Assembly (NCBI GenBank): GCA_913063835.1 | Contig: CAJXZV010000001.1 | Location: 1,366 to 65,365 of the forward strand | Length of the DNA stretch: 64,000 nt | DNA from: an uncultured Eubacteriales bacterium | GTDB taxonomy: Bacteria > Bacillota > Sulfobacillia > UBA995 > UBA9673 | Direction of reading: 5' to 3' | Shown: positions 1 through 64,000 of the stretch, piece by piece | How positions within the stretch are numbered: position 1 is the stretch's first letter | Layout: every line of letters begins with the position of its first letter | Translations under genes and position numbers: made by a program | The notes under the pieces: generated by a model | Databases searched by the model: none | The model's input: only the letters and a program-made list of their open reading frames with translations | Told to the model about the DNA's origin: nothing

Positions 1-236
1 CCCTGCGCATCCCGGAGCTCTTGAAGCGTCTGAAGTCGTCCTCGTTCAGGGAGGTCATCCTGGCCACCAACCCCACGGTCGAAGGAGAGGCCACGGCCAT
101 GTACCTCGCCCGCCTGCTCAAGCCTCTCGGCCTCAAGGTCACGCGCATCGCCCGGGGAATACCCGTCGGGGGCGACCTCGAGTACGCCGACGAGGTGACC
201 CTGTCCAGAGCCCTTGAGGGAAGGCGCGAGGTCTGA
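1..236 (+). CDS. recR: Recombination protein RecR, C-terminal part (5' end lies outside the window)
   Basis: Toprim-domain motifs [18 protein letters not shown] and [16 protein letters not shown]; the reading frame is open to position 1. Confidence 0.8.
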
Positions 237-364
237 AAGGCCCCGGGATCAGAAGGCCCCCAGGCGCCCCCCCGGAAAAGGACTCTGTTGTATAAGACCC
301 CCCCGGGCATGGCCAACAATAGAGGACGAGAGCAAGGGGCAAAAGCCCGGATGGGGGGCCAGGC

Positions 365-634
365 TTGGTCTCTATCGGAGACCTTGTCAACGTCATCTCC
401 TCGAAGCTCCTGCCCGACGTCGAGTTCGGTCTTCCCACCGGAAGGCCGCCTTCGCCCCGGGAGAGCATCCGGCGGGCCCACGAGGAGTGGCTCGCGGCGA
501 AGAACTACTTCGAGACGGTCTCAGACCCGGACCTGGTCGACCACGCCATATACCTCCTCGGGGCGGCCGAGCGGAAGTACATGTACCTCCTGAAGCGGGC
601 CAAGACCGAGGGCGTGGACAGTCCCACGTTCTGA
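365..634 (+). CDS. yaaL: YaaL-like DUF2508 protein; the true start may be later
   Basis: C-terminal WLAAKNYFETVSDPDLVDHAIYLLGAAERKYMYLLKRAK matches the DUF2508 pattern. It sits between recR and bofA as in B. subtilis. Confidence 0.55.
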   Translation: MVSIGDLVNVISSKLLPDVEFGLPTGRPPSPRESIRRAHEEWLAAKNYFETVSDPDLVDHAIYLLGAAERKYMYLLKRAKTEGVDSPTF

Positions 635-723
635 CCGCCGCGCCCGTCGCCGCCCCGTTCTAACCCCGACCTCCGCGGAATAGCCCCTACTGCAGGAAGC
701 CTCCAGGCGGGGGGTGCGGCGCC

Positions 724-987
724 GTGGACGCCCAGGCCGTCCTGGCCTACCTCTTCGCGCTCCTCCTCATCTACGTGCTGTTCCGCCTCATCTACGGTCC
801 TCTCCGGCTGGTCGCCCGGCTGGCCTACCGGACTCTCCTCGGAGCCCTGCTCATCTGGGTGCTCAACCTGGGTGGCAGCCTCCTCGGCTACCACATCGCC
901 CTGAACCTGCCCACGGCGATGGTGGCCGGGCTCCTCGGGGTGCCGGGCATCGTGGTGCTTTTCCTCCTTCAGCGGCTCGTCGCCTGA
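724..987 (+). CDS. bofA: Pro-sigma-K processing inhibitor BofA (GTG start)
   Basis: 87 aa with two TM segments. Motif NLGGSLLGYHIALNLPTAMVAGLLGVPGI resembles B. subtilis BofA. The recR-yaaL-bofA synteny is conserved. Confidence 0.7.
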   Translation: MDAQAVLAYLFALLLIYVLFRLIYGPLRLVARLAYRTLLGALLIWVLNLGGSLLGYHIALNLPTAMVAGLLGVPGIVVLFLLQRLVA

Positions 988-1131
988 CCGGGGCGGGCCC
1001 CCTGCCGCGCCGCCGCCCGGGCGGCGGACCTCGACCTCACCGCCGCTCTCCAGAGATGCCCCGCGAGCCGCACGGGCGGCGAGTTCTTTCCCGCCGGCGG
1101 TGGCACACTCTCTACGGAGGGACGTTCGAGG

Positions 1132-1719
1132 TTGGCGAGGCTGACCGAAGTCCGCTGGCACGGGCGCGGCGGTCAGGGGGCGAAGACCGCCGCCCTGCTC
1201 CTGGCCGAGGCGGCGTCAGAGGCCGGACTTTTCGTCCAGGGCTTCCCGGAGTACGGACCGGAGAGGATGGGGGCTCCCGTCCTCGCCTACAACCGTCTCA
1301 GCGACGAACCCATAACCCTCCACAGCCATGTGGCCCGGCCCTCTGTCATCGTCGTGCTCGACCAGACGCTCATCAGGTCCGGGGAGGTCGTGGCCGGGCT
1401 GACCGAGGGCGGCGCGGTCGTCGTCAACACTCCGGACTCCCCCTCCCGGATGCGCGAGAGGCTCGGCCTCTCGGACCGGGGCGGAGTCCGGGTGGCCGTC
1501 GTCGACGCCAGCCGCATCGCCGTGGAGACCATCGGCCGGGCCATCCCCAACACCCCGATGATGGGCGCGGTCGTCCGCGTGACCGGACTGATGGAGCTCA
1601 CCCGCTTCCTGGAAGTCGTCCGGGGGCTCCTCGAGGAGAAGTTCGCGGGGCGGCCGCGGCTCATCGAAGGGAACGCCAGGGCCGTCGAGAGGGCCTACAG
1701 AGAGGTGAGGGTCGATTGA
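1132..1719 (+). CDS. porG: 2-oxoacid (pyruvate or 2-ketoisovalerate):ferredoxin oxidoreductase, gamma subunit
   Basis: N-terminus VRWHGRGGQGAKTAALLLAEAA is typical of POR/VOR gamma subunits. Confidence 0.8.
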   Translation: MARLTEVRWHGRGGQGAKTAALLLAEAASEAGLFVQGFPEYGPERMGAPVLAYNRLSDEPITLHSHVARPSVIVVLDQTLIRSGEVVAGLTEGGAVVVNTPDSPSRMRERLGLSDRGGVRVAVVDASRIAVETIGRAIPNTPMMGAVVRVTGLMELTRFLEVVRGLLEEKFAGRPRLIEGNARAVERAYREVRVD

Positions 1720-2027
1720 CCGTGCGTGAGGGCGCCGGGTGGAAGGAAATCCCTCGGGGCGGCCTCATCCTTGAGCCGGGGAACGCCGTCGCGTACGAGA
1801 CAGGCGACTGGCGCACCTTCCGGCCCGTCTGGCATGAGGACCGGTGCATCCAGTGCCTTCTGTGCTGGGTGTACTGTCCGGACGCGGCCATAGAGGTGAA
1901 GGACGGCAAGGTCACCGGTGTCGACTACCGGTACTGCAAGGGATGCGGCATCTGCGCCACCGAATGCCCCGACAAGGCCCACGCCCTGGAGATGATCCGG
2001 GAGGAGGAGGCGGGGGCCGATGGGTGA
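1716..2027 (+). CDS. porD: 2-oxoacid:ferredoxin oxidoreductase, delta subunit (2x[4Fe-4S] ferredoxin)
   Basis: Two cysteine clusters, CIQCLLCWVYCP and CKGCGICATECP. TTG/GTG start overlaps the porG stop. Confidence 0.75.
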   Translation: MTVREGAGWKEIPRGGLILEPGNAVAYETGDWRTFRPVWHEDRCIQCLLCWVYCPDAAIEVKDGKVTGVDYRYCKGCGICATECPDKAHALEMIREEEAGADG

Positions 2028-3357
2028 GGACGTCAGACCGGGGACGGCGGAGGCCGCGGGGCGGGACGACCGGGCCCGGCGGAGGAGGACGGCGCTCACC
2101 GGCAACGAGGCCGTGGCCCTGGCCATGCGCCAGGTCGAGCCGGACGTGGTCGCCGCCTACCCCATAACCCCTCAGACCGACATCGTGCAGTTCTTCGCTT
2201 CCTTCGTGGCCGACGGCCGCGTGAAGACGGAGTTCGTGACCGTCGAGAGCGAGCACAGCGCGATGAGCGCCGTCGTGGGGGCCTCGGCCGCCGGGGCCAG
2301 GGCCATGACGGCCACGTCCGCCAACGGGCTGGCCCTCATGTGGGAGGTCCTCTACATCGCCTCCGGCAGCCGCCTGCCTATCGTCATGCCCGTGGTCAAC
2401 CGCGCCCTGAGCGCCCCCATCAACATCCACTGCGACCACTCGGACGCCATGGGGGCGAGGGACTCGGGTTGGGTCCAGCTCTGGTCTGAGGACGCCCAGG
2501 AAGCCTATGACAACGTCATCCAGGCCGTGAGGATCGCCGAGGACCCACGGGTCCTCCTCCCGGTGATGGTCTGCTACGACGGTTTCATCATCAGCCACGC
2601 CCTCCTGAACCTCGAGGTCCTGACGGACGACGAGGTGAAGGAGTTCGTCGGAACCTACCGTCCCGACCGCTCCCTCCTCGACCCCGACCGCCCCGTCACG
2701 GTCGGGCCCCTGGACCTCTACGACTTCTACTTCGAGCACAAGCGCCAGCAGGCCGAAGCCATGGCCGCCGCCCGGGAGGTCATCCCCGAGGTGGCCGCGG
2801 CCTACGCCGCCCTCACGGGCCGGTCGTACGGGATGATGGAGGCCTACCGCCTGGCGGACGCCGAGGCGGCCGTCGTCGTGCTCGGCTCTGCGGCCGGGAC
2901 AGCCCGCTTCGTCGTCGACCGGTTGCGGCGGGAGGGCCGCAAGGCGGGGCTCCTCAAACTGCGGGTCTTCAGGCCCTTCCCGGCGTCGGAGATGGCCGAG
3001 GCCTTGGGCGGCCTCCGCGCCGTCGCCGTCATGGACCGGTGCGACGGCTTCTCGGCCGCCGGCGGACCGGTGTTCAACGAGGTCCGTTCGGCCCTGTACG
3101 GGCTCGACGGGGTGCGGCCGGACGCCGCGGGACGGCCGCAGGGTCGGGCCCCGAACGGCCCGCCCTTGGTCGTGAACGTGGTCTACGGGCTCGGTGGGCG
3201 GGACGTGGACCCCGAGGACATCGAGGCCGTGTTCGACCTGCTCTTCCGGCGCATCGAGGGAGAGGAGCCGCGCGGGGAGGACGGCGCAGGGGTCCTGAGC
3301 CGGTCCCTCCGACCGTCGCCCAACACAGAAGTGCACTACCTGGGGGTCAGGGAGTGA
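2020..3357 (+). CDS. porA: 2-oxoacid:ferredoxin oxidoreductase, alpha subunit
   Basis: LTGNEAVALAMRQVEPDVVAAYPITPQT and a transketolase-like C-terminus. Start overlaps the porD stop (ATGGGTGA). Confidence 0.85.
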   Translation: MGEDVRPGTAEAAGRDDRARRRRTALTGNEAVALAMRQVEPDVVAAYPITPQTDIVQFFASFVADGRVKTEFVTVESEHSAMSAVVGASAAGARAMTATSANGLALMWEVLYIASGSRLPIVMPVVNRALSAPINIHCDHSDAMGARDSGWVQLWSEDAQEAYDNVIQAVRIAEDPRVLLPVMVCYDGFIISHALLNLEVLTDDEVKEFVGTYRPDRSLLDPDRPVTVGPLDLYDFYFEHKRQQAEAMAAAREVIPEVAAAYAALTGRSYGMMEAYRLADAEAAVVVLGSAAGTARFVVDRLRREGRKAGLLKLRVFRPFPASEMAEALGGLRAVAVMDRCDGFSAAGGPVFNEVRSALYGLDGVRPDAAGRPQGRAPNGPPLVVNVVYGLGGRDVDPEDIEAVFDLLFRRIEGEEPRGEDGAGVLSRSLRPSPNTEVHYLGVRE

Positions 3358-3361
3358 AGGG

Positions 3362-4327
3362 ATGAGCCTGAAGGTGAAGAGCCTCAAGGAGCTCGCCGCC
3401 GCGCCGCAGTGGCTCACACCGGGACACCGCATGTGCGCCGGGTGCGGGGCCCCCATCGCCATGAGACAGCTCCTGGCCGCGGCGCCCAGAAGGGTGGTCG
3501 TCGGATGCGCCACCGGCTGCCTCGAGGTGGCGACGACGATATACCCCTACACGGCGTGGCGGTGCTCCTTCATCCACAGCGCCTTCGAGAACACCGCCGC
3601 CACCATGAGCGGGGTCGAGGCGGCCTACCGGTCTCTCAGGCGGCAGGCCAGAGTGGAGGCCGACTTCGTCTTCGTCGCCGTCGGCGGCGACGGCGGGACG
3701 TACGACATCGGGCTCCAGTCGCTCTCTGGGATGCTGGAGCGAGGCCACCGGGTCGTCTATGTGTGCTACGACAACGGGGCCTACATGAACACGGGTGTCC
3801 AGCGCTCGAGCGCCACACCGAAAGGCGCCGCCACGACCACCTGTCCGGCCGGGGAGGCCTCGCCCGGGAAGCGGCAGCCGCGCAAGGACCTCCTCGCCGT
3901 CGCCAGCGCCCACGGCATCCCCTACGCCGCCCAGGCCGCGCCGAGCCACTGGCGGGACCTGGTGAGAAAGGCCGAGAAGGCCTTTCGGGCCGAAGGTCCG
4001 GCCTTCCTCAACATCCTGGCTCCCTGCCCGCGGGGCTGGCGGTACGACACGGCCCAGACCATCGAACTGACGAGGCTGGCCGTCGAGACATGCTTCTGGC
4101 CCCTGGTGGAGGTGGAGGAGGGGAGGTGGTCCATCACCTTCAGGCCCAAGAAGAAGAAACCGCTCCTCGACTTCCTCAAGCCCCAGGGTCGGTTCAGGCA
4201 TCTCTTTGAAGGTCAGAACCTGAAAATGATAGAAGAAATGCAGCGTGAGGTGGACGAGAACTGGAGGCGGCTCGAGGCTCTCGAGCGCCTCACGGCGCCG
4301 GCCGAGGGTCTTAGGCGAAGTTCTTAG
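3362..4327 (+). CDS. porB: 2-oxoacid:ferredoxin oxidoreductase, beta subunit (TPP-binding)
   Basis: CAGCG and GCATGC cysteine motifs and a GGDG TPP-binding motif. It immediately follows porA. Confidence 0.85.
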   Translation: MSLKVKSLKELAAAPQWLTPGHRMCAGCGAPIAMRQLLAAAPRRVVVGCATGCLEVATTIYPYTAWRCSFIHSAFENTAATMSGVEAAYRSLRRQARVEADFVFVAVGGDGGTYDIGLQSLSGMLERGHRVVYVCYDNGAYMNTGVQRSSATPKGAATTTCPAGEASPGKRQPRKDLLAVASAHGIPYAAQAAPSHWRDLVRKAEKAFRAEGPAFLNILAPCPRGWRYDTAQTIELTRLAVETCFWPLVEVEEGRWSITFRPKKKKPLLDFLKPQGRFRHLFEGQNLKMIEEMQREVDENWRRLEALERLTAPAEGLRRSS

Positions 4328-4345
4328 TTGAGGGAACGCGGAGGT

Positions 4346-4375
4346 TTGCCGCAGGGCCGTGGGGCGTGATATAAT
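4346..4375 (+). promoter_or_regulatory. Sigma-A-type promoter for tRNA-Gln (TTGCCG, 18-nt spacer, TATAAT)
   Basis: Hexamers with canonical spacing read directly about 50 nt upstream of the tRNA. Confidence 0.5.
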
Positions 4376-4424
4376 GTCCGGCGCGCGGGGCCGCCCGAGC
4401 GGCTCCTTTGAAAAGTGAGAACGC

Positions 4425-4498
4425 TGGGGGATGGTGTAGTGGTAACACGGGTGACTCTGGATCACTTGTCGGAGGTTCGAGCCCTCCTCCCCCAGCCA
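4425..4498 (+). tRNA. tRNA-Gln (anticodon CUG)
   Basis: Cloverleaf folded by hand: U1-A72 pair, TTCGAGC T-loop, anticodon loop CUCUGGA, discriminator G and encoded CCA. Confidence 0.8.
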
Positions 4499-4564
4499 GA
4501 CGACAGGTAGAGCGGGCGTTGGGCCCGCCTGACATACCACCCGCCGCGGAATAGGCCCTGAGGT

Positions 4565-4593
4565 TTGCAGCCGTCTCGCGACGCTGCTATAAT
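4565..4593 (+). promoter_or_regulatory. Sigma-A-type promoter for tRNA-Glu (TTGCAG, 17-nt spacer, TATAAT)
   Basis: Same architecture as the tRNA-Gln promoter. Confidence 0.5.
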
Positions 4594-4682
4594 GCAGGTG
4601 CCGTCGGCTCGGAGGCGCCCGACGGCAGACGGCGGCCGCCTCAGGAGCCGGACGTCGCAGCGGCCAGACCGAGAGACACAGT

Positions 4683-4758
4683 GGCCCAATGGTCTAGAGG
4701 CCTAGGACGCCGCCCTCTCAAGGCGGTAACACGGGTTCGAATCCCGTTTGGGCCACCA
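4683..4758 (+). tRNA. tRNA-Glu (anticodon CUC)
   Basis: Acceptor GGCCCAA pairs with TTGGGCC. Anticodon loop is CUCUCAA, the T-arm is ACGGGTTCGAATCCCGT, and CCA is encoded. Confidence 0.85.
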
Positions 4759-4768
4759 AGAGAAAGAA

Positions 4769-4800
4769 CCCAGCCCGTGGGAGACTCGGGCTGGGTTTTT
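4769..4800 (+). terminator. Rho-independent terminator after tRNA-Glu
   Basis: CCCAGCCCG-TGGGAGA-CTCGGGCTGGG hairpin followed by TTTTT. Confidence 0.8.
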
Positions 4801-4820
4801 GGTTTGGGCAGAAGGGTCAT

Positions 4821-5080
4821 GGCCGCGCACCCACCTTTGACCCTGTCCCTCCCGGCGGTACCGGCGGGGCAAGCTCGGACCAGGGGTACCCGCGGCACAC
4901 GGGAGAGCCTGCTTACCGCTGCTCCCTTCCGGGCCTGACGGGGTTCACAGGTTCCCGTTGCGCAGGGCCAGGTCGTCAACACCGCCGTCGCCGGCCGGCC
5001 CGACAGGAAAAGGCCGGGGGTGGGAATTCGACCCCGCTATAGCGGGTTGCGGGTTCAGGGCACCGCTACCTCCCCGTCTA
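4821..5080 (-). ncRNA. ffs: Signal recognition particle RNA, long Bacillus type with Alu domain (scRNA/ffs)
   Basis: The minus strand carries GTCAGGCCCGGAAGGGAGCAGC and GTGTGCCGCGGG (domain IV). It also carries GGGGAGGTAGCGGTGCCCTGAACCCGCAACCCGCTATAGCGGGGTCGAATTCCC (Alu domain), matching remembered B. subtilis scRNA. The 5' end GGCCGCGC pairs with the 3' end GCGCGGCC. Confidence 0.8.
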
Positions 5081-5148
5081 GCGCGGCCAAGACCGTAGTA
5101 TTCCAAGGATGGGCGTTAAGAAAGGGCGGAACGCTCATGAAGAATGAA

Positions 5149-5238
5149 TGGCGGAAGGGGCGGGATTCGAACCCGCGAGGCGGTCACCCACCTACACGCT
5201 CTCCAGGCGTGCTCCTTAGACCTCTCGGACACCCTTCC
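5149..5238 (-). tRNA. tRNA-Ser (anticodon GGA)
   Basis: Long variable arm. Anticodon stem-loop CACGC-CUGGAGA-GCGTG, GGTTCGAATCC T-arm, CCA encoded. Confidence 0.8.
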
Positions 5239-5286
5239 GACCCGAAGAGAGTCAAGACCGTGACCGTTTTCAATGTGCCTTGTGGC

Positions 5287-5380
5287 TGGCGGAGGGGGTG
5301 GGATTCGAACCCACGAGGCGGTCACCCGCCTACTCGATTTCGAGTCGAGCTCGATCGACCAGACTCCGACACCCCTCCGC
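5287..5380 (-). tRNA. tRNA-Ser (anticodon CGA)
   Basis: Long variable arm. Anticodon stem-loop CTCGA-CUCGAAA-TCGAG, CCA encoded. Confidence 0.8.
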
Positions 5381-5386
5381 GTCCGT

Positions 5387-5866
5387 CTACCCGGCCCGGC
5401 CGCCCGGCCCAGGGGCCCGCCTGGCCCGGAAGAAATCCTGCATCACCTTCGCGCACTCGGAGGCCAGGACACCCCGGCGCACCTCCAGCCGGTGGTTGAG
5501 GCGCTCGTCCTGGACGATGTTCATCAGGGACCCGGCCGCCCCGGCCTTCGGGTCGGCGACTCCGAAGACCAGCGTCCGGACCCTCGCCAGGACCAGGGCT
5601 CCCGCACACATCGGGCACGGCTCGACCGTCACGTAAAGGGTGGTCCCGTCAAGGTGCCAGGTCCCCTTGTCCGCGGCCGCCGCCCGCAGCACCACCACCT
5701 CGGCGTGGGCCGTCGGGTCGGACAGGGTCTCACGGAGGTTGTGGCCCCGCGCGATGACGGCCGAGCCGTCAACAAGAACGGCCCCGACGGGAACCTCCCC
5801 TTCGGCGGCCGCCTTCCTGGCCTCGGCGAGGGCCTCCTCCATGAAGTGCTCGTCCCTGGTTTTCAC
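5387..5866 (-). CDS. tadA: tRNA-specific adenosine deaminase
   Basis: HAEVVVLR and VEPCPMCAGAL zinc-binding deaminase motifs. Next to the SRP RNA, as tadA is next to scr in B. subtilis. Confidence 0.85.
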   Translation of the reverse strand: MKTRDEHFMEEALAEARKAAAEGEVPVGAVLVDGSAVIARGHNLRETLSDPTAHAEVVVLRAAAADKGTWHLDGTTLYVTVEPCPMCAGALVLARVRTLVFGVADPKAGAAGSLMNIVQDERLNHRLEVRRGVLASECAKVMQDFFRARRAPGPGGRAG

Positions 5867-5889
5867 GCCTCACCGCTGCTCTGCAAAGA

Positions 5890-5966
5890 TGGTGCGCCCG
5901 GAGGGACTCGAACCCCCGGCACAGGGATTAGGAATCCCTTGCTCTATCCACCTGAGCTACGGGCGC
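5890..5966 (-). tRNA. tRNA-Arg (anticodon CCU)
   Basis: Anticodon stem-loop AGGGA-UUCCUAA-TCCCT, CCA encoded. Confidence 0.8.
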
Positions 5967-5998
5967 GTCAAGCCAAGAACAGAATATGCAAAGGAAAA

Positions 5999-6076
5999 TG
6001 GTGCGCCCGAGAGGACTTGAACCCCTGACCTACTGATCCGTAGTCAGTCGCTCTAATCCAGCTGAGCTACGGGCGC
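5999..6076 (-). tRNA. tRNA-Arg (anticodon ACG)
   Basis: Anticodon stem-loop ACTGA-CUACGGA-TCAGT, CCA encoded. Confidence 0.8.
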
Positions 6077-6091
6077 ACGCACATCTTGGTC

Positions 6092-6187
<96 letters not shown>

Positions 6188-6298
6188 TATTCGGTTGTCA
6201 ATCGATCGGGCAGGCCGACCGTGCCGGCGGCCCGGCTTCAGGCTATCTGGCTTATTAAGGATAGCACAGGGCGACTCTCAACTCAAGGTCGGAGCTCC

Positions 6299-6385
6299 TG
6301 GCGGAGGGGGCGGGATTCGAACCCGCAAGCCCGAAAGGGCGCCGGTTTTCAAGACCGGTCCGTTACCGTTACGGTACCCCTCCGC
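6299..6385 (-). tRNA. tRNA-Ser (anticodon UGA)
   Basis: Anticodon stem-loop CCGGT-CUUGAAA-ACCGG, CCA encoded. Confidence 0.75.
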
Positions 6386-6549
6386 AGCCCTGTCGAACAC
6401 CCGTCAGGCGGCCTCTACTGAACGGCCTCTCTCCGGCCGGCGCAGAAAAACTATAGCACGCCCCTCTCGCAGGGGTCAATCGAGCCGCCGGCGCCGTCCG
6501 CGCGCGCCTCGTGCGCACAGGCCGCGGAGCCCCCGGGCGGAAGGTCCAC

Positions 6550-9087
<2,538 letters not shown>

Positions 9088-9091
9088 CACT

Positions 9092-9946
9092 TCAGGCGTC
9101 CAGACTCCCGGGTCCGCCCGCCCACTTGGCCCCCGGGATGGACACGGCCTTGCGGCATCCGCAGTCCGGGTCGTCCTCGACGCTCCGGATGGCCGCAGCG
9201 AGCAGGGAGACGACCCGCTCGTTGTTGGCCTTGAAGACCTCGAGGACCGCCTCATGGGTCACGGGCGGGACGCTCGGGTCGTCGGCCAGGCCCACGTCGT
9301 AGTCGGTGATGAGGGCCACGTTGGCGTAGCACATGTTCAGCTCGCGGGCCAGGACGACCTCGGGGTACTGGGTCATGGAGATGACCTCCCAACCCGCCTG
9401 GCTGAACCACTTGCTCTCGGCCCGCGTCGAGAAGCGCGGGCCCTCGATGACGACCACCGTGCCGCCGTCGTGCACGGTTATCCCCAGCCTGCGGGCTTCG
9501 GCGACCAGGAGGCGCCTGAGACGCGGGCAGTACGGGTCGGCCAGGCTGACGTGCACGGTCACCGGCCCGTCGTAGAAGGTGGCGGGGCGGCTCCGGGTGC
9601 GGTCGACGAACTGGTCGCACACCACGAAATCCCCGGGCTTCACGTGCGGCTGCAGGCTCCCGGCCGCGCACGGCGCGAAGACGGTCTTCACCCCGAGCTC
9701 GCGCATCGCCCACAGGTTGGCCCGGTAGGGTATCTTGTGCGGCGGATACTGGTGCCCTCGCCCGTGCCGCGGGAGGAACGCCACCCGCTTGCCCTCGAAC
9801 TCCCCCACGGTGATGACGTCACTCGGAGGGCCGTAGGGGGTGTCCACCCAGACCTCGACCGCGTCCTTGCCGAGGAGCTCGTAGAACCCCGAGCCCCCGA
9901 AGACGCCTATGTCGGCCTTGAACTTCCCTTCGGTGTGCTCGGCCAT
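9092..9946 (-). CDS. mtnP: S-methyl-5'-thioadenosine phosphorylase; start taken at MAEHTEGKFKADIGVFGGSGF
   Basis: PNP/MTAP family motifs GVFGGSGFY and RHGRGHQYPPHKIPYRAN. Confidence 0.8.
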   Translation of the reverse strand: MAEHTEGKFKADIGVFGGSGFYELLGKDAVEVWVDTPYGPPSDVITVGEFEGKRVAFLPRHGRGHQYPPHKIPYRANLWAMRELGVKTVFAPCAAGSLQPHVKPGDFVVCDQFVDRTRSRPATFYDGPVTVHVSLADPYCPRLRRLLVAEARRLGITVHDGGTVVVIEGPRFSTRAESKWFSQAGWEVISMTQYPEVVLARELNMCYANVALITDYDVGLADDPSVPPVTHEAVLEVFKANNERVVSLLAAAIRSVEDDPDCGCRKAVSIPGAKWAGGPGSLDA

Positions 9947-10302
9947 CGGCTCGACCTCCGCTTCCTCGTCACTTGTTCTTCCAATCGTCTTCTCCCCCGT
10001 CTTCCCCGGGAAGCTGAAAGCCCCTGACCGGAACGGCCAGGGGCGTGAAGGCACGCGGTGCCACCCTGTTTCAGGCCCTGCGCCCGGGCGCGGCCGCCGC
10101 GCAGGGCCTCTCGTTCGAGCGGTATCGGGCTCGACCCGCCGGCTCATCGCCTGGAGCTCCGGGGTGGATTTCAGCCCCCGCCGGGGCGGCTCGCACCGTC
10201 CGCCGCCTCTCTCACGCTTCCGGCAAAGGGCCTACTCTTCCCGTCATCGCCGCGGGCCGCGGTCAACACTGGAAGTCGCGGCCACCTCTTCGAGTTAGCG
10301 GT

Positions 10303-10332
10303 ATTATACAGTCCCGTGGGCGGAGGGGTCAA
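10303..10332 (-). promoter_or_regulatory. Candidate sigma-A promoter (TTGACC, 18-nt spacer, TATAAT) for the mtnP-mtnA operon, preceding a ~350-nt leader
   Basis: Hexamers read on the minus strand. No coding potential lies between this promoter and the mtnP start. Confidence 0.4.
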
Positions 10333-10616
10333 ACGCGGCGGCAGGCGAACTCCGGTTGCGGTCTCACGTTCTCAAGCGGTTTCATCGCTCTTCGCCCGGC
10401 GCCTGGAGCTTGGCGACCTTGTCCACAAGGCCTTGTGTAGATGGACCCGCTCCGCCCCGCGTAACGGTGCTCGAAGGCGCCTCTGAACTCTCGCAGACGT
10501 AAGGTGTGCCGCTCTCCGGGTCACGCCCCAACTGGCAGGTGAGGTCCCCGCCGATGGGGCTGACGAAGAGGGCGGCCGTCACCGGGTCGATGGTCGCGCA
10601 TCCGCGCTCCCGCGGC

Positions 10617-11384
10617 TCAGGAGCCCGGCTCGAACTCCACCAGCCGTGAGAGGGTCTTGGCGCCCGTATTCTCGTACTGGACCAACTGGTGCGGCGCCTC
10701 GGCGTTCACCCAGGCCGTCTGGCCCACCCCGACCAGCTCGACCTTCCAGCAGTCGAACCTCCCGAGGGGGACGGTCACCTCCTCCCGACCGACAACCCTC
10801 ACGGTGAGCCGGGCCTTGTTCGCCGTCTTGGAGACGATGAGGTTCACCGCTCGCTCCCATCCTTCACCAAGGGGGAACGCGCGGAGCGTGGCCACGAACT
10901 GCTCGTTGTCGAAGTAGGGAGGAGCCGGGAGCCTCACGGTCGCCTCCTGCGCTTCTCCGTTCACCGTGGCTGAGATGACCAGCTCCTTCTCCCCGTAACG
11001 GCCCGTCAGGGTCGCCTTCACCTGGGGGCTCTCGAGGGTGTAGTCTATCGCCTGCGGAAGCAGGGTCCCGGAGGCGACGCGGACAGCCGAAAGCTCGCTC
11101 CCCTGGGGGCTCCAGGTCTCCGAGGTGATGACCCACCCCCCGTCCGGAACGGCCGCCACATCGATCTTCCACTCGGCCACGAGGGCCCCGGTCTCGCTGT
11201 TGACGACCTCCAGCCGCGAGGACTCACCGTCACGCCAGGGGACGGTGAGCACCAGCGGCTCCTCTTCCGGCCGACGGCAACCCGAACCGGCGGCGGCCAA
11301 GACGGCCAGAGCGAGGACCGTCACCAAGATGCAGGCCAACGCCCTACCGGCACAAGAGCGGCCCCTAAGGGCATGACTTCGCAT
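10617..11384 (-). CDS. Secreted protein or lipoprotein of unknown function
   Basis: N-terminal signal peptide ending AAGSGC. No recognisable catalytic motif. Overlaps the upstream membrane-protein gene by 20 nt. Confidence 0.5.
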   Translation of the reverse strand: MRSHALRGRSCAGRALACILVTVLALAVLAAAGSGCRRPEEEPLVLTVPWRDGESSRLEVVNSETGALVAEWKIDVAAVPDGGWVITSETWSPQGSELSAVRVASGTLLPQAIDYTLESPQVKATLTGRYGEKELVISATVNGEAQEATVRLPAPPYFDNEQFVATLRAFPLGEGWERAVNLIVSKTANKARLTVRVVGREEVTVPLGRFDCWKVELVGVGQTAWVNAEAPHQLVQYENTGAKTLSRLVEFEPGS

Positions 11385-12054
11385 CAGGAGTCTCCTCTCC
11401 GCGGGTCACGAACCCGCTCGCGGCTCGCCTCCCTGTTTCGCCGAGCCGGACGAGAGCCCTTCGGGCCAGAAGCACGAGGACGCCGAACGAAGAGAGAGCC
11501 ATAAACGCGACCCAGGCCTCCAGGGCCGCGGTCCCGATGGCACCGAACCTCAGGAGCACGATCGGGTAGTTCACCATGCCGTGGACGACCGTCATCGCCC
11601 CCAGGGCCAGGAGACCCCGCCGCACGCCGCGGCTCCAGCCGTAGACGACCAGTCCCGCCGACGCCAGGTGGAAGAGGACGGCGAAGGCCCGCTCGAACAC
11701 GGCCAGCGAGAACGTCCCGACCGTGATCCCGCCCGGAACCGAACCGAGGGCCCCGACGGCGGGCGAGAGAACCCAGGCCGCTTCAATCCCCCCGAACGCG
11801 ACGCCGGCCGTCGCCCCGAAGAGCACGGCCCGCCGCACGGCCTCGGGGCCCGCGACCGCCGGCCGCAGCGTCCCCGCCAGGGCCATGCCCACCATCGCGG
11901 CGAGGAGTTTCGCCGGCTCCTGGACCAGGCCTGACGCGAACACCACGGGAATCGAGAGGATGTACTGGTCGGCCGTGGCCAGGGTGGCCGCCGCCCAGCG
12001 CGCGAGGGCCGCCTGCAGGGGAACCTGGACCGGGTCGAGCACGCGTATCGCCAC
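11365..12054 (-). CDS. Polytopic membrane protein, possibly a YhfC/CPBP-like intramembrane metalloprotease
   Basis: Several hydrophobic helices. A conserved-looking FERAFAVLFH (E..R....H) motif sits within a helix. Confidence 0.4.
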   Translation of the reverse strand: MAIRVLDPVQVPLQAALARWAAATLATADQYILSIPVVFASGLVQEPAKLLAAMVGMALAGTLRPAVAGPEAVRRAVLFGATAGVAFGGIEAAWVLSPAVGALGSVPGGITVGTFSLAVFERAFAVLFHLASAGLVVYGWSRGVRRGLLALGAMTVVHGMVNYPIVLLRFGAIGTAALEAWVAFMALSSFGVLVLLARRALVRLGETGRRAASGFVTRGEETPDAKSCP

Positions 12055-12292
12055 CTTCCAGACCCAGTATACAGTGCATGGTGTGCTCCCCGCTCCCGCC
12101 GGGGACGAGCGTCTGCCCGCCGGGAGACGGTGTCGGCGTGTCCCGCCCTCACACCGACGCCGACCCGCGGAGGGCCCGCCGAGCGGACAACCGCCGGCAA
12201 AGTCTCGCGGCGACTAGGAACCTGCTCCCCAGTCATAGAACACTCTCGGCGGCACGTCCGCAAACACGGAACACCCTGGAGGGAGTCCGGAC

Positions 12293-13165
12293 ATGAGCGA
12301 CAGCGAGCGCAAGAAGGTGACCCTACCGGTCCTCTACGAGAAGATGGCCCAGGGCACCCCTCTGACAATGGTCACCTGCTACGACTACCCGATGGCCTAC
12401 CTTGTGGAGCAGGCGGGCATCGACATCGTCCTGGTGGGCGACAGCCTCGGGATGACCATCCTGGGCTACGATTCGACCCTGCCGGTGACCATGGACGACA
12501 TGGTCCGGCACGCCCAAGCCGTCCGGCGCGGAACGCCCAACGCCTGGCTTGTCGGGGACATGCCCTTCATGTCCTACCAGCCCTCGGATGAGACGGCCGT
12601 CCGGAACGCCGGGCGGTTCATGGCCGAGGCGGGGTGCGACGCGATCAAGCTCGAAGGCGGGGCAGAGGTCCTCTCACGGGTCCGGGCCATCACCGCGGCC
12701 GGCATACCCGTCATGGGGCACCTCGGCCTGACCCCACAGAGCGCGGCCAGCCTCGGAGGCTTCCGCCTCCAGGGCAAGACGGCGGCCCAGGCCAAGAAGA
12801 TAGTCGACGACGCCCGGGCGCTCGAGGAGGCCGGGTGCGTGGCCATCCTCCTCGAACTCGTGCCCGACAGGGTCTGCAGGCTCGTCACGGAACGCGCCAG
12901 GATACCCATCATAAGCCTCGGGAGCGGACCTGACGCCCACGGCCAGCTCCTCATCTTCCACGACATGTTCGGCCTGTACCCCAAGTTCACCCCGAAGATG
13001 GCCAAGAAGTACGGTGACGCCGGCAAGGTCATCCAGGACGGCCTGGAGCGGTACGTGCAAGAGGTCAGGGAGGGGGTCTTCCCCGAGCCCGAGCGCTACT
13101 TCGGCATGAAGGACCAGGAGTACGAGGAGCTGGTCCGTCTACTCAAGGAGGAGGACGAACGATGA
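12293..13165 (+). CDS. panB: 3-methyl-2-oxobutanoate hydroxymethyltransferase (ketopantoate hydroxymethyltransferase)
   Basis: LVGDSLGM and GHLGLTPQS motifs; full-length similarity to PanB. Confidence 0.9.
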   Translation: MSDSERKKVTLPVLYEKMAQGTPLTMVTCYDYPMAYLVEQAGIDIVLVGDSLGMTILGYDSTLPVTMDDMVRHAQAVRRGTPNAWLVGDMPFMSYQPSDETAVRNAGRFMAEAGCDAIKLEGGAEVLSRVRAITAAGIPVMGHLGLTPQSAASLGGFRLQGKTAAQAKKIVDDARALEEAGCVAILLELVPDRVCRLVTERARIPIISLGSGPDAHGQLLIFHDMFGLYPKFTPKMAKKYGDAGKVIQDGLERYVQEVREGVFPEPERYFGMKDQEYEELVRLLKEEDER

Positions 13166-14514
13166 GTGAGCGGACACCCGCCTCCCCCCGCGGGGCAGGT
13201 CCAGGCCTCACACGCGGGGCCTCCGGCGCAGTACGCGAGAGGCTGAGGGAACTGCAGGCACGGCTGCGGATCCCCGAGGAGAGGCTCTCGGCCATCAACG
13301 GTATCCTGCTCGACCCCGACAGCCGCGTGGTAAAGGACTTCCTCGAGGTGGTGGCCAGGTACGGGACCCCTGAGGAGATCAACGCCAAGGCGGCCGAGGC
13401 CCGGAAGCTCTCGAGCCTGCTGGCCCGGCTCGAAGAACAGGGGTCGCCTTACCTCTCCGACATCAGATGGCTCATCGAGCAGAGGGACAAGGGCGCCTTT
13501 GTCACCGTCGCCGAGTACCGGCGCCGCGTTCTCGGGCCGAAGGCCGACTCGATGACCTTCAAGGACGAGTTCGCCGTCACCCTCGAGATAAGCGCGGCCC
13601 AGTATTTCCCGTGGGTCATCGCCGAGGCCGAACAGGCCATCGCCAACAAGGAACTCATGCCCGGCCGCTTCATCAGGGTGCGCAAGATGAAGGAGGCCGA
13701 GGCCGACGACGGGGACCTGGTGGCCTTCGCCGCGGCCATGCAGGTGATGGGGGCGAGCTACGTCGAGACGCTCGACACCAAGGGAACCGACGGCTCGAAC
13801 ATCCACCTCGGCGGCCCGGAGACCATAACCGGGTACTTCGGCGGGGTCGGCCAGCCGAACGACCACCCGCTGATGTGGCTCGACGAGTTCCTCTACTACT
13901 ACACCAACTACGGGATCCGTCAGGTCCTCAACATCAACCCCGGCACCGTCCTGGTAGGCTACCTCCTCCACAAGCTCGGGGTCGACATCGAGTTCAAGAT
14001 CTCGGTGTTCATGGGCAACGACAACCCCTACGCCGCCTTCTGGACGCTCATCGGGGCCAAGCTCTTCTCGCGGGACGACGGCACGACCCCGCTCATCGGG
14101 TTCAACTGGTCCAACTCGGTCAACAACGAGACCATCGAGATCACGGCCGAGTTCAGGCGGCCCCTGGGCTTCGAGGACGTGGTCAGGTTCGAGCACCACA
14201 TCGTCGAGACCTGGAAGAACATCGTCATCCAGCCCTACAACCGCCGGGACGAACTGGTCGAGCTCGCCGGCCACGTGAAGAACATCTCGGCCAAGCATGA
14301 GGGGGGCGACCCGGAGGTCGAAGAGACCCGGGAGCATCCGTCGGACATCCTCGACTACTTCCGCGACAAGGCCGAGATCCTCGAGGCGGGGGAGATGGAC
14401 CTGCTCCTGAGGAACTACCTCGACAAGCACGACGCCCTGAACAGGACGGCCCGCGCCCTCACCGAACACGGGCTCTCGTTCGTGGCCGCCCCGAAGCTGC
14501 ACCACCGGGGCTAA
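13162..14514 (+). CDS. Conserved protein of unknown function (450 aa), translationally coupled to panB
   Basis: Start ATG overlaps the panB stop (ATGA). Clean codon usage and no internal stops. I could not match it to a named family. Confidence 0.6.
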   Translation: MSERTPASPRGAGPGLTRGASGAVRERLRELQARLRIPEERLSAINGILLDPDSRVVKDFLEVVARYGTPEEINAKAAEARKLSSLLARLEEQGSPYLSDIRWLIEQRDKGAFVTVAEYRRRVLGPKADSMTFKDEFAVTLEISAAQYFPWVIAEAEQAIANKELMPGRFIRVRKMKEAEADDGDLVAFAAAMQVMGASYVETLDTKGTDGSNIHLGGPETITGYFGGVGQPNDHPLMWLDEFLYYYTNYGIRQVLNINPGTVLVGYLLHKLGVDIEFKISVFMGNDNPYAAFWTLIGAKLFSRDDGTTPLIGFNWSNSVNNETIEITAEFRRPLGFEDVVRFEHHIVETWKNIVIQPYNRRDELVELAGHVKNISAKHEGGDPEVEETREHPSDILDYFRDKAEILEAGEMDLLLRNYLDKHDALNRTARALTEHGLSFVAAPKLHHRG

Positions 14515-14565
14515 CAGGCCTGCGGAAGGTGCACCGTCCGGAGTGAAGTGGAGGAAGGTCTGTTC

Positions 14566-15318
14566 TCAACCGGGCCGGCGGAAGCGCACGAACTCGAAGG
14601 CACCGGAGAAGACGGGCCGGACCCCCTCGACTTCGAGACCGGCCGAGCGGAGGAGGGAGGGCACCCCCGGTTCGGTCACCGTCCAGGCGTCAGGCCCTTC
14701 CAGGGCGGTGATGGCCCAGCGGGCGACACGCATCTTCCATGCGGGTCCCCGGCCCCCGATGTCGAGGACGAGGCCGGCCCCTCCGGGCCGGAGCACGCGC
14801 CTCACCTCCTGCAGGACCGGAAGGCGCCGGTCCGGTTCCACCTCGTGAAGGCCCAGGAACAGAGTCACGAGGTCGAACCGGCCGTCCCGCAGGGGTAGGT
14901 CCGAGGCGTCGGACGCGATGAACTCGGCCCGGGGGAGACGGGCCTCCCCGTGGTCCTCCCCGTGCGCCCCGACGTTCCCCCCTCCGGGACCGCCGGAGCG
15001 GACGAGCCGGGCCAGCTTCCGCCGGGCGGCCTCGAGCATGGCCGGCGAGAGGTCGACGGCCACGACCTCCCCCCGGGGCCCCAGCCGCCGCGCCACCTCG
15101 GCGGCCACGATTCCCGTCCCACAGCAGAGGTCGAGGGCCTTCTCGTCCCCGGCCAGACCGAGCCGGTCGAGTTCGGCGGCCACGAGGCGGCGGTACCGGC
15201 CGAGGGTGATGACCCACATGAACGGGTCGTAGGCGAGGGCCGTCGCCTTCGCGTACGAGAGGCCGGTCGCCCCCGGCCCGGCCGGCCCTTCTCCGCCCGC
15301 CGTCCCACCGCCGGTCAA
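14566..15318 (-). CDS. Class I SAM-dependent methyltransferase (UbiE/COQ5-like)
   Basis: LDLCCGTG motif I and DLVTLFLGLHEV post-I region. Confidence 0.7.
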   Translation of the reverse strand: MTGGGTAGGEGPAGPGATGLSYAKATALAYDPFMWVITLGRYRRLVAAELDRLGLAGDEKALDLCCGTGIVAAEVARRLGPRGEVVAVDLSPAMLEAARRKLARLVRSGGPGGGNVGAHGEDHGEARLPRAEFIASDASDLPLRDGRFDLVTLFLGLHEVEPDRRLPVLQEVRRVLRPGGAGLVLDIGGRGPAWKMRVARWAITALEGPDAWTVTEPGVPSLLRSAGLEVEGVRPVFSGAFEFVRFRRPG

Positions 15319-16313
15319 CCCTCATCCCCCCTGCATGGCCCGGCGGCGGCCGCTTCCTCCACGTCCGCGGCCGAGAACCGGTAGACCTCGCCGCAGAACC
15401 GGCAGGTGAGCTCGGCCCCCTCTCCGGACGCCTTGAGCTCCTCCAGTTCGTCGGGAGCGATGCCGGCCAGGAGACCCTGAGCCCTGTCACGGCTGCAGCG
15501 GCAGCGGAAGCGGAGCCGCCTTCTCGCGAGGATCCGGTGGGGCAGGCCGGCCAGGACCCTCTCGGCCAGGTCCTCGGGTCCGAGCCCCTGCTCGACGAGG
15601 CGGCTGACGGACGCCATCCGGCCCAGGGACGCCTCAAGACGGGCCGTGGTCGCCGCATCCTCCCGCCGCGCCGCCGGGTCCCCCGATGCGGGCGGGGGCA
15701 GGAGCTGGACGAAGAGTCCGCCGGCGGCGGCGACACCCGACTTCCCGACAAGAACGCCCAGGGCCACCGCTGCCGGGGTCTGCTCGGACTCGACCAGGTG
15801 CCGGGTGAGGTCCTCGCCGACCTCGCCCGAGACGAGGGGGGAGGTGCTCACATAGGGCTCCCTCAGGGCCATGTCACGGATGACGCTGCAGAAACCGTTC
15901 CGGCCGACAAGTCCGCCGACATCGAGCTTGCCGTCGGGCGTGGGAGGGAGGTCCGCCCGGGGGTTCCTGGCGTAGCCGCGGACGTTGCCCTCCGCGTCGG
16001 CTTCGGCGATGAGGCCGCCGATGGGGCCGTCACCGACCAGGCGCAGGGTCACCGTCCCGCGGTCCTTCAAGGTGAGCCCCAGGAGGGCCGCAGCCGTGAG
16101 GACGCGCCCCAGGGCGGCGACGGCCGTCGGCGAGGCGTCGTGCCGGCGGCGCGCCTCCTCCACCAGGCGGGTCGTGCGGGCGGCAAGGACGCGCACCCGG
16201 CCGTCCGTCGTGAGGGCGGTGACGGCGTAGTCGTGTTCGCCGTCTTGGGTCTCCCCGGCGCCTCCCGGGTCCCCGGCGTCCGAACCCCGCCCGCGGGGGG
16301 AGCCGGAGCTCAC
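15315..16313 (-). CDS. hslO: Redox-regulated chaperone Hsp33
   Basis: C-terminal CxC...CxxC zinc centre (CRCSRDR...CRFCGEVY). Confidence 0.8.
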   Translation of the reverse strand: MSSGSPRGRGSDAGDPGGAGETQDGEHDYAVTALTTDGRVRVLAARTTRLVEEARRRHDASPTAVAALGRVLTAAALLGLTLKDRGTVTLRLVGDGPIGGLIAEADAEGNVRGYARNPRADLPPTPDGKLDVGGLVGRNGFCSVIRDMALREPYVSTSPLVSGEVGEDLTRHLVESEQTPAAVALGVLVGKSGVAAAGGLFVQLLPPPASGDPAARREDAATTARLEASLGRMASVSRLVEQGLGPEDLAERVLAGLPHRILARRRLRFRCRCSRDRAQGLLAGIAPDELEELKASGEGAELTCRFCGEVYRFSAADVEEAAAAGPCRGDEG

Positions 16314-16918
16314 CGGCCTTCACCCGCCCGCGCCGCCATCTCGAGGAAGTACTGGTGGACACGAGGGTCACCGGTCAGCTCGGGGTGGAAGGCGGTGGCA
16401 AGGCAGCGGCCCTGTCTGACCATGACCACCTTGCCGTCGAAGTCGGCCAGGGCCTCGACGCCGGCCCCCAGCCTCTTCACGTACGGGGCCCGGATGAAGA
16501 CCCCTCGGAACGGGCCCCCCGGCAGGCCCTTGAGGACGAGGTCGGCCTCGAAGCTGTCGACCTGACGACCGAACCCGTTGCGGACCACACCGATGTCCAT
16601 GAGCCCGAGGCAGGGCTGACCCGGCACGCCGTCCTCTATTTCCCGGGCCATGACGATAAGGCCCGCGCATGTCCCGTAGACGGCGAGTCCTTCCCCGGCC
16701 GCCTCGGGGACGGCCTCCGTGAAGCCGTACTCCTCCATGAGCCTCCCGATGGTCGTGCTCTCTCCGCCCGGGATGATGAGGCCGTCAAGGCCGGCCAGTT
16801 GCTCGGGCCGCTTCACCGGGACGGCGGCGCCCCCCGCCGCCTCGACCGCCTCGAGATGTTCCGACACCGCTCCCTGCAGGTCGAGAACACCGATACGAAC
16901 GGTGCCTGTCGTCCCCAC
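16310..16918 (-). CDS. pdxT: Pyridoxal 5'-phosphate synthase, glutaminase subunit
   Basis: IGVLDLQGAV, GTCAGLI (catalytic Cys) and FHPELT motifs. Confidence 0.85.
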   Translation of the reverse strand: MGTTGTVRIGVLDLQGAVSEHLEAVEAAGGAAVPVKRPEQLAGLDGLIIPGGESTTIGRLMEEYGFTEAVPEAAGEGLAVYGTCAGLIVMAREIEDGVPGQPCLGLMDIGVVRNGFGRQVDSFEADLVLKGLPGGPFRGVFIRAPYVKRLGAGVEALADFDGKVVMVRQGRCLATAFHPELTGDPRVHQYFLEMAARAGEGR

Positions 16919-16957
16919 GTCCGTCCTCCTCGTCCGCGTCCGCCGCGCCTCGGGGGC

Positions 16958-17902
16958 CTACCACCCGCGGTCCTGCATCCGCTCCTCCGGCCTTATGGTG
17001 GCTATCTCGATGCCGCGCATGGCCTCGCCCAGGCCTTTGGAGACCTCGGCCAGGACCTCGGGCTCGTTATAGTGGGTCGTCGCCCGAACGATGGCCCGGG
17101 CCCGGGCCTCGGGGTCCTTGGACTTGAAGATGCCCGACCCGACGAAGATGCCGTCAGCGCCGAGCTGCATCATGAGGGCCGCGTCGGCCGGTGTGGCGAT
17201 ACCGCCGGCCGAGAAGTTCACCACCGGGAGGCGGCCGAGCCTCTTCACCTCACGGACCAGTTCGAGAGGGGCGCCGAGCCTCTTGGCCTCGGCGGCCACT
17301 TCGTCCTCGGCCATGCCGGCGAGCTTGCGGATCTCGCTCATCATGGCCCGCATGTGGCGGACGGCCTCGACCACGTTCCCGGTCCCCGGCTCCCCTTTGG
17401 TGCGGACCATGGCCGCCCCCTCGGCGATGCGCCTCAGGGCCTCTCCGAGGTTCCTCGCTCCGCAGACGAACGGCACCTTGAACCTGTGCTTGTCGATGTG
17501 GTGCTCCTCGTCGGCGGGGGTGAGGACCTCGCTCTCGTCTATGTAGTCGACACCGAGGGCCTCGAGGATCTGCGCCTCGACGAAGTGCCCGATGCGGGCC
17601 TTGGCCATGACCGGAATCGTGACGGCCTCCATGATCTCCAGGATGACCGCCGGGTCGGCCATGCGGGCCACGCCCCCCGCGGCCCGTATGTCGGCGGGCA
17701 CCCGCTCGAGGGCCATGACGGCGACGGCGCCGGCCTCCTCGGCGATCCGCGCCTGCTCCGGCGTCGTGACGTCCATGATCACGCCGCCCTTGAGCATCTC
17801 GGCCAGGCCCTTCTTGACGCGCCAGGTCCCCTTCTCGGCCCTCTCGGCCCTCCCGGCCCCGGTCCTTTCGTCGTTCCCGGCCTTCGCCGTGCCCACCGTC
17901 AT
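16958..17902 (-). CDS. pdxS: Pyridoxal 5'-phosphate synthase, lyase subunit; start chosen at the Met preceded by an AAGGGGAGGG Shine-Dalgarno sequence
   Basis: [18 protein letters not shown] and [16 protein letters not shown] motifs. The longer track ORF is Arg/Gly-rich and probably spurious. Confidence 0.85.
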
Positions 17903-18003
17903 CCGAAACCCTCCCCTTTCCATGATGCATAACCCGGCCCGACCGGCCTTGCGCCGGCCCCTCCGGCCGGCCCCTCCGGCCTCCCGCCGGGGCTGACCCA
18001 GGG

Positions 18004-19473
18004 CTAACCCTTCAGGACGCCGACCGGCCGCATCCTCACGACGCGCCGCGACAGGTCGGCCCTCTCGGCCGCCTCGACCACAGAGTCGACATCCTTGTAG
18101 GCCAAGGGCGCCTCCTCGGCCAGCCCGGCGTTGGAATCGCACCTCACGACGATGCCTCTGGCCTCGAGCTGTCGCCTGAGCTCCGAGCCTCTGACCCGCT
18201 TCTTGGCCGCCGAGCGGGAAAGCCGCCGGCCCGCCCCGTGACAGGTCGAGCCGAAGGTCTCGGCGAGGGCCCGCTCGGTCCCCACCAGCACGTAGGAACG
18301 GGTCCCCATGTTGCCCGGGATGAGGACCGGCTGGCCGACCGCACGGTAGTTCTCGCCGACCTCCGGGTGACCGGCCGGGAAGGCGCGGGTGGCCCCCTTG
18401 CGGTGGACGCACACCGTCATCTCGTCCGGCCTGCCGTCCAGGCCCTTGACCGTGTGCCGCTCGAACTTGGCGATGTTGTGGGCGACATCGTAGACCGTGC
18501 GGAGTCCCAGCTCCTGTGCGGACCTGCCGAAGACCCTGGCGAAGGACTCCCTCACCCAGTTGGCGAGGACCGTCCGGTTCGCCCAGGCGTAGTTGGCCGC
18601 CGCGGCCATGGCCGCGAAGTAGGAGCGTCCTTCCTCGGAGTCGAGGGGGGCGCAGGCCAGCTGGCGGTCGGGAAGAGAGATGCCGAACTTCGAGACGGCC
18701 CGGTCCATCACCTTGAGATAGTCCGTACAGACCTGGTGGCCGAGCCCGCGCGAGCCCGAGTGGACCATGACCACGACCTGGCCTCGTTCAAGGCCGTAGA
18801 CCCGCGCCACCTCTTCGTCGTAGACGTCCTCTATGACCTGGACCTCGACGAAGTGGTTGCCGGAGCCGAGCGTCCCGAGCTGCGGCCGGCCCCGCTTCTT
18901 GGCCTCCGGGCTCACCGCGGCCGGGTCGGCGCCGTCGAGGGCGCCCCTCTCCTCGAGGCACCCGAGGTCTTCCGGCCAGCCGTAGCCCTTCTCCACGGCC
19001 CAGGCCGCTCCGCGGACGAGGATGTCGTCGAGATCCTCACGCGTCAGCTTCACCGGACCTTCCGACCCTACGCCGGCCGGCAGGTTCCTGGCCATGTCGT
19101 CCATGAGGGCGGTGATCCGGGGCGCGACCTCGTCCCACTTCAGGTCTGAGCGCAGAAGGCGCATCCCGCAGTTGATGTCGTAGCCGACCCCGCCCGGGGA
19201 GATGACCCCTCCCTCAGGGCGGAAGGCGGCCACCCCGCCGATGGGAAAACCGTATCCCCAGTGGATGTCCGGCATGGCCATCGACGACCCGACGATCCCC
19301 GGCAGACAGGCCACATTGGCCACCTGCTCGGGAGCCTGGTCCGCCAGGATGTCCTTGATCATCTTCCCTCCGGCGTAGATGAGCCCGGTCGTCCTCATCC
19401 CCTTCTTGTAATCGGAGGGTATTTCCCACCGGCACTCGCCGACCTGGCGGATCGGACCTTTCCATCCAGACAT
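18004..19473 (-). CDS. rtcB: RNA 3'-phosphate/tRNA-splicing ligase RtcB
   Basis: [19 protein letters not shown] and HNIAKFE metal-site motifs. Confidence 0.85.
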
Positions 19474-19600
19474 GACAGACAGAGCCTCCCTGCTACGCTA
19501 CGCCTTCCCGTGCGCCGCGTACACATTCTAAGGCATCCCTGACGGTCGGGAAAGGGGTCGGCTCCGGCCGGACGGGCCGCCGGGGGACTCCCGCCTGGTG

Positions 19601-20152
19601 CTAGATGTCCAGGATCACCCGTGCCTGCAGGCCCCCGCCCTCCGCAGGCTCGACCGCGAGGCCGTGGTAGGTCGCGCCTTTGACGGCGACCACCGGCCGT
19701 GCCGCCGGAAGCCGGGAGACCCGGACGGTGCCGCGGAGGGTCCACGACCCGTCCTCCGCACAGGAGGCGTCCAGGTCGAAGCCCACCGGGTAGACCCCTT
19801 CGGTCTCAAGGGTGAAGATGAGGAAATTGAGCCAGTCGATGAGGAGCGACTCGAGGTCCGGAGCCCCGGAGATGTCGACCGGAAGCGTCCCCGCCGCGGC
19901 CTCCGGCTCCGCCGCCGCCGCGCGGGCGTCCCCTTCCGCGCCGTGGCCGTCTTCGCCCGACTCCCGAAGGTCGGGGAGCCAGACCCTCCTCAGCCCCTCG
20001 GCGGCCCACCGGAGGAGGTCCTCAGGGGTCTCCCCCCGGACGTCCAGGCCGACGTCTGCGGTGTGTTCGAACAGCCTCACGCCCCCCCGGCCTCCGCCCG
20101 GCCCGCCGGCGCCGCTCCCCGGGCGGCCGGGCGTCCGCGCTTCACTCGTCAT
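19601..20152 (-). CDS. Archease (RtcB activator)
   Basis: [10 protein letters not shown]-terminal motif and a KGATYHGL C-terminal motif, directly upstream of rtcB. Confidence 0.7.
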
Positions 20153-22592
20153 GCCTGGTCACCACCCGACCGAAGGAGACGACATGGTCGCCCTCGTCCA
20201 GGCGCATGACGGCCACGCCCCTGGTGTTCCGCCCTGAGACGCGGATGTCGTCCACGGGGACCCGGATGACGACCCCGCGGGCGGAGACGATCATTATCTC
20301 GTCTCCGGGATACACGAGCCTGACGCCGACCACCTGACCGCTCTTCTCGGTCAGACGGATGTTTATGACCCCCTTGCCGCCCCGGCTCTGTGTCGGGTAC
20401 TCCCCCACCGGGGTGCGCTTGCCGAAGCCGGCCGTGGTCAGGGTCAGGACCTCACAGCCCTCCCGGACCGTGTCCATGGACTCGACCACGTCGTCCCCGT
20501 CGAGGGTGATGCCCTTCACGCCGCGGGCCGGCCGCCCCATCGGCCTGACGTCCTCCACCGGGAAGCGGATGGCCTTCCCCAGCCTGGTAGCCAGGATGAC
20601 CTCCTCCCCGGGGGAGCTCAGCCTGACCCCGATGAGCTCGTCCCCTTCGTCGAGGGCCAGAGCGATGAGGCCGCTCGTGCGGGCCGTGGCGAACTCCGAC
20701 AGTCCGGTCCGCTTCACGGTCCCCCGCCGGGTCGCCATCATCAGATAGGCTCCGGAGTCGAGCTCCTTGACCGGGATGACCGCCGTGATGGTCTCCCCCC
20801 GCTCGAGAGGGACGAGGTTTATGACCGCCGTCCCACGGGCCGTGCGCCCGGCCTCGGGTATCTGGTGGGTCTTGATGCGGTAGACCCGCCCCCTGTTGCT
20901 GAAGAACAGGAGGTGGTGATGTGTCGTCGTCACGAAGAGCCGTTCGACGAAGTCCTCTTCCCGCGTCCCCATCCCCGCCACTCCGCGGCCCCCGCGCCGC
21001 TGGCTGCGGTAGGTCGCGGCGGGAAGCCGCTTCACGTAACCCCGGTGGGTCATGGTGACCACGACGTCCTCTTCGGCGATGAGGTCCTCGACGTCGAAAT
21101 CGTCACCGACGGCCCCGCTGAGGATCTGCGTCCGCCGCTCGTCGGCGTACTTCTCCTTCACTTCCAAGAGCTCGCGGCGGACTATCTGCATCACCATCCG
21201 CTCGGAGCCCAAGACGGCCCGAAGGTACTCGATGGTCCTGGTGAGCTCGTTGTACTCCGCCTCGATCTTGTCCCTTTCCAGCGCCGTCAGGCGCTGGAGC
21301 CTCATGTCGAGGATAGCCTGGGCCTGCTTCTCGGAGAGTCCGAACCGCTCCATCAGACCCCTGCGGGCGGTGTCCGGGTCCTTGGAGGACCGGATGAGTC
21401 TGATGACCTCGTCGAGGTGGGCCAGGGCGACGCGCAGGCCCTCGAGGATGTGGGCCCTGGCCTCGGCGCGGGCGAGCTCGAACCTCGTCCTCCTGGTGAT
21501 GACCTCTTTCTGGTAGTCGAGGTAGTGGACGAGGATCTCCCGGAGGTTCAGGACCTGAGGCCTGCCGTCGACCAGGGCCAGGAGGATGATGCCGAAGGTC
21601 TGCTGCATCTGGGTGTACTTGTAGAGACGGTTCAAGATGACGTTCGGGTTCTCGTCCCGCCGGAGCTCGATGACGACGCGGACCCCGTGCCGGTCGCTCT
21701 CGTCGCGCAGGTCGGAGATGCCCTCGAGCTTCTTCTCCCTGACCAGGTCGGCGATGCGCTCGATGAGGCCGGCCTTGTTGACCTGGTAGGGTATCTCCGT
21801 CACCACGATGCGCGTCCGGCCGCCCTTGACCGTCTCTATCTGCGCCCTGGCCCTCATGGTGATGACGCCGCGGCCCGTCCGGTAGGCCTCCTTGACGCCG
21901 TCGCGGCCCAGGATGAGCGCCCCCGTGGGGAAGTCGGGCCCCCTGATGATGTCGGTGAGCCGGTCCAGGTCTGTCTGGGGGTCGTCGATAAGGGCGACCA
22001 GGCCGTCGATGACCTCGCCGAGGTTGTGGGGGGGGATGTTGGTGGCCATCCCGACCGCGATCCCGGCCGAGCCGTTGACGAGGAGGTTGGGGAAGCGGGC
22101 CGGAAGGATGACCGGCTCCTTCTCGGACTCGTCGAAGTTGGGGGCGAAGTCGACGGTCTCCTTGTCGATGTCGCGCAGGAGCTCCATGGCCAGGGGCGCC
22201 AGCCGGACCTCGGTGTAGCGCATGGCCGCCGGCGGGTCGCCGTCGAGCGAGCCGAAGTTGCCGTGACCGTCGACGAGCCTGTAGCGGATGGTGAAGTCCT
22301 GCGCCATCCGGACGATGGCGTCGTACACCGCCGCGTCCCCGTGCGGGTGGTACTTGGCGATGACCTGCCCGACGGCCCGCGCCGACTTCTTGTAGGGCTT
22401 GTCCGGGGTCATGCCCTCCTCGCGCATGGCGTAGAGGATGCGGCGGTGGACCGGCTTGAGGCCGTCGCGCACATCCGGAAGGGCCCGGCTCACGATGACG
22501 CTCATGGCGTAATCGATGTAGGAGTTCTTCATCTCCTCTTCGATGGGCACGGTCACGATGCGGCCGTGCGTGTGCTCGGCGCCTTCAGCCAT
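20142..22592 (-). CDS. gyrA: DNA gyrase subunit A
   Basis: [29 protein letters not shown] and AKYHPHGD, plus C-terminal beta-pinwheel repeats. Confidence 0.9.
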
Positions 22593-22605
22593 CCGTCCTC
22601 ACCCC

Positions 22606-24594
<1,989 letters not shown>

Positions 24595-24745
24595 TTATAC
24601 CACACCACGGGCGGCCCGGCCACCCGCGATGGGGCGTCTAGCTGGGATTTAGCCGCCCGTCTCCGGCGGCAGGGTGCCGCCGGGCTGTCGTGGGTCAGGA
24701 CTCACTCCTTCTTCTTCGCCCAGGTGCAGGAGCATACCTGCGGCT

Positions 24746-25285
24746 TCATCCTTCGCCCGGCCGGGCGTGGCCCCTCTCGCTGAGCCAGCGCCTGGCCTTG
24801 AGGGTGGCGGTCAGCCAGCGCTCACCGGCCCTGGCGAGAGCCTCGTCACGTATGGCCCTGGAGAAGGACCTGACCTTCTCCAGGTCTTCGGGAGGCAGGT
24901 CCACAGAGGCCAGGTCGTGCCGGTCCGGCCAGGGCCCTGACCGGTCATCCCTCCCCGGACCGGGCCCGTCCGCTCCACGGCGCCCGGCCCCCTGCCGCGG
25001 CCTGCCGGTCACGAAGCGGATCTCTTTCACCAGGCCCTCGCCATAGCGCGACCTTATTCTCTCCAGCAGGACAGGGATTCGTGTGGAAAGCTCCGTCGCC
25101 CAGACGCTCGAGTCCACCCTGACGACGAGCACTCCCCGCTCGACCTTCTCGGCCCGCGCGTGTCGGGCGACCGCGGGCCCGGCGAGCTCCGGCCATCCGG
25201 CCACGACCATCGCCCCTCCCGCGGCTTTGGCCAGGCCGGCGCGGTCCAGCCAGCCCTTGAGCACGTCTCCGACAGGCCGGGTCAA
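24746..25285 (-). CDS. DUF721 protein (YaaB/RemB-like); TTG start overlaps the recF stop
   Basis: WPELAGPAVARHA...LVVRVDSSVWATEL matches the DUF721 pattern. Its recF-x-gyrB position is as in B. subtilis. Confidence 0.6.
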   Translation of the reverse strand: MTRPVGDVLKGWLDRAGLAKAAGGAMVVAGWPELAGPAVARHARAEKVERGVLVVRVDSSVWATELSTRIPVLLERIRSRYGEGLVKEIRFVTGRPRQGAGRRGADGPGPGRDDRSGPWPDRHDLASVDLPPEDLEKVRSFSRAIRDEALARAGERWLTATLKARRWLSERGHARPGEG

Positions 25286-26388
25286 GGGGACCCCTCCCTC
25301 CGGACGGCACCCTCGGCGACGGTGAACCATGCCACGACATTACCGCAAAGGTCTCCCTCGGTCAACGTGCGCTCGAGGCCGAGGCGGTCCGTGGTCGTCA
25401 CGAAGGCCTGTCCCCGCCCGAGAAGGGGGAGGAGGGAGGCCCTCCGTCTCGGGTCCAGCTCGGACATGACGTCATCCAGGAGGAGGATAGGACGCTCCCG
25501 GGCCTTCTCTTCCAGAAGGCCCAGGGAGGCGAGCTTCAGGGCCAGGACGGCGGACCGCTGCTGGCCCTGTGAGGCGAAGCGGCGGGCGTCCCGGCCGTCC
25601 ACGGTCAGGACGACCTCGTCGCGGTGGGGTCCGCTCAGGGTGACCTGTCGCAGAAGCTCCTCTTCGAGGCGGCCGGGGTCGAAACGGTCCGGAGCGTAGG
25701 TGATTTCGAGCAGGCCTACGGCGACCTCCCTGAAGGCCTCGGCAGCGGGCTCGCGGAGCGCCTGAAGGACGGCGGCCCGCGCCGACTGCACCCTCGCGGC
25801 CTCTTCGATGAGGGCCTCGTCCCACGGTTCCAGGAGGCGGCGCGAGGAGGCGGCGGAGAGGCGCCGGCCGGCGATGTCGGAAAGGAGGGCGTTGCGCTGG
25901 GTGAGGTTCCGGTGGTACCGCATCAGGGCCTCACGGTAGGAGGGTTGCGTCTGCCCGCAGAGAGTGTCGAGGAAGCGCCGCCTTTCGGCGGGCCCGCCCT
26001 TGACGAGGGTCAGGTCATCCGGACGGAAGGAGACGACAGGGACGCGCCCGAGCATCTCCCCCGGACGCGCGAGGTGCCGGCCGTCAACCGAGAGCTCTCT
26101 CCGGGACGGTCCGTCCTCGCGGGAGAGGAAGGAGACCTCGATGACGTGGCTGGAGAGCGTCCCCGTGACCCTGCCCCGTACCCGGTAGGCCTTCCCCCCG
26201 GTCCGCACCATGTCCGCGTCGGCGGCTCCACGGAAGGACCGCCCGGTGGCCAGGAGGCTCAGAGCTTCAAGCACGGAGGTCTTACCGGCCGCGTTGGGTC
26301 CGACGAGGACGTTCAGCCCGGGCTCAAAGGAGACGTCCACACGGGAGTAGAGCCGGAAGTCTCGGAGCTCCAGTCGCTCGAAGTGCAA
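25282..26388 (-). CDS. recF: DNA replication and repair protein RecF
   Basis: Walker A GPNAAGKTS and the SMC-like signature LLLDDVMSELD. Confidence 0.9.
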   Translation of the reverse strand: MHFERLELRDFRLYSRVDVSFEPGLNVLVGPNAAGKTSVLEALSLLATGRSFRGAADADMVRTGGKAYRVRGRVTGTLSSHVIEVSFLSREDGPSRRELSVDGRHLARPGEMLGRVPVVSFRPDDLTLVKGGPAERRRFLDTLCGQTQPSYREALMRYHRNLTQRNALLSDIAGRRLSAASSRRLLEPWDEALIEEAARVQSARAAVLQALREPAAEAFREVAVGLLEITYAPDRFDPGRLEEELLRQVTLSGPHRDEVVLTVDGRDARRFASQGQQRSAVLALKLASLGLLEEKARERPILLLDDVMSELDPRRRASLLPLLGRGQAFVTTTDRLGLERTLTEGDLCGNVVAWFTVAEGAVRREGSP

Positions 26389-26416
26389 CCTGTCTTCCCC
26401 GGTCCTCTCGCGGGGG

Positions 26417-27535
26417 CTAGGCCAGCCTCATGGGGAGGACGACACAGATGAACGAGTCGGCCTCTTCCGGGTCGGCGGGCCGCATGCAACTGGGCGACAA
26501 GGGCCCGGTGAACTCGTAGGTCATCTTCTCACTGTCGATGTTGCGCAGCCCCTCGATGAGATAGCGGGGATTGAAGGCTATCTCCAGGGTGTCGCCCTGG
26601 CTTTCGATGGCGACCTCCTCCCTCACCGTGCCCAGCTCCGGGGCACTGGCCGAGAGGACGAGGGTGGAGCCGTTGATCTCGAGCTTCACCGCTTGCCCGA
26701 CGTCCCGGGCGATGAGGGACGCCCGTTCACAGGCGTCGAGAAGGTCCCGGGTCCGACACGTCAGCTTGGTCACGAACTGCTTGGGGATGACCTGGTTGAA
26801 CGGAGGGAACTGGCCCTCTATCAGGCGGCAGACGACCCTTTCCCGCGCCCCCTCGAAGAAGACCCTGTTCCCGGAGACCGAGACCTTGACCTGTCCGTCC
26901 CCTTCTTCTCCGAGGACCCGGGAGACCTCGCTCACACCCCTTCCCGGGACGATGACCTCACCCTCGATATCCCCCTGGCGGTCGACCAGGTCTCCCTCTG
27001 AGACGGCGAGGCGGAAGCCGTCCGTGGCGACGAACTTCACCCTCTCCCCTTCGAACACGAAAAGAACACCGGTGAAGACCGGCCGGCTGTCGTCATGGGA
27101 GACGGCGAAAGCGGTCTGACGGACCATCCTCCTCAGCTCGGACTTTGCTATGGTGTAGGCCGGGGCTTGGGCCGGCTCAGGAAGAGGCGGGAACTCCTGA
27201 GCAGGGAAGCCGTTGATGGTGAACCGTGACCGTTCCCAGGTGATGTCCATCGTGTTGCCGGCCGCGTCGGCCTCGAACGATATCTCCCCGAAGGGAATCT
27301 TGCGGACGATGTCACCCAAGCGCGACGGCAGGACAAGAGCTCCCTCCTCGGCCACCGTAGCCGGGCAGAGGACTCGGATACCGATCTCCTGGTCGGTCGC
27401 ACTGAGGGCCAGACCGTCCGAGGTCGTCTCGATGAGGATTCCCTGCAACACGGGGAGCGGCGACCTGGGAGAGACCGCACGCTGAACGAGCTGTAGGCTT
27501 TGAGCCAGGTCTTCCTGGGCGACCTTGAACTTCAT
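26417..27535 (-). CDS. dnaN: DNA polymerase III beta sliding clamp
   Basis: MKFKVAQEDL N-terminus and a three-domain clamp length of 372 aa. Confidence 0.9.
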   Translation of the reverse strand: MKFKVAQEDLAQSLQLVQRAVSPRSPLPVLQGILIETTSDGLALSATDQEIGIRVLCPATVAEEGALVLPSRLGDIVRKIPFGEISFEADAAGNTMDITWERSRFTINGFPAQEFPPLPEPAQAPAYTIAKSELRRMVRQTAFAVSHDDSRPVFTGVLFVFEGERVKFVATDGFRLAVSEGDLVDRQGDIEGEVIVPGRGVSEVSRVLGEEGDGQVKVSVSGNRVFFEGARERVVCRLIEGQFPPFNQVIPKQFVTKLTCRTRDLLDACERASLIARDVGQAVKLEINGSTLVLSASAPELGTVREEVAIESQGDTLEIAFNPRYLIEGLRNIDSEKMTYEFTGPLSPSCMRPADPEEADSFICVVLPMRLA

Positions 27536-27589
27536 CAGTCCCGTCTCCTCCCACCGTCAGGGCCACAAGGCCGAAGGGAGGTCGGCTTG

Positions 27590-27845
27590 GGGCCCCTTAG
27601 ATATTCACAGGACCGCGGAACGGTTCCTCCCTCTTCTAAGAGAGTTTGCTTAAGACAGGAGTCGTAGTAGGGGCTGTGGACATGTGGAGGGCCAGGGAGA
27701 AGACCTGTGTCGAACGTGTTGGGGAGTCCTGTCGCTTGTGGACGGGCTGTGGAGAAGGGTCAACAGGTCTTCACACCAATCGGGGAGAGGAGGGGCGTTT
27801 CGACAAGAACCCACAGGAAAGAGGTCGCTGTCCACAGATGTTTCG
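27590..27845. promoter_or_regulatory. oriC segment II: a DnaA-box cluster plus an AT-richer stretch between dnaA and dnaN
   Basis: ATATTCACAGG, TGTGGACATGTGGAG, TTGTGGACGGGCTGTGGAG and TGTCCACAGATG. A relatively AT-rich stretch lies at about 27630-27660. Confidence 0.6.
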
Positions 27846-27886
27846 ACAGGGGAGAAGAGGAAGTCGGGGACGGACGGGCTCCGCGG

Positions 27887-29296
27887 TCACGCCGGGAGTT
27901 CGCGGAGGGCCGAGAGGAGGTTCTTCAGTTGCTCGTCGAGGTCGGGATTCTGCGTGCGCTCCTTGGTTATCTTCTCGCAGGCGTGAAGGACGGTCGTGTG
28001 GTCGCGGCCTCCGAACTCTTCCCCGATCTTGGGCAGGGAGTGGTTCGTCAGTTCGCGGCAGAGGTACATGGCTATCTGGCGCGGGAAGGCGACACGGCGG
28101 ACGCGGCTGTCGGACTTCAGGTCGTCGACCGAGAGGGAGTAGTGGCGGGCCACGAGGGCCTGGATGTCGGCGATGGTGGCGGCCCTGACACCCTTCTTCT
28201 CGGGGAGGATGTCGCGGAGCGCCTCGACGGCGAACTCGAGGGTGATAGGCTGGTTCTCCAGGGAGGAGGAGGCGACGATGCGGATGAGAGCTCCCTCGAG
28301 CTCGCGGATGTTCGTGTCGATCCGGCTGGCCACGTGCATGATGACGTCGTCGGGGATGCAGAGGCCTTCGGTCTGAGCCTTCTTGCGGAGGATAGCCACC
28401 CGCGTTTCCAGGTCCGGGGGCTGGATGTCCGCAAGGAGGCCCCATTCGAAGCGTGACCTGAGCCTCTCCTCGAGGGTCGGGATGTCCTTCGGGGGGCGGT
28501 CGCTGCTTATGACGATCTGGCGGTTGGCCCCGTGCAGGGCCTCGAAGGTGTGGAAGAACTCCTCCTGGGTGCGCTCCTTGCCGGCGAGGAACTGGATGTC
28601 ATCGATGAGCAGGACGTCTATGTTCCGGTAGCGTCTCTTGAACTCTATGGTCTTGTCGTCACGGATGGCGTTGATGAGTTCGTTGGTGAAGGTCTCCGAA
28701 CTCACGTACAGGACGACCAGGTCGGGGCTGTAGCGGGCCACGTAGTGACCGATGGCCTGCATGAGGTGGGTCTTGCCGAGTCCCACGCCCCCGTAGATGA
28801 AAAGGGGGTTGTAGGCCCGGGCGGGCGACTCGGCGACGGCCAGGGCCGCGGCGTGAGCCAGCCGGTTCGAATCTCCGACGACGAAGCTCTCGAAGGTGTA
28901 TTTAGGATTGAGGTAGAGGGGGGGTCGGCCGTCCTTCCCTGACGGGCTCGGGCCGTCCGCGCCGGACGGAGGCGCGGCGGGGTCTCGGGGAGGCGGGTCC
29001 GCCGCCAGCGGCTGGACGGTGTCGGGCCGGTAGGCGGCCGCCGCGACCTCCTGGTGGGCGTCGGGGGTGACGAAGCGGACGTCCAGAGGACGGCCTGCCG
29101 CCTCCCGGAGAGCGCTGAGGATGAGAGGCATGTACCGACTCTCTATCCACTGCTGGGCGAAGGTGTTCTGCACGGCCACGACGAGGGTGTTGTCGAAGAG
29201 CTCGACGGGACGGGTGCTCTTGAGCCACGTGTCGAAGCTCGGCTTGCGAAGCTCCGACTCCATGACCTGAAGAACGCGACCCCAGATGTCAGCCAT
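27887..29296 (-). CDS. dnaA: Chromosomal replication initiator DnaA; start chosen at the third Met (MADIWGRV)
   Basis: AAA+ Walker [12 protein letters not shown]-terminal DNA-binding motif [23 protein letters not shown]. Confidence 0.9.
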
Positions 29297-29359
29297 GCCG
29301 AGATCGTCGGATACGCCTTGCTGCATCACAGTACCTCCCGGGTGGCTGCGGCTTGTCAC

Positions 29360-29590
29360 TCCGGCCTTATCCACAGTCGTCCCCAATCGGTCCACAGGTT
29401 TCTCCACAGGCCTCTATAAGGACATCAGGGCCGGGGAGTCCCCGACCCGATCCTGCTCTCGACCTGGAAGTGTGCGTTTTGCCTGTGTCCGTGCAGCTTT
29501 GAGACCTTCGTCCGGCGCCGCGCCAGCCGGGGCACGACCACCCGTCCGGTCAGGGCCTTTTCCACAGTCCTGTCCACAACCTGTGGATAG
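29360..29590. promoter_or_regulatory. oriC segment I: a DnaA-box cluster upstream of dnaA
   Basis: A perfect TTATCCACA box at about 29367-29375. Further GGTCCACAGG, TCTCCACAGG, TTTTCCACAG, TGTCCACAA and CTGTGGATAG boxes. Confidence 0.65.
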
Positions 29591-29725
29591 TGCCCAGGAG
29601 AAGGCGCCGAACACGGTCTTCCAGAGACCTGGAGATGCACCCACATGATAGCAGAAAGGAGGACCCGGGACAACCGCATTCGACACGAGGCGGCCTTCCG
29701 ACGGCCGCCGGGAACCAGGTGCTTG

Positions 29726-29755
29726 TTGACACTCGGCGCTTGCGAGGGATAGAAT
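29726..29755 (+). promoter_or_regulatory. rpmH promoter (TTGACA, 18-nt spacer, TAGAAT)
   Basis: Read directly about 150 nt upstream of rpmH. Confidence 0.5.
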
Positions 29756-29904
29756 TAGTGAGCTATTCCCAGCGTGCGAGCCGCGGACCTCGCCGGCGAC
29801 GGAAGCCGGAGGTCCGCGCGGTTTGTGTGCTGCTCATCTGGGGAAACATTCCTGTCGCGCTGGCCGGGTGTCCGGCCCGGACGGTCCTGATGTGGGTGAT
29901 GGTG

Positions 29905-30039
29905 TTGAAGAGGACGTATCAGCCCAAGCGCCGGAAGAGGCGGAGGGTGCACGGCTTCCTCAAGCGTATGTCCTCGCGTGGGGGGCGGAAGGTGTTGAGT
30001 CGCCGCCGGGCCAAGAAGAGGAAAAGGCTCAGCGCGTGA
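29905..30039 (+). CDS. rpmH: 50S ribosomal protein L34
   Basis: [44 protein letters not shown] (44 aa). Confidence 0.9.
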
Positions 30040-30045
30040 GCACCC

Positions 30046-30411
30046 GTGGCCGTCGGCCGGAAGGTCCTCTCTCTCAGGAAGCCGGCTGAGTTCCAGCAGG
30101 TGATCTCCGAAGGGAAGAGGTTCGGGGGACGGTTCGTCTTACTCTTTGTGAGGCCCTCCGGAACGGACGTCCTGCGCGTGGGGGTGTCGGCGAGTAGCCG
30201 GGCCGGGACCAGTGTCGTCCGAAACCGTCTCAAGAGGCTCTTGAGAGAGGCTGTCCGCAGGAAGGCCCCGGACCTGAGGCCCGGCTACGACCTGGTCCTC
30301 ATCGCCAAGGCGGCCGCGGCGGGCCGCGGTCTGGCCGATGTCGCCCCCGACGTGGAAGCGGTCCTGCGGCGGGCCGGCCTTTGCGGAGGAGCCTGGGAGG
30401 AGGAGCCGTGA
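30046..30411 (+). CDS. rnpA: Ribonuclease P protein component
   Basis: FGGRFVLLF and RNRLKRLLRE (RNR motif). Confidence 0.85.
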   Translation: MAVGRKVLSLRKPAEFQQVISEGKRFGGRFVLLFVRPSGTDVLRVGVSASSRAGTSVVRNRLKRLLREAVRRKAPDLRPGYDLVLIAKAAAAGRGLADVAPDVEAVLRRAGLCGGAWEEEP

Positions 30412-30668
30412 GGTTGCTGAAAGCTCTGAGATGTGTTTTGCTCGGCTCCATCCGGGCCTACCAACTTGTCGTCTCACCGGCGCTCCGGGTCCTTCTCGGG
30501 CCGATGGTGGGCGGTGGCGGGCGCAGGTGCCGCTACTACCCGACGTGCTCCGAGTACGCGTACCAGGCGATAAGCAGGTACGGGCCTTTCAAGGGCGGGT
30601 ACCTGGCCGTGATGCGGGTCCTCAGGTGCAACCCGTGGAGCGCGGGCGGCTACGACCCGGTGAGGTGA
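30381..30668 (+). CDS. yidD: Membrane protein insertion efficiency factor YidD; it may start at an internal GTG
   Basis: YQLVVSPAL...CRYYPTCSEYA...YGPFKG. Confidence 0.7.
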   Translation: MRRSLGGGAVRLLKALRCVLLGSIRAYQLVVSPALRVLLGPMVGGGGRRCRYYPTCSEYAYQAISRYGPFKGGYLAVMRVLRCNPWSAGGYDPVR

Positions 30669-30686
30669 CAGAGGAGGGCAACCTCG

Positions 30687-31346
30687 TTGTCTAACCCCAT
30701 AGCTTGGCTGGCTGAGCTGTTCGAAGGCGCCGTCCAGAGTCTGTTCGAAGCCACCGGTAACTACGGGTGGGCGATAATAGTTTTCAGCGTCATCCTGAGA
30801 ATCCTCATCGCGCCCACTCAGCACATGCAGATCGCGAGCTCCAAACGCCTCCGAGAGGTCGAGCCGCTGAGAAAGGCCATCGAGAAGCGCTACAAGGGCA
30901 ACCCGAAGAGGATCCAGGAAGAGACGATGCGGCTGTACCGCGAGTACAACATAAGCCCGTTGGCCGGATGCCTGCCGATGCTGCTCCAAATCCCGATAAT
31001 CTGGGCCTTCTTCATCGCCCTGCGGACCTTCGAGTACCAGGGAGACGCCGGCTTCCTGTGGATCGAGCACCTCGGTCAGCCCGACCCGTGGATCCTTCCC
31101 ATCATCGCCGGAGTGACCACGTTCCTGCAGGCGAAAGTGACCATGCCTGCCTCCTCGGGAGACTCCCCGCAGCAGGCCACCCAGCAGACCTTCCTCTACG
31201 TGATGCCCCTGTTCATCGTGTGGGTGAGCCGTCAGTTCCCCGCAGGACTCGCCCTCTACTGGGTCGTCTCCAACATCGTGTCGATCCTCCAGCAGCTCAT
31301 CTTCCCGGCCGGGGGGCGGGACGAGCCGAGGGAGGCCGTGTCTTGA
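30687..31346 (+). CDS. yidC: Membrane protein insertase YidC/SpoIIIJ (short Gram-positive form; TTG start)
   Basis: NYGWAIIVFSVILRILIAP, LYREYNISPLAGCLPMLLQIPI and GLALYW motifs. Confidence 0.8.
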   Translation: MSNPIAWLAELFEGAVQSLFEATGNYGWAIIVFSVILRILIAPTQHMQIASSKRLREVEPLRKAIEKRYKGNPKRIQEETMRLYREYNISPLAGCLPMLLQIPIIWAFFIALRTFEYQGDAGFLWIEHLGQPDPWILPIIAGVTTFLQAKVTMPASSGDSPQQATQQTFLYVMPLFIVWVSRQFPAGLALYWVVSNIVSILQQLIFPAGGRDEPREAVS

Positions 31347-32047
31347 GCGGCGAGAGGGACGGTCTGGGCCCCGGCTGGATAGAGGTCACCGGGAGAACGG
31401 TCGAGGAGGCCACTCTGGTGGGGCTCCAGCGCCTGGGGCTCGCGGCGGCCGAGGACGCGGAGGTCGAAGTGCTGGAGGAGCCGCAGCGGGGTCTTCTCGG
31501 GGTGTTCGGCGGTCGCGGGGCCCGGATACGGATGCGGCGCCGTCCCGACAGGCTCGAGGCCCTCTCCCGCCTTGCTCTCGACATCGCGAGAGCGGCCGGC
31601 CTCGAGGACCTCAGCGTCGACTCCTTCCGCGACGAGGAAGGGTACATCCACATCAACCTCAAGGGACCGGGTCTCGGACGGCTCATCGGGCGGAGGGGGG
31701 AGACCCTCGACGCCCTGCAGTACCTCCTCAACCTCGCCTCGGCCCGGATGCCGGGGCGGCCCGAGAGGGTCATCTTCGACGCCGACGGGTACCGCGAGCG
31801 GCGGCGGCAGGCCCTGGAGGCCCTGGCCGAGCGCGTCTCGGCGAGGGTCCGGCGGACGGGCCGGGAGGTCGTGCTGGAACCCATGACCCCGCAGGAGCGG
31901 AAGATCGTCCACCTCGCCGTGGCCCGGGAGGAAGGGCTGACGAGCGAGAGCCGCGGTCAGGAGCCGTTCCGACGGGTCGTGGTGAAGCCGGCCCCGACCT
32001 CCGGGCGCGACGGCGCCGCAGGCGGGGAAAGCCCGGACGAGCGGTGA
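31343..32047 (+). CDS. jag: Jag/KhpB RNA-binding protein (Jag-N, KH and R3H domains); TTG start overlaps the yidC stop
   Basis: GYIHINLKG, the KH motif IGRRGETLDALQ and the R3H motif EPMTPQERKIVH. Confidence 0.75.
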   Translation: MSGERDGLGPGWIEVTGRTVEEATLVGLQRLGLAAAEDAEVEVLEEPQRGLLGVFGGRGARIRMRRRPDRLEALSRLALDIARAAGLEDLSVDSFRDEEGYIHINLKGPGLGRLIGRRGETLDALQYLLNLASARMPGRPERVIFDADGYRERRRQALEALAERVSARVRRTGREVVLEPMTPQERKIVHLAVAREEGLTSESRGQEPFRRVVVKPAPTSGRDGAAGGESPDER

Positions 32048-32059
32048 GATGTTCCGGCC

Positions 32060-32818
32060 GTGGACCCTGCCTCCGCTGAACGCGGCCGCCGCGCCAGCCC
32101 CGCCTTCCGGGCGTTCCTGAGGGACGGCCTGGGCGTCCTGGGCCTGGAGCTGGACGCCGGCCAGGTCGAACTCCTCGACCTTTTCCGGCGTCTCCTCGCC
32201 GAGGCCGGGCGCACCCAGAACCTGACCGCTCTCCGGACGGATTATGAGGTCGCGACGAAGCACGTCGTCGATTCTCTCACCTGCCTTCTGACAGGTCTCT
32301 TCGAGGCCGGGGGGCGCCTGGCCGACGTCGGGTCGGGCGCCGGCTTCCCGGGGCTCATCCTGAAGATCGCCCGCCCGTCCCTCGCGGTGACCCTCATCGA
32401 TTCGGCCCGCAGGAAGACCGCCTTCCTGTCCCGGGCTGTGGACCGTCTCGGGCTCGACCGGGTGACCGTCTTGACGGAGAGGGCCGAGGTGCTGGGACGC
32501 CTCCCCGAACACCGCGGGCGCTACAACCTGGCGGTGGCCAGGGCCGTCTCCGGCCTCGCGGTCGACCTCGAGTACGCCGTGCCGCTGTTGGCTCCGGGAG
32601 GGCATTTCGTGGCGATGAAGGGACCCCGGGTCGTAGAGGAGCTCGCGCGGGGCGAGCGGGCGGCCGAACTTCTCGGGGCGGAGCTGACAGAGGTGGTGGA
32701 CCTCGTCCTGCCGCTGGCCGGTGAGCGGCGGGCCTTGGTGGTCTTCCGCAAGGTCCGGGAGACCCCGGAGGCCTATCCGCGGCGGCCGGGCGTCCCGGCC
32801 AAGAGGCCCCTTTCCTGA
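32060..32818 (+). CDS. rsmG: 16S rRNA (guanine527-N7)-methyltransferase
   Basis: QNLTAL, DVGSGAGFPGL and ARAV motifs. It directly follows jag. Confidence 0.8.
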   Translation: MDPASAERGRRASPAFRAFLRDGLGVLGLELDAGQVELLDLFRRLLAEAGRTQNLTALRTDYEVATKHVVDSLTCLLTGLFEAGGRLADVGSGAGFPGLILKIARPSLAVTLIDSARRKTAFLSRAVDRLGLDRVTVLTERAEVLGRLPEHRGRYNLAVARAVSGLAVDLEYAVPLLAPGGHFVAMKGPRVVEELARGERAAELLGAELTEVVDLVLPLAGERRALVVFRKVRETPEAYPRRPGVPAKRPLS

Positions 32819-32922
32819 CGTGGAAGGGTATGGGGGGAGGGCGAAGAATCCTTCTGAGCCCACGGCCGTCCGGGTCCCCGTGCGGCGGTCCGGAACCCCT
32901 CGCGGGAAGGAGTCTCACCTTC

Positions 32923-33894
32923 TTGTCTCTTTCCAGAGTGATACCTGAAGAGGGAGCCGAGGACGAGGTCACCGAGATTCCCATCGAGGCCGTCGTTCCC
33001 GGCCCCGGCCGCAAGTGGAGCTCCTTTGATGACAGGCGCTTGGCGGCCCTCGTCTCCGCGGCCAAGCGCACCGGGACGGTCGACCCTGTCGTGGTGCGGC
33101 CGGCGGGGAACGTCTTCGAGCTTGTCCTGGGGGAGCGGAGGCTGGCGGCGGCACGGCTGGCCGGCCTGCGGAGGGTGCCGGCGGTCGTCCGGGAGTTGTC
33201 ATCTCGGGACATGGCCCTCATGTCCCTGCTGGAGGAGCTCCAGACAGGGGAGTTCGACGTCATGGAGGAAGCCGAGGGCTACAGGAGGCTCAGCGAGGAG
33301 TTCGGCCTGACTCAGGCGGAGATAGGCCGGGCGGTGGGCAAGAGCCAGTCCACCATCGCCAACAAGCTGAGGCTTCTGCGGCTTCCCGAGTCGGTGCGGC
33401 GGAGAGTCTCGGCCGAGGGGGTCAGTGAGCGCCATGCCCGGGCCCTTCTTGACCTGCCGGATGAGAGGCTACAGCACAGGGTTCTGGACGAGGTGAAGGC
33501 CTGCTCGCTGTCAGTCAGGGAGACCGAAGAGAGGATTCGGGCCCTCCTGGGGACGGCGCCCGCCGACGGACCGAGACGGAGCGGCGGGAGAGCCGGCAGG
33601 ACGACCGGGGAGGAGCCGGCGCCGTCCGCCGGCGGGCGGCAGGTCGCCTGGCGGGGATTGGGCCAGGTCAGCGACAGGAGGGCGATTCGGGCCTTCCGGG
33701 ACATAAGACTTTTCTTGAACACCTTCAGGCGCGCGGTCGATATGCTCAAGGAGGCGGGTATCCCCGCCGAGATGACGGAGACGGAGGCCGGCGGCTGTCT
33801 GGAGATCAGGGTGCGCATCCCGACCGCGGGCGGCTCCGCGACCGCCTCCGCGCGGGCCGGCGGGGCGAAAGGTTCCCCCGGAGGGGGAGGGTGA
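32923..33894 (+). CDS. noc: ParB-family nucleoid occlusion protein (Noc-like); TTG start 10 nt after GGAAGGAG
   Basis: ParB-box motif VLGERRLAAARLAG and an HTH region. It lacks the N-terminal GLGRGL motif and sits upstream of soj, as noc does in B. subtilis. Confidence 0.7.
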   Translation: MSLSRVIPEEGAEDEVTEIPIEAVVPGPGRKWSSFDDRRLAALVSAAKRTGTVDPVVVRPAGNVFELVLGERRLAAARLAGLRRVPAVVRELSSRDMALMSLLEELQTGEFDVMEEAEGYRRLSEEFGLTQAEIGRAVGKSQSTIANKLRLLRLPESVRRRVSAEGVSERHARALLDLPDERLQHRVLDEVKACSLSVRETEERIRALLGTAPADGPRRSGGRAGRTTGEEPAPSAGGRQVAWRGLGQVSDRRAIRAFRDIRLFLNTFRRAVDMLKEAGIPAEMTETEAGGCLEIRVRIPTAGGSATASARAGGAKGSPGGGG

Positions 33895-33897
33895 CGC

Positions 33898-34659
33898 GTG
33901 GGTAAGGTCATCGCCGTCGCCAACCAGAAGGGCGGCGTGGGGAAGACGACCACATCGATAAACCTGGGGGCCTGTCTGGCCCGGGCCGGCAGGCGGGTCC
34001 TTCTCATAGACCTGGACCCTCAGGGTCACGTGTCGAGTGGTCTGGGGATCGAGAAGAGCTCCATCAACGAGTGCATGTACGACGTGATCATCAACAACCT
34101 TCCCCTCGACCGCATCATCCGGAGGACGGCCTTCGAGAATCTCTGGGTCGCCCCCTCGACGATCGACCTCGCCGGGGCGGAACTCGAGCTCGTGCCTGCG
34201 ATTTCCCGGGAGACGCGGCTGAGGGACAGCCTTGAGGATTGCCGCGGACGCTACGACTTCGTGCTGGTCGACTGCCCGCCGTCCCTGGGTCTTCTGACGG
34301 TCAACGCTCTGACGGCGGCCGACTCCATCCTGGTCCCCATCCAGTGTGAGTACTACGCCTTGGAGGGGCTGAGTCAGCTGATGAACACCATCCACCTCGT
34401 CCGCACGCACCTCAACCCCAAGCTGCAGCTCGAGGGTGTGCTTCTGACCATGTACGACAGCCGGACGAACCTTTCGAGTCAGGTCGAGGACGAGGTCAAG
34501 AGGTACTTCCGCGAGAAGGTGTACCGGACGATCATTCCGAGGACGGTGCGCCTGAGCGAAGCTCCGAGCCACGGCCTGCCCATCATCTGCTACGACCCCG
34601 GGTCGAGGGGAGCGGAGGTCTACATGGAGTTGGCGAGGGAGGTCATGGGCAGTGCGTAA
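33898..34659 (+). CDS. soj: Chromosome partitioning ATPase ParA/Soj
   Basis: Deviant Walker A KGGVGKTT and 253 aa length. Confidence 0.9.
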   Translation: MGKVIAVANQKGGVGKTTTSINLGACLARAGRRVLLIDLDPQGHVSSGLGIEKSSINECMYDVIINNLPLDRIIRRTAFENLWVAPSTIDLAGAELELVPAISRETRLRDSLEDCRGRYDFVLVDCPPSLGLLTVNALTAADSILVPIQCEYYALEGLSQLMNTIHLVRTHLNPKLQLEGVLLTMYDSRTNLSSQVEDEVKRYFREKVYRTIIPRTVRLSEAPSHGLPIICYDPGSRGAEVYMELAREVMGSA

Positions 34660-35506
34660 GCGCGGACTCGGCCGCGGTCTCGACGCCCTCCTGCCTCCCG
34701 CGGAGGACGGCGCTCGGGAGGGGGACATCAGGGAGATACCGGTCAACGACATCGTCCCGAACCGCCTTCAGCCGCGCCACAGGTTCGACCCCGACAGGCT
34801 GGCCGAGCTGGCCGCCTCCATCAAACAGCACGGAGTGGTCCAGCCGGTCATCGTCCGAAAGGTGGACGGCGGGTACGAGCTGGTGGTCGGGGAGCGCAGG
34901 TGGCGCGCGGCGCGCCAGGCGGGCCTCGCCACCATACCCGCGGTGGTCAAGGACGTCGCATCCGACGGGGAGGTCATGGCCGTCGCCCTGGTCGAGAACC
35001 TGCAGAGGCAGGACCTGAACCCGCTGGAGGAGGCCTCCGCCTACCAGTACCTTGTCCAGGAGCTGGGCCTGACCCAGGAGGAGGTCGCCGAGAGGGTGGG
35101 GCGCAGCCGGTCGCAGGTGGCCAACACCCTCAGGCTTCTCAACCTGGACCCGGAAATCCAGGAGGAGATCCAGGCCGGCGGCTTCAGCATGGGCCACGCC
35201 AAGGTGGTGCTCTCCCTTCCCGACCGCCAGAAGCAGTTGCGCCTATTCCGGCTGGTGATGAAGAAGGGCCTTTCCGTGCGCCAGGCGGAGGAGGAGGCCA
35301 GAAAGCTCCTCGCCGGGGAGCGTCCGCGGAGACAGAAGGAGCCCGGCCCGTCGCCCTTCGCGGATATCGAGGCCCGGATGAGGGACGCCCTGGGCACGAG
35401 GGTCGTGGTGAAGGGCAAGGCCACGCGCGGCCGGGTGGAGATCGAGTACTACTCGGCGGAGGATCTCCAGCGCATCGTGGACCTCATCTCGGGGAGCCAT
35501 CCCTGA
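34652..35506 (+). CDS. spo0J: Chromosome partitioning protein ParB/Spo0J
   Basis: RGLGRGLDALL and the ParB box GERRWRAA. Confidence 0.9.
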   Translation: MRKRGLGRGLDALLPPAEDGAREGDIREIPVNDIVPNRLQPRHRFDPDRLAELAASIKQHGVVQPVIVRKVDGGYELVVGERRWRAARQAGLATIPAVVKDVASDGEVMAVALVENLQRQDLNPLEEASAYQYLVQELGLTQEEVAERVGRSRSQVANTLRLLNLDPEIQEEIQAGGFSMGHAKVVLSLPDRQKQLRLFRLVMKKGLSVRQAEEEARKLLAGERPRRQKEPGPSPFADIEARMRDALGTRVVVKGKATRGRVEIEYYSAEDLQRIVDLISGSHP

Positions 35507-35796
35507 GGGTGTCAGGGGGGCCGGCGGGACGGGGACGCCCAGGGACCTGGGCGGGGTTTCGCCAGTGTTCCACGTGGAACATGCCCTTGCCGACACCGTC
35601 CGACAATAAGGAACCGCAGGTGTATGGAGCTGGAAAAAAGGCCCTCCCGACCCTCCCGCACAAGAGTCCGGGGAAGGAATCTGCCTCCAGGGACGAGAAT
35701 ACCTAGGCGGTTTCCCCTGTTCAGGTGGGGTCCTGTTTTCTCTCTTCGGGGAGCGGTGGCGGCTTGGCTCGCAGGGACCGGAACGTCTTCACCATC

Positions 35797-36741
35797 ATGA
35801 TCGTCCCTCACGCAGAGACGAAGGTCTTCACCTTCCGCCTCAGCACCCTTGCCTTTCAGGCCATCTGCTACGGGTTCGTCTGCCTCTTCCTCTTCATGAT
35901 GATCCTCGCCCGGTCGTACCAGACCATGGCCGCGAACATGTGGGAGCTCGAGGAACTCCGCCTGGTCAACCGCGAACAGCGCGAGCAGATAGAACAGCTC
36001 GTCAAGGAGGCCAGAGCCCTCCAAGAGCGGATGATGATCCTCGACGAGCTCGACAAGCAGGTCCGGGAGATGATGAAGCTCGAGTCCTATGACGCGGGCG
36101 ACCGCTCCGTGGCCCTGTCCTCCTTCCCGGGAGGGGGCTCCGACACCGGGCTGGCGGTGACCGCCTCTATGGGCGGAATCGGCGGGGGGCGCCTTCCCCA
36201 GGCCGGGGGTGTGGGGGTCGTCAGCCGGAAGGCCATCCAGGACGCCCTCCGCGCCCGCAGCATCCTTGAGAGCATCGACAGGGAGATGACCGTCAGGAGC
36301 CAGAGCCTGCACGAATTGCGGCGCCTCATCGCGGAGAACATGTCCTACGTGGCGGCCCGGCCTTCGATCTGGCCCGCCTACGGCTTTATCACCTCCTACT
36401 ACGGCTACAGGTTCACCGTCTACGGCTACGAGCACCATGACGGCATAGACATCTCCGGGCGCGTCGGCACCCCCATCGTGGCCACGGCCGACGGCACCGT
36501 GGTCTTCGCCGGGTGGAACGGGCTCTACGGCCGGACGGTGGTCATCGACCACGGGTACGGTTGGAGCACGCTGTACGGGCACTGTGCGAAGCTGGCCGTG
36601 GAGTTGGGTGATAGGGTCAAGCGCGGTGAGGTCATCGGGTTCATCGGGTCGACCGGGAAGAGCACCGGCCCTCATGTGCACTATGAGGTCCGCGTCAACG
36701 GACGCACGGTCAACCCCCGGTATTACCTCGGCGGGAACTGA
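35797..36741 (+). CDS. Membrane-anchored M23 (LytM-type) metallopeptidase with a coiled-coil region
   Basis: N-terminal TM helix and coiled coil. The HxxxD motif (HDGIDI) and HxH motif (HVHYE) are intact. Confidence 0.7.
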   Translation: MIVPHAETKVFTFRLSTLAFQAICYGFVCLFLFMMILARSYQTMAANMWELEELRLVNREQREQIEQLVKEARALQERMMILDELDKQVREMMKLESYDAGDRSVALSSFPGGGSDTGLAVTASMGGIGGGRLPQAGGVGVVSRKAIQDALRARSILESIDREMTVRSQSLHELRRLIAENMSYVAARPSIWPAYGFITSYYGYRFTVYGYEHHDGIDISGRVGTPIVATADGTVVFAGWNGLYGRTVVIDHGYGWSTLYGHCAKLAVELGDRVKRGEVIGFIGSTGKSTGPHVHYEVRVNGRTVNPRYYLGGN

Positions 36742-36855
36742 CCCGGACCCGCCGGCAGCCGCCAGCCGGCGCCCTCTCCGCCTGGGGGCTGCGCTTCCTT
36801 CGTTCCCGTGTCCACCGTCGCCCCGCGCGGCATCTCCTCCGCCTGCAGGCCTGAG

Positions 36856-37383
36856 ATGTCCGAACACGGCTTCACCGGGGTCGGCGCATCGGCGGCGGCC
36901 CCTGACACAACCACTTCCGAAGGAGGCATCGAGGTGTTCAAGAAGGACGGACCGGCAGCGCCGGAGCAGGACAAGGTCAGCACGCTCATCGGTCGGGGGA
37001 CCGAGATAAAGGGGACCATGAAAGCCACCGGAGGCATCCGCATCGACGGACGTGTCGACGGGGAGATAGACCATGACGGCGACCTCGTCGTCGGCGAGGA
37101 AGGCGTCGTGGAGGCCAACGTCAAGACCCGGAACGTGACCATCGCCGGCGAGCTCCGCGGCAATGTCGAGGCTTCCGGTCGGGTGGAGATCGTCGCCACC
37201 GGGAAGATGCTCGGGGACATAATCGTGAGCGCGCTCGTCGTCCACGAAGGCGCCGTCTTCGACGGGAGCTGCCAGATGAGGCGGGCCGAAGGAGGCGAGG
37301 CCAGGGGGCGGACCGCGAGGGACCGCGCCAAGGCCGCGGCGGGCGCATCCCCTGCCGGGGCGGACGCAGAGAAAGCGCGGTAG
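36856..37383 (+). CDS. Bactofilin (DUF583 polymer-forming cytoskeletal protein)
   Basis: Beta-helical repeats LIGRGTEIKGTMKATGGIRIDGRVDGEI...VVGEEGVVEANV...IAGELRGNVEASGRVEI. Confidence 0.65.
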   Translation: MSEHGFTGVGASAAAPDTTTSEGGIEVFKKDGPAAPEQDKVSTLIGRGTEIKGTMKATGGIRIDGRVDGEIDHDGDLVVGEEGVVEANVKTRNVTIAGELRGNVEASGRVEIVATGKMLGDIIVSALVVHEGAVFDGSCQMRRAEGGEARGRTARDRAKAAAGASPAGADAEKAR

Positions 37384-37392
37384 CTTGCGGCG

Positions 37393-38298
37393 ATGAGAGT
37401 GTTGTTCATCGTCAACCCGGTAGCCGGTGGGGGCAGGGGCCTGCGGGTCTGGCGTGCCGTCGAGCGAGCGCTCCTTGAGCGCGGGTGTCCCGCGGAGCAC
37501 CGCTTCACCGGGGGCAGAGGGGCCGCGACCGAACTGGCGGCCGAGGTGCGGCGGGCCGGCTACGACCGGGTCGTCGGAATCGGGGGCGACGGGACCATCC
37601 AGGAGATCGTCAACGGTCTCCTCGACGAGGAAGCCCGCTGCCCCACCGCCCTGGCCGTCATACCGGGCGGGACCGGGAACGACTTCTCCAAGATGCTCGG
37701 CTATCCGCAGAACCCCTTGAAGGCCCTCGAAGTCGCCCTCGGGGGACGCGAACTGACCCTTGACGTCGGCCGGATCGGCCGCCGCTACTTCATCAACATC
37801 GCCGGAGTGGGGTTCGACGCGGAGGTCGCCGCCTTCCTGAACCTGAGGCCGAAGCGTCTCCCCGGAGTCCTGACCTACCTCTTCGGGGTCCTGGTCATGC
37901 TCTTCCGCTACCGACCTGCTCCCCTCGAGCTCGCCATGGACGACCTGACCCTGAAGGAGAAGTGCCTCCTGGTCTCGGTGTGCAACGGACACTCCCACGC
38001 GGGAGGCATGAAGATGTGCCCCGGGGCCAGGCCGGACGACGGCGTGCTCGACATCTGCGTCGCCGGGAACCTGAGCCGGCTGGAAACCCTCATGCTTCTG
38101 CCCCGTGTCTTCTGGGGCGGGCATACCCGCCACCGGAAGGTAAGACTATACAGGACGACGGAGATAAGGATAGCGTCCCGGACTCCGCTCCACGTCCAGG
38201 CCGACGGCGAGGTCCTCGGCCGGCTCCCGGCCGAGATACGCATCGTCCCGGGAGCGTTGCGGGTCATCGGGCCACCGGCGGCCGGAGCCGTGACCTGA
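37393..38298 (+). CDS. Diacylglycerol-kinase-family lipid kinase (YegS/DagK-like)
   Basis: Motifs NPVAGGGRG, GGDGT and GTGNDF. Confidence 0.75.
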   Translation: MRVLFIVNPVAGGGRGLRVWRAVERALLERGCPAEHRFTGGRGAATELAAEVRRAGYDRVVGIGGDGTIQEIVNGLLDEEARCPTALAVIPGGTGNDFSKMLGYPQNPLKALEVALGGRELTLDVGRIGRRYFINIAGVGFDAEVAAFLNLRPKRLPGVLTYLFGVLVMLFRYRPAPLELAMDDLTLKEKCLLVSVCNGHSHAGGMKMCPGARPDDGVLDICVAGNLSRLETLMLLPRVFWGGHTRHRKVRLYRTTEIRIASRTPLHVQADGEVLGRLPAEIRIVPGALRVIGPPAAGAVT

Positions 38299-38330
38299 AG
38301 GGCGCCAGTGAACGTCTCGGGACGTGAGAA

Positions 38331-38996
38331 ATGGTTGGGGGCGTGGGTCAGTTGATCTTCACCGACAGGCGCGATGCGGGCCGACGCCTGGCCGAGGTGC
38401 TGGCCTCCCGCGACCTGGCCGACCCCGTGGTCCTGGGGGTCCCCAGGGGCGGCGTCGTCGTGGCCTACGAGGTGGCCCGGGTCCTCGCCGCCCCCCTCGA
38501 CGTGGTCATCCCGCGCAAGATAAGCGCTCCGACCAACCCTGAACTCGCGGTGGGTGCCGTCGCCCAGGACGGGACGCTTGTCCTCGACGAGGCCATGGTC
38601 AGGACGGTGGGCGTCAGTGAGGCCTACCTGAGGAGAGAGGCCGAGCGCCAGAAAAAGGAGATCGAGCGTCGGCTGAAGCTCTACCGCGGGACGCGGCCCG
38701 CCGTGGACCTGACCGGGGCGACGGTCATCGTCGTCGACGACGGTATCGCCACCGGGGCGACGGTCTTGGCCGCCCTTCGGGGGCTCCGCTCCCAGGAGCC
38801 CGGCCGCGTCGTCCTGGCCGTTCCCGTGGCCCCGCCCGACACCCTGGAGAGGCTGGCCTCTGAGGCGGACGAGGTCGTATGCCTTGCGACGCCGGAGCCG
38901 TTCTACGCGGTGGGCCAGTTCTACCGGCACTTCGAGCAGACCTCCGACGAGGAGGTCGTGGAGCTCATCAAAAGGAGCCGCAGGGAACCGGAATAG
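38331..38996 (+). CDS. Putative phosphoribosyltransferase
   Basis: PRPP-binding loop VIVVDDGIATGAT. Confidence 0.7.
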   Translation: MVGGVGQLIFTDRRDAGRRLAEVLASRDLADPVVLGVPRGGVVVAYEVARVLAAPLDVVIPRKISAPTNPELAVGAVAQDGTLVLDEAMVRTVGVSEAYLRREAERQKKEIERRLKLYRGTRPAVDLTGATVIVVDDGIATGATVLAALRGLRSQEPGRVVLAVPVAPPDTLERLASEADEVVCLATPEPFYAVGQFYRHFEQTSDEEVVELIKRSRREPE

Positions 38997-39094
38997 GGGC
39001 CACCGGAGGACCAATACTAACCCCCGGGTCGCGCCGGCCCGGGGGTTCGCCTTCCTTGGGCGGCGAAGGGCCGGCTGAGGACGGGTAGGGAGGA

Positions 39095-39367
39095 ATGAGC
39101 GTGCGCAAGGCCAGGACCAGGGTCGTGGCCGTCGAGGACGGCCTCAGACCCGTCGCCGAAGCCCTCCGCGAGCGGGGGTACGAGGTGATGACCTTCACGG
39201 AAGGCAACCTCGACCAGGCCGAGGCCTTGGTGGTCAGCGGGCAGGACGACAACCTCCTCGGTGTCCACACGAGGCAGGTTCGTGGACCGGTCATCAGCGC
39301 CGAGGGGAAGACACCGGTGGAGATCGTGCGGAGAGTGGAGAAGGAGCTCGGCGGTCCGGAGGTCTAG
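39095..39367 (+). CDS. UPF0180 protein (YkuS-like)
   Basis: GYEV...GQDDNLLGV...VISAEGKT resembles B. subtilis YkuS. Its stop overlaps the yyaC stop in a CTAG palindrome. Confidence 0.6.
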   Translation: MSVRKARTRVVAVEDGLRPVAEALRERGYEVMTFTEGNLDQAEALVVSGQDDNLLGVHTRQVRGPVISAEGKTPVEIVRRVEKELGGPEV

Positions 39368-40059
39368 CGCACCGCCGGCCTGGGGCCGGCCTGCTCGGGG
39401 AGGCGTCTGGCGGGCATCTGGGCCAGGACGGCCGCGAGGCCTTCAGAGATCACGGTGGACATCTTCATCACCAGGTGAAGACGGGTGTTCTGGAGCACGA
39501 AGTACTCCATGAAGCCCCCGACGTTGACCACGCCGGTGACGTAGAGGTCGCCGACCGGCGGGAGGCTCTTGTTCACGCCGGCCCCGGGGCGGAGGGGGCC
39601 GAGCCCCACGCAGATGGTCCCCACGTTCTCGAGAGTCCCGAGACACGCGTCGACGGCCACCACCACGTGCCCGGCGTATCTCCTGTGGATGGTCTCGAGG
39701 CGCTCGGACAGGTTCCCGGCGTGGACCGGGTCCTCCAGCGTGCCGAAGACCACCTCCCGGTCAGGGACCATGGAGCGGAGCCGGTGGCCGGTCAGGGGGC
39801 CGAGGGCGTCCCCCGTGGACCTGTCCGTTCCCACGCAGACGACGACTATCCCGCGCAGGACCGCCGTCACGCGGGTCAGGGCCTCCCGCACCGCCGTGCA
39901 GAGTCTCGCGTCCGCGGCCGGCTCGTCGACATGGATCCGGACGGACCAGTTCGACCACCGCGGAACCGAGAGGCAGCCCGCCGCTCTGGCCGCGACCTCT
40001 GACGCGGGCCGACCTCTCCCGACACCGGCACGTGGGACGTTGCGCGTGAGTCGCTCCAC
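39364..40059 (-). CDS. yyaC: Sporulation protein YyaC (GPR/HybD-like protease fold); GTG start inferred
   Basis: VVVCVGTDRSTGDALGPLTG motif. The remainder of the 445-aa track ORF is Arg/Pro-rich junk. Confidence 0.6.
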   Translation of the reverse strand: MERLTRNVPRAGVGRGRPASEVAARAAGCLSVPRWSNWSVRIHVDEPAADARLCTAVREALTRVTAVLRGIVVVCVGTDRSTGDALGPLTGHRLRSMVPDREVVFGTLEDPVHAGNLSERLETIHRRYAGHVVVAVDACLGTLENVGTICVGLGPLRPGAGVNKSLPPVGDLYVTGVVNVGGFMEYFVLQNTRLHLVMKMSTVISEGLAAVLAQMPARRLPEQAGPRPAVR

Positions 40060-40253
40060 CTCTCCGGCCTCTCTCGCCGCAAGTGTTACCAAGTATATGC
40101 CCTGCCAGAAGCTGTATGCGTAGGGCGGGGGCCGGCCGGGCCGCCGAGGGGGGAGGACTGGGCCTCGAGGCCGCCGAAGTGCAGGCCGGGCGGGTGATGG
40201 CGCAGTAGGGGCCTGCGGCCGACGGCCGACGGGGCACGCCCCTCGGAACCGGA

Positions 40254-41426
40254 GTGGTGAAGACGAAGACGGCGAGGCCGATACGTATCGGGGCGCACCG
40301 GCGACAGCGCCCGTCCCCGCGTTCCGGCCGCGGGGCCGTCTGGACGGGTCTCTTCCTCCTGCTTCTTGTCGTCGCCGCGGCCGTCTCCCGGGACCTGTGG
40401 GCCGACCTCGCTGGCGGCCTGCTGGGCCTGGGCCGCCAGGCGCTGCCCCAAGGAAGGGTCCTGTGGACGGCGGAGGTCGCCGCGGGGGCTCTGTTCTGCC
40501 TGGACTCGTCCGGCACGGCCTATCTCGCCTACGAACCGCCGGGAGGCGCCCCTCCGGCTCCCCGGACGCGGGTCGTCGCCGTCTCGGCGTCCGGTTCCGA
40601 AGAGAGCCTCGCCGACGTGTCCGGGAGTCCTCTCGCCCTGGGCCTCGAGGAAGTCGAGGAAGTCCCTGCCGGGGAGACGGACGGAGAGTCTCCTCCCACA
40701 CGCTCCCTGCGGGTCGTCCTGGTCGGGACCGGCGGCGGAGACCTCGTCTCGGAGGAACTCCTGTGGCTCGAGCCCCTGGGCTCCGGAGACGGGGCCGAGG
40801 TCGCCCACCGCACCGAGCGGGCCGTCGTCACCTCCGCGGCCGCCCATGCCGACGGTCCGAGCGTGGTGGCCGGGCTCTACGTCCCTGACCCTGCCGGGGA
40901 GGGCGTCCCCGAAGGCCGCGTCATCGCCCTCGGGCCGGCGGGGCAGGAGCTGTGGGCGGCGAAGATGGACCGGCGACCTGTCCACCGTGTCGCCGCCCGG
41001 CCCGGCACGGGCTTCATCGCCGCGGCCACCCCCGAACGCGTGACCCTGTTCGACAGCCAGGGCCACCTCCTGTGGTCCAAGAGGTTCCGCTCAGGGGTCA
41101 CCGACCTTGCTCTCCAGAGCCACGGGGGGCCCGCCGTCGTCAGCGCCGGGCGGCTCCTGAGCCTCGACCGCCGGGGGAACCTCGTCTGGCGGAAGGAAGC
41201 GGAAACGGGCATCACGGCCCTCTCCTGTGCGGCGGACCGCATCGCCGTCGCGGCAGGGGACGGGGTGGTGGTCTACGACGAGAACGGCCTGGCCCGCTGG
41301 TGGGTGCCGTGCGACGGCTCCCCCGTCGAGGTCTCGCTGAGTCCGTGCGGCCGCCTGGTGGCCGTGGTCGTCGACTCCGGGACCCTCCTCGTGGCGGAGG
41401 CGCCCGGAAGGGAGGGCGGCAGGTGA
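40254..41426 (+). CDS. Membrane-anchored PQQ-like beta-propeller repeat protein
   Basis: N-terminal TM helix. Repeated G.(L/V)(L/V)W blades: QGHLLWSKRF, RGNLVWRKEA, NGLARWWVP and GQELWAAKM. Confidence 0.55.
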   Translation: MVKTKTARPIRIGAHRRQRPSPRSGRGAVWTGLFLLLLVVAAAVSRDLWADLAGGLLGLGRQALPQGRVLWTAEVAAGALFCLDSSGTAYLAYEPPGGAPPAPRTRVVAVSASGSEESLADVSGSPLALGLEEVEEVPAGETDGESPPTRSLRVVLVGTGGGDLVSEELLWLEPLGSGDGAEVAHRTERAVVTSAAAHADGPSVVAGLYVPDPAGEGVPEGRVIALGPAGQELWAAKMDRRPVHRVAARPGTGFIAAATPERVTLFDSQGHLLWSKRFRSGVTDLALQSHGGPAVVSAGRLLSLDRRGNLVWRKEAETGITALSCAADRIAVAAGDGVVVYDENGLARWWVPCDGSPVEVSLSPCGRLVAVVVDSGTLLVAEAPGREGGR

Positions 41427-41809
41427 ACAGACGGGCCCTGGTGTTGCTGGTCCGGACGGCTGCCGCCGGCCTGGCCCTCCTCGGCCTCCGGGCGCTCCTC
41501 GCAGGGGGCCCGGGCCAGCCGTCGGTCTGGCTCACGGCGCCGGCGGCCTTCGCCTCGGCCAAACTCGCGGGCGACCTGACCCTGCTCGTCCTGTTCCGTC
41601 ACGCTACGGTCGTCTTCTATGAAGACATCTTCTGGGAACTGGTCGGGTTCATCGTCCTCGGCCTTGTTGCCGCAGGTCTCATCGTCGTCGTCCAGAACCT
41701 CATAGGGGGCCCGGTTTCACCCTACTTCCCGGCCTTCGGGGTCCACCTGGCCTACACGCTGGTGGAGACCGGCCGGGCGGGAAGTGACACGGGGGATGAA
41801 CGACTGTGA
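41423..41809 (+). CDS. Small integral membrane protein (GTG start overlapping the upstream stop)
   Basis: Three hydrophobic helices. Translationally coupled to both neighbouring genes. Confidence 0.4.
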   Translation: MNRRALVLLVRTAAAGLALLGLRALLAGGPGQPSVWLTAPAAFASAKLAGDLTLLVLFRHATVVFYEDIFWELVGFIVLGLVAAGLIVVVQNLIGGPVSPYFPAFGVHLAYTLVETGRAGSDTGDERL

Positions 41810-42513
41810 ACATCCTGGACTGGATCGTGGTGGCCTGCCTGACCGTCGGCGCGGTGCGCGGTCTCAGGCGCGGACTCGTGCGCAGCGTCCTGGGGCTGGC
41901 CGGACTCATTCTCGGGCTCGTCGTGGCCTCCCGCTTCTACCGCCCGCTGACCGAGTACCTCGAACTGCACTACGGGGCGGTCACCCGCATGGCCTCCGGG
42001 ATTGCCGCTCATCTACCCCTCCCGTCGACGGTGGCCGCCACGCCGGCGTCCGAAGGGGGGGCCTTGGTCGAGGCCGTCCAGGGAATGGGCCTGCCCGAGT
42101 TCGTCACGGGATACCTGGTGGCTGGTGCCGAGCAGCTTGCCAACCTGCCGGACGCCGCCACCGTGGGCGAGGCTCTGGCGACTCTCCTCGCCTCCTCTGT
42201 CGTCGGGGTGCTCTCCTTCGTCGCCCTGTTCGTGGCGACGCAGGTCCTCACGGCGCTCCTGGCATGGGTCATCTGCGGGATGATATCCGTGACCCCGCTC
42301 GTGGTCGTCGACAGGCTCGCCGGGATGGTCCTGGGTGCGGTCTACGTCGGGGTCGTCGTGACCCTGGTCATCGGAGGTCTCGCCCTCCTGGCCGGGATGC
42401 CGGCTTTCTCCTTCATGACCCAGGTGCTGGCGGCGTCCAAGACGGCCCCGTTCTTCCTGGACCTGTTCGAGCTTCTCCTCCCCCGCATCCCGGACTGGCT
42501 GTCCTTGGGGTAG
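41806..42513 (+). CDS. cvpA: CvpA-family membrane protein (colicin V production protein)
   Basis: MNILDWIVVACLTVGAVRGLRRGLV N-terminus and four TM helices. Confidence 0.7.
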   Translation: MNILDWIVVACLTVGAVRGLRRGLVRSVLGLAGLILGLVVASRFYRPLTEYLELHYGAVTRMASGIAAHLPLPSTVAATPASEGGALVEAVQGMGLPEFVTGYLVAGAEQLANLPDAATVGEALATLLASSVVGVLSFVALFVATQVLTALLAWVICGMISVTPLVVVDRLAGMVLGAVYVGVVVTLVIGGLALLAGMPAFSFMTQVLAASKTAPFFLDLFELLLPRIPDWLSLG

Positions 42514-42623
42514 GCGGGGCGGAGCTGACCGGCGGCGGGGCCGACACGGAGGAAGAGGTCCGCCCCCCGGGGGTGGGGTCGTGACCCGGGGGGAACAATG
42601 CTGGCGGAGGAGGTTCGGCGCAC

Positions 42624-43589
42624 TTGGCTCTCCGTGAGACACTCGGAAGGCTCTGGCAGGCGGCGGCCGGTATCGACTGGGGGGAGACCGGCCTCGCCGC
42701 CCTCTGGGCCCTGGTGAAGATCGCGGGTGTCGTGTTCCTGGCCCGGCTCCTCACCGGTTTCGCGAGCCGCCTCATCGACCGGCTCGCCGAGCGCGAGGGG
42801 CGGCACCACAGGTTTCTCGGTGACGAGCGCCGGTTCCGCACCATCGGCGGCATCATCAAGGGCGTAGTGCGGTACGCCGTCTACTTCTTCGCCGGGGTGA
42901 CCATCCTCAGCATGCTCGGCATCGACACCTCCTCCATCCTGGTCGGTGCGGGCGTCGTGGGGCTGGCCGTGGGGTTCGGCGCTCAGAACCTGGTGCGGGA
43001 TGTCATCAGCGGGTTCTTCATCCTTTTCGAGGACCAGTTCGCCGTCGGGGACTACATCGCCGCCGCCGGCGTGGACGGCATCGTGGAGGAGATGAGCCTC
43101 AGGACGACGCGGCTCCGTGCCTTCGCCGGGGACCTCCACATCATCCCCAACGGCATCATCGACAAGGTGACCAACTACAGCCGGGGCGCGATGCGGGTCC
43201 TCTTCGAGGTCGAGGTCGCCTACGAGGAGGAGACGAGCAAGGTCATAGAGCACGTGCAGGAGATCCTGGACCGTTTCGCGGCCGAGTCCGAGGTCGTCGT
43301 CGAGGGGCCCAGGGTCCTCGGCGTCTCCCAGCTCGGCGCCTCGGGCGTGTCCATAATGGTCTGGGCGAAGGTCAAGCCGATGGAGCAGTGGGCCGTTGAG
43401 CGCGAGTTGAAGCTCCGCATCAAGGAGTCCTTCGACCGGGCCGGTATCGAGATCCCGTACCCGCGGCGGGTCTACATCTACGGCGGGAACCTCAAGGACG
43501 AGAACCCGCCCCCTGCACCCTTCGGGGCGTCCGCGCCCGGCGACGCCGGCCGTGACGCCGGCGGCGGCGACAGGGGGGAGGACCGGTGA
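42624..43589 (+). CDS. mscS: Small-conductance mechanosensitive channel (MscS family)
   Basis: GFGAQNLVRDVISGFFILFEDQFAVGDYI pore and beta-domain signature. Confidence 0.8.
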   Translation: MALRETLGRLWQAAAGIDWGETGLAALWALVKIAGVVFLARLLTGFASRLIDRLAEREGRHHRFLGDERRFRTIGGIIKGVVRYAVYFFAGVTILSMLGIDTSSILVGAGVVGLAVGFGAQNLVRDVISGFFILFEDQFAVGDYIAAAGVDGIVEEMSLRTTRLRAFAGDLHIIPNGIIDKVTNYSRGAMRVLFEVEVAYEEETSKVIEHVQEILDRFAAESEVVVEGPRVLGVSQLGASGVSIMVWAKVKPMEQWAVERELKLRIKESFDRAGIEIPYPRRVYIYGGNLKDENPPPAPFGASAPGDAGRDAGGGDRGEDR

Positions 43590-43828
43590 CCAGGCCGCTG
43601 TTCCCGGGTTCGGTCAAGTACCACGTGGGGGACATCGTGGAGCTGCGCAAGACGCATCCCTGCGGCGGGCGGGAGTGGGAGATAACCCGTACCGGGATAG
43701 ACTTCGGCCTGAGATGCACGACCTGCGGGCGCCGGGTGATGCTTCCGAGGCACAAGTTCGAAAAAAGGGTCAAACGCATCGTGCGCTACGCGCTGGACCT
43801 CGAGGGCCAGACGACTCCGGGCACCTGA
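43586..43828 (+). CDS. DUF951 protein (YyzM-like)
   Basis: 80 aa with a CxxC...CxxC pattern. It sits upstream of rpsF, as yyzM does in B. subtilis. Confidence 0.55.
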   Translation: MTRPLFPGSVKYHVGDIVELRKTHPCGGREWEITRTGIDFGLRCTTCGRRVMLPRHKFEKRVKRIVRYALDLEGQTTPGT

Positions 43829-44001
43829 GGCATCCTCTCGGGCCGGGGCTGGGCGCGCCTTTGCCTTCCCCCGGCCGCTGGGTTATAATTGAGCCCGTCC
43901 TTACACCACCCGCCCCGCACCGCGTTGCGGGGCCTTCCCGGTCGGCGGCCTGGAGGCCAGGAGACGGGCCGGCCGGGATGTCCGAGGGAGGAGGTGACCT
44001 G

Positions 44002-44460
44002 ATGGCCGCGTACGAGAGCGTCTTCATCCTGCGGCCAGACCTCGACCGGGAAGGCGTCGACAAGACCTGTGAACGCGTCGTCGACGTCGTGACCAAGAGC
44101 GGCGGTTCCGTCCTCTCCGTCGAGAAGGTCGGCCTGCGCCGCCTCGCCTACGAGATCGAGCATTTCTCCGACGGGTTCTACGTCATCCTCAACTACGAGG
44201 GAGAGCCGCCCGCAACCCGAGAGCTCGAGCGCTTCTTCAAGATAAGCGACGAGGTCATCCGCTACCTCATCGTCAAGCGGGAGGTGCCCTTCGAGAAGCC
44301 GCAGACGAGGAAGACCAAGGCCTCGGCCGAAGAGACCCCCGGGGACGGCGGGACCGGCAGAGGTGAGGCCGGAGACACCCCGGAGGGCGGTCGGACCGCG
44401 TCCCCCGCAGGAAGCGGCGACCTCCCATCGGGGGCCGAGGCCGCTCCTCCCGGCGAGTGA
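44002..44460 (+). CDS. rpsF: 30S ribosomal protein S6, with an acidic Gly/Pro-rich C-terminal tail
   Basis: MAAYESVFILRPDL, with a GGGAGGAGGTGA RBS upstream. Confidence 0.85.
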   Translation: MAAYESVFILRPDLDREGVDKTCERVVDVVTKSGGSVLSVEKVGLRRLAYEIEHFSDGFYVILNYEGEPPATRELERFFKISDEVIRYLIVKREVPFEKPQTRKTKASAEETPGDGGTGRGEAGDTPEGGRTASPAGSGDLPSGAEAAPPGE

Positions 44461-44516
44461 CCGGCACAGGACAGGGTGGAAGTGTGAGTCGCCTGGTAGG
44501 CTGAGGGGGGAGAGCG

Positions 44517-44927
44517 ATGCTCAACCGGATCGTCCTCATCGGGAGACTCGTTCGCGACCCGGAACTGCGCTACACCCCGAACGGAGTAGCTACCGCGACC
44601 TTCACGCTCGCCGTCGACAGACCTTTCGTCAACCAGAAGGGCGAACGAGAGACCGACTTCATCGACATCGTGACCTGGCGTAAGCTCGCCGAGGTCTGCG
44701 CCAGTCATCTGGGCAAGGGACGCCTGGTGGCCGTGGACGGGAGGCTTCAAATCCGCTCCTACGAGACGTCCGAGGGACAGCGGCGCCGGGTGGCAGAGGT
44801 CGTGGCCCAGGACGTGCGGTTCCTCGACTCGCCCGACCGGAGCCGTGAGGCCTTGGGCGGCGGCCAGTTGTCCCGAGAGGGCTCGTTCGAGGAGGCCGGC
44901 GGGACGGACGAAGACATCCCGTTCTAG
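44517..44927 (+). CDS. ssb: Single-stranded DNA-binding protein
   Basis: OB-fold N-terminus [23 protein letters not shown] and a C-terminal DIPF tail. Confidence 0.9.
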
Positions 44928-44992
44928 GCCTCCGGGCCCGGCCTCGGCCTGCCGAGGCCGAGGGGAGCCCCGACGGAAAGGAGAACATCGCC

Positions 44993-45229
44993 GTGGCGAG
45001 ACGAGACAGGAAGGGCCGGCGGCAGCGCCGGCGTGTATGCAGCTTCTGTGTCGACAAGGTGGAGTACATCGATTACAAGGACATAGGCCGCCTCAAGCGT
45101 TACATCAGCGAGCGCGGCAAGATCCTGCCCCGCCGCATCTCCGGCAACTGCGCGAAGCACCAGAGACAGCTCACCACCGCCATCAAGCGGGCCAGGCAGA
45201 TAGCCCTCCTGCCCTACACGGTGGACTAG
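44993..45229 (+). CDS. rpsR: 30S ribosomal protein S18 (GTG start)
   Basis: [53 protein letters not shown]. Confidence 0.9.
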
Positions 45230-45262
45230 TGGACGAGGTCCTGACGGGTCCGCCCTCCGTCC

Positions 45263-45293
45263 GGACCGGGCCGCAGGGCCTGCGGCCCGGTCC
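45263..45293 (+). terminator. Near-perfect 15-bp-arm GC-rich hairpin between rpsR and rplI (terminator or attenuator)
   Basis: GGACCGGGCCGCAGG-G-CCTGCGGCCCGGTCC. There is no U-tract. Confidence 0.4.
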
Positions 45294-45398
45294 GTCCTAT
45301 GAGGCGGCCCGGGAGGATAAGCAGGGGTCCGGGCGAAGCACTAGCCTTGCCGTCCGGGGCCCCGTGCGGGGGGCCCGTGGGGCGGCACGGCCCAGGGA

Positions 45399-45860
45399 GT
45401 GAAGGCCATGAAGATCGTGCTCGTGCAGAACGTTCCCAAGCTCGGGAAGAGGGGAGAGGTCGTCGCGGTCGCCGACGGCTACGCGAGGAACTACCTTATT
45501 CCCCGGGGGCTGGCCCTCGAGGCCACGCCGGCCAACCTCAAGAGGTTCGAGGCCGAGCAGGCGGCCGCCAAGCGTAGGGCCGAGCGCGAGGCGGCCGAGG
45601 CACAGGCTGCCGCCGAACAGCTCGAGGGACTGCGCCTGACCGTCAAGGCCAAGGCCGGGGAGGAAGGCCGCCTCTTCGGTTCGGTCACGGCCAAGGACAT
45701 CGCCGAGAGCATCAAGGAGGCTACGGGTCTCGACATCGACCGGAAGCGCATCGAGATCGAGGAGCCGCTCAAGGCCTTGGGGGACCACCGCGTCACCGTC
45801 CGTCTGAGCCCGGAGATTGCCCGGGAAATCACGGTCACGGTCGAGGCCCTGGAGGAGTAG
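45399..45860 (+). CDS. rplI: 50S ribosomal protein L9
   Basis: KIVLVQNVPKLGKRGEVVAVADGYARNYLIPRGLA. Confidence 0.9.
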   Translation: MKAMKIVLVQNVPKLGKRGEVVAVADGYARNYLIPRGLALEATPANLKRFEAEQAAAKRRAEREAAEAQAAAEQLEGLRLTVKAKAGEEGRLFGSVTAKDIAESIKEATGLDIDRKRIEIEEPLKALGDHRVTVRLSPEIAREITVTVEALEE

Positions 45861-45893
45861 AGCCGCCCGGAAGGGGCGAGGAGGAACAGGCAG

Positions 45894-47927
45894 ATGAAGT
45901 CCATCCTGGACCGACTGGTCCGGACCGGCACAACGCTGACCAGCAAGTTGGGTGACGCCGAGCAGCTCAAGCGCCGGGTCGACGCCCTGTACGATATCCT
46001 GGCGCACATCCACGGTCCCGAGAAGCTGGTCCTGAGAGCGGGAAAGCTCGACGTCCTCGACGAGATGCATTCCGACGACCTCGCCAGGCGCGTCCTCGCC
46101 CTGAGGCGGCTCGTCTTCGAGGACCCGACCGTCGGCATCCCGCCCAGGCCGGCGGAGATCCCGCTCGTCCTCGAAGAGGTGGAGGATGAGATCGCGGACC
46201 TCGTCGCCAGGCGCTCCGTCGAGGACAAGCTCGAGAAGAAGATCGCCGAACGGATGCAGAAGAGGCACGAGGAGTACGTCAGAGACATCAAGCTCCAGAT
46301 CATCAATGAGGACGTGGGTCCCGAGAACCCGCAGACGCTGAAGAAGCTCCGCTCCCTCGAGAAGCTTGAGAGGCGGAGACTGGCCCGCACGGTCATCGAG
46401 GTGCTGAAGCCCACCAGCCTCTCGGAGATCGTCGGACAGGACGGGGCGGTGAAAGCGCTCCTGGCCAAGATCGCCTGCCCCTTCCCCCAGCACGTCATCC
46501 TCTACGGACCGCCGGGCGTCGGCAAGACGACCGTGGCCAGGCTGGTCCTCGAGGAGGCGCGCCGTCTGCCCTACTCGCCGTTCGGGGCCAAGGCCCCCTT
46601 CGTGGAAGTGGACGGCACGACCCTCCGCTGGGACCCGCGGGAGGCCACGAACCCGCTCCTCGGGTCTGTCCACGACCCTATATACCAGGGGGCGAGGCGC
46701 GAGCTCGCCGAGACCGGCGTGCCAGAACCCAAGCTGGGCCTTGTGACCGAGGCCCATGGCGGCATCCTCTTCATCGACGAGATCGGCGAGCTCGACCCGA
46801 TGCTCATGAGCAAGCTCCTCAAGGTCCTGGAAGACAAGAGGGTGTTCTTCGATTCGTCGTATTACGACCCTGCCGACCCTAATGTGCCGCGCTACGTGAG
46901 GAAGCTCTTCGAGGAGGGCGCACCGGCCGATTTCGTGCTCATCGGGGCGACGACACGCGACCCCTGGTCCATACATCCGGCTCTCCGTTCGCGGTGCGCC
47001 GAGGTCTTCTTCGAGCCCCTGTCCCCAGACGACATCCAGGAGATCGTCCTGGGCGCCTGCCGCAAGCTCAACGTCAGCCTGAGCCGCGAGCTGGCCGAGC
47101 TCATCAGCCACTACACCGTCGAGGGCCGGAAGGCCGTGGGCCTCCTCGCCGACGCCTACGGGCTCGCCTTGTACCGCCGCGGCGGGTCCGGCCTCGTCCA
47201 CGAGTTCGACAGCCGCCGCAAGAGGAAGACCCCGCCGGCCGTCACCATCGAGAGACAGGACATCCTCGACGTCATCCAGACCAGCCGGCTCACCCCGAAC
47301 ACCTCCGTCAAGGCCTCCTCGACCCCGGAGGTCGGGCGGGTCCTCGGCCTGGCCGCCTGCGGCTACCTCGGGACCGTGCTCGAGATAGAGGCCGTCGCCT
47401 TCCCGGCGCGCAAGGAGGGCGAGGGGACGGTCCGCTTCAACGAGACGGCGGGGAGCATGGCCAGGGACTCGGTCCACAACGCGGCGTCGGTGGTGCGGCA
47501 GATGACCGGTGAGGACCTCTCGAGCTACGACGTTCACGTGAACGTCGTGGGAGGCGGTGACATCGACGGGCCGTCGGCCGGCGCGGCCGTCCTCGTGGCC
47601 ATCATCAGCGCCATCAACGGCCACCCGGTCAGGCAGGACACGGCGGTGACGGGCGAGGTCTCCGTGAGAGGGCGGGTGAAGCCTGTGGGAGGCCTCTACC
47701 AGAAGGTCTACGGGGCGCGCCAGGCCGGGGTGACCCGGGTCGTCATCCCGGAGGAGAACAAGGACGACCTCCCGGCCTCCGTCCCGGGTGTCACGGTGGT
47801 CCCCGTGTCGACCATCGAAGAGGTCCTGGACGCGGTCCTTTCGACCGACGGGGGAGCCGACGAGGAAGCCGGGCCGCCGACGGACGGGTCAGCCGCCGCG
47901 GCCGCCGCCGGGAAGGGTCCCTCGTGA
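45894..47927 (+). CDS. Lon-family ATP-dependent protease lacking the LonA N-domain (sporulation LonC/LonB type)
   Basis: Walker A GPPGVGKTT and the S16 catalytic Ser motif DGPSAG. Its position between rplI and dnaB is typical of spore-former LonC. Confidence 0.75.
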   Translation: MKSILDRLVRTGTTLTSKLGDAEQLKRRVDALYDILAHIHGPEKLVLRAGKLDVLDEMHSDDLARRVLALRRLVFEDPTVGIPPRPAEIPLVLEEVEDEIADLVARRSVEDKLEKKIAERMQKRHEEYVRDIKLQIINEDVGPENPQTLKKLRSLEKLERRRLARTVIEVLKPTSLSEIVGQDGAVKALLAKIACPFPQHVILYGPPGVGKTTVARLVLEEARRLPYSPFGAKAPFVEVDGTTLRWDPREATNPLLGSVHDPIYQGARRELAETGVPEPKLGLVTEAHGGILFIDEIGELDPMLMSKLLKVLEDKRVFFDSSYYDPADPNVPRYVRKLFEEGAPADFVLIGATTRDPWSIHPALRSRCAEVFFEPLSPDDIQEIVLGACRKLNVSLSRELAELISHYTVEGRKAVGLLADAYGLALYRRGGSGLVHEFDSRRKRKTPPAVTIERQDILDVIQTSRLTPNTSVKASSTPEVGRVLGLAACGYLGTVLEIEAVAFPARKEGEGTVRFNETAGSMARDSVHNAASVVRQMTGEDLSSYDVHVNVVGGGDIDGPSAGAAVLVAIISAINGHPVRQDTAVTGEVSVRGRVKPVGGLYQKVYGARQAGVTRVVIPEENKDDLPASVPGVTVVPVSTIEEVLDAVLSTDGGADEEAGPPTDGSAAAAAAGKGPS

Positions 47928-49381
47928 GTGTCCCCGCCGACCGTCTGCCCCCGCAGAACATAGAAGCCGAACAGTCGGTCCTGGGGTCGATTCTCATCGA
48001 CCGGGACGCCATCCCGACGGCCATGGACGTGCTCCGTCCGGAAGACTTCTACCAGGACGTCCATCGCATCATCTTCAAGGCCGTCCTGCGTCTTTACGAC
48101 GACAACCGGCCTGTGGACGTCGTGACCCTGACCGAAGAGCTCAGGCGGTCGGGGGAGCTCGAGCGCGTCGGCGGGCTGACCTATCTGAGCACGTTGGCCC
48201 GGACGGTGCCCACGGCGGCCAACATCCGGCACTACGCGAACATCGTCGCCTCCAAGGCCATGCTGAGAGACCTCATCTCCGCCGGGACCAGGATCGTCAC
48301 CGACGCCTACGAGTCGGCCGAGGAGCCCCGTGAGATCCTGGACAGGGCGGAGCAGATGATCTTCGACATCGCCCAGCACCAGATAAGAAAGCCCTACACG
48401 GCCCTCAAGGACCTTCTGGTGAAAGCCTACGAGCGGCTCGACCGCCTCTACGGGACCCGCTCCCCGGTCACGGGAATCCCGACCGGCTACCCCGACCTCG
48501 ACGCCATCACCGCGGGTCTGCAGCCGTCGGACCTGGTCATCCTCGCCGGAAGGCCCTCACAGGGGAAGACGACCCTGGCCGTGAACATCGCCCGGAACGC
48601 CGCCGTGCTCTACGAGCTGCCGGTCGGGTTCTTCAGCCTGGAGATGTCTGCCGACCAGCTGGCCCTCCGCTTCCTCGCGTCGGAAGGGTCGCTCGACGCC
48701 CACCGCCTGAGGTCCGGCATCCTGGCCGAGGCGGACTTCGGCAAGATATCCGACGCCATGGGGCGCCTCGGTGAGGCTCCCATCTTCATCGACGACTCTT
48801 CCAGCCTCTCCGTGCTCGAGCTGCGGGCCAGAGCCAGACGGATGAAGAGGGACCATGACATCCAGCTCCTCGTCATCGACTACCTCCAGCTCATGCGTGG
48901 CAACCCTAGGAGTGAGAACAGACAGCAGGAGATATCGGAGATCTCCCGCGCCCTGAAGGCGCTCGCGCGGGAGCTCGATGTGCCCGTTCTGGCCCTCTCC
49001 CAGCTCAGCCGGGAGGTCGAGAAGCGTCCTTCACGGAGACCCCTGCTGTCCGACCTCCGGGAATCAGGGGCCATCGAGCAGGACGCCGACGTCGTGGTCT
49101 TCATCCATTTCCCACAGGAGAAGGAGGTCTGTGTCGACCTCAACGGGCGGGAGGTGCGGGTGGTCGTCGAGGCCGACGACAGGGGCCTCGGACGGAAGAC
49201 CAAGCTAGAGGCGCGCCGGAACGGCAGGTCGCTGGGGACCTACACCCTTGACAGGGACGTGATGTTCGCCGAACTCATCATCGCCAAACAGCGCAACGGC
49301 CCGACCGGGTCGGTGTTCCTCACCTTCCTCCGGCGGTTCGGCCGGTTCGCCTCCATCGCCCTGGAGAGGGAGGCTTCCTGA
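47924..49381 (+). CDS. dnaB: Replicative DNA helicase DnaB (DnaC in B. subtilis nomenclature)
   Basis: PPQNIEAEQSVLGSIL, Walker A GRPSQGKTT, SQLSR, and IIAKQRNGPTG. Confidence 0.9.
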   Translation: MSVPADRLPPQNIEAEQSVLGSILIDRDAIPTAMDVLRPEDFYQDVHRIIFKAVLRLYDDNRPVDVVTLTEELRRSGELERVGGLTYLSTLARTVPTAANIRHYANIVASKAMLRDLISAGTRIVTDAYESAEEPREILDRAEQMIFDIAQHQIRKPYTALKDLLVKAYERLDRLYGTRSPVTGIPTGYPDLDAITAGLQPSDLVILAGRPSQGKTTLAVNIARNAAVLYELPVGFFSLEMSADQLALRFLASEGSLDAHRLRSGILAEADFGKISDAMGRLGEAPIFIDDSSSLSVLELRARARRMKRDHDIQLLVIDYLQLMRGNPRSENRQQEISEISRALKALARELDVPVLALSQLSREVEKRPSRRPLLSDLRESGAIEQDADVVVFIHFPQEKEVCVDLNGREVRVVVEADDRGLGRKTKLEARRNGRSLGTYTLDRDVMFAELIIAKQRNGPTGSVFLTFLRRFGRFASIALEREAS

Positions 49382-49445
49382 GACGAGCGCGGAGGCGAGT
49401 GGGACGGTGCCGAGGGGCGTCGCGACACGGTCGGGCCGACTCGGG

Positions 49446-49454
49446 TGGTAGAAT
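49446..49454 (+). promoter_or_regulatory. Extended -10 element TGgTAGAAT upstream of the 126-aa hypothetical gene
   Basis: Read directly. Followed by GGGAAGGAG SD and ATG at 49527. Confidence 0.4.
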
Positions 49455-49526
49455 AGCGGGCGAATGGGTCGCCCTCCGCGTGTGACCGGGACCGCCCGTG
49501 GGTCCGGGAAGGAGTGAAGGGTCTGG

Positions 49527-49907
49527 ATGCCTGGTTTCATCGGTGAGGAAATCGAGCCCGTCTTCAAGGAAGAGCCCGAGCTGGAGAAGAAGACCGGCGT
49601 TCCGGACGGGTTCAAGTGGCGCGGCCGGGAGTACGCCGTCACCCGCGTCATCAAGGAGTGGCACGAGTACGACCATCCCCGGCCCGGGGGCGGCTGGGAC
49701 GCCGGGCGCCCGCCCTTCGGAGCCCGGGCTCCCATGAGGCGGGGCTCGTGGGGGGTCGGGAAGGATTTCTACCGCGTGATGACCGACGACGGCCGGCTGG
49801 TCGACATCTACTACGACCGGCGGCCGAAGGGGCGCAAGAAGGGCCGCTGGGTCATCCTCCGCGAGCTGGGCGGGACCGGGGCCGGCCGGGGTTCCTCTAA
49901 GACGTGA
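49527..49907 (+). CDS. Hypothetical 126-aa basic protein
   Basis: Good RBS and its own promoter. No family recognised (FKWRGREYAVTRVIKEW...GRWVILRE). Confidence 0.5.
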   Translation: MPGFIGEEIEPVFKEEPELEKKTGVPDGFKWRGREYAVTRVIKEWHEYDHPRPGGGWDAGRPPFGARAPMRRGSWGVGKDFYRVMTDDGRLVDIYYDRRPKGRKKGRWVILRELGGTGAGRGSSKT

Positions 49908-50538
49908 ACCTGTGGTCGCCGATGGTGACCTTATGAGGCCGGCGCCAGAGGAAGGCGTTGGAGGTCTTGGCCGGGTTGAAGAAGTAGAGGGCCCCTCCGG
50001 TCGGGTCCTCGCCGGCCGCGGCCGCCCGGGCGGCCTTCAGGGCCGTCTCGGTCGGCTCTGTGTTTATGTGGCCGTTGGCCACCGGTTCGAACTGCCCGGG
50101 CTGGTATATGACGGCCCGGACGGAATCCGGGAAGCTCTTGCTCCTCATGCGGTTCATCACCACCGCGCCCACAGCCACCTGCCCCGCGTAGGGCTGTCCG
50201 CGCGCCTCGGCCGTGATGAGCCGGGCCAGGAGACGGATGTCGCTCTCGCTCAGCCGAGACTCCGGCGGGTCGGGGTTCCCCTCGGCGGTCTCCGCGGCTC
50301 CGGACGGACCGAGGCCCGCGGGGGCCGGTTCAGGGGAGACGGCGACAGGCGGCTCGGCCGCCTGCGGGCCGGCGGCAAGCCCGACGACGCCCCCCGCGGC
50401 GGAGGCGAGAACCAGGGCCGCGAGGAGGACAAAGGCCGCCGCCCTGCGAATTTCGAAGCCTTCGGTCGAAGTCGGGGTCAGGGTGTGGACGATGGCTCGC
50501 ACCGGTTCCACCACCTTCCTCTCAGGGGCTTGTCGCAC
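49897..50538 (-). CDS. sleB: SleB/CwlJ-family cell-wall (spore cortex) hydrolase
   Basis: LLARLITAEARGQPYAGQVAVGAVVMNR...ALYFFNP hydrolase-2 domain motifs. Also an N-terminal TM or signal segment. Confidence 0.7.
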   Translation of the reverse strand: MRQAPERKVVEPVRAIVHTLTPTSTEGFEIRRAAAFVLLAALVLASAAGGVVGLAAGPQAAEPPVAVSPEPAPAGLGPSGAAETAEGNPDPPESRLSESDIRLLARLITAEARGQPYAGQVAVGAVVMNRMRSKSFPDSVRAVIYQPGQFEPVANGHINTEPTETALKAARAAAAGEDPTGGALYFFNPAKTSNAFLWRRPHKVTIGDHRFTS

Positions 50539-50636
50539 GTCCCGGCATGCGTCCTCGAGCCTACAGGAGACGAAGGGGCCGCGTCAAGGAAAGCACGGTG
50601 CCATCTGCTGGACTCCGAAGGTGGGGTTGGAGGCAA

Positions 50637-51872
50637 GTGAAGGACGAACCTGGGCGGCCCTTCCGTTCCAGGGTGGCCATTCAGCGGTGTGAAGACTACG
50701 AGCCGGAACGGGTCGAGGAGGCCGTCCGCACGGCGGTCGCGCTGTGCCTCGAAGGCCGGTCCCTCGACCTCGGCGAAGGGTCCGTTCTGGTCAAGCCCAA
50801 CGTCCTGGCTCCGCGCCCGCCCGAGGACGGCGTGTGCACCCACCCCGCGGTCGTCTCCGCCGTCCTCGCCGTCCTCCGGGAGGCCGGCGCCACGGAGCTC
50901 GTGGTCGGGGACAGTTCCGGCGGGACCGGGGTGCGGCCGGACGTCACCGACCGCTCCCTCGAGGCCTCAGGCATCGCCGAGGCCGCGGCATCGGCCGGCG
51001 CCCGGGTGGTCGCCTTCGACCGCGAGGAACCGGTCCTGGTCCCCAACCCGAGAGGCCCCGGCGAGGCCCCGCTCGCCCTCTCCAGGGTCGCCGTCGAGGC
51101 CGGCTGCCTCGTGTCCCTGCCCAAGCTCAAGACCCACACCCTCACCCTGCTCACCGGGGCGGTGAAGAACCTCTTCGGGACCGTGCCCGGCGGGGCCAAG
51201 CGGGAGTACCACCGCCGCAACCCGTCCGTCGAGTCGTTCTCGAACCTCCTCCTCGACATCGTGGAGCTTCTCAAGCCGGTCCTTCACGTCGTCGACGCGG
51301 TCGAGGCGATGCAAGGGAGCGGCCCCAGCGCGGGGTCCGTGCGGCGGGTCGGCCTCATCGTCGCCGGGACGGACCCGGTGGCGGTCGATGCCGTTCTGGC
51401 GGCGGTCATGGGGGTCGGCCCGGCGGAAGTCCCGACGACACGGCTCGGTGCGGCCCGCGGCCTCGGAGAGGCCGACCTCGACCGCATCGAGGTCGTCGGG
51501 GTGCCGCTCTCCGAAGCCCGCGTGCCCGGGTTCCGCCTCCCGCCGGGGGCGAGGCTCATCTCACACCTCCCGCCCGGGCTGACGCGCTGGGCCGTGTCCC
51601 TGGCCACGACGCGGCCGGCCTTCATCGCCGGCAGGTGCACCGGATGCGGCCAGTGCGTGAAGAACTGTCCGGTCGACGCCCTGAGCCTGACCGGGGGCGT
51701 GCCCGAGCTGTCGAGCGAGAAGTGCATCGGCTGTTTCTGCTGTCACGAACTCTGTCCCAGCCAGGCCGTTTCCATCAGGTACAGACACCCCCTCACCAAC
51801 CTCCTCTTGAGACCTGACCGCGGAGCCCCCTTCCGGTCGACAGGGGCGGGGCGGCGACGGCGTCGGACGTGA
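50637..51872 (+). CDS. DUF362 protein with a C-terminal 2x[4Fe-4S] ferredoxin domain
   Basis: CTGCGQCVKNCP and CIGCFCCHELCP cysteine clusters. DUF362 core VAIQRCEDY..VKPN. Confidence 0.65.
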   Translation: MKDEPGRPFRSRVAIQRCEDYEPERVEEAVRTAVALCLEGRSLDLGEGSVLVKPNVLAPRPPEDGVCTHPAVVSAVLAVLREAGATELVVGDSSGGTGVRPDVTDRSLEASGIAEAAASAGARVVAFDREEPVLVPNPRGPGEAPLALSRVAVEAGCLVSLPKLKTHTLTLLTGAVKNLFGTVPGGAKREYHRRNPSVESFSNLLLDIVELLKPVLHVVDAVEAMQGSGPSAGSVRRVGLIVAGTDPVAVDAVLAAVMGVGPAEVPTTRLGAARGLGEADLDRIEVVGVPLSEARVPGFRLPPGARLISHLPPGLTRWAVSLATTRPAFIAGRCTGCGQCVKNCPVDALSLTGGVPELSSEKCIGCFCCHELCPSQAVSIRYRHPLTNLLLRPDRGAPFRSTGAGRRRRRT

Positions 51873-51885
51873 GCCGGCCCGAGAA

Positions 51886-51915
51886 GAAGACCCCGGCCGT
51901 GCGGCCGGGGTCTTC
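51886..51915. terminator. Bidirectional hairpin terminator between the DUF362 gene and groEL
   Basis: GAAGACCCCGGCC-GTGC-GGCCGGGGTCTTC perfect inverted repeat. Confidence 0.6.
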
Positions 51916-51956
51916 CATCGGGTCTCCGCCTTCCTTCGGCCGGAGCCGAGCGGGGC

Positions 51957-53645
<1,689 letters not shown>

Positions 53646-53930
53646 CTAGCCCTTGACGGCCAGGATGTCGCTCTCGCGCATGATGAGGTACTCCTCACCG
53701 TCGAGCTTGACCTCGGTCCCCCCGTAACGGCTGAAGATGACCTTGTCGCCCTTCTTCACCTCGGGCTCGACCTTCTGACCGTTGTCGAGGGTGCGGCCCG
53801 GTCCGACGGCGATGACCTCGCCCACCTGGGGCTTGTCCTTGGCCGTGTCCGGCAGGACGATGCCGCCGGGGGTCTTCTCTTCCTCCTCGATGACCTTTAT
53901 CACGACCCGGTCGGCAAGCGGCTTCAGCAT
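53646..53930 (-). CDS. groS: Co-chaperonin GroES
   Basis: [44 protein letters not shown]. Confidence 0.9.
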
Positions 53931-54016
53931 GCGCTTCCCTCCTTTCGACACCTCCGGGGGCGGCCGGAGAGGCAGTCGGTCCGGCCTGCCCCCCTGAACC
54001 GAGTCCATGCGAATTG

Positions 54017-54043
54017 TTAGCACTCGGGGTTGCCGAGTGCCAA
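54017..54043. promoter_or_regulatory. CIRCE element (HrcA operator) upstream of groES
   Basis: TTAGCACTC-N9-GAGTGCCAA matches the TTAGCACTC-N9-GAGTGCTAA consensus. Confidence 0.8.
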
Positions 54044-54152
54044 GGGTATCTTAGCAACAGGCCTTCCAGATTGTCAACTCTCTCTCTCCGAAGGAAGGGC
54101 GGGGCAGACGGGGGAAGGATACCCTCGAGGGACGGGAAGGCCGGGTGGAGTC

Positions 54153-54986
54153 ATGGGCAGGGCGAGAGGGTGCGGCCCGTCTCCGGGAGAGAGCGAAGCC
54201 GCTGGGAACGCGTCCAGACCCTATTCGGAGTTCGCGGCCATCTACGACGCCGTGATGCGGGACGTGGCCTACGAGATGTGGGCCGACTACATCGAGGAGG
54301 TCTGCCGCCGGCACGGTCTCCGCCCCGAGACCGTCCTCGACGTGGCCTGCGGGACCGGCAGTTCGACCCTCCCCTTGGCCCGGCGCGGCCTGCGTGCGGC
54401 CGGGGTGGACATCTCCCCGGAGATGCTCGCCATCGCCCGGGCCAAGGCCGAGGCCTTGGGACTCGAGGTGGAGTTCGTGCGGCAGGACATGCGTCGTCTC
54501 CGGACCGACAGGCTCAGGACCGGCCCGACCTTCGACCTTGTGACATGCCTTTATGACAGCATCAACTACCTGACCGACCCCCGCGACATCGAGGAGGCCT
54601 TCTGCCGTTTTCACGCCGCCCTGCGGCCGGGGGGGCTCCTCGTCTTCGACGTCAACTCGGCGAAGCGGCTCTCCCAGATGAGCCAGACCACGCTCTTCAT
54701 GGAGGGGCCGGACTGGGCCTTCATCGGGCAGAACTCCTACGACCCCGCAGGGTGCATCTGGACCATAACCGTGACGGGTTTCGTCCGCCGGCGGGGCGAA
54801 CTCTACCGGCGGTTCCGTGAGGTGCACCGCGAGAGGGCCTACAGCCTCGAAGAGGTCGGGCGCCTTCTCCGCCGGGCCGGCTTTGACCTCCTCGCGGCCT
54901 ACAAGGCCTTCGGGTTCGAACCGGCCGACGAGGAGACGGCCCGCATATACTTCGTGGCCCGGAGGCCGGCGGATGGGAGCTGTTGA
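54153..54986 (+). CDS. Class I SAM-dependent methyltransferase
   Basis: VLDVACGTGSSTL motif I and LLVFDVN. Confidence 0.7.
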   Translation: MGRARGCGPSPGESEAAGNASRPYSEFAAIYDAVMRDVAYEMWADYIEEVCRRHGLRPETVLDVACGTGSSTLPLARRGLRAAGVDISPEMLAIARAKAEALGLEVEFVRQDMRRLRTDRLRTGPTFDLVTCLYDSINYLTDPRDIEEAFCRFHAALRPGGLLVFDVNSAKRLSQMSQTTLFMEGPDWAFIGQNSYDPAGCIWTITVTGFVRRRGELYRRFREVHRERAYSLEEVGRLLRRAGFDLLAAYKAFGFEPADEETARIYFVARRPADGSC

Positions 54987-55117
54987 CCCTGCGAGACGGC
55001 CTCTGCTATATTGAACACGCTTCTCGGGGCCCGCCCGCCCGTCGCTCTCCGTCGAAAGGCTCCGAGCAGGCGAGCATGCCGGCCTGGCGGACAGGCCGGT
55101 CACGTCCGCCGGAGGCG

Positions 55118-56602
55118 ATGATGCCCGACCGTCCCTCTGACCGCCGCGCCCGGGTGACCGCGGCCGATACCTACGACGTCGTCATCGTCGGCGCCGGTCC
55201 GGCCGGCATCTTCGCCGCCCTCTCCCTGAAGGACAGCGGTCTGGCCGTCTGCCTCCTCGAGAAGGGGCCGGCCCTCGAGCACCGCACCTGTCCCATGCAG
55301 TCCCGGGAGGCGGGCTGTGCCCGGTGCACACCGTGCGCGCTCCTGTGCGGGTGGGGCGGGGCCGGCGCCTACAGCGACGGCAAGCTCACCCTCACCCCGG
55401 CCATCGGCGGCAAGCTCCAGGACTACGTCGGCCAGGAGGCCTTGGGCCGCCTGATCGAGGAGGTCGACAGGACCTACCTCGATTTCGGCGCCCCCGAGAC
55501 GGTCTTCGCCCCGGACGAGAGGGTCTTCCGCGACCTCCAGAGGCGGGCGGCCACCGCCGACCTCATCCTCGTGCGGAGCCGGGTGCGGCACCTCGGCACA
55601 GAGCGGTGCCGGGAGGTCCTGAGGCGCATGCGGGAGGACCTCGAGGGCAGGGTCACGGTGATGACGCGGACGGAGGCCGTGGAGATACTCGTCGAGCCGT
55701 GCGAGGACGCGGCCGCGAAGCGGTGCGTCGCGGGAGTCCGGCTCGCGGACGGGACGGCCGTGCGGGCCCGCTACCTCATCTGCGGGCCGGGGCGCGAGGG
55801 TGCCGGATGGCTGGTCGGCGAGATCCGCCGCCTCGGTCTGGGCCTGACCAACAATCCGGTTGACATCGGGGTCAGGGTCGAGCTCCCGGCCGTCGTCATG
55901 GAGGACTTCACCGACCACCTTTACGAGCCCAAGCTCATCTACTACTCGAAGACCTTCGACGACCAGGTCCGGACCTTCTGCATGAACCCGTACGGACAGG
56001 TCGTCGCTGAGAACTCGGACGGGCTCCTGACCGTGAACGGGCACAGCTACGCCACCCGCAAGACGGAGCTGACCAATTTCGCCCTTCTCGTCAGCAAGAC
56101 GTTCACCGAGCCCTTCCGGGAGCCCATAGCCTACGGCCGCTCCATCGCCGGCCTGGCGAACATGCTGGGTGACGGGGTCATCGTCCAGAGGCTGGGCGAC
56201 CTTCAGGCCGGGCGCCGTTCCACCCCGAAGAGGCTCGCCAAGAGCGTGGTGCAGCCGACCCTGGAGCAGGCCGTCCCGGGCGACCTGAGCCTTGTGCTGC
56301 CCTACCGCCACCTCCGCTCCATCATGGAAATGCTCGAGGCCATGGACCGCGTGATGCCGGGCGTCAACTCCAGGCACACCCTGCTCTACGGTGTCGAGGT
56401 CAAGTTCTACTCGAGCCGCCCGGAGCTGACCCCGAACCTCGAGACGAAGATAGCCAACTTCTTCGCTGTGGGGGACGGCGCCGGCGTCACGCGGGGTCTG
56501 GTCCAGGCCTCCGCCTCGGGTCTGCTGGTGGCCCGGGAGATCCTGCGACGCGAAGGCCTCGCTCGGGAGGAGCGGGCCTCGGAAGGGTCGTCCTCGAGGT
56601 GA
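55118..56602 (+). CDS. FAD-dependent oxidoreductase (uncharacterised dehydrogenase family, COG2509-like)
   Basis: Dinucleotide-binding motif DVVIVGAGPAGIFAA and a C-terminal FFAVGDGAGVTRG motif. Confidence 0.7.
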   Translation: MMPDRPSDRRARVTAADTYDVVIVGAGPAGIFAALSLKDSGLAVCLLEKGPALEHRTCPMQSREAGCARCTPCALLCGWGGAGAYSDGKLTLTPAIGGKLQDYVGQEALGRLIEEVDRTYLDFGAPETVFAPDERVFRDLQRRAATADLILVRSRVRHLGTERCREVLRRMREDLEGRVTVMTRTEAVEILVEPCEDAAAKRCVAGVRLADGTAVRARYLICGPGREGAGWLVGEIRRLGLGLTNNPVDIGVRVELPAVVMEDFTDHLYEPKLIYYSKTFDDQVRTFCMNPYGQVVAENSDGLLTVNGHSYATRKTELTNFALLVSKTFTEPFREPIAYGRSIAGLANMLGDGVIVQRLGDLQAGRRSTPKRLAKSVVQPTLEQAVPGDLSLVLPYRHLRSIMEMLEAMDRVMPGVNSRHTLLYGVEVKFYSSRPELTPNLETKIANFFAVGDGAGVTRGLVQASASGLLVAREILRREGLAREERASEGSSSR

Positions 56603-56609
56603 AACCGTC

Positions 56610-56638
56610 TTGCCTAGAGCCGGGTGAGGGGGTATAAT
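56610..56638 (+). promoter_or_regulatory. Sigma-A-type promoter for the tRNA-Gly/tRNA-Thr operon (TTGCCT, 17-nt spacer, TATAAT)
   Basis: Read directly. It has the same architecture as the other two tRNA promoters. Confidence 0.5.
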
Positions 56639-56657
56639 ACGGCCGGACGGTCTGAGA

Positions 56658-56732
56658 GCGGGAGTAGTTCAGTGGTAGAGCATCGGCTTCCCAAGCCGAG
56701 TGTCGCGGGTTCGAATCCCGTCTCCCGCTCCA
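56658..56732 (+). tRNA. tRNA-Gly (anticodon CCC)
   Basis: Anticodon stem-loop TCGGC-UUCCCAA-GCCGA, GGTTCGAATCC T-arm, CCA encoded. Confidence 0.85.
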
Positions 56733-56761
56733 TTTTTGTTCTTCAAGTTCATTACAAGAAA

Positions 56762-56836
56762 GCCGGCGTAGCTCAGTGGTAGAGCCCTCGATTCGTAATC
56801 GAGCGGTCACGGGTTCGAATCCCGTCGCCGGCTCCA
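56762..56836 (+). tRNA. tRNA-Thr (anticodon CGU)
   Basis: Anticodon stem-loop CTCGA-UUCGUAA-TCGAG, CCA encoded. Confidence 0.85.
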
Positions 56837-56849
56837 TTCGTTTTTCGGT

Positions 56850-57908
56850 TCAGTTCAGGATGAAGAGGGGGTTCACCGAGACTCCGTTGACCCGGACCTC
56901 GAAGTGGAGGTGCGGTCCGGTGGAGTACCCGGTGCTCCCGACCTTCGCTATGACCTGACCGGTCTCGACCCACTGCCCGTACCGGACCAGAAGCCTTGAC
57001 GCGTGGGCGTAGAGGGTCGTCACCCCGTCACCGTGGTCGAGGATGACCGTGTAGCCGTAGCCGCCCTTCCATCCGGCGAAGACGACCCGGCCCGCGCGGG
57101 CGGCGCGGATGTAGCTTCCGTAGGGGGCCCCGATGTCGATCCCGTGGTGGAACCTGCCCCACCGAGGACCGTAGTAGGAAGTCACCGGACCGAGCACCGG
57201 CCAGCGGTACTCCCCGTAGATGGCCACCGCCCGCCCGCCGACGATCACCGTGCGGACGATGGTCGGGGTGGCCCCCGGGATGATGACCTCGGTGCCGGGC
57301 TCGAGGGCCTCCGGGTCGTCCAGGGCGTTGGCCTGGACGATGACGTCCGGTTCGACCCCGTACTTCTCCGCGAGGGCCGAGACGGTGTCTCCCGGCTGGA
57401 CGGTGTGGAGCACTCCGTCGACCGACAGGAGCCTTATCTCCTGACCCACCTGGAGGCGGCTCGGCACCAGGTCGGGGTTCGCCCCCATGATGGTGGTGAC
57501 GGTGATGCCGTGCTCCTGAGCGATGTCCCAGAGGGTGTCCCCGCTCCTCACCGTGTAGGTGAAGACGCGCGGGCGCGGCTCGGCGTCGGCCCCGGCGGAG
57601 AGTCGGACGGGGGATGTCCGGGAGCCGGTGGACGTCCGGGGTTCCTCCGCGGTGAGCGGGCCCGGGGCCCCGGACCGTTGCACCGGGTCTCCGAGACGCC
57701 CGTGCCTGCCGGGGAGGGCGGTCGGAGAGGTGAGTTCCACCCCGGGTCTCCCCGGGAGGAGTCCTTCCAACGGCTCGCCGCCGCCCACGGGGGTGAAGAA
57801 GGCCTGGGTCTCGGCGTCGGTCGTGATGAGGAGCGGCACGCCGGTCCCGGTGAGGGCTACAGAGGCCAGGACGAGGACGAGGACGACGATCGGCACGAGG
57901 CGGCCCAA
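56850..57908 (-). CDS. LysM-domain M23 peptidase (two LysM repeats plus a LytM catalytic domain)
   Basis: YTVRSGDTLWDIAQEHG and HTVQPGDTVSALAEKYG LysM repeats. HHGIDI and HLHFE M23 motifs. Confidence 0.75.
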   Translation of the reverse strand: MGRLVPIVVLVLVLASVALTGTGVPLLITTDAETQAFFTPVGGGEPLEGLLPGRPGVELTSPTALPGRHGRLGDPVQRSGAPGPLTAEEPRTSTGSRTSPVRLSAGADAEPRPRVFTYTVRSGDTLWDIAQEHGITVTTIMGANPDLVPSRLQVGQEIRLLSVDGVLHTVQPGDTVSALAEKYGVEPDVIVQANALDDPEALEPGTEVIIPGATPTIVRTVIVGGRAVAIYGEYRWPVLGPVTSYYGPRWGRFHHGIDIGAPYGSYIRAARAGRVVFAGWKGGYGYTVILDHGDGVTTLYAHASRLLVRYGQWVETGQVIAKVGSTGYSTGPHLHFEVRVNGVSVNPLFILN

Positions 57909-58077
57909 ATTCCTTCAGCCTCCTCCGGGTTCATACTCTCGGGCCTCGGATGACGACGGCGGGAATTCCCCCGTCGGGGCCGGGAGCCCTCCAGGGAACC
58001 ATTGACAGGAGGGACGGCGGCCGCGTCCGCCGAATAGAGACCTTCCAGCCGCACCTGAATATGGGGCAGGAGGAGTC

Positions 58078-59457
58078 ATGCCGCGCACGTCCACAGGTCC
58101 GGCGCCCGCCACGCGGGCGCTGGTCATCGCTTTCGTCGTCCTCTTCGGGTCCGTCATGGCCGCCTTGGGTTGGGAGGCGTACGACAGGCAGTTCGTCTAC
58201 GCCGTGGAGGTGGACGGGACCTTCCTCGGATACGCCGCCTCGAGGGAGGAGTGGAACCAGGCGGTCCAGGAGGCCCTGACCCGGGCCGAGGAGGAGACCG
58301 GTCTCGCCGTCGTCCTCCAGTCCGAGGTGTCCCTCACGAGGACCCGTCCGCGGCCCGACCACGAGGTGCTCACGGGGACCGCTCTCCTCGAGGCCTGCCG
58401 AGGAGCGCTCACTTTCGTCTCCGAGGCCTGGGCCGTGACTGTCGACGGCGCCGAGGTGGTCTACCTCCGGAGCGAAGCCGAGGCCCGGCGGGTCATCGAA
58501 GAGCTGGTCCGAGACCACCGGGATTCGCTCCTGGCCAAAGGGAACACCGTCGTCGAGAGGATCACCGTCCTCGAGGAGGTCTCCTGCCGCCGCACGACGG
58601 CCGCTGTCGACAAGGTCGTGGATGTCGGACGCGCCAAGGACATCCTCCGCCGCGGTACCGACCGCCTGGAAGTCCACGTCGTGGCGCGCGGGGAGAGTCT
58701 CTGGACTATAGCCAGTGACAACTCCCTGACCGTGGCCGACCTGCAGAAGGCCAATCCCCACATCACCGACCCCGACCGCATCAGGGTGGGGGACAAGATA
58801 AACCTCATCGTTCCCGACCCTTACGTCAACCTTGAGAGCGTTGAGCTCCACACCTTCATCAGGTACGTGCCCTTCTCCGTCCAGCGCCGCACCGACCCCG
58901 AGCTCTGGCCGTGGGAGAGCCATGTCCAGCGCGCCGGTGTCTACGGCCGCGAAGAGGTCACGGTGAGGATACGGCGCCTGAACGGCGAGGAGGTCTCCCG
59001 CTCCGTCGTCTCCGAAAAGCGGCTCTCCGACCCCGTGCCACAGGTCTTCGTCCTCGGGACCAAGCAGTGGCCGAAGAGGAACGGCGGCTGGGTCTTCCCG
59101 GTCGTCGGCCCCATAACCTCGTGGTACGGCTGGCGCTACAGCGGGTTCCATCACGGGCTGGACATCGGGGCCCCCTACGGCACTCCGGTCCTGGCCACCG
59201 CGAGCGGCACCGTCACCTTCGTCGGCTGGCGCGGAGGCTACGGCCGCACGGTCATCATCGACCACGGGGGAGGGGTAGAGTCGCTCTACGCGCACCTCTC
59301 GACCCTGGGGGTGTCGGTCGGACAAAGGGTGAGCCAGGGCCAGGTGATAGGACGGGTGGGGAGCACCGGTCGCAGTACAGGGGCCCACCTTCACCTGGAG
59401 ATACGCGTGAACGGCAAATCCGTGAACCCCGTCGACTACTACCCCCGCGGCGGCTGA
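58078..59457 (+). CDS. Membrane-anchored LysM-domain M23 peptidase
   Basis: N-terminal TM helix. LysM repeat HVVARGESLWTIASDN. HHGLDI and HLHLE M23 motifs. Confidence 0.75.
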   Translation: MPRTSTGPAPATRALVIAFVVLFGSVMAALGWEAYDRQFVYAVEVDGTFLGYAASREEWNQAVQEALTRAEEETGLAVVLQSEVSLTRTRPRPDHEVLTGTALLEACRGALTFVSEAWAVTVDGAEVVYLRSEAEARRVIEELVRDHRDSLLAKGNTVVERITVLEEVSCRRTTAAVDKVVDVGRAKDILRRGTDRLEVHVVARGESLWTIASDNSLTVADLQKANPHITDPDRIRVGDKINLIVPDPYVNLESVELHTFIRYVPFSVQRRTDPELWPWESHVQRAGVYGREEVTVRIRRLNGEEVSRSVVSEKRLSDPVPQVFVLGTKQWPKRNGGWVFPVVGPITSWYGWRYSGFHHGLDIGAPYGTPVLATASGTVTFVGWRGGYGRTVIIDHGGGVESLYAHLSTLGVSVGQRVSQGQVIGRVGSTGRSTGAHLHLEIRVNGKSVNPVDYYPRGG

Positions 59458-59559
59458 CCCACCGGGCTCGGGAGACGGTGTATAATCAGAGGGGCAGGTT
59501 TACATAAGACCGGCCCTGCCCACCACTCCTTCTCCGGGACGTGATCCACCCTGCTCCAC

Positions 59560-60552
59560 ATGGATGTGCACCATGGTCCGGCCTCGGGCCGGCGTAGGGC
59601 CGCCTACCTTCCGGCGGCACCAGGGGCGTCTCCGGGCCCGCGCCGGGGCCCCGGGCCGGCCGCGGTCGTCCTCGCCGCGGTCCTCGTCCTCCTCGTGCTG
59701 TGGGACGGGGCCGGGGCCTTCCTCGCCCCGCTCGAGGACCGCATCTACGATTGGCACTGCGCGCGGCGACGGGCCCGGCTGATCAGCGATTTCCCGGGAA
59801 AGGCCGTGGCCGAGAGCCCGCACTTCGTGCTCCACTACGACGAGTCCCTTGACGGGGCCTGGGCGCCGGTCGTCCTGGCGTGCGCCGAGAGGGCGCACGA
59901 GGCGGTGTCCGGGCGCCTGGGATGGAGTCCGGCGGGACGGGAGGAGAAGGTTCCCGTCCTTCTTCACCCGACGCGCACATCGCTGGACAGGCAGTTCGCC
60001 TCCCGTGACGGCCTGCAGGCCGTGGGCGCCTACTGGTGCGGGGTCGTCCAGGTCCTCTCACCCAGACTCTGGCTGGCCGAGGAGCCCGGTGCGGCGGCCG
60101 TGGCGGTGCTGTGGACCGACGGCCCGCTCGTCCACGAGTACACCCACTACGTCCTGGACATGCTCGTGCCGGCCGCGGGCTACCCCCGCTGGTTCTCGGA
60201 GGGGCTGGCCCAGTACGTGGAGTACAAGGAGACCGGCTACCTCTGGCTCGGGGTAGGCGTGTCCGCCGGCCTTCTTCCGGAGGCTGACGGGCCCTTTTAC
60301 AGCCTGTCCGAACTCGGCCGGGACTTCGACGGCCTGGAGAACACGGCCGCGGCCTACCGCGCGGCCTTCCTTCTCACCGCCTATCTCGTCGACGACAGTG
60401 CGGGGTGGGACGGCCTCCGGGCCCTTCTTGGAGAGATGGCCCGCGGCAGGCCTTTCGAGGCGGCGCTCGAGAAGGTGACGGGTCTCTCGCCGGAGGAGTT
60501 CGAGTCGAGATGGCTCGAATGGCTCCGAGAGGCGGAGCACCGCTACCGGTGA
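59560..60552 (+). CDS. Membrane-anchored peptidase-MA-like zinc metallopeptidase
   Basis: HEYTHYVLD (HExxH) followed by WFSEGLAQYVE (the third-ligand Glu motif). N-terminal TM segment. Confidence 0.5.
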   Translation: MDVHHGPASGRRRAAYLPAAPGASPGPRRGPGPAAVVLAAVLVLLVLWDGAGAFLAPLEDRIYDWHCARRRARLISDFPGKAVAESPHFVLHYDESLDGAWAPVVLACAERAHEAVSGRLGWSPAGREEKVPVLLHPTRTSLDRQFASRDGLQAVGAYWCGVVQVLSPRLWLAEEPGAAAVAVLWTDGPLVHEYTHYVLDMLVPAAGYPRWFSEGLAQYVEYKETGYLWLGVGVSAGLLPEADGPFYSLSELGRDFDGLENTAAAYRAAFLLTAYLVDDSAGWDGLRALLGEMARGRPFEAALEKVTGLSPEEFESRWLEWLREAEHRYR

Positions 60553-60690
60553 CGGTTTTTACCTGGAAGGAAGGCGGGTCCGCCCGAAGAATAGGTCTTG
60601 TTCGGTCCGTCTACCTGTCAGCCTGCTTGCAGCACCGGCGCGACCACCTCGTCATCGCCGAAGGGACCACCGCCGGGGGGAGGGAAGGAG

Positions 60691-61962
60691 TTGGCGAAGC
60701 TTCTCGCCACCGGCGGGCGCCCGCTGACCGGCCGGGTCAGGGCGGGCGGCCGCAAGAATTCCGCCGTGGCCGTTCTCCCCGCGGCGCTCCTCGCCGACGG
60801 TGTCACCGTCATCGAGAACCTGCCCGACATACAGGACGTCTGGGTCTACGCCGAGCTTCTCCGCTCCCTCGGTGTGAAGGTGGACCTCGGGCCGAGCGGG
60901 AACGGCGAGGCGCTCAGGGCGGTGGTCGACCCCGGCGGTCTCACCCCTCACAGCCTCAGCGAGGCCCTCGTCAAGCGCATGCGGGCTTCCTACTACCTGA
61001 TAGGCGTGCTCCTCGCCCGGTACGGCCGGGCCGAGGTCCCCTTCCCGGGAGGCTGTGACATCGGGTCGCGCCCCATCGACCAGCACATCAAGGGCTTCAG
61101 GGCCCTCGGGGCCGACGTCAGGGTCGAGAAAGGGGTCGTGAAGGTCAGGGCCTCGAAGCTCGTCGGCGCTCCCGTCTATCTCGACGTCGTCAGCGTCGGG
61201 GCGACCGTCAACATAATGCTGGCGGCGACCCTCGCCGAGGGGACGACCGTCATCGAGAACGCGGCCAAGGAACCTCACATCGTCGACCTGGCCAACTTCC
61301 TCAACGCCGCCGGCGCCAAGGTCAAGGGTGCGGGGACCGACGTCATCAAGGTCACGGGGGTCAAGAGGCTCCCAGGCGGGACCCTGCACTCCATCATCCC
61401 CGACGAGATCGAAGCCGCCACCTTCATGGTCGGGGCGGCCGCCACCGGCGGTGAGGTCATCGTGGAGAACGTCATCCCGAAGCACCTCGAGGCCGTGTCG
61501 GCCAAGCTCATCGAGACCGGGGCGACGGTCGAGGAGAACGGTGACTACATCCTCGTCCGCGGCAACGGCAGGCCCCGCCCGGTGACCGTGAAGACCCTGC
61601 CCTATCCGGGTTTCCCGACCGACGCCCAGCAGCAGATGACGGCTCTGCTCTCCGTGGCCTCGGGGACCAGCGTCATCACCGAGACGGTGCACGAGGGACG
61701 CTTCAAGCACGCGGACGAGCTGAGGCGCATGGGTTGCAACATAACCGTCGAGGGCCGGACGGCCATCGTCCAGGGGGTCGAGCGTCTCACAGGGGCCAAG
61801 GTCAAGGCCACGGACCTGCGGGCCGGCGCCGCGCTGGTCCTGGCCGGTCTCATGGCCGAGGGTGAGACGGAGATCTCCGGCGTGGAGCACATCGACCGGG
61901 GCTACGAGAAGGTTGTCGAGAAGTTCACGAGCATCGGCGCCGACCTCAGACGCGTCGAGTGA
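60691..61962 (+). CDS. murA: UDP-N-acetylglucosamine 1-carboxyvinyltransferase; TTG start after a GGGAGGGAAGGAG SD
   Basis: GGRKNSAVAVLPAALLA and the active-site region FPGGCDIGSRPID. Confidence 0.85.
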   Translation: MAKLLATGGRPLTGRVRAGGRKNSAVAVLPAALLADGVTVIENLPDIQDVWVYAELLRSLGVKVDLGPSGNGEALRAVVDPGGLTPHSLSEALVKRMRASYYLIGVLLARYGRAEVPFPGGCDIGSRPIDQHIKGFRALGADVRVEKGVVKVRASKLVGAPVYLDVVSVGATVNIMLAATLAEGTTVIENAAKEPHIVDLANFLNAAGAKVKGAGTDVIKVTGVKRLPGGTLHSIIPDEIEAATFMVGAAATGGEVIVENVIPKHLEAVSAKLIETGATVEENGDYILVRGNGRPRPVTVKTLPYPGFPTDAQQQMTALLSVASGTSVITETVHEGRFKHADELRRMGCNITVEGRTAIVQGVERLTGAKVKATDLRAGAALVLAGLMAEGETEISGVEHIDRGYEKVVEKFTSIGADLRRVE

Positions 61963-62068
61963 ACGGGTGAGGCGCCGTCTCTGTTGTGGGTTGCATTCTC
62001 CCCGGGGATGGACGACAATAGGCTGGGAGTGGACGAGCTTGAGCGACTCGGGCCCGCCGCGGGAGCCT

Positions 62069-62338
62069 GTGAGCGTTCTCAGCCTGGCCTTCACGGCGGG
62101 GCTCACGCTTCTTGCGGGGATGTTCGTGGGCTACCACGGTGGTCGTTACCTGGACCGCCTCTTGGGCTCGGAGCCCTGGCTCTCCCTCGTCGGGACCGTT
62201 CTCGGGGTCGTGGCCGGCTTCAGGGTCCTCCTCCGGGACATCCTGCGGTCGGGCGACCGCTCCTCCCGACGGGACAAGAGAGGACAGCGGGCGGAGGACC
62301 GCACCGACGGAGAGGACCGGGAGCCGGCTGATGGCTGA
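62069..62338 (+). CDS. atpZ: AtpZ-like small membrane protein (F-ATPase gene-1 family)
   Basis: Two TM helices with FVGYHGGRYLDRLLGSEPWLSLVGTVLGVVAG. Confidence 0.5.
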   Translation: MSVLSLAFTAGLTLLAGMFVGYHGGRYLDRLLGSEPWLSLVGTVLGVVAGFRVLLRDILRSGDRSSRRDKRGQRAEDRTDGEDREPADG

Positions 62339-62651
62339 GGCAGGAGTCCTGGCCGCCGCCTTCGCCTTCGGCGGGGCGGTCGGCCTGGTGAACAACGCCA
62401 TATCGAACCGCGTGCATCGTTCCGCCGTGCGGTCCGGGACCGCGGACGCGTCGGGCGGCTGGCCCGTGCTGTTCGCCGTCCAGTACCTCGCCCGCATGGC
62501 CCTCAGCGTCGGGGCCCTTTACGTCGTGTTCCGGGCCTCCGGCGCGTCGGCCTCGGCCGTCCTGGCCGCCACGGTGGGCCTGCTCCTGCCGAGGTACGCG
62601 CTCCTCCTGCGGCTCGCGGCCGCCGGGGGAGACACGGAGAGACAGAGGTGA
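62331..62651 (+). CDS. atpI: ATP synthase protein I
   Basis: Small hydrophobic protein immediately upstream of atpB. Its start overlaps the atpZ stop. Confidence 0.5.
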   Translation: MAEAGVLAAAFAFGGAVGLVNNAISNRVHRSAVRSGTADASGGWPVLFAVQYLARMALSVGALYVVFRASGASASAVLAATVGLLLPRYALLLRLAAAGGDTERQR

Positions 62652-62657
62652 TGGGGC

Positions 62658-63392
62658 TTGCCGTTCTGGCTTCTCGCCGCCCACGGGGGTGAGGGCGCCG
62701 GGGCCGCCGCCAGGGACGTCTTCTTCACCATCCCCGTGGTGGGCCTCAAGGTCACGAGCATCCAGACCACCATGTGGGGCATCATGCTGGTCGTGCTCGT
62801 CGTGGCCTGGCTCGGGACCCGGAGGCTGGAGCGGGTGCCCCGGACGAGGTTCCAGGCCTTTCTCGAGCTCACCGTCGACGGCTTCGAGACCTTCTTCGCC
62901 TCGATAATCGGCCGGGAGAACGCGCGGGCCTTCCTTCCCTTCCTGGGGAGCCTCTTCATCTTCATCCTGCTCTCCAACTACTCGGGGCTCCTCCCCGGAG
63001 CCGGGCACGTCCCCGGCCTCACGGCTCCCACGAGCAACTGGGGCGTCACCGCCGGCCTCGCCTCGGTGGTCTTCGTGACCGTCCAGTACGTCGGCATCAA
63101 GCGGCGGGGGCTCCGCTACTTCAAGCACATGGTCGACCCGTGGTTCCTGGCCCCCCTGCTTCTGCCGCTGGGAATCATCGAGGAGTTCGTGCGGCCGTTC
63201 GCGCTGTCGCTGCGTCTTGTGGCCAACATCTTCGGCGGCGAGACGGTCGTCCTGGCCGTGCTCATGGCCGTTCCCTGGTTCCTGCCGGTTGTGCCCTTGC
63301 TCCTGGAGGTGCTCTTCGGAGCCATCCAGGCCTTCATCTTCACGTTCCTGACCGCGATCTACCTTGCGACGGCTGTCGCCGAGGAACACTGA
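62658..63392 (+). CDS. atpB: F0F1 ATP synthase subunit a
   Basis: Motif FALSLRLVANIFGGE containing the essential Arg. Confidence 0.85.
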   Translation: MPFWLLAAHGGEGAGAAARDVFFTIPVVGLKVTSIQTTMWGIMLVVLVVAWLGTRRLERVPRTRFQAFLELTVDGFETFFASIIGRENARAFLPFLGSLFIFILLSNYSGLLPGAGHVPGLTAPTSNWGVTAGLASVVFVTVQYVGIKRRGLRYFKHMVDPWFLAPLLLPLGIIEEFVRPFALSLRLVANIFGGETVVLAVLMAVPWFLPVVPLLLEVLFGAIQAFIFTFLTAIYLATAVAEEH

Positions 63393-63414
63393 CCGAGACT
63401 GAGGAGGAGAACGG

Positions 63415-64000
63415 ATGTCGCCAATGGTTATCTTCTCTGGAGCCGCGGTCCTGGCCATGGCTCTCGCCGCCTTCGGCTCGGCCTACTCCCAGGGCCGGAC
63501 CGGCGCCGCGGCCATGGAGTCCATCCGCAAGAAGCCCGAGTCGGCCGCCAAGGTCCGGACGACGATGATGCTGGCCCTGGTCTTCATGGAGGCCCTGACC
63601 CTTTTCGTCTTCGCCATCGTCTTCGTCCTGGCGGGCAGGGTCACCCCGGACATCGCCGTCTTCACCGCCGTGGCCGTGGTCTCGATGGCCGCGGCCGCCC
63701 TCGGGTCCGCCCTCAGCCAGGGCCGCGCCGCCGTGGCGGCCATGGAGTCTTCCTGGCGGGAGCCGGAGGAGAGCGGCGACACCCGGACCTCCATGATGCT
63801 CGGGCTGGTCTTCATGGAGGCCCTGACCCTCTTCGTGTTCGCCATCGTCTTCGTCCTTACGGGCTCGGTCGACAGCTCCCGTGTCCTGTTCGGCTCGGCC
63901 GCCGTGGCGGCCATGGCCCTGGCGGCCATCGGCTCCGCCGTGGCCCAGGGGCGGACCACGCAGGCGGCCATGCAGGCGACCTGGAAGCAGCCGGCCGCCG
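63415..64000 (+). CDS. atpE: F0 ATP synthase subunit c encoded as at least three tandemly fused c hairpins (the ORF runs off the window end)
   Basis: GAGGAGGAG RBS then ATG at 63415. Hand translation has no stop through position 64000. Each unit has helix 1 with G.SxxQG, a loop R(K/E)xPE and helix 2 with [18 protein letters not shown], whose Glu is in the c-subunit ion-binding position. Confidence 0.8.
63577..63860 (+). repeat. Direct tandem repeat, about 228-nt period, inside atpE
   Basis: CTGGTCTTCATGGAGGCCCTGACCCT(T/C)TTCGT(C/G)TTCGCCATCGTCTTCGTCCT occurs at about 63577-63630 and again at about 63805-63858. Confidence 0.8.

Follow-up and report, generated by a model that had tools for sequence, protein, structure and literature searches.

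Methionine-salvage genes of Bacillus, organized in mtn operons, stand behind S-box (SAM-I) leaders, and the question raised by the locus studied here is what occupies that place upstream of the mtnP and mtnA genes of the window (the whole stretch of DNA that was analyzed, 64,000 nucleotides long). The first-pass annotation had described a sigma-A promoter followed by approximately 350 nt of hairpin-rich sequence without coding potential, had found no recognisable S-box, and had left three options: a divergent SAM element, a different riboswitch class, or a protein-dependent attenuator. It proposed a scan with Rfam riboswitch models, the T-box included, and a search for covariation in relatives. 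We find that the leader is a T-box riboswitch (RF00230), a new case of an established type.

The boundaries of the leader were explored from the promoter to the first gene. The promoter is present and matches 11 of the 12 consensus positions, while shuffles of the region average 0.0 such sites, and equivalent TTGAC-N17/18-TATAAT sequences are found in the relatives immediately upstream of stem I. Transcription would start near 10296, about 7 nt 3′ of the TATAAT box. The non-coding leader measures about 350 to 355 nt from the −10 box to the mtnP ATG, which is the first credible start codon downstream of the promoter and is preceded by a GGAGG ribosome-binding site. The window sequence matches the MAG contigs DPTM01000097.1 and SDWF01000146.1, and no gene was called in the leader gap (2235-2906) on an identical public MAG contig (L161, GCA_003530255.1), in agreement with the lack of coding potential noted earlier.

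The leader has a GC content of 0.74, and the folding of its whole length beats that of shuffles (z = −2.2). Both of the strong hairpins described at first pass fold as claimed at the places given for them (10108-10074 and 10043-10011), the second one reading CCCCTGGCCGTTCCGGTCAGGGG and then CTTTCAGCTT. The single-sequence minimum free energy fold of the whole leader recovered stem III and the terminator, the rest of the T-box architecture was not reproduced, and this fold was left out of the structural model. An extra hairpin between the start site and stem I, outside the T-box core, occurs only in the window and in its relative L081, being absent or different in the other relatives.

The default Rfam scan at gathering scores reported nothing in the leader. 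A permissive scan of positions 9850-10450 (E up to 10) matched the T-box leader family RF00230 at 10250..10039 with 48.5 bits, spanning model positions 7 to 216 of 219 (E = 1.3e-9 with the region as search space and 1.4e-7 with the full 64-kb window). This is the sole significant Rfam family in the leader region. The default scan missed it because 48.5 bits is below the curated gathering score of 93, and this large deficit is also the reason why the element had looked unexplained. The bits are lost through a truncated stem II and GC-rich insertions. The homologous leader of L178 scores 93.1 bits, at the gathering score, and that of L057, a more distant Bacillota MAG, 87.2 bits. The leaders of the other relatives score 40 to 48 bits, with matches that are often limited to stem I because of long inserts. 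The other sub-threshold Rfam matches (P35, ApoB CRE, and sRNAs) had E values of about 1 to 10 and were set aside as chance.

Neither the permissive scan, which covered 9850-10450 with E up to 10, nor the scans of the whole window matched a SAM family, a result that upholds the reported absence of an S-box and, of the three options, leaves the different riboswitch class as the right one. A divergent SAM-binding riboswitch, another metabolite riboswitch, and a protein-dependent attenuator have together a probability close to nil. Such an element would suit a first gene that is mtnP, given that the methionine-salvage genes of Bacillus are S-box controlled, but this expectation is inapplicable here because it was drawn from the Bacillus mtn operons. 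The T-box modules account for the whole leader, with no conserved segment left unexplained. Moreover, the specifier UCC and the bulge UGGC read tRNA-Ser, and nothing points to a protein-dependent attenuator. The modules of the T-box riboswitch and the surrounding genes are collected in Table 1.

Table 1. Features of the T-box leader, the genes behind it, and the predicted tRNA ligand, in window coordinates.
Feature	Position	Strand	Details
Sigma-A-type promoter	10303..10332	minus	TTGACC-N18-TATAAT; −35 TTGACC 10332-10327, 18-nt spacer, −10 TATAAT 10308-10303
Extra 5′ hairpin	10255..10283	minus	GGCCGCG-N15-CGCGGCC
T-box stem I	about 10153..10252	minus	K-turn, AGUA box, AG bulge, distal loop, specifier loop; from the Rfam alignment
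Specifier codon	10166..10168	minus	UCC (Ser), followed by conserved purine A10165
Stem II remnant	10141..10151	minus	GGC-GAUGA-GCC; 5 nt where the Rfam model has 17
Stem IIA/B pseudoknot	10115..10138	minus	F-box-like CCCGAUA; IIA = CGG/CCG; loop UCGAGC pairs with downstream GCUCGA
Stem III hairpin	10074..10108	minus	GGCCCTGCGCGGCGGCCGCGCCCGGGCGCAGGGCC; preceded by conserved purine run GAGAGG; from the Rfam alignment and folds
T-box sequence	10054-10067	minus	AGGGUGGCACCGCG; conserved across relatives
Antiterminator (includes the T-box sequence)	10039..10067	minus	bulge UGGC 10063-10060; 3′ strand CGCCCCU ends at 10039
Intrinsic terminator (predicted)	10011..10044	minus	11-bp stem GCCCCUGGCCG-UUC-CGGUCAGGGGC 10044-10020; weak U tract UUUCAGCUU 10019-10011
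mtnP, S-methyl-5′-thioadenosine phosphorylase	9092..9946	minus	284 aa; ATG at 9946; RBS GGAGG 9959-9955
mtnA, S-methyl-5-thioribose-1-phosphate isomerase	7936..9087	minus	TIGR00512, 422 against a cut-off of 279
serS, seryl-tRNA synthetase	6550..7851	minus	TIGR00414, 553 against a cut-off of 302; 84 nt after mtnA
tRNA-Ser(GGA)	5149..5238	minus	anticodon GGA; 3′ end ...CCCUUCC-G-CCA, discriminator G73

Stem I carries the basal K-turn (GA motif) GCGAUGA ... GGAGC, the AGUA box AGAGUA, the AG bulge AGAGA at 10212-10208, a distal loop GGACGGUGCGA (10201-10191, containing GGUGCGA) that caps a 6-bp distal helix, and the specifier loop GAAAUCCA. A covariance model built for this stem, R1, gives the window leader 112 bits. 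When about 1.5 Mb of loci were searched with R1, exactly one strong match per leader was obtained, plus a weak match in L057 (18.6 bits), and nothing else convincing was found. The weak matches at positions 41990-42033 of the window and 183-238 of L081 (E 0.2 to 0.5) were excluded as spurious.

The search for covariation was rewarded in both stem I and the pseudoknot. In alignment A5 (13 sequences), which was fitted to the model and hence leans toward the structure, 95.4% of the stem I cells are standard pairs and compensatory (both-side) changes are seen in 13 of the 20 pairs. None of 500 shuffles reaches any of these measures, and slid partners pair in 30 to 56% of cases. Compensatory change is also visible in the raw sequences, where GGCGGC/GCCGCC in stem I is replaced by GCCGUC/GACGGC in L178. 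The slid controls and the raw-sequence compensatory changes argue that the stem I helices are real. For the stem IIA/B pseudoknot, the plain MAFFT alignment A6 has 94.3% of its cells paired and three compensatory pairs, with slid controls at 15 to 44%. Stem II is truncated in the window, where its distal part is missing, and in L081; the other relatives retain that part, with stem II inserts of 20 to 80 nt. A hairpin is found at the position of stem III in every relative, with varying sequence and length (16 to 70 nt).

The tRNA specificity was read by the specifier and discriminator rules of TBDB, by which the specifier triplet lies 2 to 4 nt before its loop ends on the 3′ side and has a purine after it (PMC7778990). 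The specifier loop of the window reads GAAA-UCC-A, which fits this rule. UCC and the purine that follows it (A or G) are invariant in the 13 leaders, with the preceding base varying between A and G, and the loop of L178 is the 7-nt GAAUCCA. Ser(UCC) T-boxes of serA/serC are known, and for Clostridia UCC has been described as a specifier of Ser (as cited in PMC8002221). In the window, a tRNA-Ser gene located approximately 5 kb downstream of the leader has an anticodon, GGA, that is the exact complement of UCC. At the other contact site, the antiterminator bulge UGGC is complementary to the tRNA 3′ end GCCA. The variable base of this bulge being C, discriminator G73 is called for, and each of the four tRNA-Ser genes that the window encodes has G-CCA at its end. 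The predicted ligand is tRNA-Ser(GGA).

The loop GAAAUCCAC contains the overlapping triplets AUC, UCC, and CCA, and where it ends is set by the choice of GGGA/CCCC or CGGG/CCCG for the lower stem. A T-box that reads tRNA-Ile (AUC) or tRNA-Pro (CCA) from the same loop is nevertheless exceedingly improbable. The A/G variation before UCC would turn AUC into GUC in L166, L172, and L176, and the L178 loop GAAUCCA was counted as leaving no AUC. A purine always follows UCC, as the T-box rule demands, whereas CCA would precede C or G. Moreover, tRNA-Ser carries the G73 that the bulge UGGC demands, whereas tRNA-Ile and tRNA-Pro carry A73, which would need UGGU. The gene found downstream is serS, with neither ileS nor proS. 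The Ile and Pro readings were rejected on the loop variation, the following purine, and the discriminator, and serine is the specificity retained here.

The 14-nt T-box sequence, which in T-box leaders forms an antiterminator with a 7-nt bulge UGGNACC, is conserved across the relatives. All leaders but that of L178, which reads GGGTGGCAACGCG, contain the 13-mer GGGTGGCACCGCG, and UGGC is invariant. Nucleotides 10044-10039 are common to the 5′ arm of the terminator and the 3′ arm of the antiterminator, which makes the two structures mutually exclusive. Their folding energies are −23.2 kcal/mol for the terminator versus −5.3 kcal/mol for the antiterminator. The hairpin at 10044-10020 was not called by a simple terminator scan because its U tract is weak. 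In the MAFFT alignment A3, the terminator helix displays no compensatory changes and shuffles do equally well, since the close clade shares one arm sequence and L171, L178, and L057 do not align in register. The terminator was assessed instead by per-sequence folds, and these gave a terminator hairpin followed by U3 to U6 in all relatives (U4 to U6 in most). L178 and L057 have terminators of different sequence at the equivalent place. The hairpin lies 65 nt 5′ of the ribosome-binding site and is predicted to be a transcription terminator for that reason, not a Shine-Dalgarno sequestrator.

The relatives used for these comparisons were mainly MtnP homologues (69 to 96% identity) that were traced to their contigs, plus two metagenome loci, and a metagenome scan with MtnA gave two syntenic loci only. 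By SerS, the nearest named relatives among the matches listed are Thermaerobacter MAGs, with 64 to 66% identity. The matches listed in the SerS scan of genome contigs were mostly from distant phyla, and only L002 and L057 were informative among them. Twelve related leaders from uncultured high-GC Bacillota keep the arrangement seen in the window. All twelve have the sigma-A promoter, stem I, UCC with its purine, the pseudoknot, stem III, UGGC, and a terminator followed by a U tract; neither UCC nor UGGC varies.

This degree of conservation bears on whether the leader could be a T-box relic, in decay and no longer able to switch, in an operon that is constitutive or otherwise controlled. The truncated stem II, the weak U tract, and the Rfam score below the gathering score of the window leader would fit such a relic. 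This is a very unlikely reading, given that the critical motifs are intact, namely, the K-turn, the specifier with its purine, AGAGA, the distal loop, the pseudoknot, the T-box 14-mer, UGGC, and the overlapping terminator. The leader is nearly unchanged in L081, and compensatory changes have accumulated across relatives whose proteins are 69 to 86% identical. T-boxes without any stem II (glyQS type) are functional.

A T-box of Ser specificity has to be reconciled with the genes that it precedes. The identities given to these genes at first pass were correct, since both exceed the curated cut-offs of NCBIfam equivalog models (for MtnP, NF005876 with 368 against 306 and TIGR01694 with 314 against 275, in addition to the Pfam family PNP_UDP_1). 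The mtnA gene starts 4 nt past the stop codon of mtnP. The framing of the operon as a two-gene unit concerned with methionine and SAM did not stand, because a third gene, serS, had been overlooked. The products of mtnP and mtnA act in the recycling of methionine and methylthioadenosine (MTA), which is unrelated to serine, and so the first two genes mismatch the amino acid of the T-box. The third gene, which is located approximately 2.1 kb downstream of the terminator, matches it. The Ser specificity is accounted for by serS, and only the place of serS as third gene of the apparent operon puts the T-box in front of methionine-salvage genes. The simplest reading of the sequence is one transcription unit comprising the T-box, mtnP, mtnA, and serS, in which serS would be cotranscribed with the first two genes.

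Simple consensus scans of the minus strand from 9200 to 6480 found no promoter-like or terminator-like sites, and the next promoter-like site, TTGACC-N18-TATAGT (6479..6450), follows serS and serves a tRNA cluster. The 84-nt spacer between mtnA and serS holds a modest hairpin and then UUCUUCC, but its fold is no better than that of shuffles (z = +0.46). A terminator or promoter in this spacer was rejected on the shuffle-like fold and the lack of consensus sites. Partial termination or processing may occur at the spacer hairpin.

A rival reading gives serS a promoter of its own, in or after mtnA. The Ser T-box would then control mtnP-mtnA alone, with a link to serS that is merely positional. 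In its favor, simple consensus scans could miss a non-canonical promoter, and the 84-nt spacer of the window does hold a hairpin followed by UUCUUCC. We consider this arrangement very unlikely, since there is no promoter-like site on the minus strand of 9200-6480, the fold of the spacer is shuffle-like, and the corresponding spacer of relatives (L057, L166, L174, and L178) is just 4 to 66 nt long or is replaced by an overlap. Furthermore, a Ser-specific T-box ahead of two methionine-salvage genes alone would have no rationale, and in L057 the equivalent T-box stands ahead of mtnA-serS without mtnP.

The single transcription unit is also the arrangement suggested by gene order. The order leader-mtnP-mtnA-serS-tRNA cluster-tadA-SRP RNA is found in every locus with at least 69% MtnP identity (L081, L082, L164, L166/167, L169, L171, L172, L174, L176, and L178). 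The mtnA-serS spacers of the relatives range from an overlap to 66 nt, with the exception of L082, where a divergent SerS paralogue is inserted between mtnA and serS. In L057, mtnA and serS overlap. Farther away, the genes for an MtnB-like aldolase, MtnA, and SerS are consecutive in a Thermaerobacter MAG (L002), with no T-box there. In Limnochordales MAGs, mtnP adjoins metK-ahcY instead, and the genes for more distant MtnA homologues (44 to 58% identity) do not adjoin serS.

Taken together, these observations make it very probable that the leader is a transcriptional (class I) tRNA-Ser T-box heading mtnP-mtnA-serS, with tRNA binding, termination, and readthrough predicted from the sequence. 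The proposal builds on the T-box mechanism as summarised in PMC7778990 and PMC8002221. Transcription would begin about 7 nt downstream of TATAAT, and the nascent stem I would bind tRNA-Ser(GGA) by pairing of UCC with the anticodon and by contact of the AG-bulge/distal-loop platform with the tRNA elbow. An uncharged tRNA would offer a free 3′ end, GCCA, for pairing with UGGC, and this pairing would stabilise the weak antiterminator and let RNA polymerase continue into mtnP, mtnA, and serS. With a charged tRNA, the antiterminator would be left unstabilised, and the much stronger terminator would form and stop transcription before mtnP.

In GC-rich uncultured Bacillota, genuine T-boxes can thus score far below the Rfam gathering score (40 to 48 versus 93 bits), and default scans leave them as unexplained structured leaders for this reason. 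The specificity of a T-box needs to be read against the whole operon and not against the first gene alone. In this clade, the expression of the MTA phosphorylase and of the methylthioribose-1-phosphate isomerase is predicted to track the charging of seryl-tRNA, and not SAM or methionine. This would be a small oddity in the wiring of sulfur and one-carbon metabolism to translation.

The functional meaning of a coupling between MTA salvage and serine status, if there is any, is speculative. Cysteine owes its carbon skeleton, and methionine its one-carbon unit, to serine. It is conceivable, though doubtful, that the control of mtnP and mtnA by tRNA-Ser (and, in L002, the presence of the MtnB-like aldolase gene by mtnA-serS) is adaptive and not an accident of gene order, or that MtnA or MtnP has a role linked to SerS. 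If the former were true, serine starvation would turn on methionine and MTA salvage, thereby sparing serine; if the latter were true, the role would be an unrecognised one in this lineage. Genes mtnA and serS lie side by side behind leaders as divergent as those of the window, L178, and L057, and also in the Thermaerobacter MAG that has no T-box, a distribution compatible with either of these readings.

Among known systems, the S-box leaders of the Bacillus mtn operons are, like the window leader, long and structured, and carry a terminator ahead of methionine-salvage genes. The S-box leaders sense SAM, whereas the window leader has no SAM aptamer and its predicted effector is a tRNA. In the literature searched, we found no report of methionine- or MTA-recycling genes between a T-box and serS. 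A synthetase gene in a downstream position has precedents, as second place in a T-box operon is common for cysS and asnS (PMC2494555). As in the cysE-cysS type of B. subtilis, the T-box of the window stands at the head of the operon and the matching synthetase gene further downstream. In the cysE-cysS type, the upstream gene belongs to the metabolism of the same amino acid, whereas in the window the upstream genes serve methionine and MTA recycling and not serine.

The serA T-box of Paenibacillus polymyxa, which has been tested experimentally, is Ser specific, with specifier AGC and bulge UGGU (PMC8002221). Ser-specific transcription attenuation is likewise predicted for the window, with UCC and UGGC in place of AGC and UGGU and with MtnP, MtnA, and SerS in place of a serine biosynthesis gene. 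The closest parallel in ligand and target is the serS T-box itself. The serS gene is among the most consistent T-box targets, with T-box regulation in at least 29 of 34 Firmicutes (PMC2494555). The window leader differs from the serS T-boxes of B. subtilis and other Firmicutes in that serS is the third gene, approximately 2.1 kb past the terminator and behind two methionine-salvage genes. It is also GC rich (0.74), its stem II is truncated, its stem III is long and made of GC pairs, and its U tract is weak, and these features explain why it attains only 48.5 of the 93 bits. In its stem I modules, stem IIA/B pseudoknot, stem III, T-box sequence with UGGN bulge, and competing terminator, it is like those T-boxes, and the ligand and target predicted for it, uncharged tRNA-Ser and serS, match theirs.

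The adjacency of mtnA and serS reaches past the T-box-bearing genomes, since a Thermaerobacter MAG (L002) carries mtnA-serS at a locus where no T-box match was found. There, mtnA-serS is directly preceded, with zero intergenic space, by an ORF that was called class-II-aldolase/MtnB-like on visual inspection of the translated sequence. In Limnochordales MAGs (L179-L181:1-5301), the closest homologue of mtnP (65% identity) was observed downstream of metK and ahcY, with neither mtnA nor serS near it; this setting is a SAM-cycle context rather than a serS context.

Among the relatives, the same Ser T-box heads a unit in L082 that holds a divergent SerS paralogue. This protein scored 270 bits against TIGR00414, under the cut-off of 301, and is ~26% identical to the SerS of the window.

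Features of the window and of the compared loci
Feature	Location	Strand	Remark
DUF3108 gene	window 10617-11384		
Further non-coding stretch, ~280 nt	window 10340-10617	-	DUF3108 gene to promoter
Extra hairpin GGCCGCG-N15-CGCGGCC	window 10255-10283	-	predicted start site to stem I
Conserved block 3' of serS	window 4823-6479	-	same order in relatives
Promoter of the block, TTGACC-N18-TATAGT	window 6479..6450	-	block's own
tRNA-Ser(UGA), Ser(GCU), Arg(ACG), Arg(CCU)	in window block 4823-6479	-	
tRNA-Ser(CGA), tRNA-Ser(GGA)	in window block 4823-6479	-	
tadA-like deaminase	window about 5420-5850	-	
Large SRP RNA	window 4823-5086	-	
Sub-threshold RF04351/RF04354/sX4 matches	window 6095-6150	+	
Divergent SerS paralogue, 443 aa	L082:5222-6550	+	between mtnA and regular serS
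Class-II-aldolase/MtnB-like ORF	L002:4359-6019	+	directly 5' of mtnA-serS

In the block that follows serS, the tadA-like deaminase comes after the group of four tRNA genes and before tRNA-Ser(CGA) and tRNA-Ser(GGA), with the large SRP RNA last; it neighbours the gene of tRNA-Arg(ACG), its expected substrate. Rfam also gave sub-threshold matches to sX4 and to two "plastid" families, RF04351 and RF04354, in the window and in L001, L002, L004, L014, L057, L082, L164, L169, L171, L172, and L176. Every one of them overlaps a tRNA gene or runs antisense to one, and they appear to be false positives of these models on tRNA sequence.

Upstream of stem I, the extra hairpin was found in the window and the relative L081 only, and comparison of these two revealed no conservation of the non-coding stretch ahead of the promoter. 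In both, stem II of the T-box is cut down to GGC-GAUGA-GCC (window 10141-10151, minus strand), whereas it spans 20 to 80 nt in the other relatives, and the pseudoknot is retained. This arrangement is intermediate between full T-boxes and those of the glyQS type, which lack stem II altogether.

What the first reader, a model, noticed from the sequence alone, without database searches (positions are those of the whole stretch)
13162..14514. Unidentified 450-aa protein translationally coupled to panB, with no other pan genes nearby
The ATG overlaps the panB stop (ATGA), so it is almost certainly co-translated with ketopantoate hydroxymethyltransferase. Codon usage is clean, but I cannot assign it to PanC, PanD, PanE or any named family. 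Conserved-looking blocks are IHLGGPETITGYFGG, LMWLDEFLYYYTNYG and NPYAAFWTLIGAKLF. No panC, panD or panE lies anywhere in the window. It is a candidate non-orthologous replacement in pantothenate metabolism or another 2-oxoisovalerate-derived pathway. Alternatively it may be an unrelated enzyme that has hijacked the panB promoter.
Basis: partly seen in the sequence, partly recalled or inferred. Interest (0 to 1): 0.6.

Follow-up and report, generated by a model that had tools for sequence, protein, structure and literature searches.

The report
Unannotated TIM-barrel enzyme partnered with PanB
The gene after panB is real and belongs to a large, well-conserved protein family that no database describes; it nearly always sits next to PanB or another enzyme that extends 2-oxoacids, so it is probably an unrecognised enzyme of pantoate (vitamin B5 precursor) and related metabolism, though its reaction is still unknown.

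Summary
A 450-aa ORF (13162-14514, +) starts with an ATG that overlaps the panB stop codon (ATGA), behind a strong Shine-Dalgarno sequence.

- **Databases:** no match in Pfam, NCBIfam, PHROGs or PDB sequences.
- **Size and spread:** more than 8000 homologous 90%-identity clusters, in at least 588 GTDB species. Most are Anaerolineae/Chloroflexota. Others are Bacillota, Caldiserica, Bipolaricaulota, Armatimonadota, Deltaproteobacteria, cyanobacterial and archaeal MAGs, a human-gut lineage and cultured Polaromonas.
- **Linkage:** panB is adjacent in 60 of 80 species loci, in several gene arrangements, and again in branches 43-50% identical. X and PanB diverge at the same rate.
- **Where panB is missing:** X sits beside other 2-oxoacid aldolase-type enzymes (DHDPS::Fae fusions, DHDPS-like, RraA-like) or beside aspartate kinase-Asd-homoserine dehydrogenase, IlvD, amino-acid dehydrogenases and TRAP or ABC transporters.
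- **Other pan genes:** no panC or panD lies near any copy.

X is most likely an enzyme acting on the 4-hydroxy-2-oxoacid made by its aldolase partner, which here is ketopantoate. The exact reaction is unresolved. A simple PanE replacement is weakened because X co-occurs with a PanE-family gene.

The parts
12293..13165 (+). panB, 3-methyl-2-oxobutanoate hydroxymethyltransferase (290 aa), first gene of the pair
   Evidence: PF02548 E=2.9e-108; TIGR00222 equivalog 307.4 bits against a cut-off of 207.55
13145..13155 (+). Shine-Dalgarno-like AAGGAGGAGGA inside the 3' end of panB, 7 nt upstream of the start of X
   Evidence: read directly from the sequence
13162..13165 (+). ATGA overlap: start codon of X (13162-13164) and stop codon of panB (13163-13165)
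13162..14514 (+). Gene X: 450-aa member of an unannotated, conserved protein family
   Evidence: ORF. More than 8000 homologs, the best 120 at 76-99% identity, none with a Pfam domain. At least 588 GTDB species. No Pfam, NCBIfam, PHROG or PDB-sequence match.
13162..13242 (+). Lineage-specific N-terminal extension (residues 1 to about 27), absent from most homologs and modelled with low confidence
   Evidence: alignment A1; pLDDT below 50 for residues 1-16
13225..13548 (+). N-terminal all-helical domain (residues 22-129, seven helices)
   Evidence: AlphaFold2 model, pLDDT 88-98 over this stretch
13561..14511 (+). (beta/alpha)8 TIM-barrel domain with C-terminal helices (residues 134-450)
13777..13860 (+). 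Nearly invariant Gly-rich loop TKGTDGSNIHLGGPETITGYFGGVGQPN (residues 206-233), probably a mobile active-site lid or phosphate- or cofactor-binding loop
   Evidence: Conservation. It is the only internal stretch with pLDDT below 50 (residues 206-230). The functional reading is inference.

Best explanation
Gene X encodes a soluble enzyme of a previously unannotated family, built from an N-terminal helical domain and a TIM barrel. It is co-transcribed and translationally coupled with PanB.

Across the family, X is the partner of enzymes that add a one-carbon or aldehyde unit to a 2-oxoacid enolate. PanB is by far the commonest partner; DHDPS::Fae fusions, a DHDPS-like aldolase and an RraA-like (HMG/CHA) aldolase are the others. 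The product of all these enzymes is a 4-hydroxy-2-oxoacid.

The most likely mechanism is that X binds this product, which in this window is ketopantoate (2-dehydropantoate). The binding would be at the C-terminal face of the barrel, using the invariant acidic, His, Lys and Arg residues (possibly with a divalent metal) and the Gly-rich lid. X then converts the product in the next step towards pantoate and CoA.

**Shown:**
- the gene is real;
- the family is large and unannotated;
- the fold is a TIM barrel;
- linkage to PanB is conserved and the two proteins co-evolve;
- alternative aldolase partners occur where PanB is absent.

**Inferred:**
- X is catalytic;
- its substrate is the aldolase product;
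- the nature of the reaction.

My ranking of the reaction:

| Reaction | Probability |
|---|---|
| Reduction of ketopantoate to pantoate (a ketopantoate-reductase analogue) | about 0.3 |
| Another transformation of the 4-hydroxy-2-oxo, 2-hydroxy or 2-amino butanoate scaffold (4-OH activation, lactone or ring handling, aldol-type chemistry) | about 0.25 |
| Other (see rival explanations) | the remainder |
For: - **Gene and coupling:**
- **Family size and lack of annotation:**
- **Fold:**
- **Linkage with panB:**
  - panB lies in 62 of 86 loci, directly upstream on the same strand in 53, and also convergent or downstream.
  - It is the only frequent neighbour.
  - The linkage persists in members only 43-50% identical.
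  - It spans almost all clades of the X tree.
  - X and PanB distances correlate (r=0.68) with a median ratio of 1.05.
- **Alternative aldolase partners where panB is absent:**
  - X-DHDPS::Fae-DHDPS::Fae-NUDIX in L020 and L027, with gaps of 7-9 bp.
  - TPP decarboxylase-ApbA-ELFV dehydrogenase-DHDPS-like-X.
  - An RraA-like aldolase convergent to X.
  - A DHDPS-family gene in the Polaromonas cluster.
- **Suppliers and users of 2-oxoacids around X:** IlvD, ELFV dehydrogenases in 13 loci plus Calothrix, aminotransferases, and AK-Asd-Hom, which makes the 4-hydroxy amino acid homoserine.
- **Many invariant polar residues, consistent with catalysis:**
Against: - There is no biochemical or genetic evidence. 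No nucleotide-, flavin- or metal-binding motif could be assigned.
- Co-occurrence with an ApbA/PanE-family reductase, and with GlcD-like, Ldh_2 and SDR oxidoreductases in Polaromonas, argues against X being simply the reductase.
- The AK-Asd-Hom and TRAP DctPQM contexts fit an aspartate/beta-alanine role at least as well.
- FolD, Fhs, the MTHFR fusion and Fae neighbours would also fit a role on the C1 carrier.
- Many associations come from single lineages.
- MAG taxonomy labels are unverified.
Confidence: 0.5

Rival explanations
1. X supplies beta-alanine, as a functional analogue of aspartate 1-decarboxylase PanD or by another route from aspartate or aspartate semialdehyde. On this reading panB-X co-expresses the two precursor branches of pantothenate.
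For: - No panD lies near any of 94 loci or in the window.
- X heads an aspartate kinase-Asd-Hom row and lies next to hom in Caldiserica.
- Dicarboxylate-type TRAP DctPQM transporters sit beside X.
- Aminotransferases and aldehyde dehydrogenases recur.
- This reading is compatible with the co-occurring ApbA/PanE reductase.
- A missing beta-alanine source is a documented pathway hole in many bacteria (PMC6593275; PMC7142369 abstract).
Against: - Alpha-decarboxylation of an amino acid needs PLP or a pyruvoyl group (established enzymology). No relation to PLP TIM-barrel decarboxylases was detected.
- It does not explain the repeated pairing with unrelated aldolase families (DHDPS::Fae, RraA-like).
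- panC, its obligatory partner, is never nearby.
Confidence: 0.15
2. X replaces pantoate-beta-alanine ligase PanC, or performs an archaeal-style activation such as phosphorylation of pantoate. That would be a non-orthologous displacement of the usual panB-panC gene pair.
For: - None of about 60 diverse panB loci next to X has panC within 10 kb, although panB-panC adjacency is common in bacteria (my own knowledge).
- The Gly-rich invariant loop and many Arg, Lys and His residues could bind a nucleotide or phosphate (inference).
Against: - No ATP-binding motif or ligase-like fold was found.
- Contexts without panB (aldolases, hom, catabolic clusters) make no sense for a pantothenate synthetase.
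- A copy sits in an archaeal MAG, and archaea use a different route (my own knowledge).
Confidence: 0.1
3. X acts upstream of, or beside, the aldolase rather than on its product. It would supply the 2-oxoacid (for example as a dehydratase) or handle the formaldehyde-level C1 donor or folate.
For: - X sits next to an IlvD-like dehydratase and an ABC importer in the gut branch, in one locus without panB.
- C1-related neighbours occur: FolD and Fhs, an Hcy-methyltransferase::MTHFR fusion and Fae domains fused to the neighbouring aldolases.
Against: - The FolD/Fhs association comes from one lineage and is divergently transcribed.
- Fold matches are not specific.
- General C1 and 2-oxoisovalerate supply already exists in any prototroph (established pathway knowledge).
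Confidence: 0.15
4. X is a non-catalytic partner of PanB, such as a scaffold, a regulatory subunit or a chaperone.
For: Translational coupling implies matched expression. The two proteins diverge at correlated rates.
Against: - X occurs without PanB in about a quarter of loci and with unrelated enzymes.
- About 40 residues are invariant, most of them polar or Gly and in or next to the barrel strands, which is typical of an active site.
Confidence: 0.05

Closest known systems
Ketopantoate reductases (PanE/ApbA; also IlvC and PanG, which serve as substitutes)
   Same: They catalyse the step directly after PanB. That step is often reported missing from genome reconstructions (PMC4072686; PanE/PanG treated as optional in PMC6593275). 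X occupies the genomic position expected for the next enzyme.
   Different: X has no sequence relation to PF02558/PF08546. Its fold is a TIM barrel, not a Rossmann fold. X and an ApbA-family gene sit in one gene row in a cyanobacterial locus.
Metal-dependent TIM-barrel enzymes that stabilise 2-oxoacid or ketose enolates (class II fructose-bisphosphate aldolases, KDO8P/DAHP synthases, isocitrate lyase/PEP-mutase superfamily including PanB, xylose-isomerase-like barrels)
   Same: Same overall fold, and the best Foldseek matches (probability up to 0.98) are to these groups. X has invariant Glu, Asp and His residues in or next to the barrel strands and a mobile Gly-rich loop.
   Different: E-values are only 5e-3 or worse and TM-scores about 0.3. 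Profile-profile comparison with PanB gives a probability of 0.1%. No Pfam model of any of these families matches.
TIM-barrel subunits of radical and B12 enzymes (ThiC, ornithine 4,5-aminomutase OraE, lysine 5,6-aminomutase KamD, glutamate mutase GlmE)
Archaeal pantoate kinase / phosphopantothenate synthetase bypass
   Same: It is a precedent for non-orthologous enzymes taking over steps between pantoate and phosphopantothenate (my own knowledge). It acts on the same 4-hydroxy acid scaffold.
   Different: There is no sequence or fold relation. No second gene accompanies X consistently.

Membership tests
PanE/ApbA ketopantoate reductase (PF02558 + PF08546; TIGR00745) | Sequence match to the N-terminal NAD(P)-binding Rossmann domain and the ApbA_C domain | tested here: not met
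   No Pfam or NCBIfam hit at E of 0.1 or better. The model is a helical domain plus a TIM barrel.
PanE/ApbA ketopantoate reductase (PF02558 + PF08546; TIGR00745) | NADPH-dependent reduction of 2-dehydropantoate | not testable with these tools
   Needs an enzyme assay or complementation of a panE ilvC mutant.
PanC pantoate-beta-alanine ligase (PF02569) | Sequence match to the Pantoate_ligase family | tested here: not met
   No Pfam hit for X. A bona fide PanC scores 357 bits in the same library.
PanD aspartate 1-decarboxylase (PF02261) | Small pyruvoyl-dependent protein matching the Asp_decarbox family | tested here: not met
   No Pfam hit for X, which is 450 aa and a TIM barrel. A control PanD scores 158 bits.
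PanB / isocitrate lyase-PEP mutase superfamily | Detectable profile-level homology to PanB | tested here: not met
   hhalign of A4 (X) against A5 (PanB): probability 0.1%, E=0.5.
DHDPS/NAL class I aldolases (PF00701) | Profile-level homology, including the GTTGE and Schiff-base lysine motifs | tested here: not met
   hhalign of A4 against A6: probability 0.4%. No Pfam hit.
TIM (beta/alpha)8 barrel fold | Eight alternating beta/alpha units, with structural superposition on known barrels | tested here: met
Class II (metal-dependent) fructose-bisphosphate aldolase family | Specific structural and sequence similarity, including the His metal ligands | tested here: inconclusive
   Foldseek E about 7e-3, probability 0.96-0.97, but TM-score about 0.32 and 10-11% identity. 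No Pfam match. Ligand geometry could not be inspected because no coordinates were available.
B12-dependent mutase large subunits (GlmE, OraE, KamD) | An adjacent or fused cobalamin-binding subunit | tested here: not met
Xylose-isomerase-like TIM barrels (AP_endonuc_2, PF01261) | Sequence match to PF01261 | tested here: not met

The most novel reading that the evidence does not exclude
X catalyses a reaction not yet described on 4-hydroxy-2-oxoacids, for example activation or rearrangement of ketopantoate. It would define an alternative route from 2-oxoisovalerate to the pantoate moiety of CoA in Chloroflexota and many other uncultured anaerobes. The same chemistry would be reused with formaldehyde-fixing DHDPS::Fae aldolases and in homoserine-related and catabolic operons.
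Probability: 0.25. Interest if true: 0.8.

Novelty: new variant of a known kind. Interest (0 to 1): 0.66.

Why it matters
Coenzyme A synthesis is universal, yet genome reconstructions often report gaps in the pantothenate branch, notably ketopantoate reductase and the source of beta-alanine.

This family is present in at least 588 species and in thousands of metagenomic sequence clusters. It is as conserved as PanB itself, it is tied to panB across phyla, and it is missing from Pfam, NCBIfam and the PDB.

Assigning its reaction would:
- close or redefine a step of vitamin B5/CoA precursor synthesis in Chloroflexota and other largely uncultured lineages;
- improve predictions of auxotrophy in metagenome-derived genomes;
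- add a new catalytic family to the TIM-barrel enzymes.

The pairing with DHDPS::Fae fusions also hints at natural formaldehyde-to-4-hydroxy-2-oxoacid chemistry, which is of interest for synthetic C1 assimilation.

A cultured carrier (Polaromonas sp. P1-6) and an abundant human-gut lineage make the question experimentally tractable.

Tried and rejected
- **Database searches, all negative:** Pfam, NCBIfam and PHROGs scans of X, and single-sequence and profile searches of PDB sequences.
- **Exhaustive phmmer against 1.84 billion representatives:** found only the family itself, essentially one 50%-identity cluster plus fragments and a few divergent members. No remote superfamily appeared.
- **Cryptic homology to PanB or DHDPS:** rejected by hhalign.
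- **Exceptional conservation:** my early impression was tempered, because X diverges at the same rate as the neighbouring PanB.
- **Promoter and terminator scan:** nothing useful in this high-GC DNA.
- **Literature:** six searches found no description of the family, of a new ketopantoate reductase matching it, or of DHDPS-Fae fusions.
- **Phage collection:** no hit.
- **Chance or shadow ORF:** rejected.
- **Unrelated gene riding on the panB promoter:** rejected on the conserved linkage.
- **Not attempted:**
  - a genome-wide phyletic profile against panC, panD and panE, because only 10 kb around each copy can be fetched.
Full report
**1. The observation**

The window contains an ORF at 13162..14514 (+) of 450 aa. 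Its ATG at 13162 overlaps the TGA of the upstream ORF 12293..13165 as ATGA. A Shine-Dalgarno-like AAGGAGGAGGA lies at 13145-13155, 7 nt before the ATG.

The upstream ORF is a genuine PanB: PF02548 E=2.9e-108, and TIGR00222 scores 307 bits against a cut-off of 207.55.

The DNA is 68.5% GC and the opposite strand carries a 469-aa shadow ORF, so I checked that the + strand ORF is the real gene.
- GC1/GC2/GC3 are 0.66/0.44/0.86.
- The protein is conserved in loci whose GC content ranges from 38% to 70%.

No alternative start codon precedes the conserved region. The first 27 or so residues are a lineage-specific extension; most homologs are about 425 aa. tblastn with PanC, PanD and PanE probes finds nothing in the 64 kb (the PanC and PanD probes were validated).

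**2. An unannotated but very large family**

X has no hit in Pfam, NCBIfam or PHROGs and no credible hit among PDB sequences, as a single sequence or as a profile.

The best 120 are 76-99% identical over 92-100% of the query, and none has a Pfam domain. Source names are "hypothetical protein" or obviously spurious labels.
- Carriers are mostly Anaerolineae and other Chloroflexota. Others are Bacillota, Bipolaricaulota, Armatimonadota, Deltaproteobacteria/Syntrophaceae, Caldiserica and Coprothermobacterota, MAGs labelled cyanobacteria and Euryarchaeota, an abundant human-gut lineage, and a cultured Polaromonas.
- An exhaustive phmmer search of 1.84 billion representatives found only the family itself: one full-length 50%-identity cluster, fragments and a few divergent members. 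There is no detectable superfamily.

**3. Structure**

AlphaFold2 on a 35-sequence alignment gave mean pLDDT 83 and pTM 0.85. The model has a helical N-terminal domain (residues 22-129) and an eight-stranded beta/alpha barrel (residues 134-450). The only poorly modelled internal stretch is the nearly invariant Gly-rich loop at residues 206-230.

- All listed Foldseek matches to the PDB are TIM barrels, with E of 5e-3 or worse and TM-score about 0.3. They include class II aldolases, MTHFR, KDO8P/DAHP synthases, isocitrate lyase, glutamate mutase and enolase-superfamily members.

So the fold is a TIM barrel, but the matches say nothing specific about chemistry. Profile-profile comparison excludes cryptic homology to PanB (probability 0.1%) and to DHDPS (0.4%).

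Across all branches, including those only about 40% identical, the invariant residues include E142, R169, R174, N213, H215, G224/G227/G228/G230, E242, N257, K279, D287 and N288. D205, E344, H346 and K378-H379-E380 are nearly invariant, and no cysteine is conserved. This pattern suggests an active site, possibly metal-dependent, and not an Fe-S or radical enzyme. That is inference.

**4. Linkage with panB**

- tblastn found panB in 62 of the 86 loci then held, directly upstream on the same strand in 53.
- Among the 80 GTDB species loci, 60 carry panB, and four of the 20 without it have too little upstream sequence to tell.
- The arrangement varies: convergent (L010, L041), downstream (L038), or separated from X by an inserted bAvd/23S-IVP gene.
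- Unbiased clustering of neighbouring ORFs shows panB as the only frequent neighbour, in 59 of 83 non-redundant loci. Pfam censuses of the nearest other neighbours agree.
- The linkage recurs in deep branches. One is a gut lineage only 43% identical, where the operon is panB, ABC transporter, X, ilvD and further genes, with PanB and IlvD both above their equivalog cut-offs. Another is a 50%-identical member with a fragmented panB directly upstream.
- On a tree of X, the linkage covers nearly every clade.
- Over 59 paired loci, X and PanB have the same mean pairwise identity (71.4% and 71.0%), a median distance ratio of 1.05 and correlated distances (r=0.68).

The pair therefore behaves as a co-inherited module. 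X is as constrained as PanB, not more. The idea of an unrelated gene riding on the panB promoter is excluded.

**5. What sits next to X when panB does not**

| Locus | Neighbours of X |
|---|---|
| L020, L027 (two Anaerolineae species) | X, then after 7-9 bp two tandem DHDPS-family aldolases each fused to a formaldehyde-activating-enzyme (Fae) domain, then a NUDIX gene. The aldolase motifs GTTGE, YNIP and KDSSG are intact (recognised from my own knowledge of the family). |
| L091 (MAG labelled Calothrix) | 2-oxoacid decarboxylase-like TPP enzyme, ApbA/PanE-family reductase (174.8 bits, cut-off 141.35), ELFV dehydrogenase, DHDPS-like protein, X |
| L064 (Syntrophaceae) | RraA-like (HMG/CHA aldolase family) gene convergent to X, 31 bp away |
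| L097, L098 | X heads the row X, aspartate kinase, Asd, homoserine dehydrogenase |
| L003-L006 (Caldiserica type) | hom divergent to X |
| L094 (gut branch) | IclR, ABC transporter, X, IlvD-like |
| L025 | DctP, DctQ, DctM, X |
| L012 | X, then an Hcy-methyltransferase::MTHFR fusion |
| L057 | ELFV-CBS dehydrogenase, X, Lrp |
| 13 Anaerolineae loci | ELFV-type dehydrogenase with CBS domains next to panB-X |
| L099 (cultured Polaromonas sp. P1-6, 564-kb replicon) | X and an SDR gene, divergent from a sigma-54 activator and a cluster of GlcD-like FAD oxidase, DHDPS-family protein, TRAP DctQMP, Ldh_2, Fe-alcohol dehydrogenase and semialdehyde dehydrogenase. Lrp and a Cys/Met PLP enzyme are nearby. 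|

No panC or panD occurs in any locus. A PanE-family gene occurs only in the Calothrix locus.

**6. Interpretation**

The common denominator is 2-oxoacid aldol chemistry. Four unrelated enzyme families next to X join a 2-oxoacid enolate to a formaldehyde-level C1 unit or an aldehyde, or cleave the product: PanB, DHDPS::Fae, DHDPS-like and RraA-like. Their shared metabolite class is the 4-hydroxy-2-oxoacids, such as ketopantoate and 4-hydroxy-2-oxobutanoate.

The other recurrent neighbours make 2-oxoacids (IlvD), interconvert 2-oxo, 2-amino and 2-hydroxy forms (ELFV dehydrogenases, aminotransferases, ApbA, GlcD-like, Ldh_2), make the 4-hydroxy amino acid homoserine (AK-Asd-Hom), or import organic or amino acids (TRAP and LIV-type ABC transporters).

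I therefore propose that X is an enzyme acting on the 4-hydroxy-2-oxoacid produced by its partner. In this window that is ketopantoate made by PanB, with translational coupling matching the expression of two consecutive steps.

The exact reaction is not determined.
- Reduction to pantoate is the simplest reading and fills a commonly reported gap (PMC4072686; PMC6593275). It is weakened by co-occurrence with ApbA and other oxidoreductases and by the lack of any cofactor motif.
- A beta-alanine-supplying role fits the aspartate-related contexts but not the aldolase pairing.
- A PanC-like role fits the striking absence of panC but not the panB-less contexts.
- An upstream or C1-carrier role, or a non-catalytic role, remains possible.

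My approximate probabilities:

| Reading | Probability |
|---|---|
| Acts on the aldolase product (about 0.3 reductase-like, about 0.25 other chemistry) | about 0.55 |
| Beta-alanine supply | 0.15 |
| Upstream or C1 role | 0.15 |
| PanC-like | 0.1 |
| Non-catalytic | 0.05 |

**7. Comparison with what is known, and novelty**

X cannot be filed under PanE, PanC, PanD, PanB/ICL, DHDPS, xylose-isomerase-like or B12-mutase families. For each, a defining sequence or partner feature was tested and not met (see the membership table). It is a TIM barrel, and only that.

I rate it a new variant of a known kind: a new TIM-barrel enzyme family attached to a known pathway node. A substantial chance remains that its chemistry is new.

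**8. Limits**

- There are no experimental data.
- Genome-wide co-occurrence with the pan genes could not be computed.
- Most carriers are MAGs whose taxonomic labels I could not verify.
- Several contextual associations come from single lineages.

Noticed in passing
L027:11282-14183 and L020:4424-7322: Two tandem genes each encode a DHDPS-family class I aldolase fused to a formaldehyde-activating-enzyme (Fae) domain, followed by a NUDIX gene. I found no description of such a fusion in the literature searched. It may be a natural pyruvate-plus-formaldehyde aldolase.
   Followed up: partly
L095:8001-9158: A 385-aa, 51%-identical copy of X lies on a 41-kb contig flagged by VirSorter, among small phage-like ORFs (clamp-loader AAA, ERCC4, Vsr, radical SAM, ThiF). 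It may be a virus-carried metabolic gene. There was no hit in the phage collection or in PHROGs.
   Followed up: partly
L054, L055, L066, L079, L083 (for example L055:9553-9942) and L034:2407-2745: A 23S-rRNA-intervening-sequence / bAvd-like four-helix-bundle gene is inserted between panB and X in one Anaerolineae lineage, widening the gap to about 550-650 bp. In L034 a copy lies just downstream of X instead.
   Followed up: no
L088:653-16412: In an abundant human-gut lineage, panB, a LIV-type ABC transporter, X, an IlvD, an MBL hydrolase, Dak1/Dak2 and IclR form one row. They sit beside two xylose-isomerase-like genes and an FGGY kinase. It looks like a catabolic island for an unknown, possibly branched, sugar acid.
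   Followed up: partly
window:7936-10147 (- strand): ORFs resembling methylthioribose-1-phosphate isomerase (MtnA) and methylthioadenosine phosphorylase (methionine salvage) lie 2-4 kb upstream of panB. I identified them from sequence motifs only and ran no family search on them.
   Followed up: no
window:15315-19473 (- strand): Probable Hsp33, PdxT, PdxS and RtcB genes follow the UbiE-like methyltransferase (14566-15318) downstream of X. These are housekeeping genes with no apparent link to X. I identified them by eye from the translations.
   Followed up: no
L087:9121-9935: On a 1.84-Mb, 73% GC contig, the panB upstream of X is split into fragments and X itself aligns in several pieces. This suggests long-read frameshift errors or pseudogenisation.
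   Followed up: no
window:13096-14505 (- strand): A 469-aa antisense shadow ORF covers almost all of X. Similar antisense ORFs recur in other loci (cluster 1 of the neighbour clustering) and could mislead automatic gene callers.
   Followed up: yes

Follow-up and report, generated by a model that had tools for sequence, protein, structure and literature searches.

A bactofilin gene paired with the gene for a membrane-anchored M23 peptidase beside parB in a spore-forming Firmicute: a candidate LmdC-BacA type module

The 64-kb stretch of DNA analysed here (hereafter, the window) contains, next to the chromosome-partitioning gene parB, a gene for a membrane-anchored M23 metallopeptidase followed on the same strand by a gene for a bactofilin, and by analogy with characterized systems this locus is probably a morphogenetic module of the LmdC-BacA type, in a Firmicute form. 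The two genes are conserved as a unit. The pair is not new, the association having already been catalogued across bacteria as the LmdC-BacA type: a published table covering 226 species (Pöhl et al. 2024, PMC10945521) lists it for Symbiobacterium thermophilum and for a large number of further Firmicutes, about 45 if the names given there are assigned to the Firmicutes as we have done. The advance is incremental, in that a catalogued association is extended and no new kind of system is added; what is gained is that both gene models are corrected and that a conserved motif of the cytoplasmic tail, FTxMxVPH, is defined, which could be mutated in tests of docking. The features of the locus are given in Table 1.

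Table 1. Features of the M23-bactofilin locus and its surroundings (positions in the window)
Feature	Position	Strand	Basis
parB/spo0J, upstream neighbour	34652..35506	+	Pfam ParB_N, HTH_ParB, ParB_C; TIGR00180, 192 bits
parS site TGTTCCACGTGGAACA, perfect palindrome, in the parB-M23 intergenic region	35566..35581	.	Sequence match
M23 metallopeptidase gene (325 aa, predicted bitopic, LmdC-like)	35764..36741	+	PF01551, family alignment, AlphaFold2, Foldseek
Cytoplasmic N-terminal tail, aa 1-27, predicted beta-hairpin, motif FTIMIVPH	35764..35844	+	DSSP on the model, alignment
Predicted transmembrane helix, aa 29-49	35848..35910	+	Hydropathy; helical in the AlphaFold2 model
Predicted extracytoplasmic helical region: helix to aa 109, linker 110-153, helix 155-198	35911..36357	+	Model
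M23/LytM catalytic domain, aa 208-322	36385..36729	+	H225, D229, H273, H304 and H306 present
Ribosome-binding site GAAGGAGG, 7 nt 5' of the bactofilin GTG	36919..36926	+	Direct sequence reading
Bactofilin gene (149 aa, corrected GTG start)	36934..37383	+	PF04519, PDB matches, model
YegS/DAGK-type lipid kinase	37393..38298	+	PF00781, PF19279; TIGR00147, 201 bits
Phosphoribosyltransferase (38331-38996) and UPF0180/YkuS (39095-39367)	38331..39367	+	Profiles; conserved downstream context
Spore protease YyaC, convergent, closing the conserved block	39364..40059	-	TIGR02841, 207 bits (cutoff 85)

The initial annotation placed the start of the peptidase gene at ATG 35797. We place it at TTG 35764, because the conserved N-terminal motif RDRNVFTIMIVPH begins 5' of that ATG, the peptidase of a 98%-identical relative is annotated with 325 aa, and the ribosome-binding site and the TTG are both preserved in a relative of 65% identity. 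A Pfam profile search matched PF01551 to aa 224-318 of the product (E=7e-37; 126 bits, cutoff 28.7). Active M23 peptidases have zinc ligands supplied by an HxxxD motif and by the second histidine of an HxH motif, together with two catalytic histidines; here the set is complete, with H225/D229 as HxxxD, H273 as the catalytic histidine and H304/H306 as HxH, and all five residues are invariant or nearly so in an alignment of 28 homologues. Judged from these intact motifs, the protein is predicted to be an active M23 peptidase. Foldseek searches with its structural model recovered StM23, NMB0315, LytM and lysostaphin (E from 1e-14 to 1e-10), as well as Csd1 and the LytM domain of EnvC.

The peptidase has a single hydrophobic segment (Kyte-Doolittle 19-residue maximum 2.26, at aa 29-31), and the tail that precedes it is net positive, with five K+R residues against two D+E, which argues for an N-in topology; the predicted arrangement is that of a single-pass protein with the M23 domain outside the membrane and a basic hairpin tail in the cytoplasm. 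The hairpin strands are predicted at aa 8-13 and 22-27 (AlphaFold2 and DSSP; pLDDT 51-71 there), and among the 28 homologues the tail shows a conserved motif, FTxMxVPH...F.LS, in which P15 is invariant and T10 nearly invariant. Beyond the tail, the AlphaFold2 model (mean pLDDT 76.8) consists of two long helices, aa 28-109 and 155-198, separated by a Gly-rich, disordered linker, with heptad-register hydrophobic occupancies of 0.69 and 0.83. The membrane-anchored LytM peptidase with intact motifs and a coiled coil that had been proposed in the initial annotation is thereby upheld.

That the second gene codes for a genuine bactofilin is shown by the full polymerisation domain of its product, by the beta-helix fold, by the conserved phenylalanine of the interface and by the N-terminus, MFKKD. 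The product, recognized as a bactofilin from the outset, matches PF04519 (formerly DUF583) over profile positions 1-98 of 98 (E=1.8e-28; 99.1 bits, cutoff 27.9). The first reading let the gene begin at the start of the open reading frame, 36808; this was rejected in favour of GTG 36934 because of conservation, the position of the ribosome-binding site, and an indel that breaks the frame 5' of the GTG in the 98%-identical relative, and the intergenic gap is therefore 192 nt, not 66 nt. Bactofilins of the relatives, 125-157 aa long as annotated, open with MF[GKRS]K, and in a sequence comparison the MFKKD start fits the published membrane-targeting consensus MFSKKKK, which also occurs in Bacillota (PMC12448750), and is a putative membrane-targeting sequence. 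In the AlphaFold2 model a core at aa 15-115 is all-beta (pLDDT >90) and is flanked by disordered tails, the C-terminal one (aa 116-149) being basic. By Foldseek the model superimposes on 6rib_A, a subunit of the 6RIB filament, with a TM score of 0.94 and an rmsd of 1.0 Å, and the PDB matches include 6RIA (4.5e-13) and 2N3D (3e-9). F109 aligns to F105 of the Thermus and F130 of the Caulobacter bactofilin, on the assumption that the chain numbering of 2N3D is native; mutation of either residue blocks polymerisation, and of 19 homologues at least 90% share F109.

The same-strand M23-bactofilin pair was found in all seven distinct relatives (35-98% identity), among them a Thermoanaerobacteraceae contig that keeps the pair with no parB nearby, and the two genes are also adjacent at locus L090. 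Paenibacillus polymyxa, Desulfitobacterium hafniense and Acetivibrio thermocellus are further carriers of the pair. A scan of contigs carrying 80 distant loci (up to 36% identity) among the matches listed recovered the adjacency at 13 of them, in Saganbacteria, Caldiserica, Acidobacteriota, Thermodesulfovibrionales and Spirochaetales. Chance falls far short of explaining an adjacency that every close relative shares and that is met again in several phyla. The FTxMxVPH motif tracks it: in these 80 listed matches the motif is present at 11 of the 13 bactofilin-adjacent loci vs 18 of the 67 non-adjacent ones (Fisher p = 1.5e-4); these 18, M23 proteins that carry the motif with no bactofilin inside about 6 kb, count against the module reading. 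Looking up neighbours from the bactofilin side, we found that the distant homologue L091 has neither an M23 gene nor parB beside it. Because the bactofilin matches its model in full and the adjacency is kept in the relatives, a filament-guided peptidoglycan hydrolase is the best-supported reading of the pair. The earlier proposal that such remodelling operates in division or sporulation is carried by the adjacency and the bactofilin model as far as filament guidance is concerned, but nothing found here is specific to division or to sporulation.

The pair could also be a passenger in a stable, origin-proximal block that is inherited jointly while its two proteins act independently, and to this we give a low probability. 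Close relatives keep the entire stretch between rnpA and cvpA, these genes included, and therefore some of the adjacency does reflect shared descent; moreover, the spacer between the two genes differs in length and sequence between relatives. However, the adjacency recurs across several phyla and in differing genomic contexts, with spacers of only 3-25 nt at the shortest, and published experiments have established a physical and functional link between M23 peptidase and bactofilin in two species. A reading of the 192-nt spacer as a regulatory RNA was rejected: it has no match in Rfam, its fold z-score is only -1.9, and it shows no conservation past the closest relative. A scan of positions 35300-39500 for sigma-70 promoters gave no promoter-like site, and a terminator scan of the same interval gave one terminator-like site, at 35715-35730 just 5' of the M23 start, a yield no higher than that of shuffled sequences. 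Judged on these scans, co-transcription of the peptidase and bactofilin genes across the spacer is unproven.

As the initial annotation had it, the pair lies beside spo0J. In endospore-forming Firmicutes it is found directly 3' of parB, and in the window and in close relatives a parS site lies between. The window's parS, TGTTCCACGTGGAACA, is the sole match in the 64 kb, where shuffled sequences predict none; it is retained in the 98%-identical relative, and the 65%-identical one has two copies in the same parB-M23 spacer. This setting raises the question of whether the bactofilin serves as scaffold or anchor for ParB-parS, in the manner of BacNOP-PadC in Myxococcus, with the M23 gene as a bystander. 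The pair begins 257 nt past parB, with a perfect parS in between and about 6 kb from dnaA/oriC, parB lies no more than 6 kb upstream in nine of 15 distinct Firmicute pair loci, a bactofilin gene at locus L092, from another lineage, lies 13 nt past parB with no M23 gene, and BacNOP do organize ParABS in M. xanthus. The same species has the gene order parA-parB-bacM, another bactofilin gene directly 3' of parAB near the origin, but the neighbour listed there encodes a lipoprotein of unknown function rather than an identified M23 peptidase, and BacM is N-terminally processed. BacM, co-transcribed with parAB and the sole parAB-linked bactofilin to have been tested, acts on cell shape, and its loss leaves ParB undisturbed. 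A functional place in the ParABS/origin system is unlikely for the bactofilin of the window, for several further reasons: the pair outlasts the loss of a nearby parB (L007, L004, Paenibacillus L067 and L078), a bactofilin next to parB without M23 was not seen among the Firmicute relatives sampled, and the cytoplasmic motif of the peptidase follows the bactofilin. Nor is there a PadC-like ParB-family adaptor beside the bactofilin, the ParB-family genes present being spo0J and a noc-like paralogue 5' of soj.

The host's standing as a spore-former, claimed in the initial annotation, is supported by YyaC and by LonC (964 bits, cutoff 679), and the peptidase might accordingly be pictured as a SpoIIQ- or SpoIVFA-like LytM protein of the asymmetric septum, of engulfment or of the cortex, its origin-proximal gene being expressed early in the forespore. 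Besides the two spore markers, this idea has on its side that yyaC is a conserved neighbour, found in the loci of seven distinct relatives, that the pair of the Thermoanaerobacteraceae relative is near yqfC/yqfD-type sporulation genes, with rpsU in between, and that the M23 domain is distantly similar to SpoIIQ. The score with the equivalog model NF053738 (61 bits, cutoff 250) argues against identity with SpoIIQ itself, and the architecture, with its hairpin, coiled coil and active site, is unlike that of SpoIIQ. Furthermore, Anaerovibrio, Selenomonas, Thermus, spirochaetes and Caldiserica, none of which is known to form endospores, have this pair with this architecture, and no sporulation promoter was recognized at the locus, the promoter scan having been one for sigma-70 sites. 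A dedicated sporulation function is improbable on this evidence.

The LmdC-BacA interpretation rests on a comparison of parts. LmdC is a bitopic DD-endopeptidase that combines an M23 domain with a coiled coil and whose cytoplasmic beta-hairpin binds BacA directly (PMC10945521), the KD of LmdC-BacA being about 15 uM, and in Hyphomonas neptunium as well as in Rhodospirillum rubrum, where the two were studied, bactofilin polymers recruit the DD-endopeptidase (Pöhl et al. 2024, eLife, PMC10945521). The locus in the window has the same order, M23 then bactofilin on one strand; its peptidase is predicted to have a short cytoplasmic tail with a hairpin, a transmembrane helix and a helical/coiled-coil region, the zinc site of its C-terminal M23 domain is complete, and its bactofilin has short disordered tails on either side of the core and begins with MF..K... 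The differences are also clear. The non-catalytic region lies outside the alphaproteobacterial LmdC family, Pfam DUF5930: with the padded 38-aa published tail of H. neptunium LmdC as query we found two fragments, relatives that carry PF19353 (DUF5930), whereas the window peptidase and two Negativicute homologues gave no match to this model even at E<=10, and hhalign of the window peptidase against a DUF5930-type LmdC fragment returned a probability of 0.1%. In our hand alignment of the hairpins the BacA-binding residues R-H-L and R-S of LmdC are replaced by F-T-I and V-P. The peptidase, at 325 aa, is shorter than the approximately 380-460 aa inferred for LmdC from published gene coordinates, and the host is a spore-forming Firmicute in which the pair adjoins parB/parS at the origin.

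LmdC-BacA is a better precedent than the Csd1-CcmA pair of Helicobacter invoked in the initial annotation. What stands of that comparison is the pairing itself, an M23 gene adjoining a bactofilin gene as in Csd1-Csd2-CcmA of Helicobacter pylori and Pgp3-CcmA of Campylobacter, and the match of the M23 domain to Csd1 (PDB 5J1L, E=3e-26, and by Foldseek). However, the cluster has no catalytically dead, Csd2-like M23 paralogue, its M23 gene being the only one there, and although Pgp3 is the best NCBIfam match of the peptidase, the score of 99 bits against a cutoff of 300 (NF052530) speaks against membership of the Csd1/Pgp3 family. The CcmA of Helicobacter has interactions with a membrane-spanning complex of which Csd1 is one member, and its effect on Csd1 is possibly indirect, via stability. 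Conserved M23-bactofilin gene pairs are also known as BB0246-BbbB in Borrelia burgdorferi and M23-LbbD in Leptospira, where the bactofilin organizes sites of peptidoglycan insertion and the role of the M23 partner is only inferred; these bactofilins differ from ours in being spirochaete-specific, with other N-terminal motifs.

EnvC, SpoIIQ and DipM have the LytM fold in common with the peptidase, as EnvC does the long helices before the domain, but they have degenerate active sites, SpoIIQ of Bacillus and DipM among them, and other partners, whereas the site here is intact. DipM, MepM and ShyA were rejected as identities of the peptidase on scores far under the NCBIfam cutoffs. It is very improbable that the protein is an EnvC-like activator of septal amidases and no enzyme, with an incidental or regulatory link to bactofilin: some database sources do name homologues 'septal ring factor EnvC', and full-length EnvC structures align to the model over about 370 columns through the common arrangement of two long helices and a LytM domain, but the peptidase keeps all five residues of the zinc site and of catalysis, each invariant or nearly so, where regulatory LytM factors have lost metal-binding ones (PMC10945521), the peptidase has a membrane anchor of its own, ftsEX genes are absent nearby, and the EnvC model NF008644 gives 81 bits against a cutoff of 270.

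If the locus is an LmdC-BacA type module, the bactofilin would polymerise on the inner face of the membrane, and the polymers would bind the hairpin tail of the peptidase and so concentrate the enzyme at particular places. There it would cut peptide cross-links of the peptidoglycan, as a DD-endopeptidase by analogy with LmdC, and this cutting would loosen the wall locally and bias the site at which new wall is inserted. Bactofilin-M23 modules are among the few known means of siting wall hydrolysis in bacteria, and all functional work on them has so far concerned species that are Gram-negative or spirochaetes and whose cells are curved, helical or stalked; here what is probably the same module, complete in its predicted working parts, is present beside the origin in a high-GC, spore-forming lineage of Firmicutes. 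Its placement may be no accident, the bactofilin either binding both the peptidase tail and the ParB-parS complex or being regulated by ParB spreading, but we regard such coupling as a speculative and quite improbable extension. Were it true, local wall hydrolysis would be tied to the position of the origin, with the pole or the asymmetric septum during sporulation as examples of where, and the Firmicute tail family, whose sequence is not related to DUF5930, would be a bactofilin-docking peptide of independent evolutionary origin.

Downstream of the pair, the lipid kinase, phosphoribosyltransferase and ykuS genes named in the initial annotation were all located by profiles (37393-39367). The lipid kinase gene begins 9 nt past the bactofilin stop and is probably co-transcribed with the bactofilin gene. 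It also follows the bactofilin at loci L001, L002, L004, L008 and L009, but not in Sporomusa, in Thermoanaerobacteraceae or at L090, and this linkage is restricted to the present lineage. The other two M23 genes of the window are at 56.8-59.5 kb and encode proteins with LysM and G5 domains.

The two genes that directly follow spo0J/parB, ~6 kb from the replication origin, encode an M23 peptidase and a bactofilin, and the pair belongs to a known, already catalogued class. The initial annotation of the pair is real and correctly read except for the gene boundaries, as both starts had to be moved. Its peptidase start (ATG at 35797) was rejected, because the N-terminal stretch RDRNVFTIMIVPHAETKVFTFRLS, strongly conserved in an alignment of 28 full-length homologues (36–98% identity), starts 5' of that codon. 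This conserved N-terminus, the annotation of 325 aa in the closest relative (98% identity), and the GGAG box and TTG codon retained in a 65%-identical relative establish the gene listed in the table. The long ORF from 36808 was also rejected as the bactofilin gene: the GTG at 36934 has a strong GAAGGAGG box 7 nt ahead of it, and the longer frame is broken in the closest relative by a 1-nt indel 5' of this GTG. Bactofilins of relatives are annotated as 125–157 aa with N-termini of the form MF[KRGS]K, and the N-terminus MFKKD found here agrees with the membrane-targeting consensus MFSKKKK of bactofilins, Bacillota included (PMC12448750).

Features of the window around the M23–bactofilin pair and elsewhere
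Feature	Position	Strand	Details
Eight tRNA genes	4425–6383		cluster
Signal recognition particle RNA	4823–5086	-	inside the tRNA cluster
dnaA	27887–29407	-	dnaN, recF, gyrB and gyrA also on minus strand
rpmH, rnpA, yidD, yidC/spoIIIJ, jag, rsmG, noc-like ParB, soj, spo0J/parB		+	in this order
Noc-like ParB-family gene	32830–33894	+	second ParB-family gene, 5' of soj; TIGR04285 232 bits, below cutoff 315; long Gly/Ala/Arg-rich C-terminal extension
spo0J/parB	34652–35506	+	directly precedes the pair
parS	35566–35581		perfect palindrome TGTTCCACGTGGAACA, between parB and peptidase gene
M23 peptidase	35764–36741	+	TTG start, 325 aa
Bactofilin	36934–37383	+	GTG start, 149 aa, begins MFKKDGP
YegS/DAGK-type lipid kinase	37393–38298		begins 9 nt past bactofilin stop; then phosphoribosyltransferase, UPF0180/YkuS, yyaC (convergent)
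PQQ_2/BamB-like beta-propeller protein, small ORF, CvpA-family membrane protein	40254–41426		after yyaC
LonC-type sporulation protease	45894–47927		TIGR02903; just 5' of dnaB/dnaC
Replicative helicase dnaB/dnaC	47924–49381
Two further tRNA genes	56658–56833
M23 peptidase, two LysM domains + M23	56850–57908	-	352 aa, divergent from the next gene
M23 peptidase, LysM + G5 + M23	58078–59457	+	459 aa, ~20 kb 3' of the pair

The M23 assignment and the intact motifs noticed initially are confirmed by a Pfam Peptidase_M23 match (E=7e-37) and by H225, D229, H273, H304 and H306, the residues that bind zinc or serve as catalytic histidines, each of which varies little or not at all across the family. Among solved structures, Csd1 and active M23 enzymes come closest. 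Given this active site, the alternative that the protein is an EnvC-like regulator is highly improbable. The proposed membrane anchor corresponds to a single hydropathy-predicted transmembrane segment (aa 29–49); the tail ahead of it has a net positive charge, which implies an N-in topology and a predicted cytoplasmic tail. In an AlphaFold2 model (mean pLDDT 76.8), this tail is predicted to form a beta-hairpin (strands 8–13 and 22–27), followed by a long helix (28–109), a disordered Gly-rich linker, a second helix (155–198) and the M23 domain (aa 208–322). A whole-library search with the 200 non-catalytic residues (35764–36363, aa 1–200) recovered 137 cluster representatives at E≤1e-3, most of them proteins of ~300–350 aa in which the match is N-terminal. 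The hairpin, transmembrane and helix region thus forms a recognisable family of its own; no Pfam model spans it, whereas its alphaproteobacterial counterpart is DUF5930. Neither of the two additional M23 genes in the window has a bactofilin neighbour.

The bactofilin ORF matches the Pfam Bactofilin (former DUF583) model, the check that had been suggested for it, over the entire profile length (E=1.8e-28). Its predicted structure, an all-beta core (aa 15–115) with disordered tails, fits the Thermus filament subunit closely (TM 0.94, rmsd 1.0 Å), and F109 is the aligned counterpart of Thermus F105 and Caulobacter F130, mutation of which abolishes polymerisation.

Conservation of the gene pair was also borne out: in all seven distinct homologue loci (35–98% identity), Sporomusa included, the M23 gene is followed by a bactofilin gene on the same strand, and the pair was recovered again from the bactofilin side. 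In a Thermoanaerobacteraceae contig it lies between a HIT gene and rpsU/yqfC/yqfD, away from parB. Species-representative genomes from many phyla yielded at least 80 distant loci (≤36% identity). Among the matches listed, a bactofilin gene lies 3–265 nt 3' of the M23 gene in 13 of 80, including Negativicutes, Clostridiales, Paenibacillus, Saganbacteria, Caldiserica, Acidobacteriota, Thermodesulfovibrionales and Spirochaetales. A motif at the peptidase N-terminus, [FY]T[IVL]x[IVL][IV]P, was found in 11 of these 13, compared with 18 of the 67 non-adjacent loci listed (Fisher p=1.5e-4). Since the motif is far commoner beside bactofilins, the predicted cytoplasmic tail, beyond the catalytic domain alone, travels with the bactofilin; mere synteny of two genes would hardly account for the pair.

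In LmdC, the bitopic peptidase of the LmdC–BacA module, a transmembrane helix separates the short cytoplasmic tail from a coiled coil and an active M23 domain, and the protein acts as a DD-endopeptidase; binding of its tail peptide to BacA has a KD of ~15 µM, and in R. rubrum recruitment requires a conserved cytoplasmic beta-hairpin (PMC10945521). The accompanying survey by Pöhl et al. (2024) lists adjacent bactofilin and M23 genes in 226 species, including Symbiobacterium thermophilum, Paenibacillus, Desulfitobacterium, Desulfosporosinus, Pelosinus, Thermoanaerobacter, Heliobacterium, Syntrophomonas, Natranaerobius, Halothermothrix and many more Firmicutes (PMC10945521), and thus the association was already catalogued in the lineage studied here. 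No experimental study of the pair in any Firmicute was found in the literature searched. Fragments related to the H. neptunium LmdC tail peptide carry Pfam DUF5930, whereas DUF5930 went undetected at E≤10 in the window peptidase and two Negativicute homologues, and comparing the peptidase with a DUF5930 fragment by profile gave a probability of 0.1%. When the hairpins were aligned by hand (ERQIYHRSGGTVRYISIS vs VFTIMIVPHAETKVFTFRLS), the V.x[YF]x[IL]S strand was retained together with the alternating pattern, but where LmdC has its binding clusters (R-H/Q-L/I and R-S), the window peptidase seems to have F-T-I and V-P. Thus, the resemblance lies in architecture and context, and the tail may be either a diverged LmdC-tail homologue or an independent docking peptide. 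The analogy with Helicobacter drawn initially is less close. The complex with which CcmA interacts in that genus spans the membrane and includes Csd1. A Pgp3/Csd1-type model scores the window peptidase at 99 bits (cutoff 300), and no Csd2-like paralogue adjoins the pair.

We consider it rather probable that membrane-bound bactofilin polymers bind the peptidase tail; such binding would concentrate the active endopeptidase at specific sites, where it would shape local wall turnover. To this class the present analysis adds corrected gene models, a defined tail motif statistically linked to bactofilin adjacency, the absence of DUF5930 homology, and the parS/origin context.

The parS palindrome is the sole copy in the window, and the 65%-identical relative has two copies in its parB–M23 spacer. 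Among 15 distinct Firmicute pair loci, nine have parB ≤6 kb 5' of the pair. Several published coordinates are near the record start, as in Thermacetogenium phaeum (35 kb) and Selenomonas sputigena (26 kb); the S. thermophilum pair is at 3.55 Mb (PMC10945521). The latter position is presumably near the end of a ~3.57-Mb genome. Location of the pair close to the origin is genuine and recurs. In a diderm-type organism (contig k141_770897, 5001–5390), a bactofilin 33% identical to the present one lies 13 nt past parA-parB (order yidC-jag-gidB-parA-parB-bactofilin) and has no M23 gene beside it, so the parB–bactofilin linkage recurs independently of the peptidase. The same holds for M. xanthus bacM, co-transcribed with parAB; BacM has a role in cell shape, and its loss leaves ParB positioning unaffected. 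A bactofilin serving as a ParABS scaffold is very unlikely here. The peptidase–bactofilin link is tighter and more portable than that to the origin.

All neighbours claimed initially (spo0J, lipid kinase, phosphoribosyltransferase and ykuS) are present. The description of the host as a spore-former is reasonable, because YyaC (207 bits, cutoff 85) and LonC (964 bits, cutoff 679) both exceed the cutoffs of curated spore-lineage marker models. The present evidence assigns the module to neither division nor sporulation, and there is little likelihood that it is a sporulation-specific device. The lipid kinase gene follows the bactofilin in closer relatives (L001, L002, L004, L008 and L009) but not in Sporomusa, Thermoanaerobacteraceae or L090, the locus from the bactofilin-side look-up. 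Directly 5' of the pair, Firmicute relatives L004, L005, L006, L008 and L090 have a DUF4446 gene; the window lacks this gene and has parB and parS in its place. The trio of PQQ_2/BamB-like, small ORF and CvpA genes is retained in relatives to ~40% identity.

Follow-up and report, generated by a model that had tools for sequence, protein, structure and literature searches.

A conserved trio of membrane genes joins a long CvpA variant to a new four-helix protein family and a predicted outward-facing beta-propeller in uncultured Bacillota

An uncultured spore-forming bacterium carries, close to its replication origin, three overlapping membrane genes that encode a predicted membrane-anchored beta-propeller, a small four-helix protein and a long CvpA. 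We put at about even the chance that this trio works as a single conserved unit in the cytoplasmic membrane, in which the small protein and CvpA form a core and the outward-facing propeller is an accessory. The novelty of the locus lies in an undescribed small protein family and a long variant within the known CvpA family; no paper describing the trio was found, in agreement with the initial annotation, which had not recognized it as a described operon.

CvpA is widespread and matters for gut colonization by pathogens, with no known activity, defined partners or solved structure; its phenotypes concern colicin V production and deoxycholate resistance. Warr et al. describe it as a four-transmembrane (TM) protein of the inner membrane that resembles MscS/MscL in HHpred searches and is linked to the sigma-E envelope stress response, report homologues in 9,830 genomes from 55 phyla, and propose that it binds periplasmic partners (bioRxiv 10.1101/2020.09.25.314492). 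The locus described here offers a natural case of a CvpA variant that is genetically tied to two specific proteins, both candidate partners and one of them from a new family marked by a sharply defined set of charged residues within the membrane, and ‘what does CvpA bind?’ becomes a testable question.

The analyzed stretch of DNA (the window; 64,000 nucleotides) carries the following features in this region:

40154–40179, forward strand: AGGACTG-N15-GAAG, a conserved promoter-like motif located 74 nt 5' of the start of the propeller gene; candidate operon promoter
40254–41426, forward strand: gene 1, propeller, 390 aa
41423–41809, forward strand: gene 2, small membrane protein, 128 aa
41806–42513, forward strand: gene 3, long cvpA, 235 aa
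42624–43589, forward strand: mscS, small-conductance mechanosensitive channel (Pfam MS_channel domains and NCBIfam MscS)
43586–43828, forward strand: DUF951 gene, with a 4-nt overlap with mscS (locus L001 has an identical gene that bears the DUF951 annotation, as do the relatives)

Upstream of the trio lie genes for an M23 peptidase, bactofilin, DAGK/YegS, a PRTase and UPF0180, and yyaC on the reverse strand; mscS and DUF951 lie downstream. Nearby genes also encode a SleB-like hydrolase and several M23/LysM peptidases.

All three ORFs are coding. GC content at codon positions 1/2/3 is.78/.57/.88 for the propeller gene,.74/.47/.83 for the small gene and.72/.46/.89 for cvpA, a pattern matching that of the window's housekeeping genes, and the GC-richest codon position switches frame at both junctions. 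The initial annotation had proposed three overlapping membrane genes with GTGA junctions at 41423 and 41806; its coordinates and coding assignments are confirmed, stop and start codons overlapping at 41423–41426 (genes 1 and 2) and 41806–41809 (genes 2 and 3). The GTG starts are backed by conserved N-termini and by the spacing of Shine-Dalgarno-like sequences, GGGAGGG 6 nt 5' of the small gene start and GGGGGA 9 nt 5' of the cvpA start. High-GC DNA yields many long spurious ORFs, and numerous ORFs in other frames overlap this region; nevertheless, the idea that the middle ORF is a non-coding high-GC artefact with wrongly placed GTG starts is refuted, with virtually no likelihood left to it, by frame-specific GC (GC3 0.83, GC2 0.47), a correctly spaced Shine-Dalgarno sequence, 46–61% protein identity across loci within a 46-cluster family, and a confident AF2 model (pLDDT 94.6). 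Purifying selection on the middle ORF (dN/dS 0.26, computed with a relative at 95% identity) likewise speaks against an artefact. The GTGA overlaps alone are not beyond expectation, since overlaps of 4–11 nt occur in about eight same-strand gene pairs of the 64-kb window; their informative part is their conservation in relatives.

The middle protein, initially taken to have three helices, has four TM helices in its AF2 model (residues 3–27, 35–57, 66–94 and 101–125), with both termini predicted to be cytoplasmic. Conserved signatures are found in TM2 (F43-x3-K47-x2-G50-D51), at the cytoplasmic start of TM3 (F65-x-E67-D68-x3-E/D72) and in an outer loop (G95-G-x-V-x-P100-x2-P103-A104) that contains the most invariant residues of the protein (G95, P100, P103 and A104). 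Pfam returned nothing credible, and no sequence or fold relative was found among curated families, PDB entries or known folds. Among 1.84 billion representative proteins the family comprises 46 clusters, every representative (46/46) being 76–144 aa long and none occurring in a fused (Rosetta-stone) form. Gene 2 founds a rare, unannotated and previously undescribed protein family, which is better conserved across relatives than the propeller (46–61% vs. 40–47% amino acid identity).

Gene 3 is a CvpA family member, as first annotated, matching Colicin_V (PF02674) in two stretches at 78.9 bits against a threshold of 29.3 (E = 5e-22); its identity across relatives is 47–66% and its dN/dS 0.20. Like E. 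coli CvpA (DedE), it has a canonical TM1, a basic loop (RGLRRGLVRS) and TM2, and D5, G23, A41 and G173 are invariant in its alignment with E. coli K-12 CvpA; one conserved Asp and three Gly were noted in CvpA by Warr et al. (bioRxiv 10.1101/2020.09.25.314492). In contrast to the 162-aa E. coli protein, the 235-aa gene 3 product carries a net-acidic insertion of ∼75 residues (∼50–125), predicted to be extracytoplasmic, between TM2 and the C-terminal TM helices that begin with TM3. Gene order differs as well (dedD-cvpA-purF in E. coli vs. propeller-small-cvpA-mscS here), no dedicated partner proteins have been described for E. coli CvpA, and the model of the E. coli-type equivalog (NF008100) scores 33.9 bits, below its cutoff of 264.

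A comparable arrangement is known from MarP (Rv3671c) of Mycobacterium tuberculosis, which pairs a CvpA-like four-TM module with a globular extracytoplasmic domain acting on the envelope: its four N-terminal TM helices are joined to a protease, the activator of the peptidoglycan hydrolase RipA (PMC12183614). The outer domain in MarP is a fused serine protease, whereas the trio has a propeller of non-catalytic appearance as a separate protein, accompanied by a separate four-TM protein. Gene 3 is not a member of the MarP family, because its score with the MarP model NF033740 is 30.3 bits, where the cutoff is 250, in an alignment confined to the TM region (residues 4–82); no serine protease domain was found in it with Pfam and NCBIfam models.

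Gene 1 is predicted to encode a type-II, N-terminally membrane-anchored, outward-facing seven-bladed beta-propeller, an architecture for which the underlying AF2 models are confident. A basic cytoplasmic tail with a conserved GAHRRQRPSPR is followed by a TM helix (∼27–56) bearing a W-x-G-L-F-L motif and by the extracytoplasmic propeller domain (∼ residues 68–382); tail and anchor are present in all propeller orthologues. The original description of this protein as ‘PQQ-like’ holds for its repeats (PQQ_2, PF13360: 39.2 bits against a cutoff of 27.6) but not for its closest folds, the best matches being generic seven-bladed propellers, with YxaL among the Foldseek hits. The protein shares PQQ_2 repeat similarity with BamB/YfgL, YxaL and other PQQ_2-type propellers, and gene 1, BamB/YfgL and YxaL would all be extracytoplasmic beta-propellers, presumably serving as protein-interaction platforms. 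Identification as BamB itself was rejected: the score with TIGR03300 is 25.7 bits against an equivalog cutoff of 285.2, and the N-terminus consists of a basic tail and TM helix, with no lipobox cysteine visible in the aligned N-terminal region that would mark a BamB lipoprotein. Gene 1 has no match at E≤1 to DUF5711 (PF18975), an uncharacterized propeller family (‘Family of unknown function’ in Pfam) on which a literature search returned essentially nothing, and nothing relevant; it therefore falls outside the membership threshold. A distant relationship is nonetheless plausible, because the positional orthologue in L020, the most distant locus, passes the DUF5711 threshold (47.4 bits vs. 26.3) and because hhalign relates the window's propeller family to this L020 protein at 90.6% probability; several weak DUF5711 matches occur among the other orthologues.

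Co-occurrence of the three genes was assessed by HMM mapping of all retrieved loci, counted by distinct context; a metagenome scan with a narrower small-family alignment added four loci, and hhalign confirmed the gene assignments in L018 and L011. All recovered contexts belong to uncultured Bacillota. The initial annotation had named failure of the first two genes to co-occur with cvpA in other genomes as grounds for abandoning its claim; they do co-occur. Long cvpA comes immediately after the small gene in all distinct contexts but L019. The propeller gene lies directly upstream of the small gene in all contexts except one lineage (L012/L013), which keeps the small gene and cvpA without a propeller, and L019, where the order is propeller-selA-small-selB, with no adjacent cvpA, in an entirely different context. 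(In L019 the propeller is preceded by a 243-aa gene, which was considered as a divergent CvpA and rejected on comparison.) Junctions are similarly tight: propeller and small gene overlap by 4 nt in at least eight loci, with other gaps of ≤28 nt, and the spacing between small gene and cvpA ranges from −14 to +44 nt. In every long-enough locus except L019, mscS follows cvpA, with one gene between them in L020, where Se_S_carrier is inserted after cvpA.

Part of this adjacency could be inertia, because these lineages share the gene order of the entire region around the origin (parB, soj, spo0J, M23, bactofilin, DAGK, PRTase, yyaC, trio, mscS, DUF951, rpsF, ssb, rpsR, rplI, lonC, dnaB). Three independent membrane proteins could then be mere neighbours, held together by slow rearrangement near the origin and ordinary compaction, an explanation that fits the conserved parB-to-dnaB block, the frequency of 4-nt overlaps in the window, the variants without propeller or adjacent cvpA, and the lack of fusion proteins; these points also weaken the case for a complex. 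However, the trio remains adjacent where its flanks have changed (L014 has an inserted TPR gene, L018 an additional membrane gene and L020 the Se_S_carrier insertion), and the small gene stays beside long cvpA or the propeller despite rearranged flanks or insertions. Small gene and propeller have relocated together to a wholly different context in L019, and the small family, although extremely rare, occurs essentially only beside long cvpA or the propeller and never turned up alone among the recovered loci. Together with a dedicated conserved motif upstream of the first gene, these observations make simple neighbourhood an unlikely account.

The site at 40154–40179 is the sole match to this motif, AGGACTG-N15-GAAG, anywhere in the window (0.18 expected), and the form AGGACTG-N14/15-GAAS occurs exactly once per locus in 11 related loci, always 40–150 nt upstream of the propeller gene, within intergenic DNA that has otherwise diverged among relatives. 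No sigma-70-type site was detected in a scan of the DNA that precedes the trio. In B. subtilis the sigma-H consensus is AGGA-N17/18-GAAT; the trio's motif resembles this type, with C/G instead of T as its last base, and its assignment to sigma-H is tentative. Sigma-H is used at sporulation entry, and the spore protease gene yyaC, which adjoins the trio in all contexts but L019, carries, on the opposite strand, a conserved promoter-like motif of the forespore type (G[CA]ATA-N15-17-CATATACT). With the nearby bactofilin, SleB-like hydrolase and M23/LysM peptidases, this raises the prospect of a developmentally expressed, sporulation-specific envelope device, for example in the forespore or mother-cell membrane. 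We regard such a role as improbable: yyaC stands outside the trio's unit, because its own motif drives it in the opposite direction; searches of Pfam and NCBIfam gave no sporulation family for any of the three proteins; sigma-H, here a tentative assignment, controls numerous genes unrelated to sporulation as well; and the downstream mscS, DUF951 and rpsF operon genes are housekeeping genes. The initial annotation was right to place the trio between M23, bactofilin and yyaC upstream and mscS downstream, but the sporulation setting it suggested comes down to adjacency to divergent yyaC. Literature searches for CvpA in connection with a propeller or with sporulation found nothing relevant.

The reading of the trio as one membrane unit can be put in mechanistic terms. 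The new four-helix protein and long CvpA, whose adjacency survives almost every rearrangement, would form the core, and the propeller, held by a single N-terminal helix and facing outward, would have an accessory role, either adapting or sensing. If the three proteins assemble physically, as we infer, their most likely contact surface is extracytoplasmic, given the conserved outer loop of the small protein (GGxVxPxxPA), the predicted outer insertion of CvpA and the outer propeller. By analogy with MarP and with E. coli CvpA, whose phenotypes concern envelope stress and ion homeostasis, the module would most likely sense or correct envelope or membrane perturbation, and it might work as a regulated small channel alongside MscS. 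This role is argued by analogy only, because CvpA has no known biochemical function and we found no solved structure of any CvpA-type membrane domain. A more specific version, in which CvpA-family proteins do not work by themselves and CvpA here has the four-helix protein as obligate membrane subunit and the propeller as extracytoplasmic adaptor in a dedicated envelope-homeostasis complex, possibly with MscS, is possible but doubtful. If true, it would provide the first defined partner set for a family found in tens of bacterial phyla, the mechanism of which has been open since the 1980s; the module itself is confined to rare uncultured Bacillota, and its link to E. coli is one of membrane-core homology only.

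The trio would be transcribed from its own conserved promoter-like element, probably together with mscS and DUF951. Neither a terminator nor an Rfam match to a riboswitch or leader RNA was found within 39950–42700, and the 110-nt spacer between cvpA and mscS contains no terminator-like site and no significant structure. The probable continuation of the trio's transcription unit is therefore mscS, and DUF951 is probably its last gene: a terminator-like hairpin and an rpsF promoter-like site lie downstream of DUF951, at ∼43861–43889.

Three plus-strand genes of the window, each encoding an integral membrane protein, run directly into one another:

40254-41426, plus strand, gene 1, propeller protein (390 aa)
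41423-41809, plus strand, gene 2, small protein (128 aa)
41806-42513, plus strand, gene 3, long CvpA-family protein (235 aa)

At both junctions a GTGA sequence overlaps the stop codon of one gene with the GTG start of the next by 4 nt, as described in the initial annotation. Such an overlap is on its own unremarkable in the window, where about eight other same-strand gene pairs overlap by 4–11 nt. Because the G+C content is 68.5% and many long spurious ORFs are present, coding status was checked by codon-position composition: the highest-GC position switches frame precisely at each junction, and GC3 greatly exceeds GC2 in all three ORFs (GC1/2/3 of.74/.47/.83 in the middle one), as in neighboring ribosomal and replication genes. 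Purine-rich Shine-Dalgarno sequences precede the GTG starts of gene 2 (GGGAGGG, 6 nt 5′) and gene 3 (GGGGGA, 9 nt 5′). The concern that these starts were wrong, or the middle ORF non-coding, is answered by frame-specific GC, Shine-Dalgarno spacing and a conserved protein family; dN/dS and an AlphaFold2 model likewise exclude a non-coding middle ORF.

Gene 2 fits none of the families described so far and has no credible match in Pfam or NCBIfam. An exhaustive profile search of 1.84 billion representatives yielded a family of 46 clusters, unnamed or labelled hypothetical only, whose members are all 76–144 aa long, so that none is a fused form. The very confident AlphaFold2 model (45 family members in the alignment; pLDDT 94.6, pTM 0.86) contains four helices (3-27, 35-57, 66-94 and 101-125) rather than the three initially proposed. 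Three positions are invariant (F43, G95, P100), two of them within an outer-face loop, G95-G-x-V-x-P100-x2-P103-A104, in which P103 and A104 are kept at 93–96%. Near the cytoplasmic leaflet lie K47 and D51, which share one face of TM2, and E67, D68 and E/D72, where TM3 begins; the latter helix carries a conserved Gly/Ala-rich stripe (F76, L79, G80, A83, A84, I87, I94 and, in most members, A90) of the kind typical for packing between helices. In one related locus (L007:9224-9472) the small-protein ORF is only 82 aa and ends after TM3, with intact propeller and cvpA genes on either side; a frameshift, a misassembly or decay of the copy could account for it.

Gene 3 is a clear member of the Colicin_V/CvpA family (78.9 bits), by Pfam and by conserved residues: compared with E. 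coli K-12 CvpA, it retains TM1 at the N-terminus, the basic loop and TM2, and D5, G23, A41 and G173 are invariant. Relative to that protein it carries a net acidic insertion of ~75 residues between TM2 and TM3, which the topology that Warr et al. reported for the family would place outside the membrane; the family-wide basic loop RGLRRGLVRS lies near the cytoplasmic leaflet. Family scores and alignment rule out an E. coli-type CvpA equivalog, and the match to MarP is weak and confined to the TM part of that model, so that identity was rejected. Gene 1 is a propeller of the PQQ_2 repeat class, not BamB, with only 15 homologs among 5.77 billion clustered proteins; it places its propeller at the outer face and a basic tail near the cytoplasmic leaflet. 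A distant relationship to DUF5711 is possible: the threshold for that family is passed by a positional ortholog, although not by the window protein. Full-text literature searches found nothing on DUF5711 and no description of CvpA together with either a propeller or a small partner, in agreement with the initial impression that this is not a described operon. The CvpA core is thus known; new are the lineage-specific insertion and two dedicated, previously undescribed companions.

Genomic contexts of close and distant members were compared among related loci from uncultured Bacillota, mapping the three families with HMMs (plus hhalign for two divergent propellers). The small gene is directly followed by a long cvpA (225–244 aa) in all distinct contexts recovered but one, and in all but two the gene directly before it encodes a membrane-anchored propeller, bearing out the predicted co-occurrence and neighborhood conservation. 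The exceptions are L012/L013, where yyaC adjoins small-cvpA-mscS without a propeller, and L019, where propeller-selA-small-selB occupies an unrelated neighborhood with no cvpA nearby. Linkage survives insertion of a TPR gene upstream (L014), of a 346-aa polytopic membrane gene without a Pfam match between yyaC and the propeller on the trio's strand (L018, 4709-5749), and of an Se_S_carrier gene (PF11823) between cvpA and mscS (L020). Selenium-related genes adjoin the small gene in two unrelated distant loci (L019:4359-9281, L020:7001-8299), perhaps by chance, perhaps as a clue to function. In at least eight loci the propeller and small genes overlap by 4 nt, with a gap of at most 28 nt wherever the two are adjacent; between small and cvpA the spacing varies from -14 to +44 nt. 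Amino-acid identity is about equal for the small protein (46–61%) and CvpA (47–66%), both above the propeller (40–47%), and dN/dS against a 95%-identical relative is 0.26, 0.20 and, for the propeller C-terminal part, 0.70 (small counts).

The window spans the replication origin (region 20142-31346): minus-strand gyrA, gyrB, recF, dnaN and dnaA extend to 29.4 kb, facing rnpA and yidC, which begin at 30.0 kb on the plus strand and are followed on that strand by noc/parB, soj and spo0J. oriC is presumably at about 29.4–30.0 kb, placing the trio ~10 kb away. Related MAGs keep the whole block on both sides, 5′ (parB, soj, spo0J, M23, bactofilin, DAGK, PRTase, (UPF0180), yyaC on the minus strand) and 3′ (mscS, DUF951, (ychF), rpsF, ssb, rpsR, rplI, lonC, dnaB); the context first noted for the trio is correct. 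Most related loci (L002, L004, L005, L012, L014) have ychF between DUF951 and rpsF; the gene is absent from the window (43828-44040) and L007. Conserved order is therefore weaker evidence here than in a shuffled region, and synteny from parB to dnaB without shared function, to which the frequency of 4-nt overlaps lends weight, is the serious alternative, though a less likely one. Against it, the small gene was always seen with at least one of its two partners, and in L019 the propeller was relocated along with it, which argues for more than inertia.

We give roughly even chances that the trio is a single functional unit whose core is the small/CvpA pair. Its conserved features gather in two zones, at the outer face and near the cytoplasmic leaflet. 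In this reading the small protein would pack against CvpA in the membrane as a dedicated subunit, the propeller would dock onto the outer face of this pair, and the assembly would perform CvpA's activity in clade-adapted form. For physiology, held considerably less firmly, an envelope or membrane homeostasis module is favored, with E. coli CvpA and MarP as external guides: the former shows genetic interactions with envelope stress and ion transport and remote similarity to MscS/MscL, and its authors suggested binding of periplasmic partners (bioRxiv 10.1101/2020.09.25.314492); in the latter, a four-TM module resembling CvpA is attached to a protease that faces outward and switches on a cell-wall hydrolase (PMC12183614). 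The module might be a gated small channel beside MscS. Immediate experimental access is limited by the uncultured host, a MAG labelled 'Clostridiales bacterium' (relatives: 'Bacillota bacterium', 'Symbiobacterium sp.').

The yyaC-propeller intergenic region has diverged among relatives except for two blocks:

40092-40119, minus strand, block 1, G[CA]ATA-N15-17-CATATACT, upstream of divergent yyaC
40154-40179, plus strand, block 2, AGGACTG-N14/15-GAA[CG], 74 nt before the propeller start codon

Block 1, also found in L005, L007, L010, L012, L014, L018, L020, L021 and L022 and thus retained even by the most distant loci, has the look of a sigma-F/G-type forespore promoter that would serve yyaC, which encodes the spore protease. 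Block 2 has one match in the 64-kb window (0.18 expected) and exactly one in every one of 11 related loci, each time 5′ of the propeller gene; its AGGA...GAA spacing appears to be of sigma-H type. Both labels presume the B. subtilis consensus sequences. A sporulation-specific role for the trio, compatible with the yyaC neighborhood and the sigma-H-like motif, is nevertheless quite unlikely, yyaC being a separate divergent unit. Inside the unit, scans gave no sigma-70-like site, no Rfam family and no terminator, and significant structure is absent from the 110-nt cvpA-mscS spacer. As mscS and DUF951 overlap by 4 nt, and DUF951 is followed by a hairpin resembling a terminator and by a good sigma-70-like promoter for rpsF, the transcription unit is probably propeller-small-cvpA-mscS-DUF951.

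Cell-wall hydrolase genes are unusually dense over a stretch of 25 kb:

35725-36741, plus strand, bactofilin-paired M23 peptidase
49897-50538, minus strand, SleB-like Hydrolase_2
56850-57908, minus strand, LysM-M23 peptidase
58078-59457, plus strand, LysM-M23 peptidase (one of these two has a G5 domain)

Elsewhere, a bacterial large SRP RNA (4823-5086, minus strand) lies within a cluster of eight tRNA genes (4425-6383), and two further tRNA genes occur at 56658-56833.
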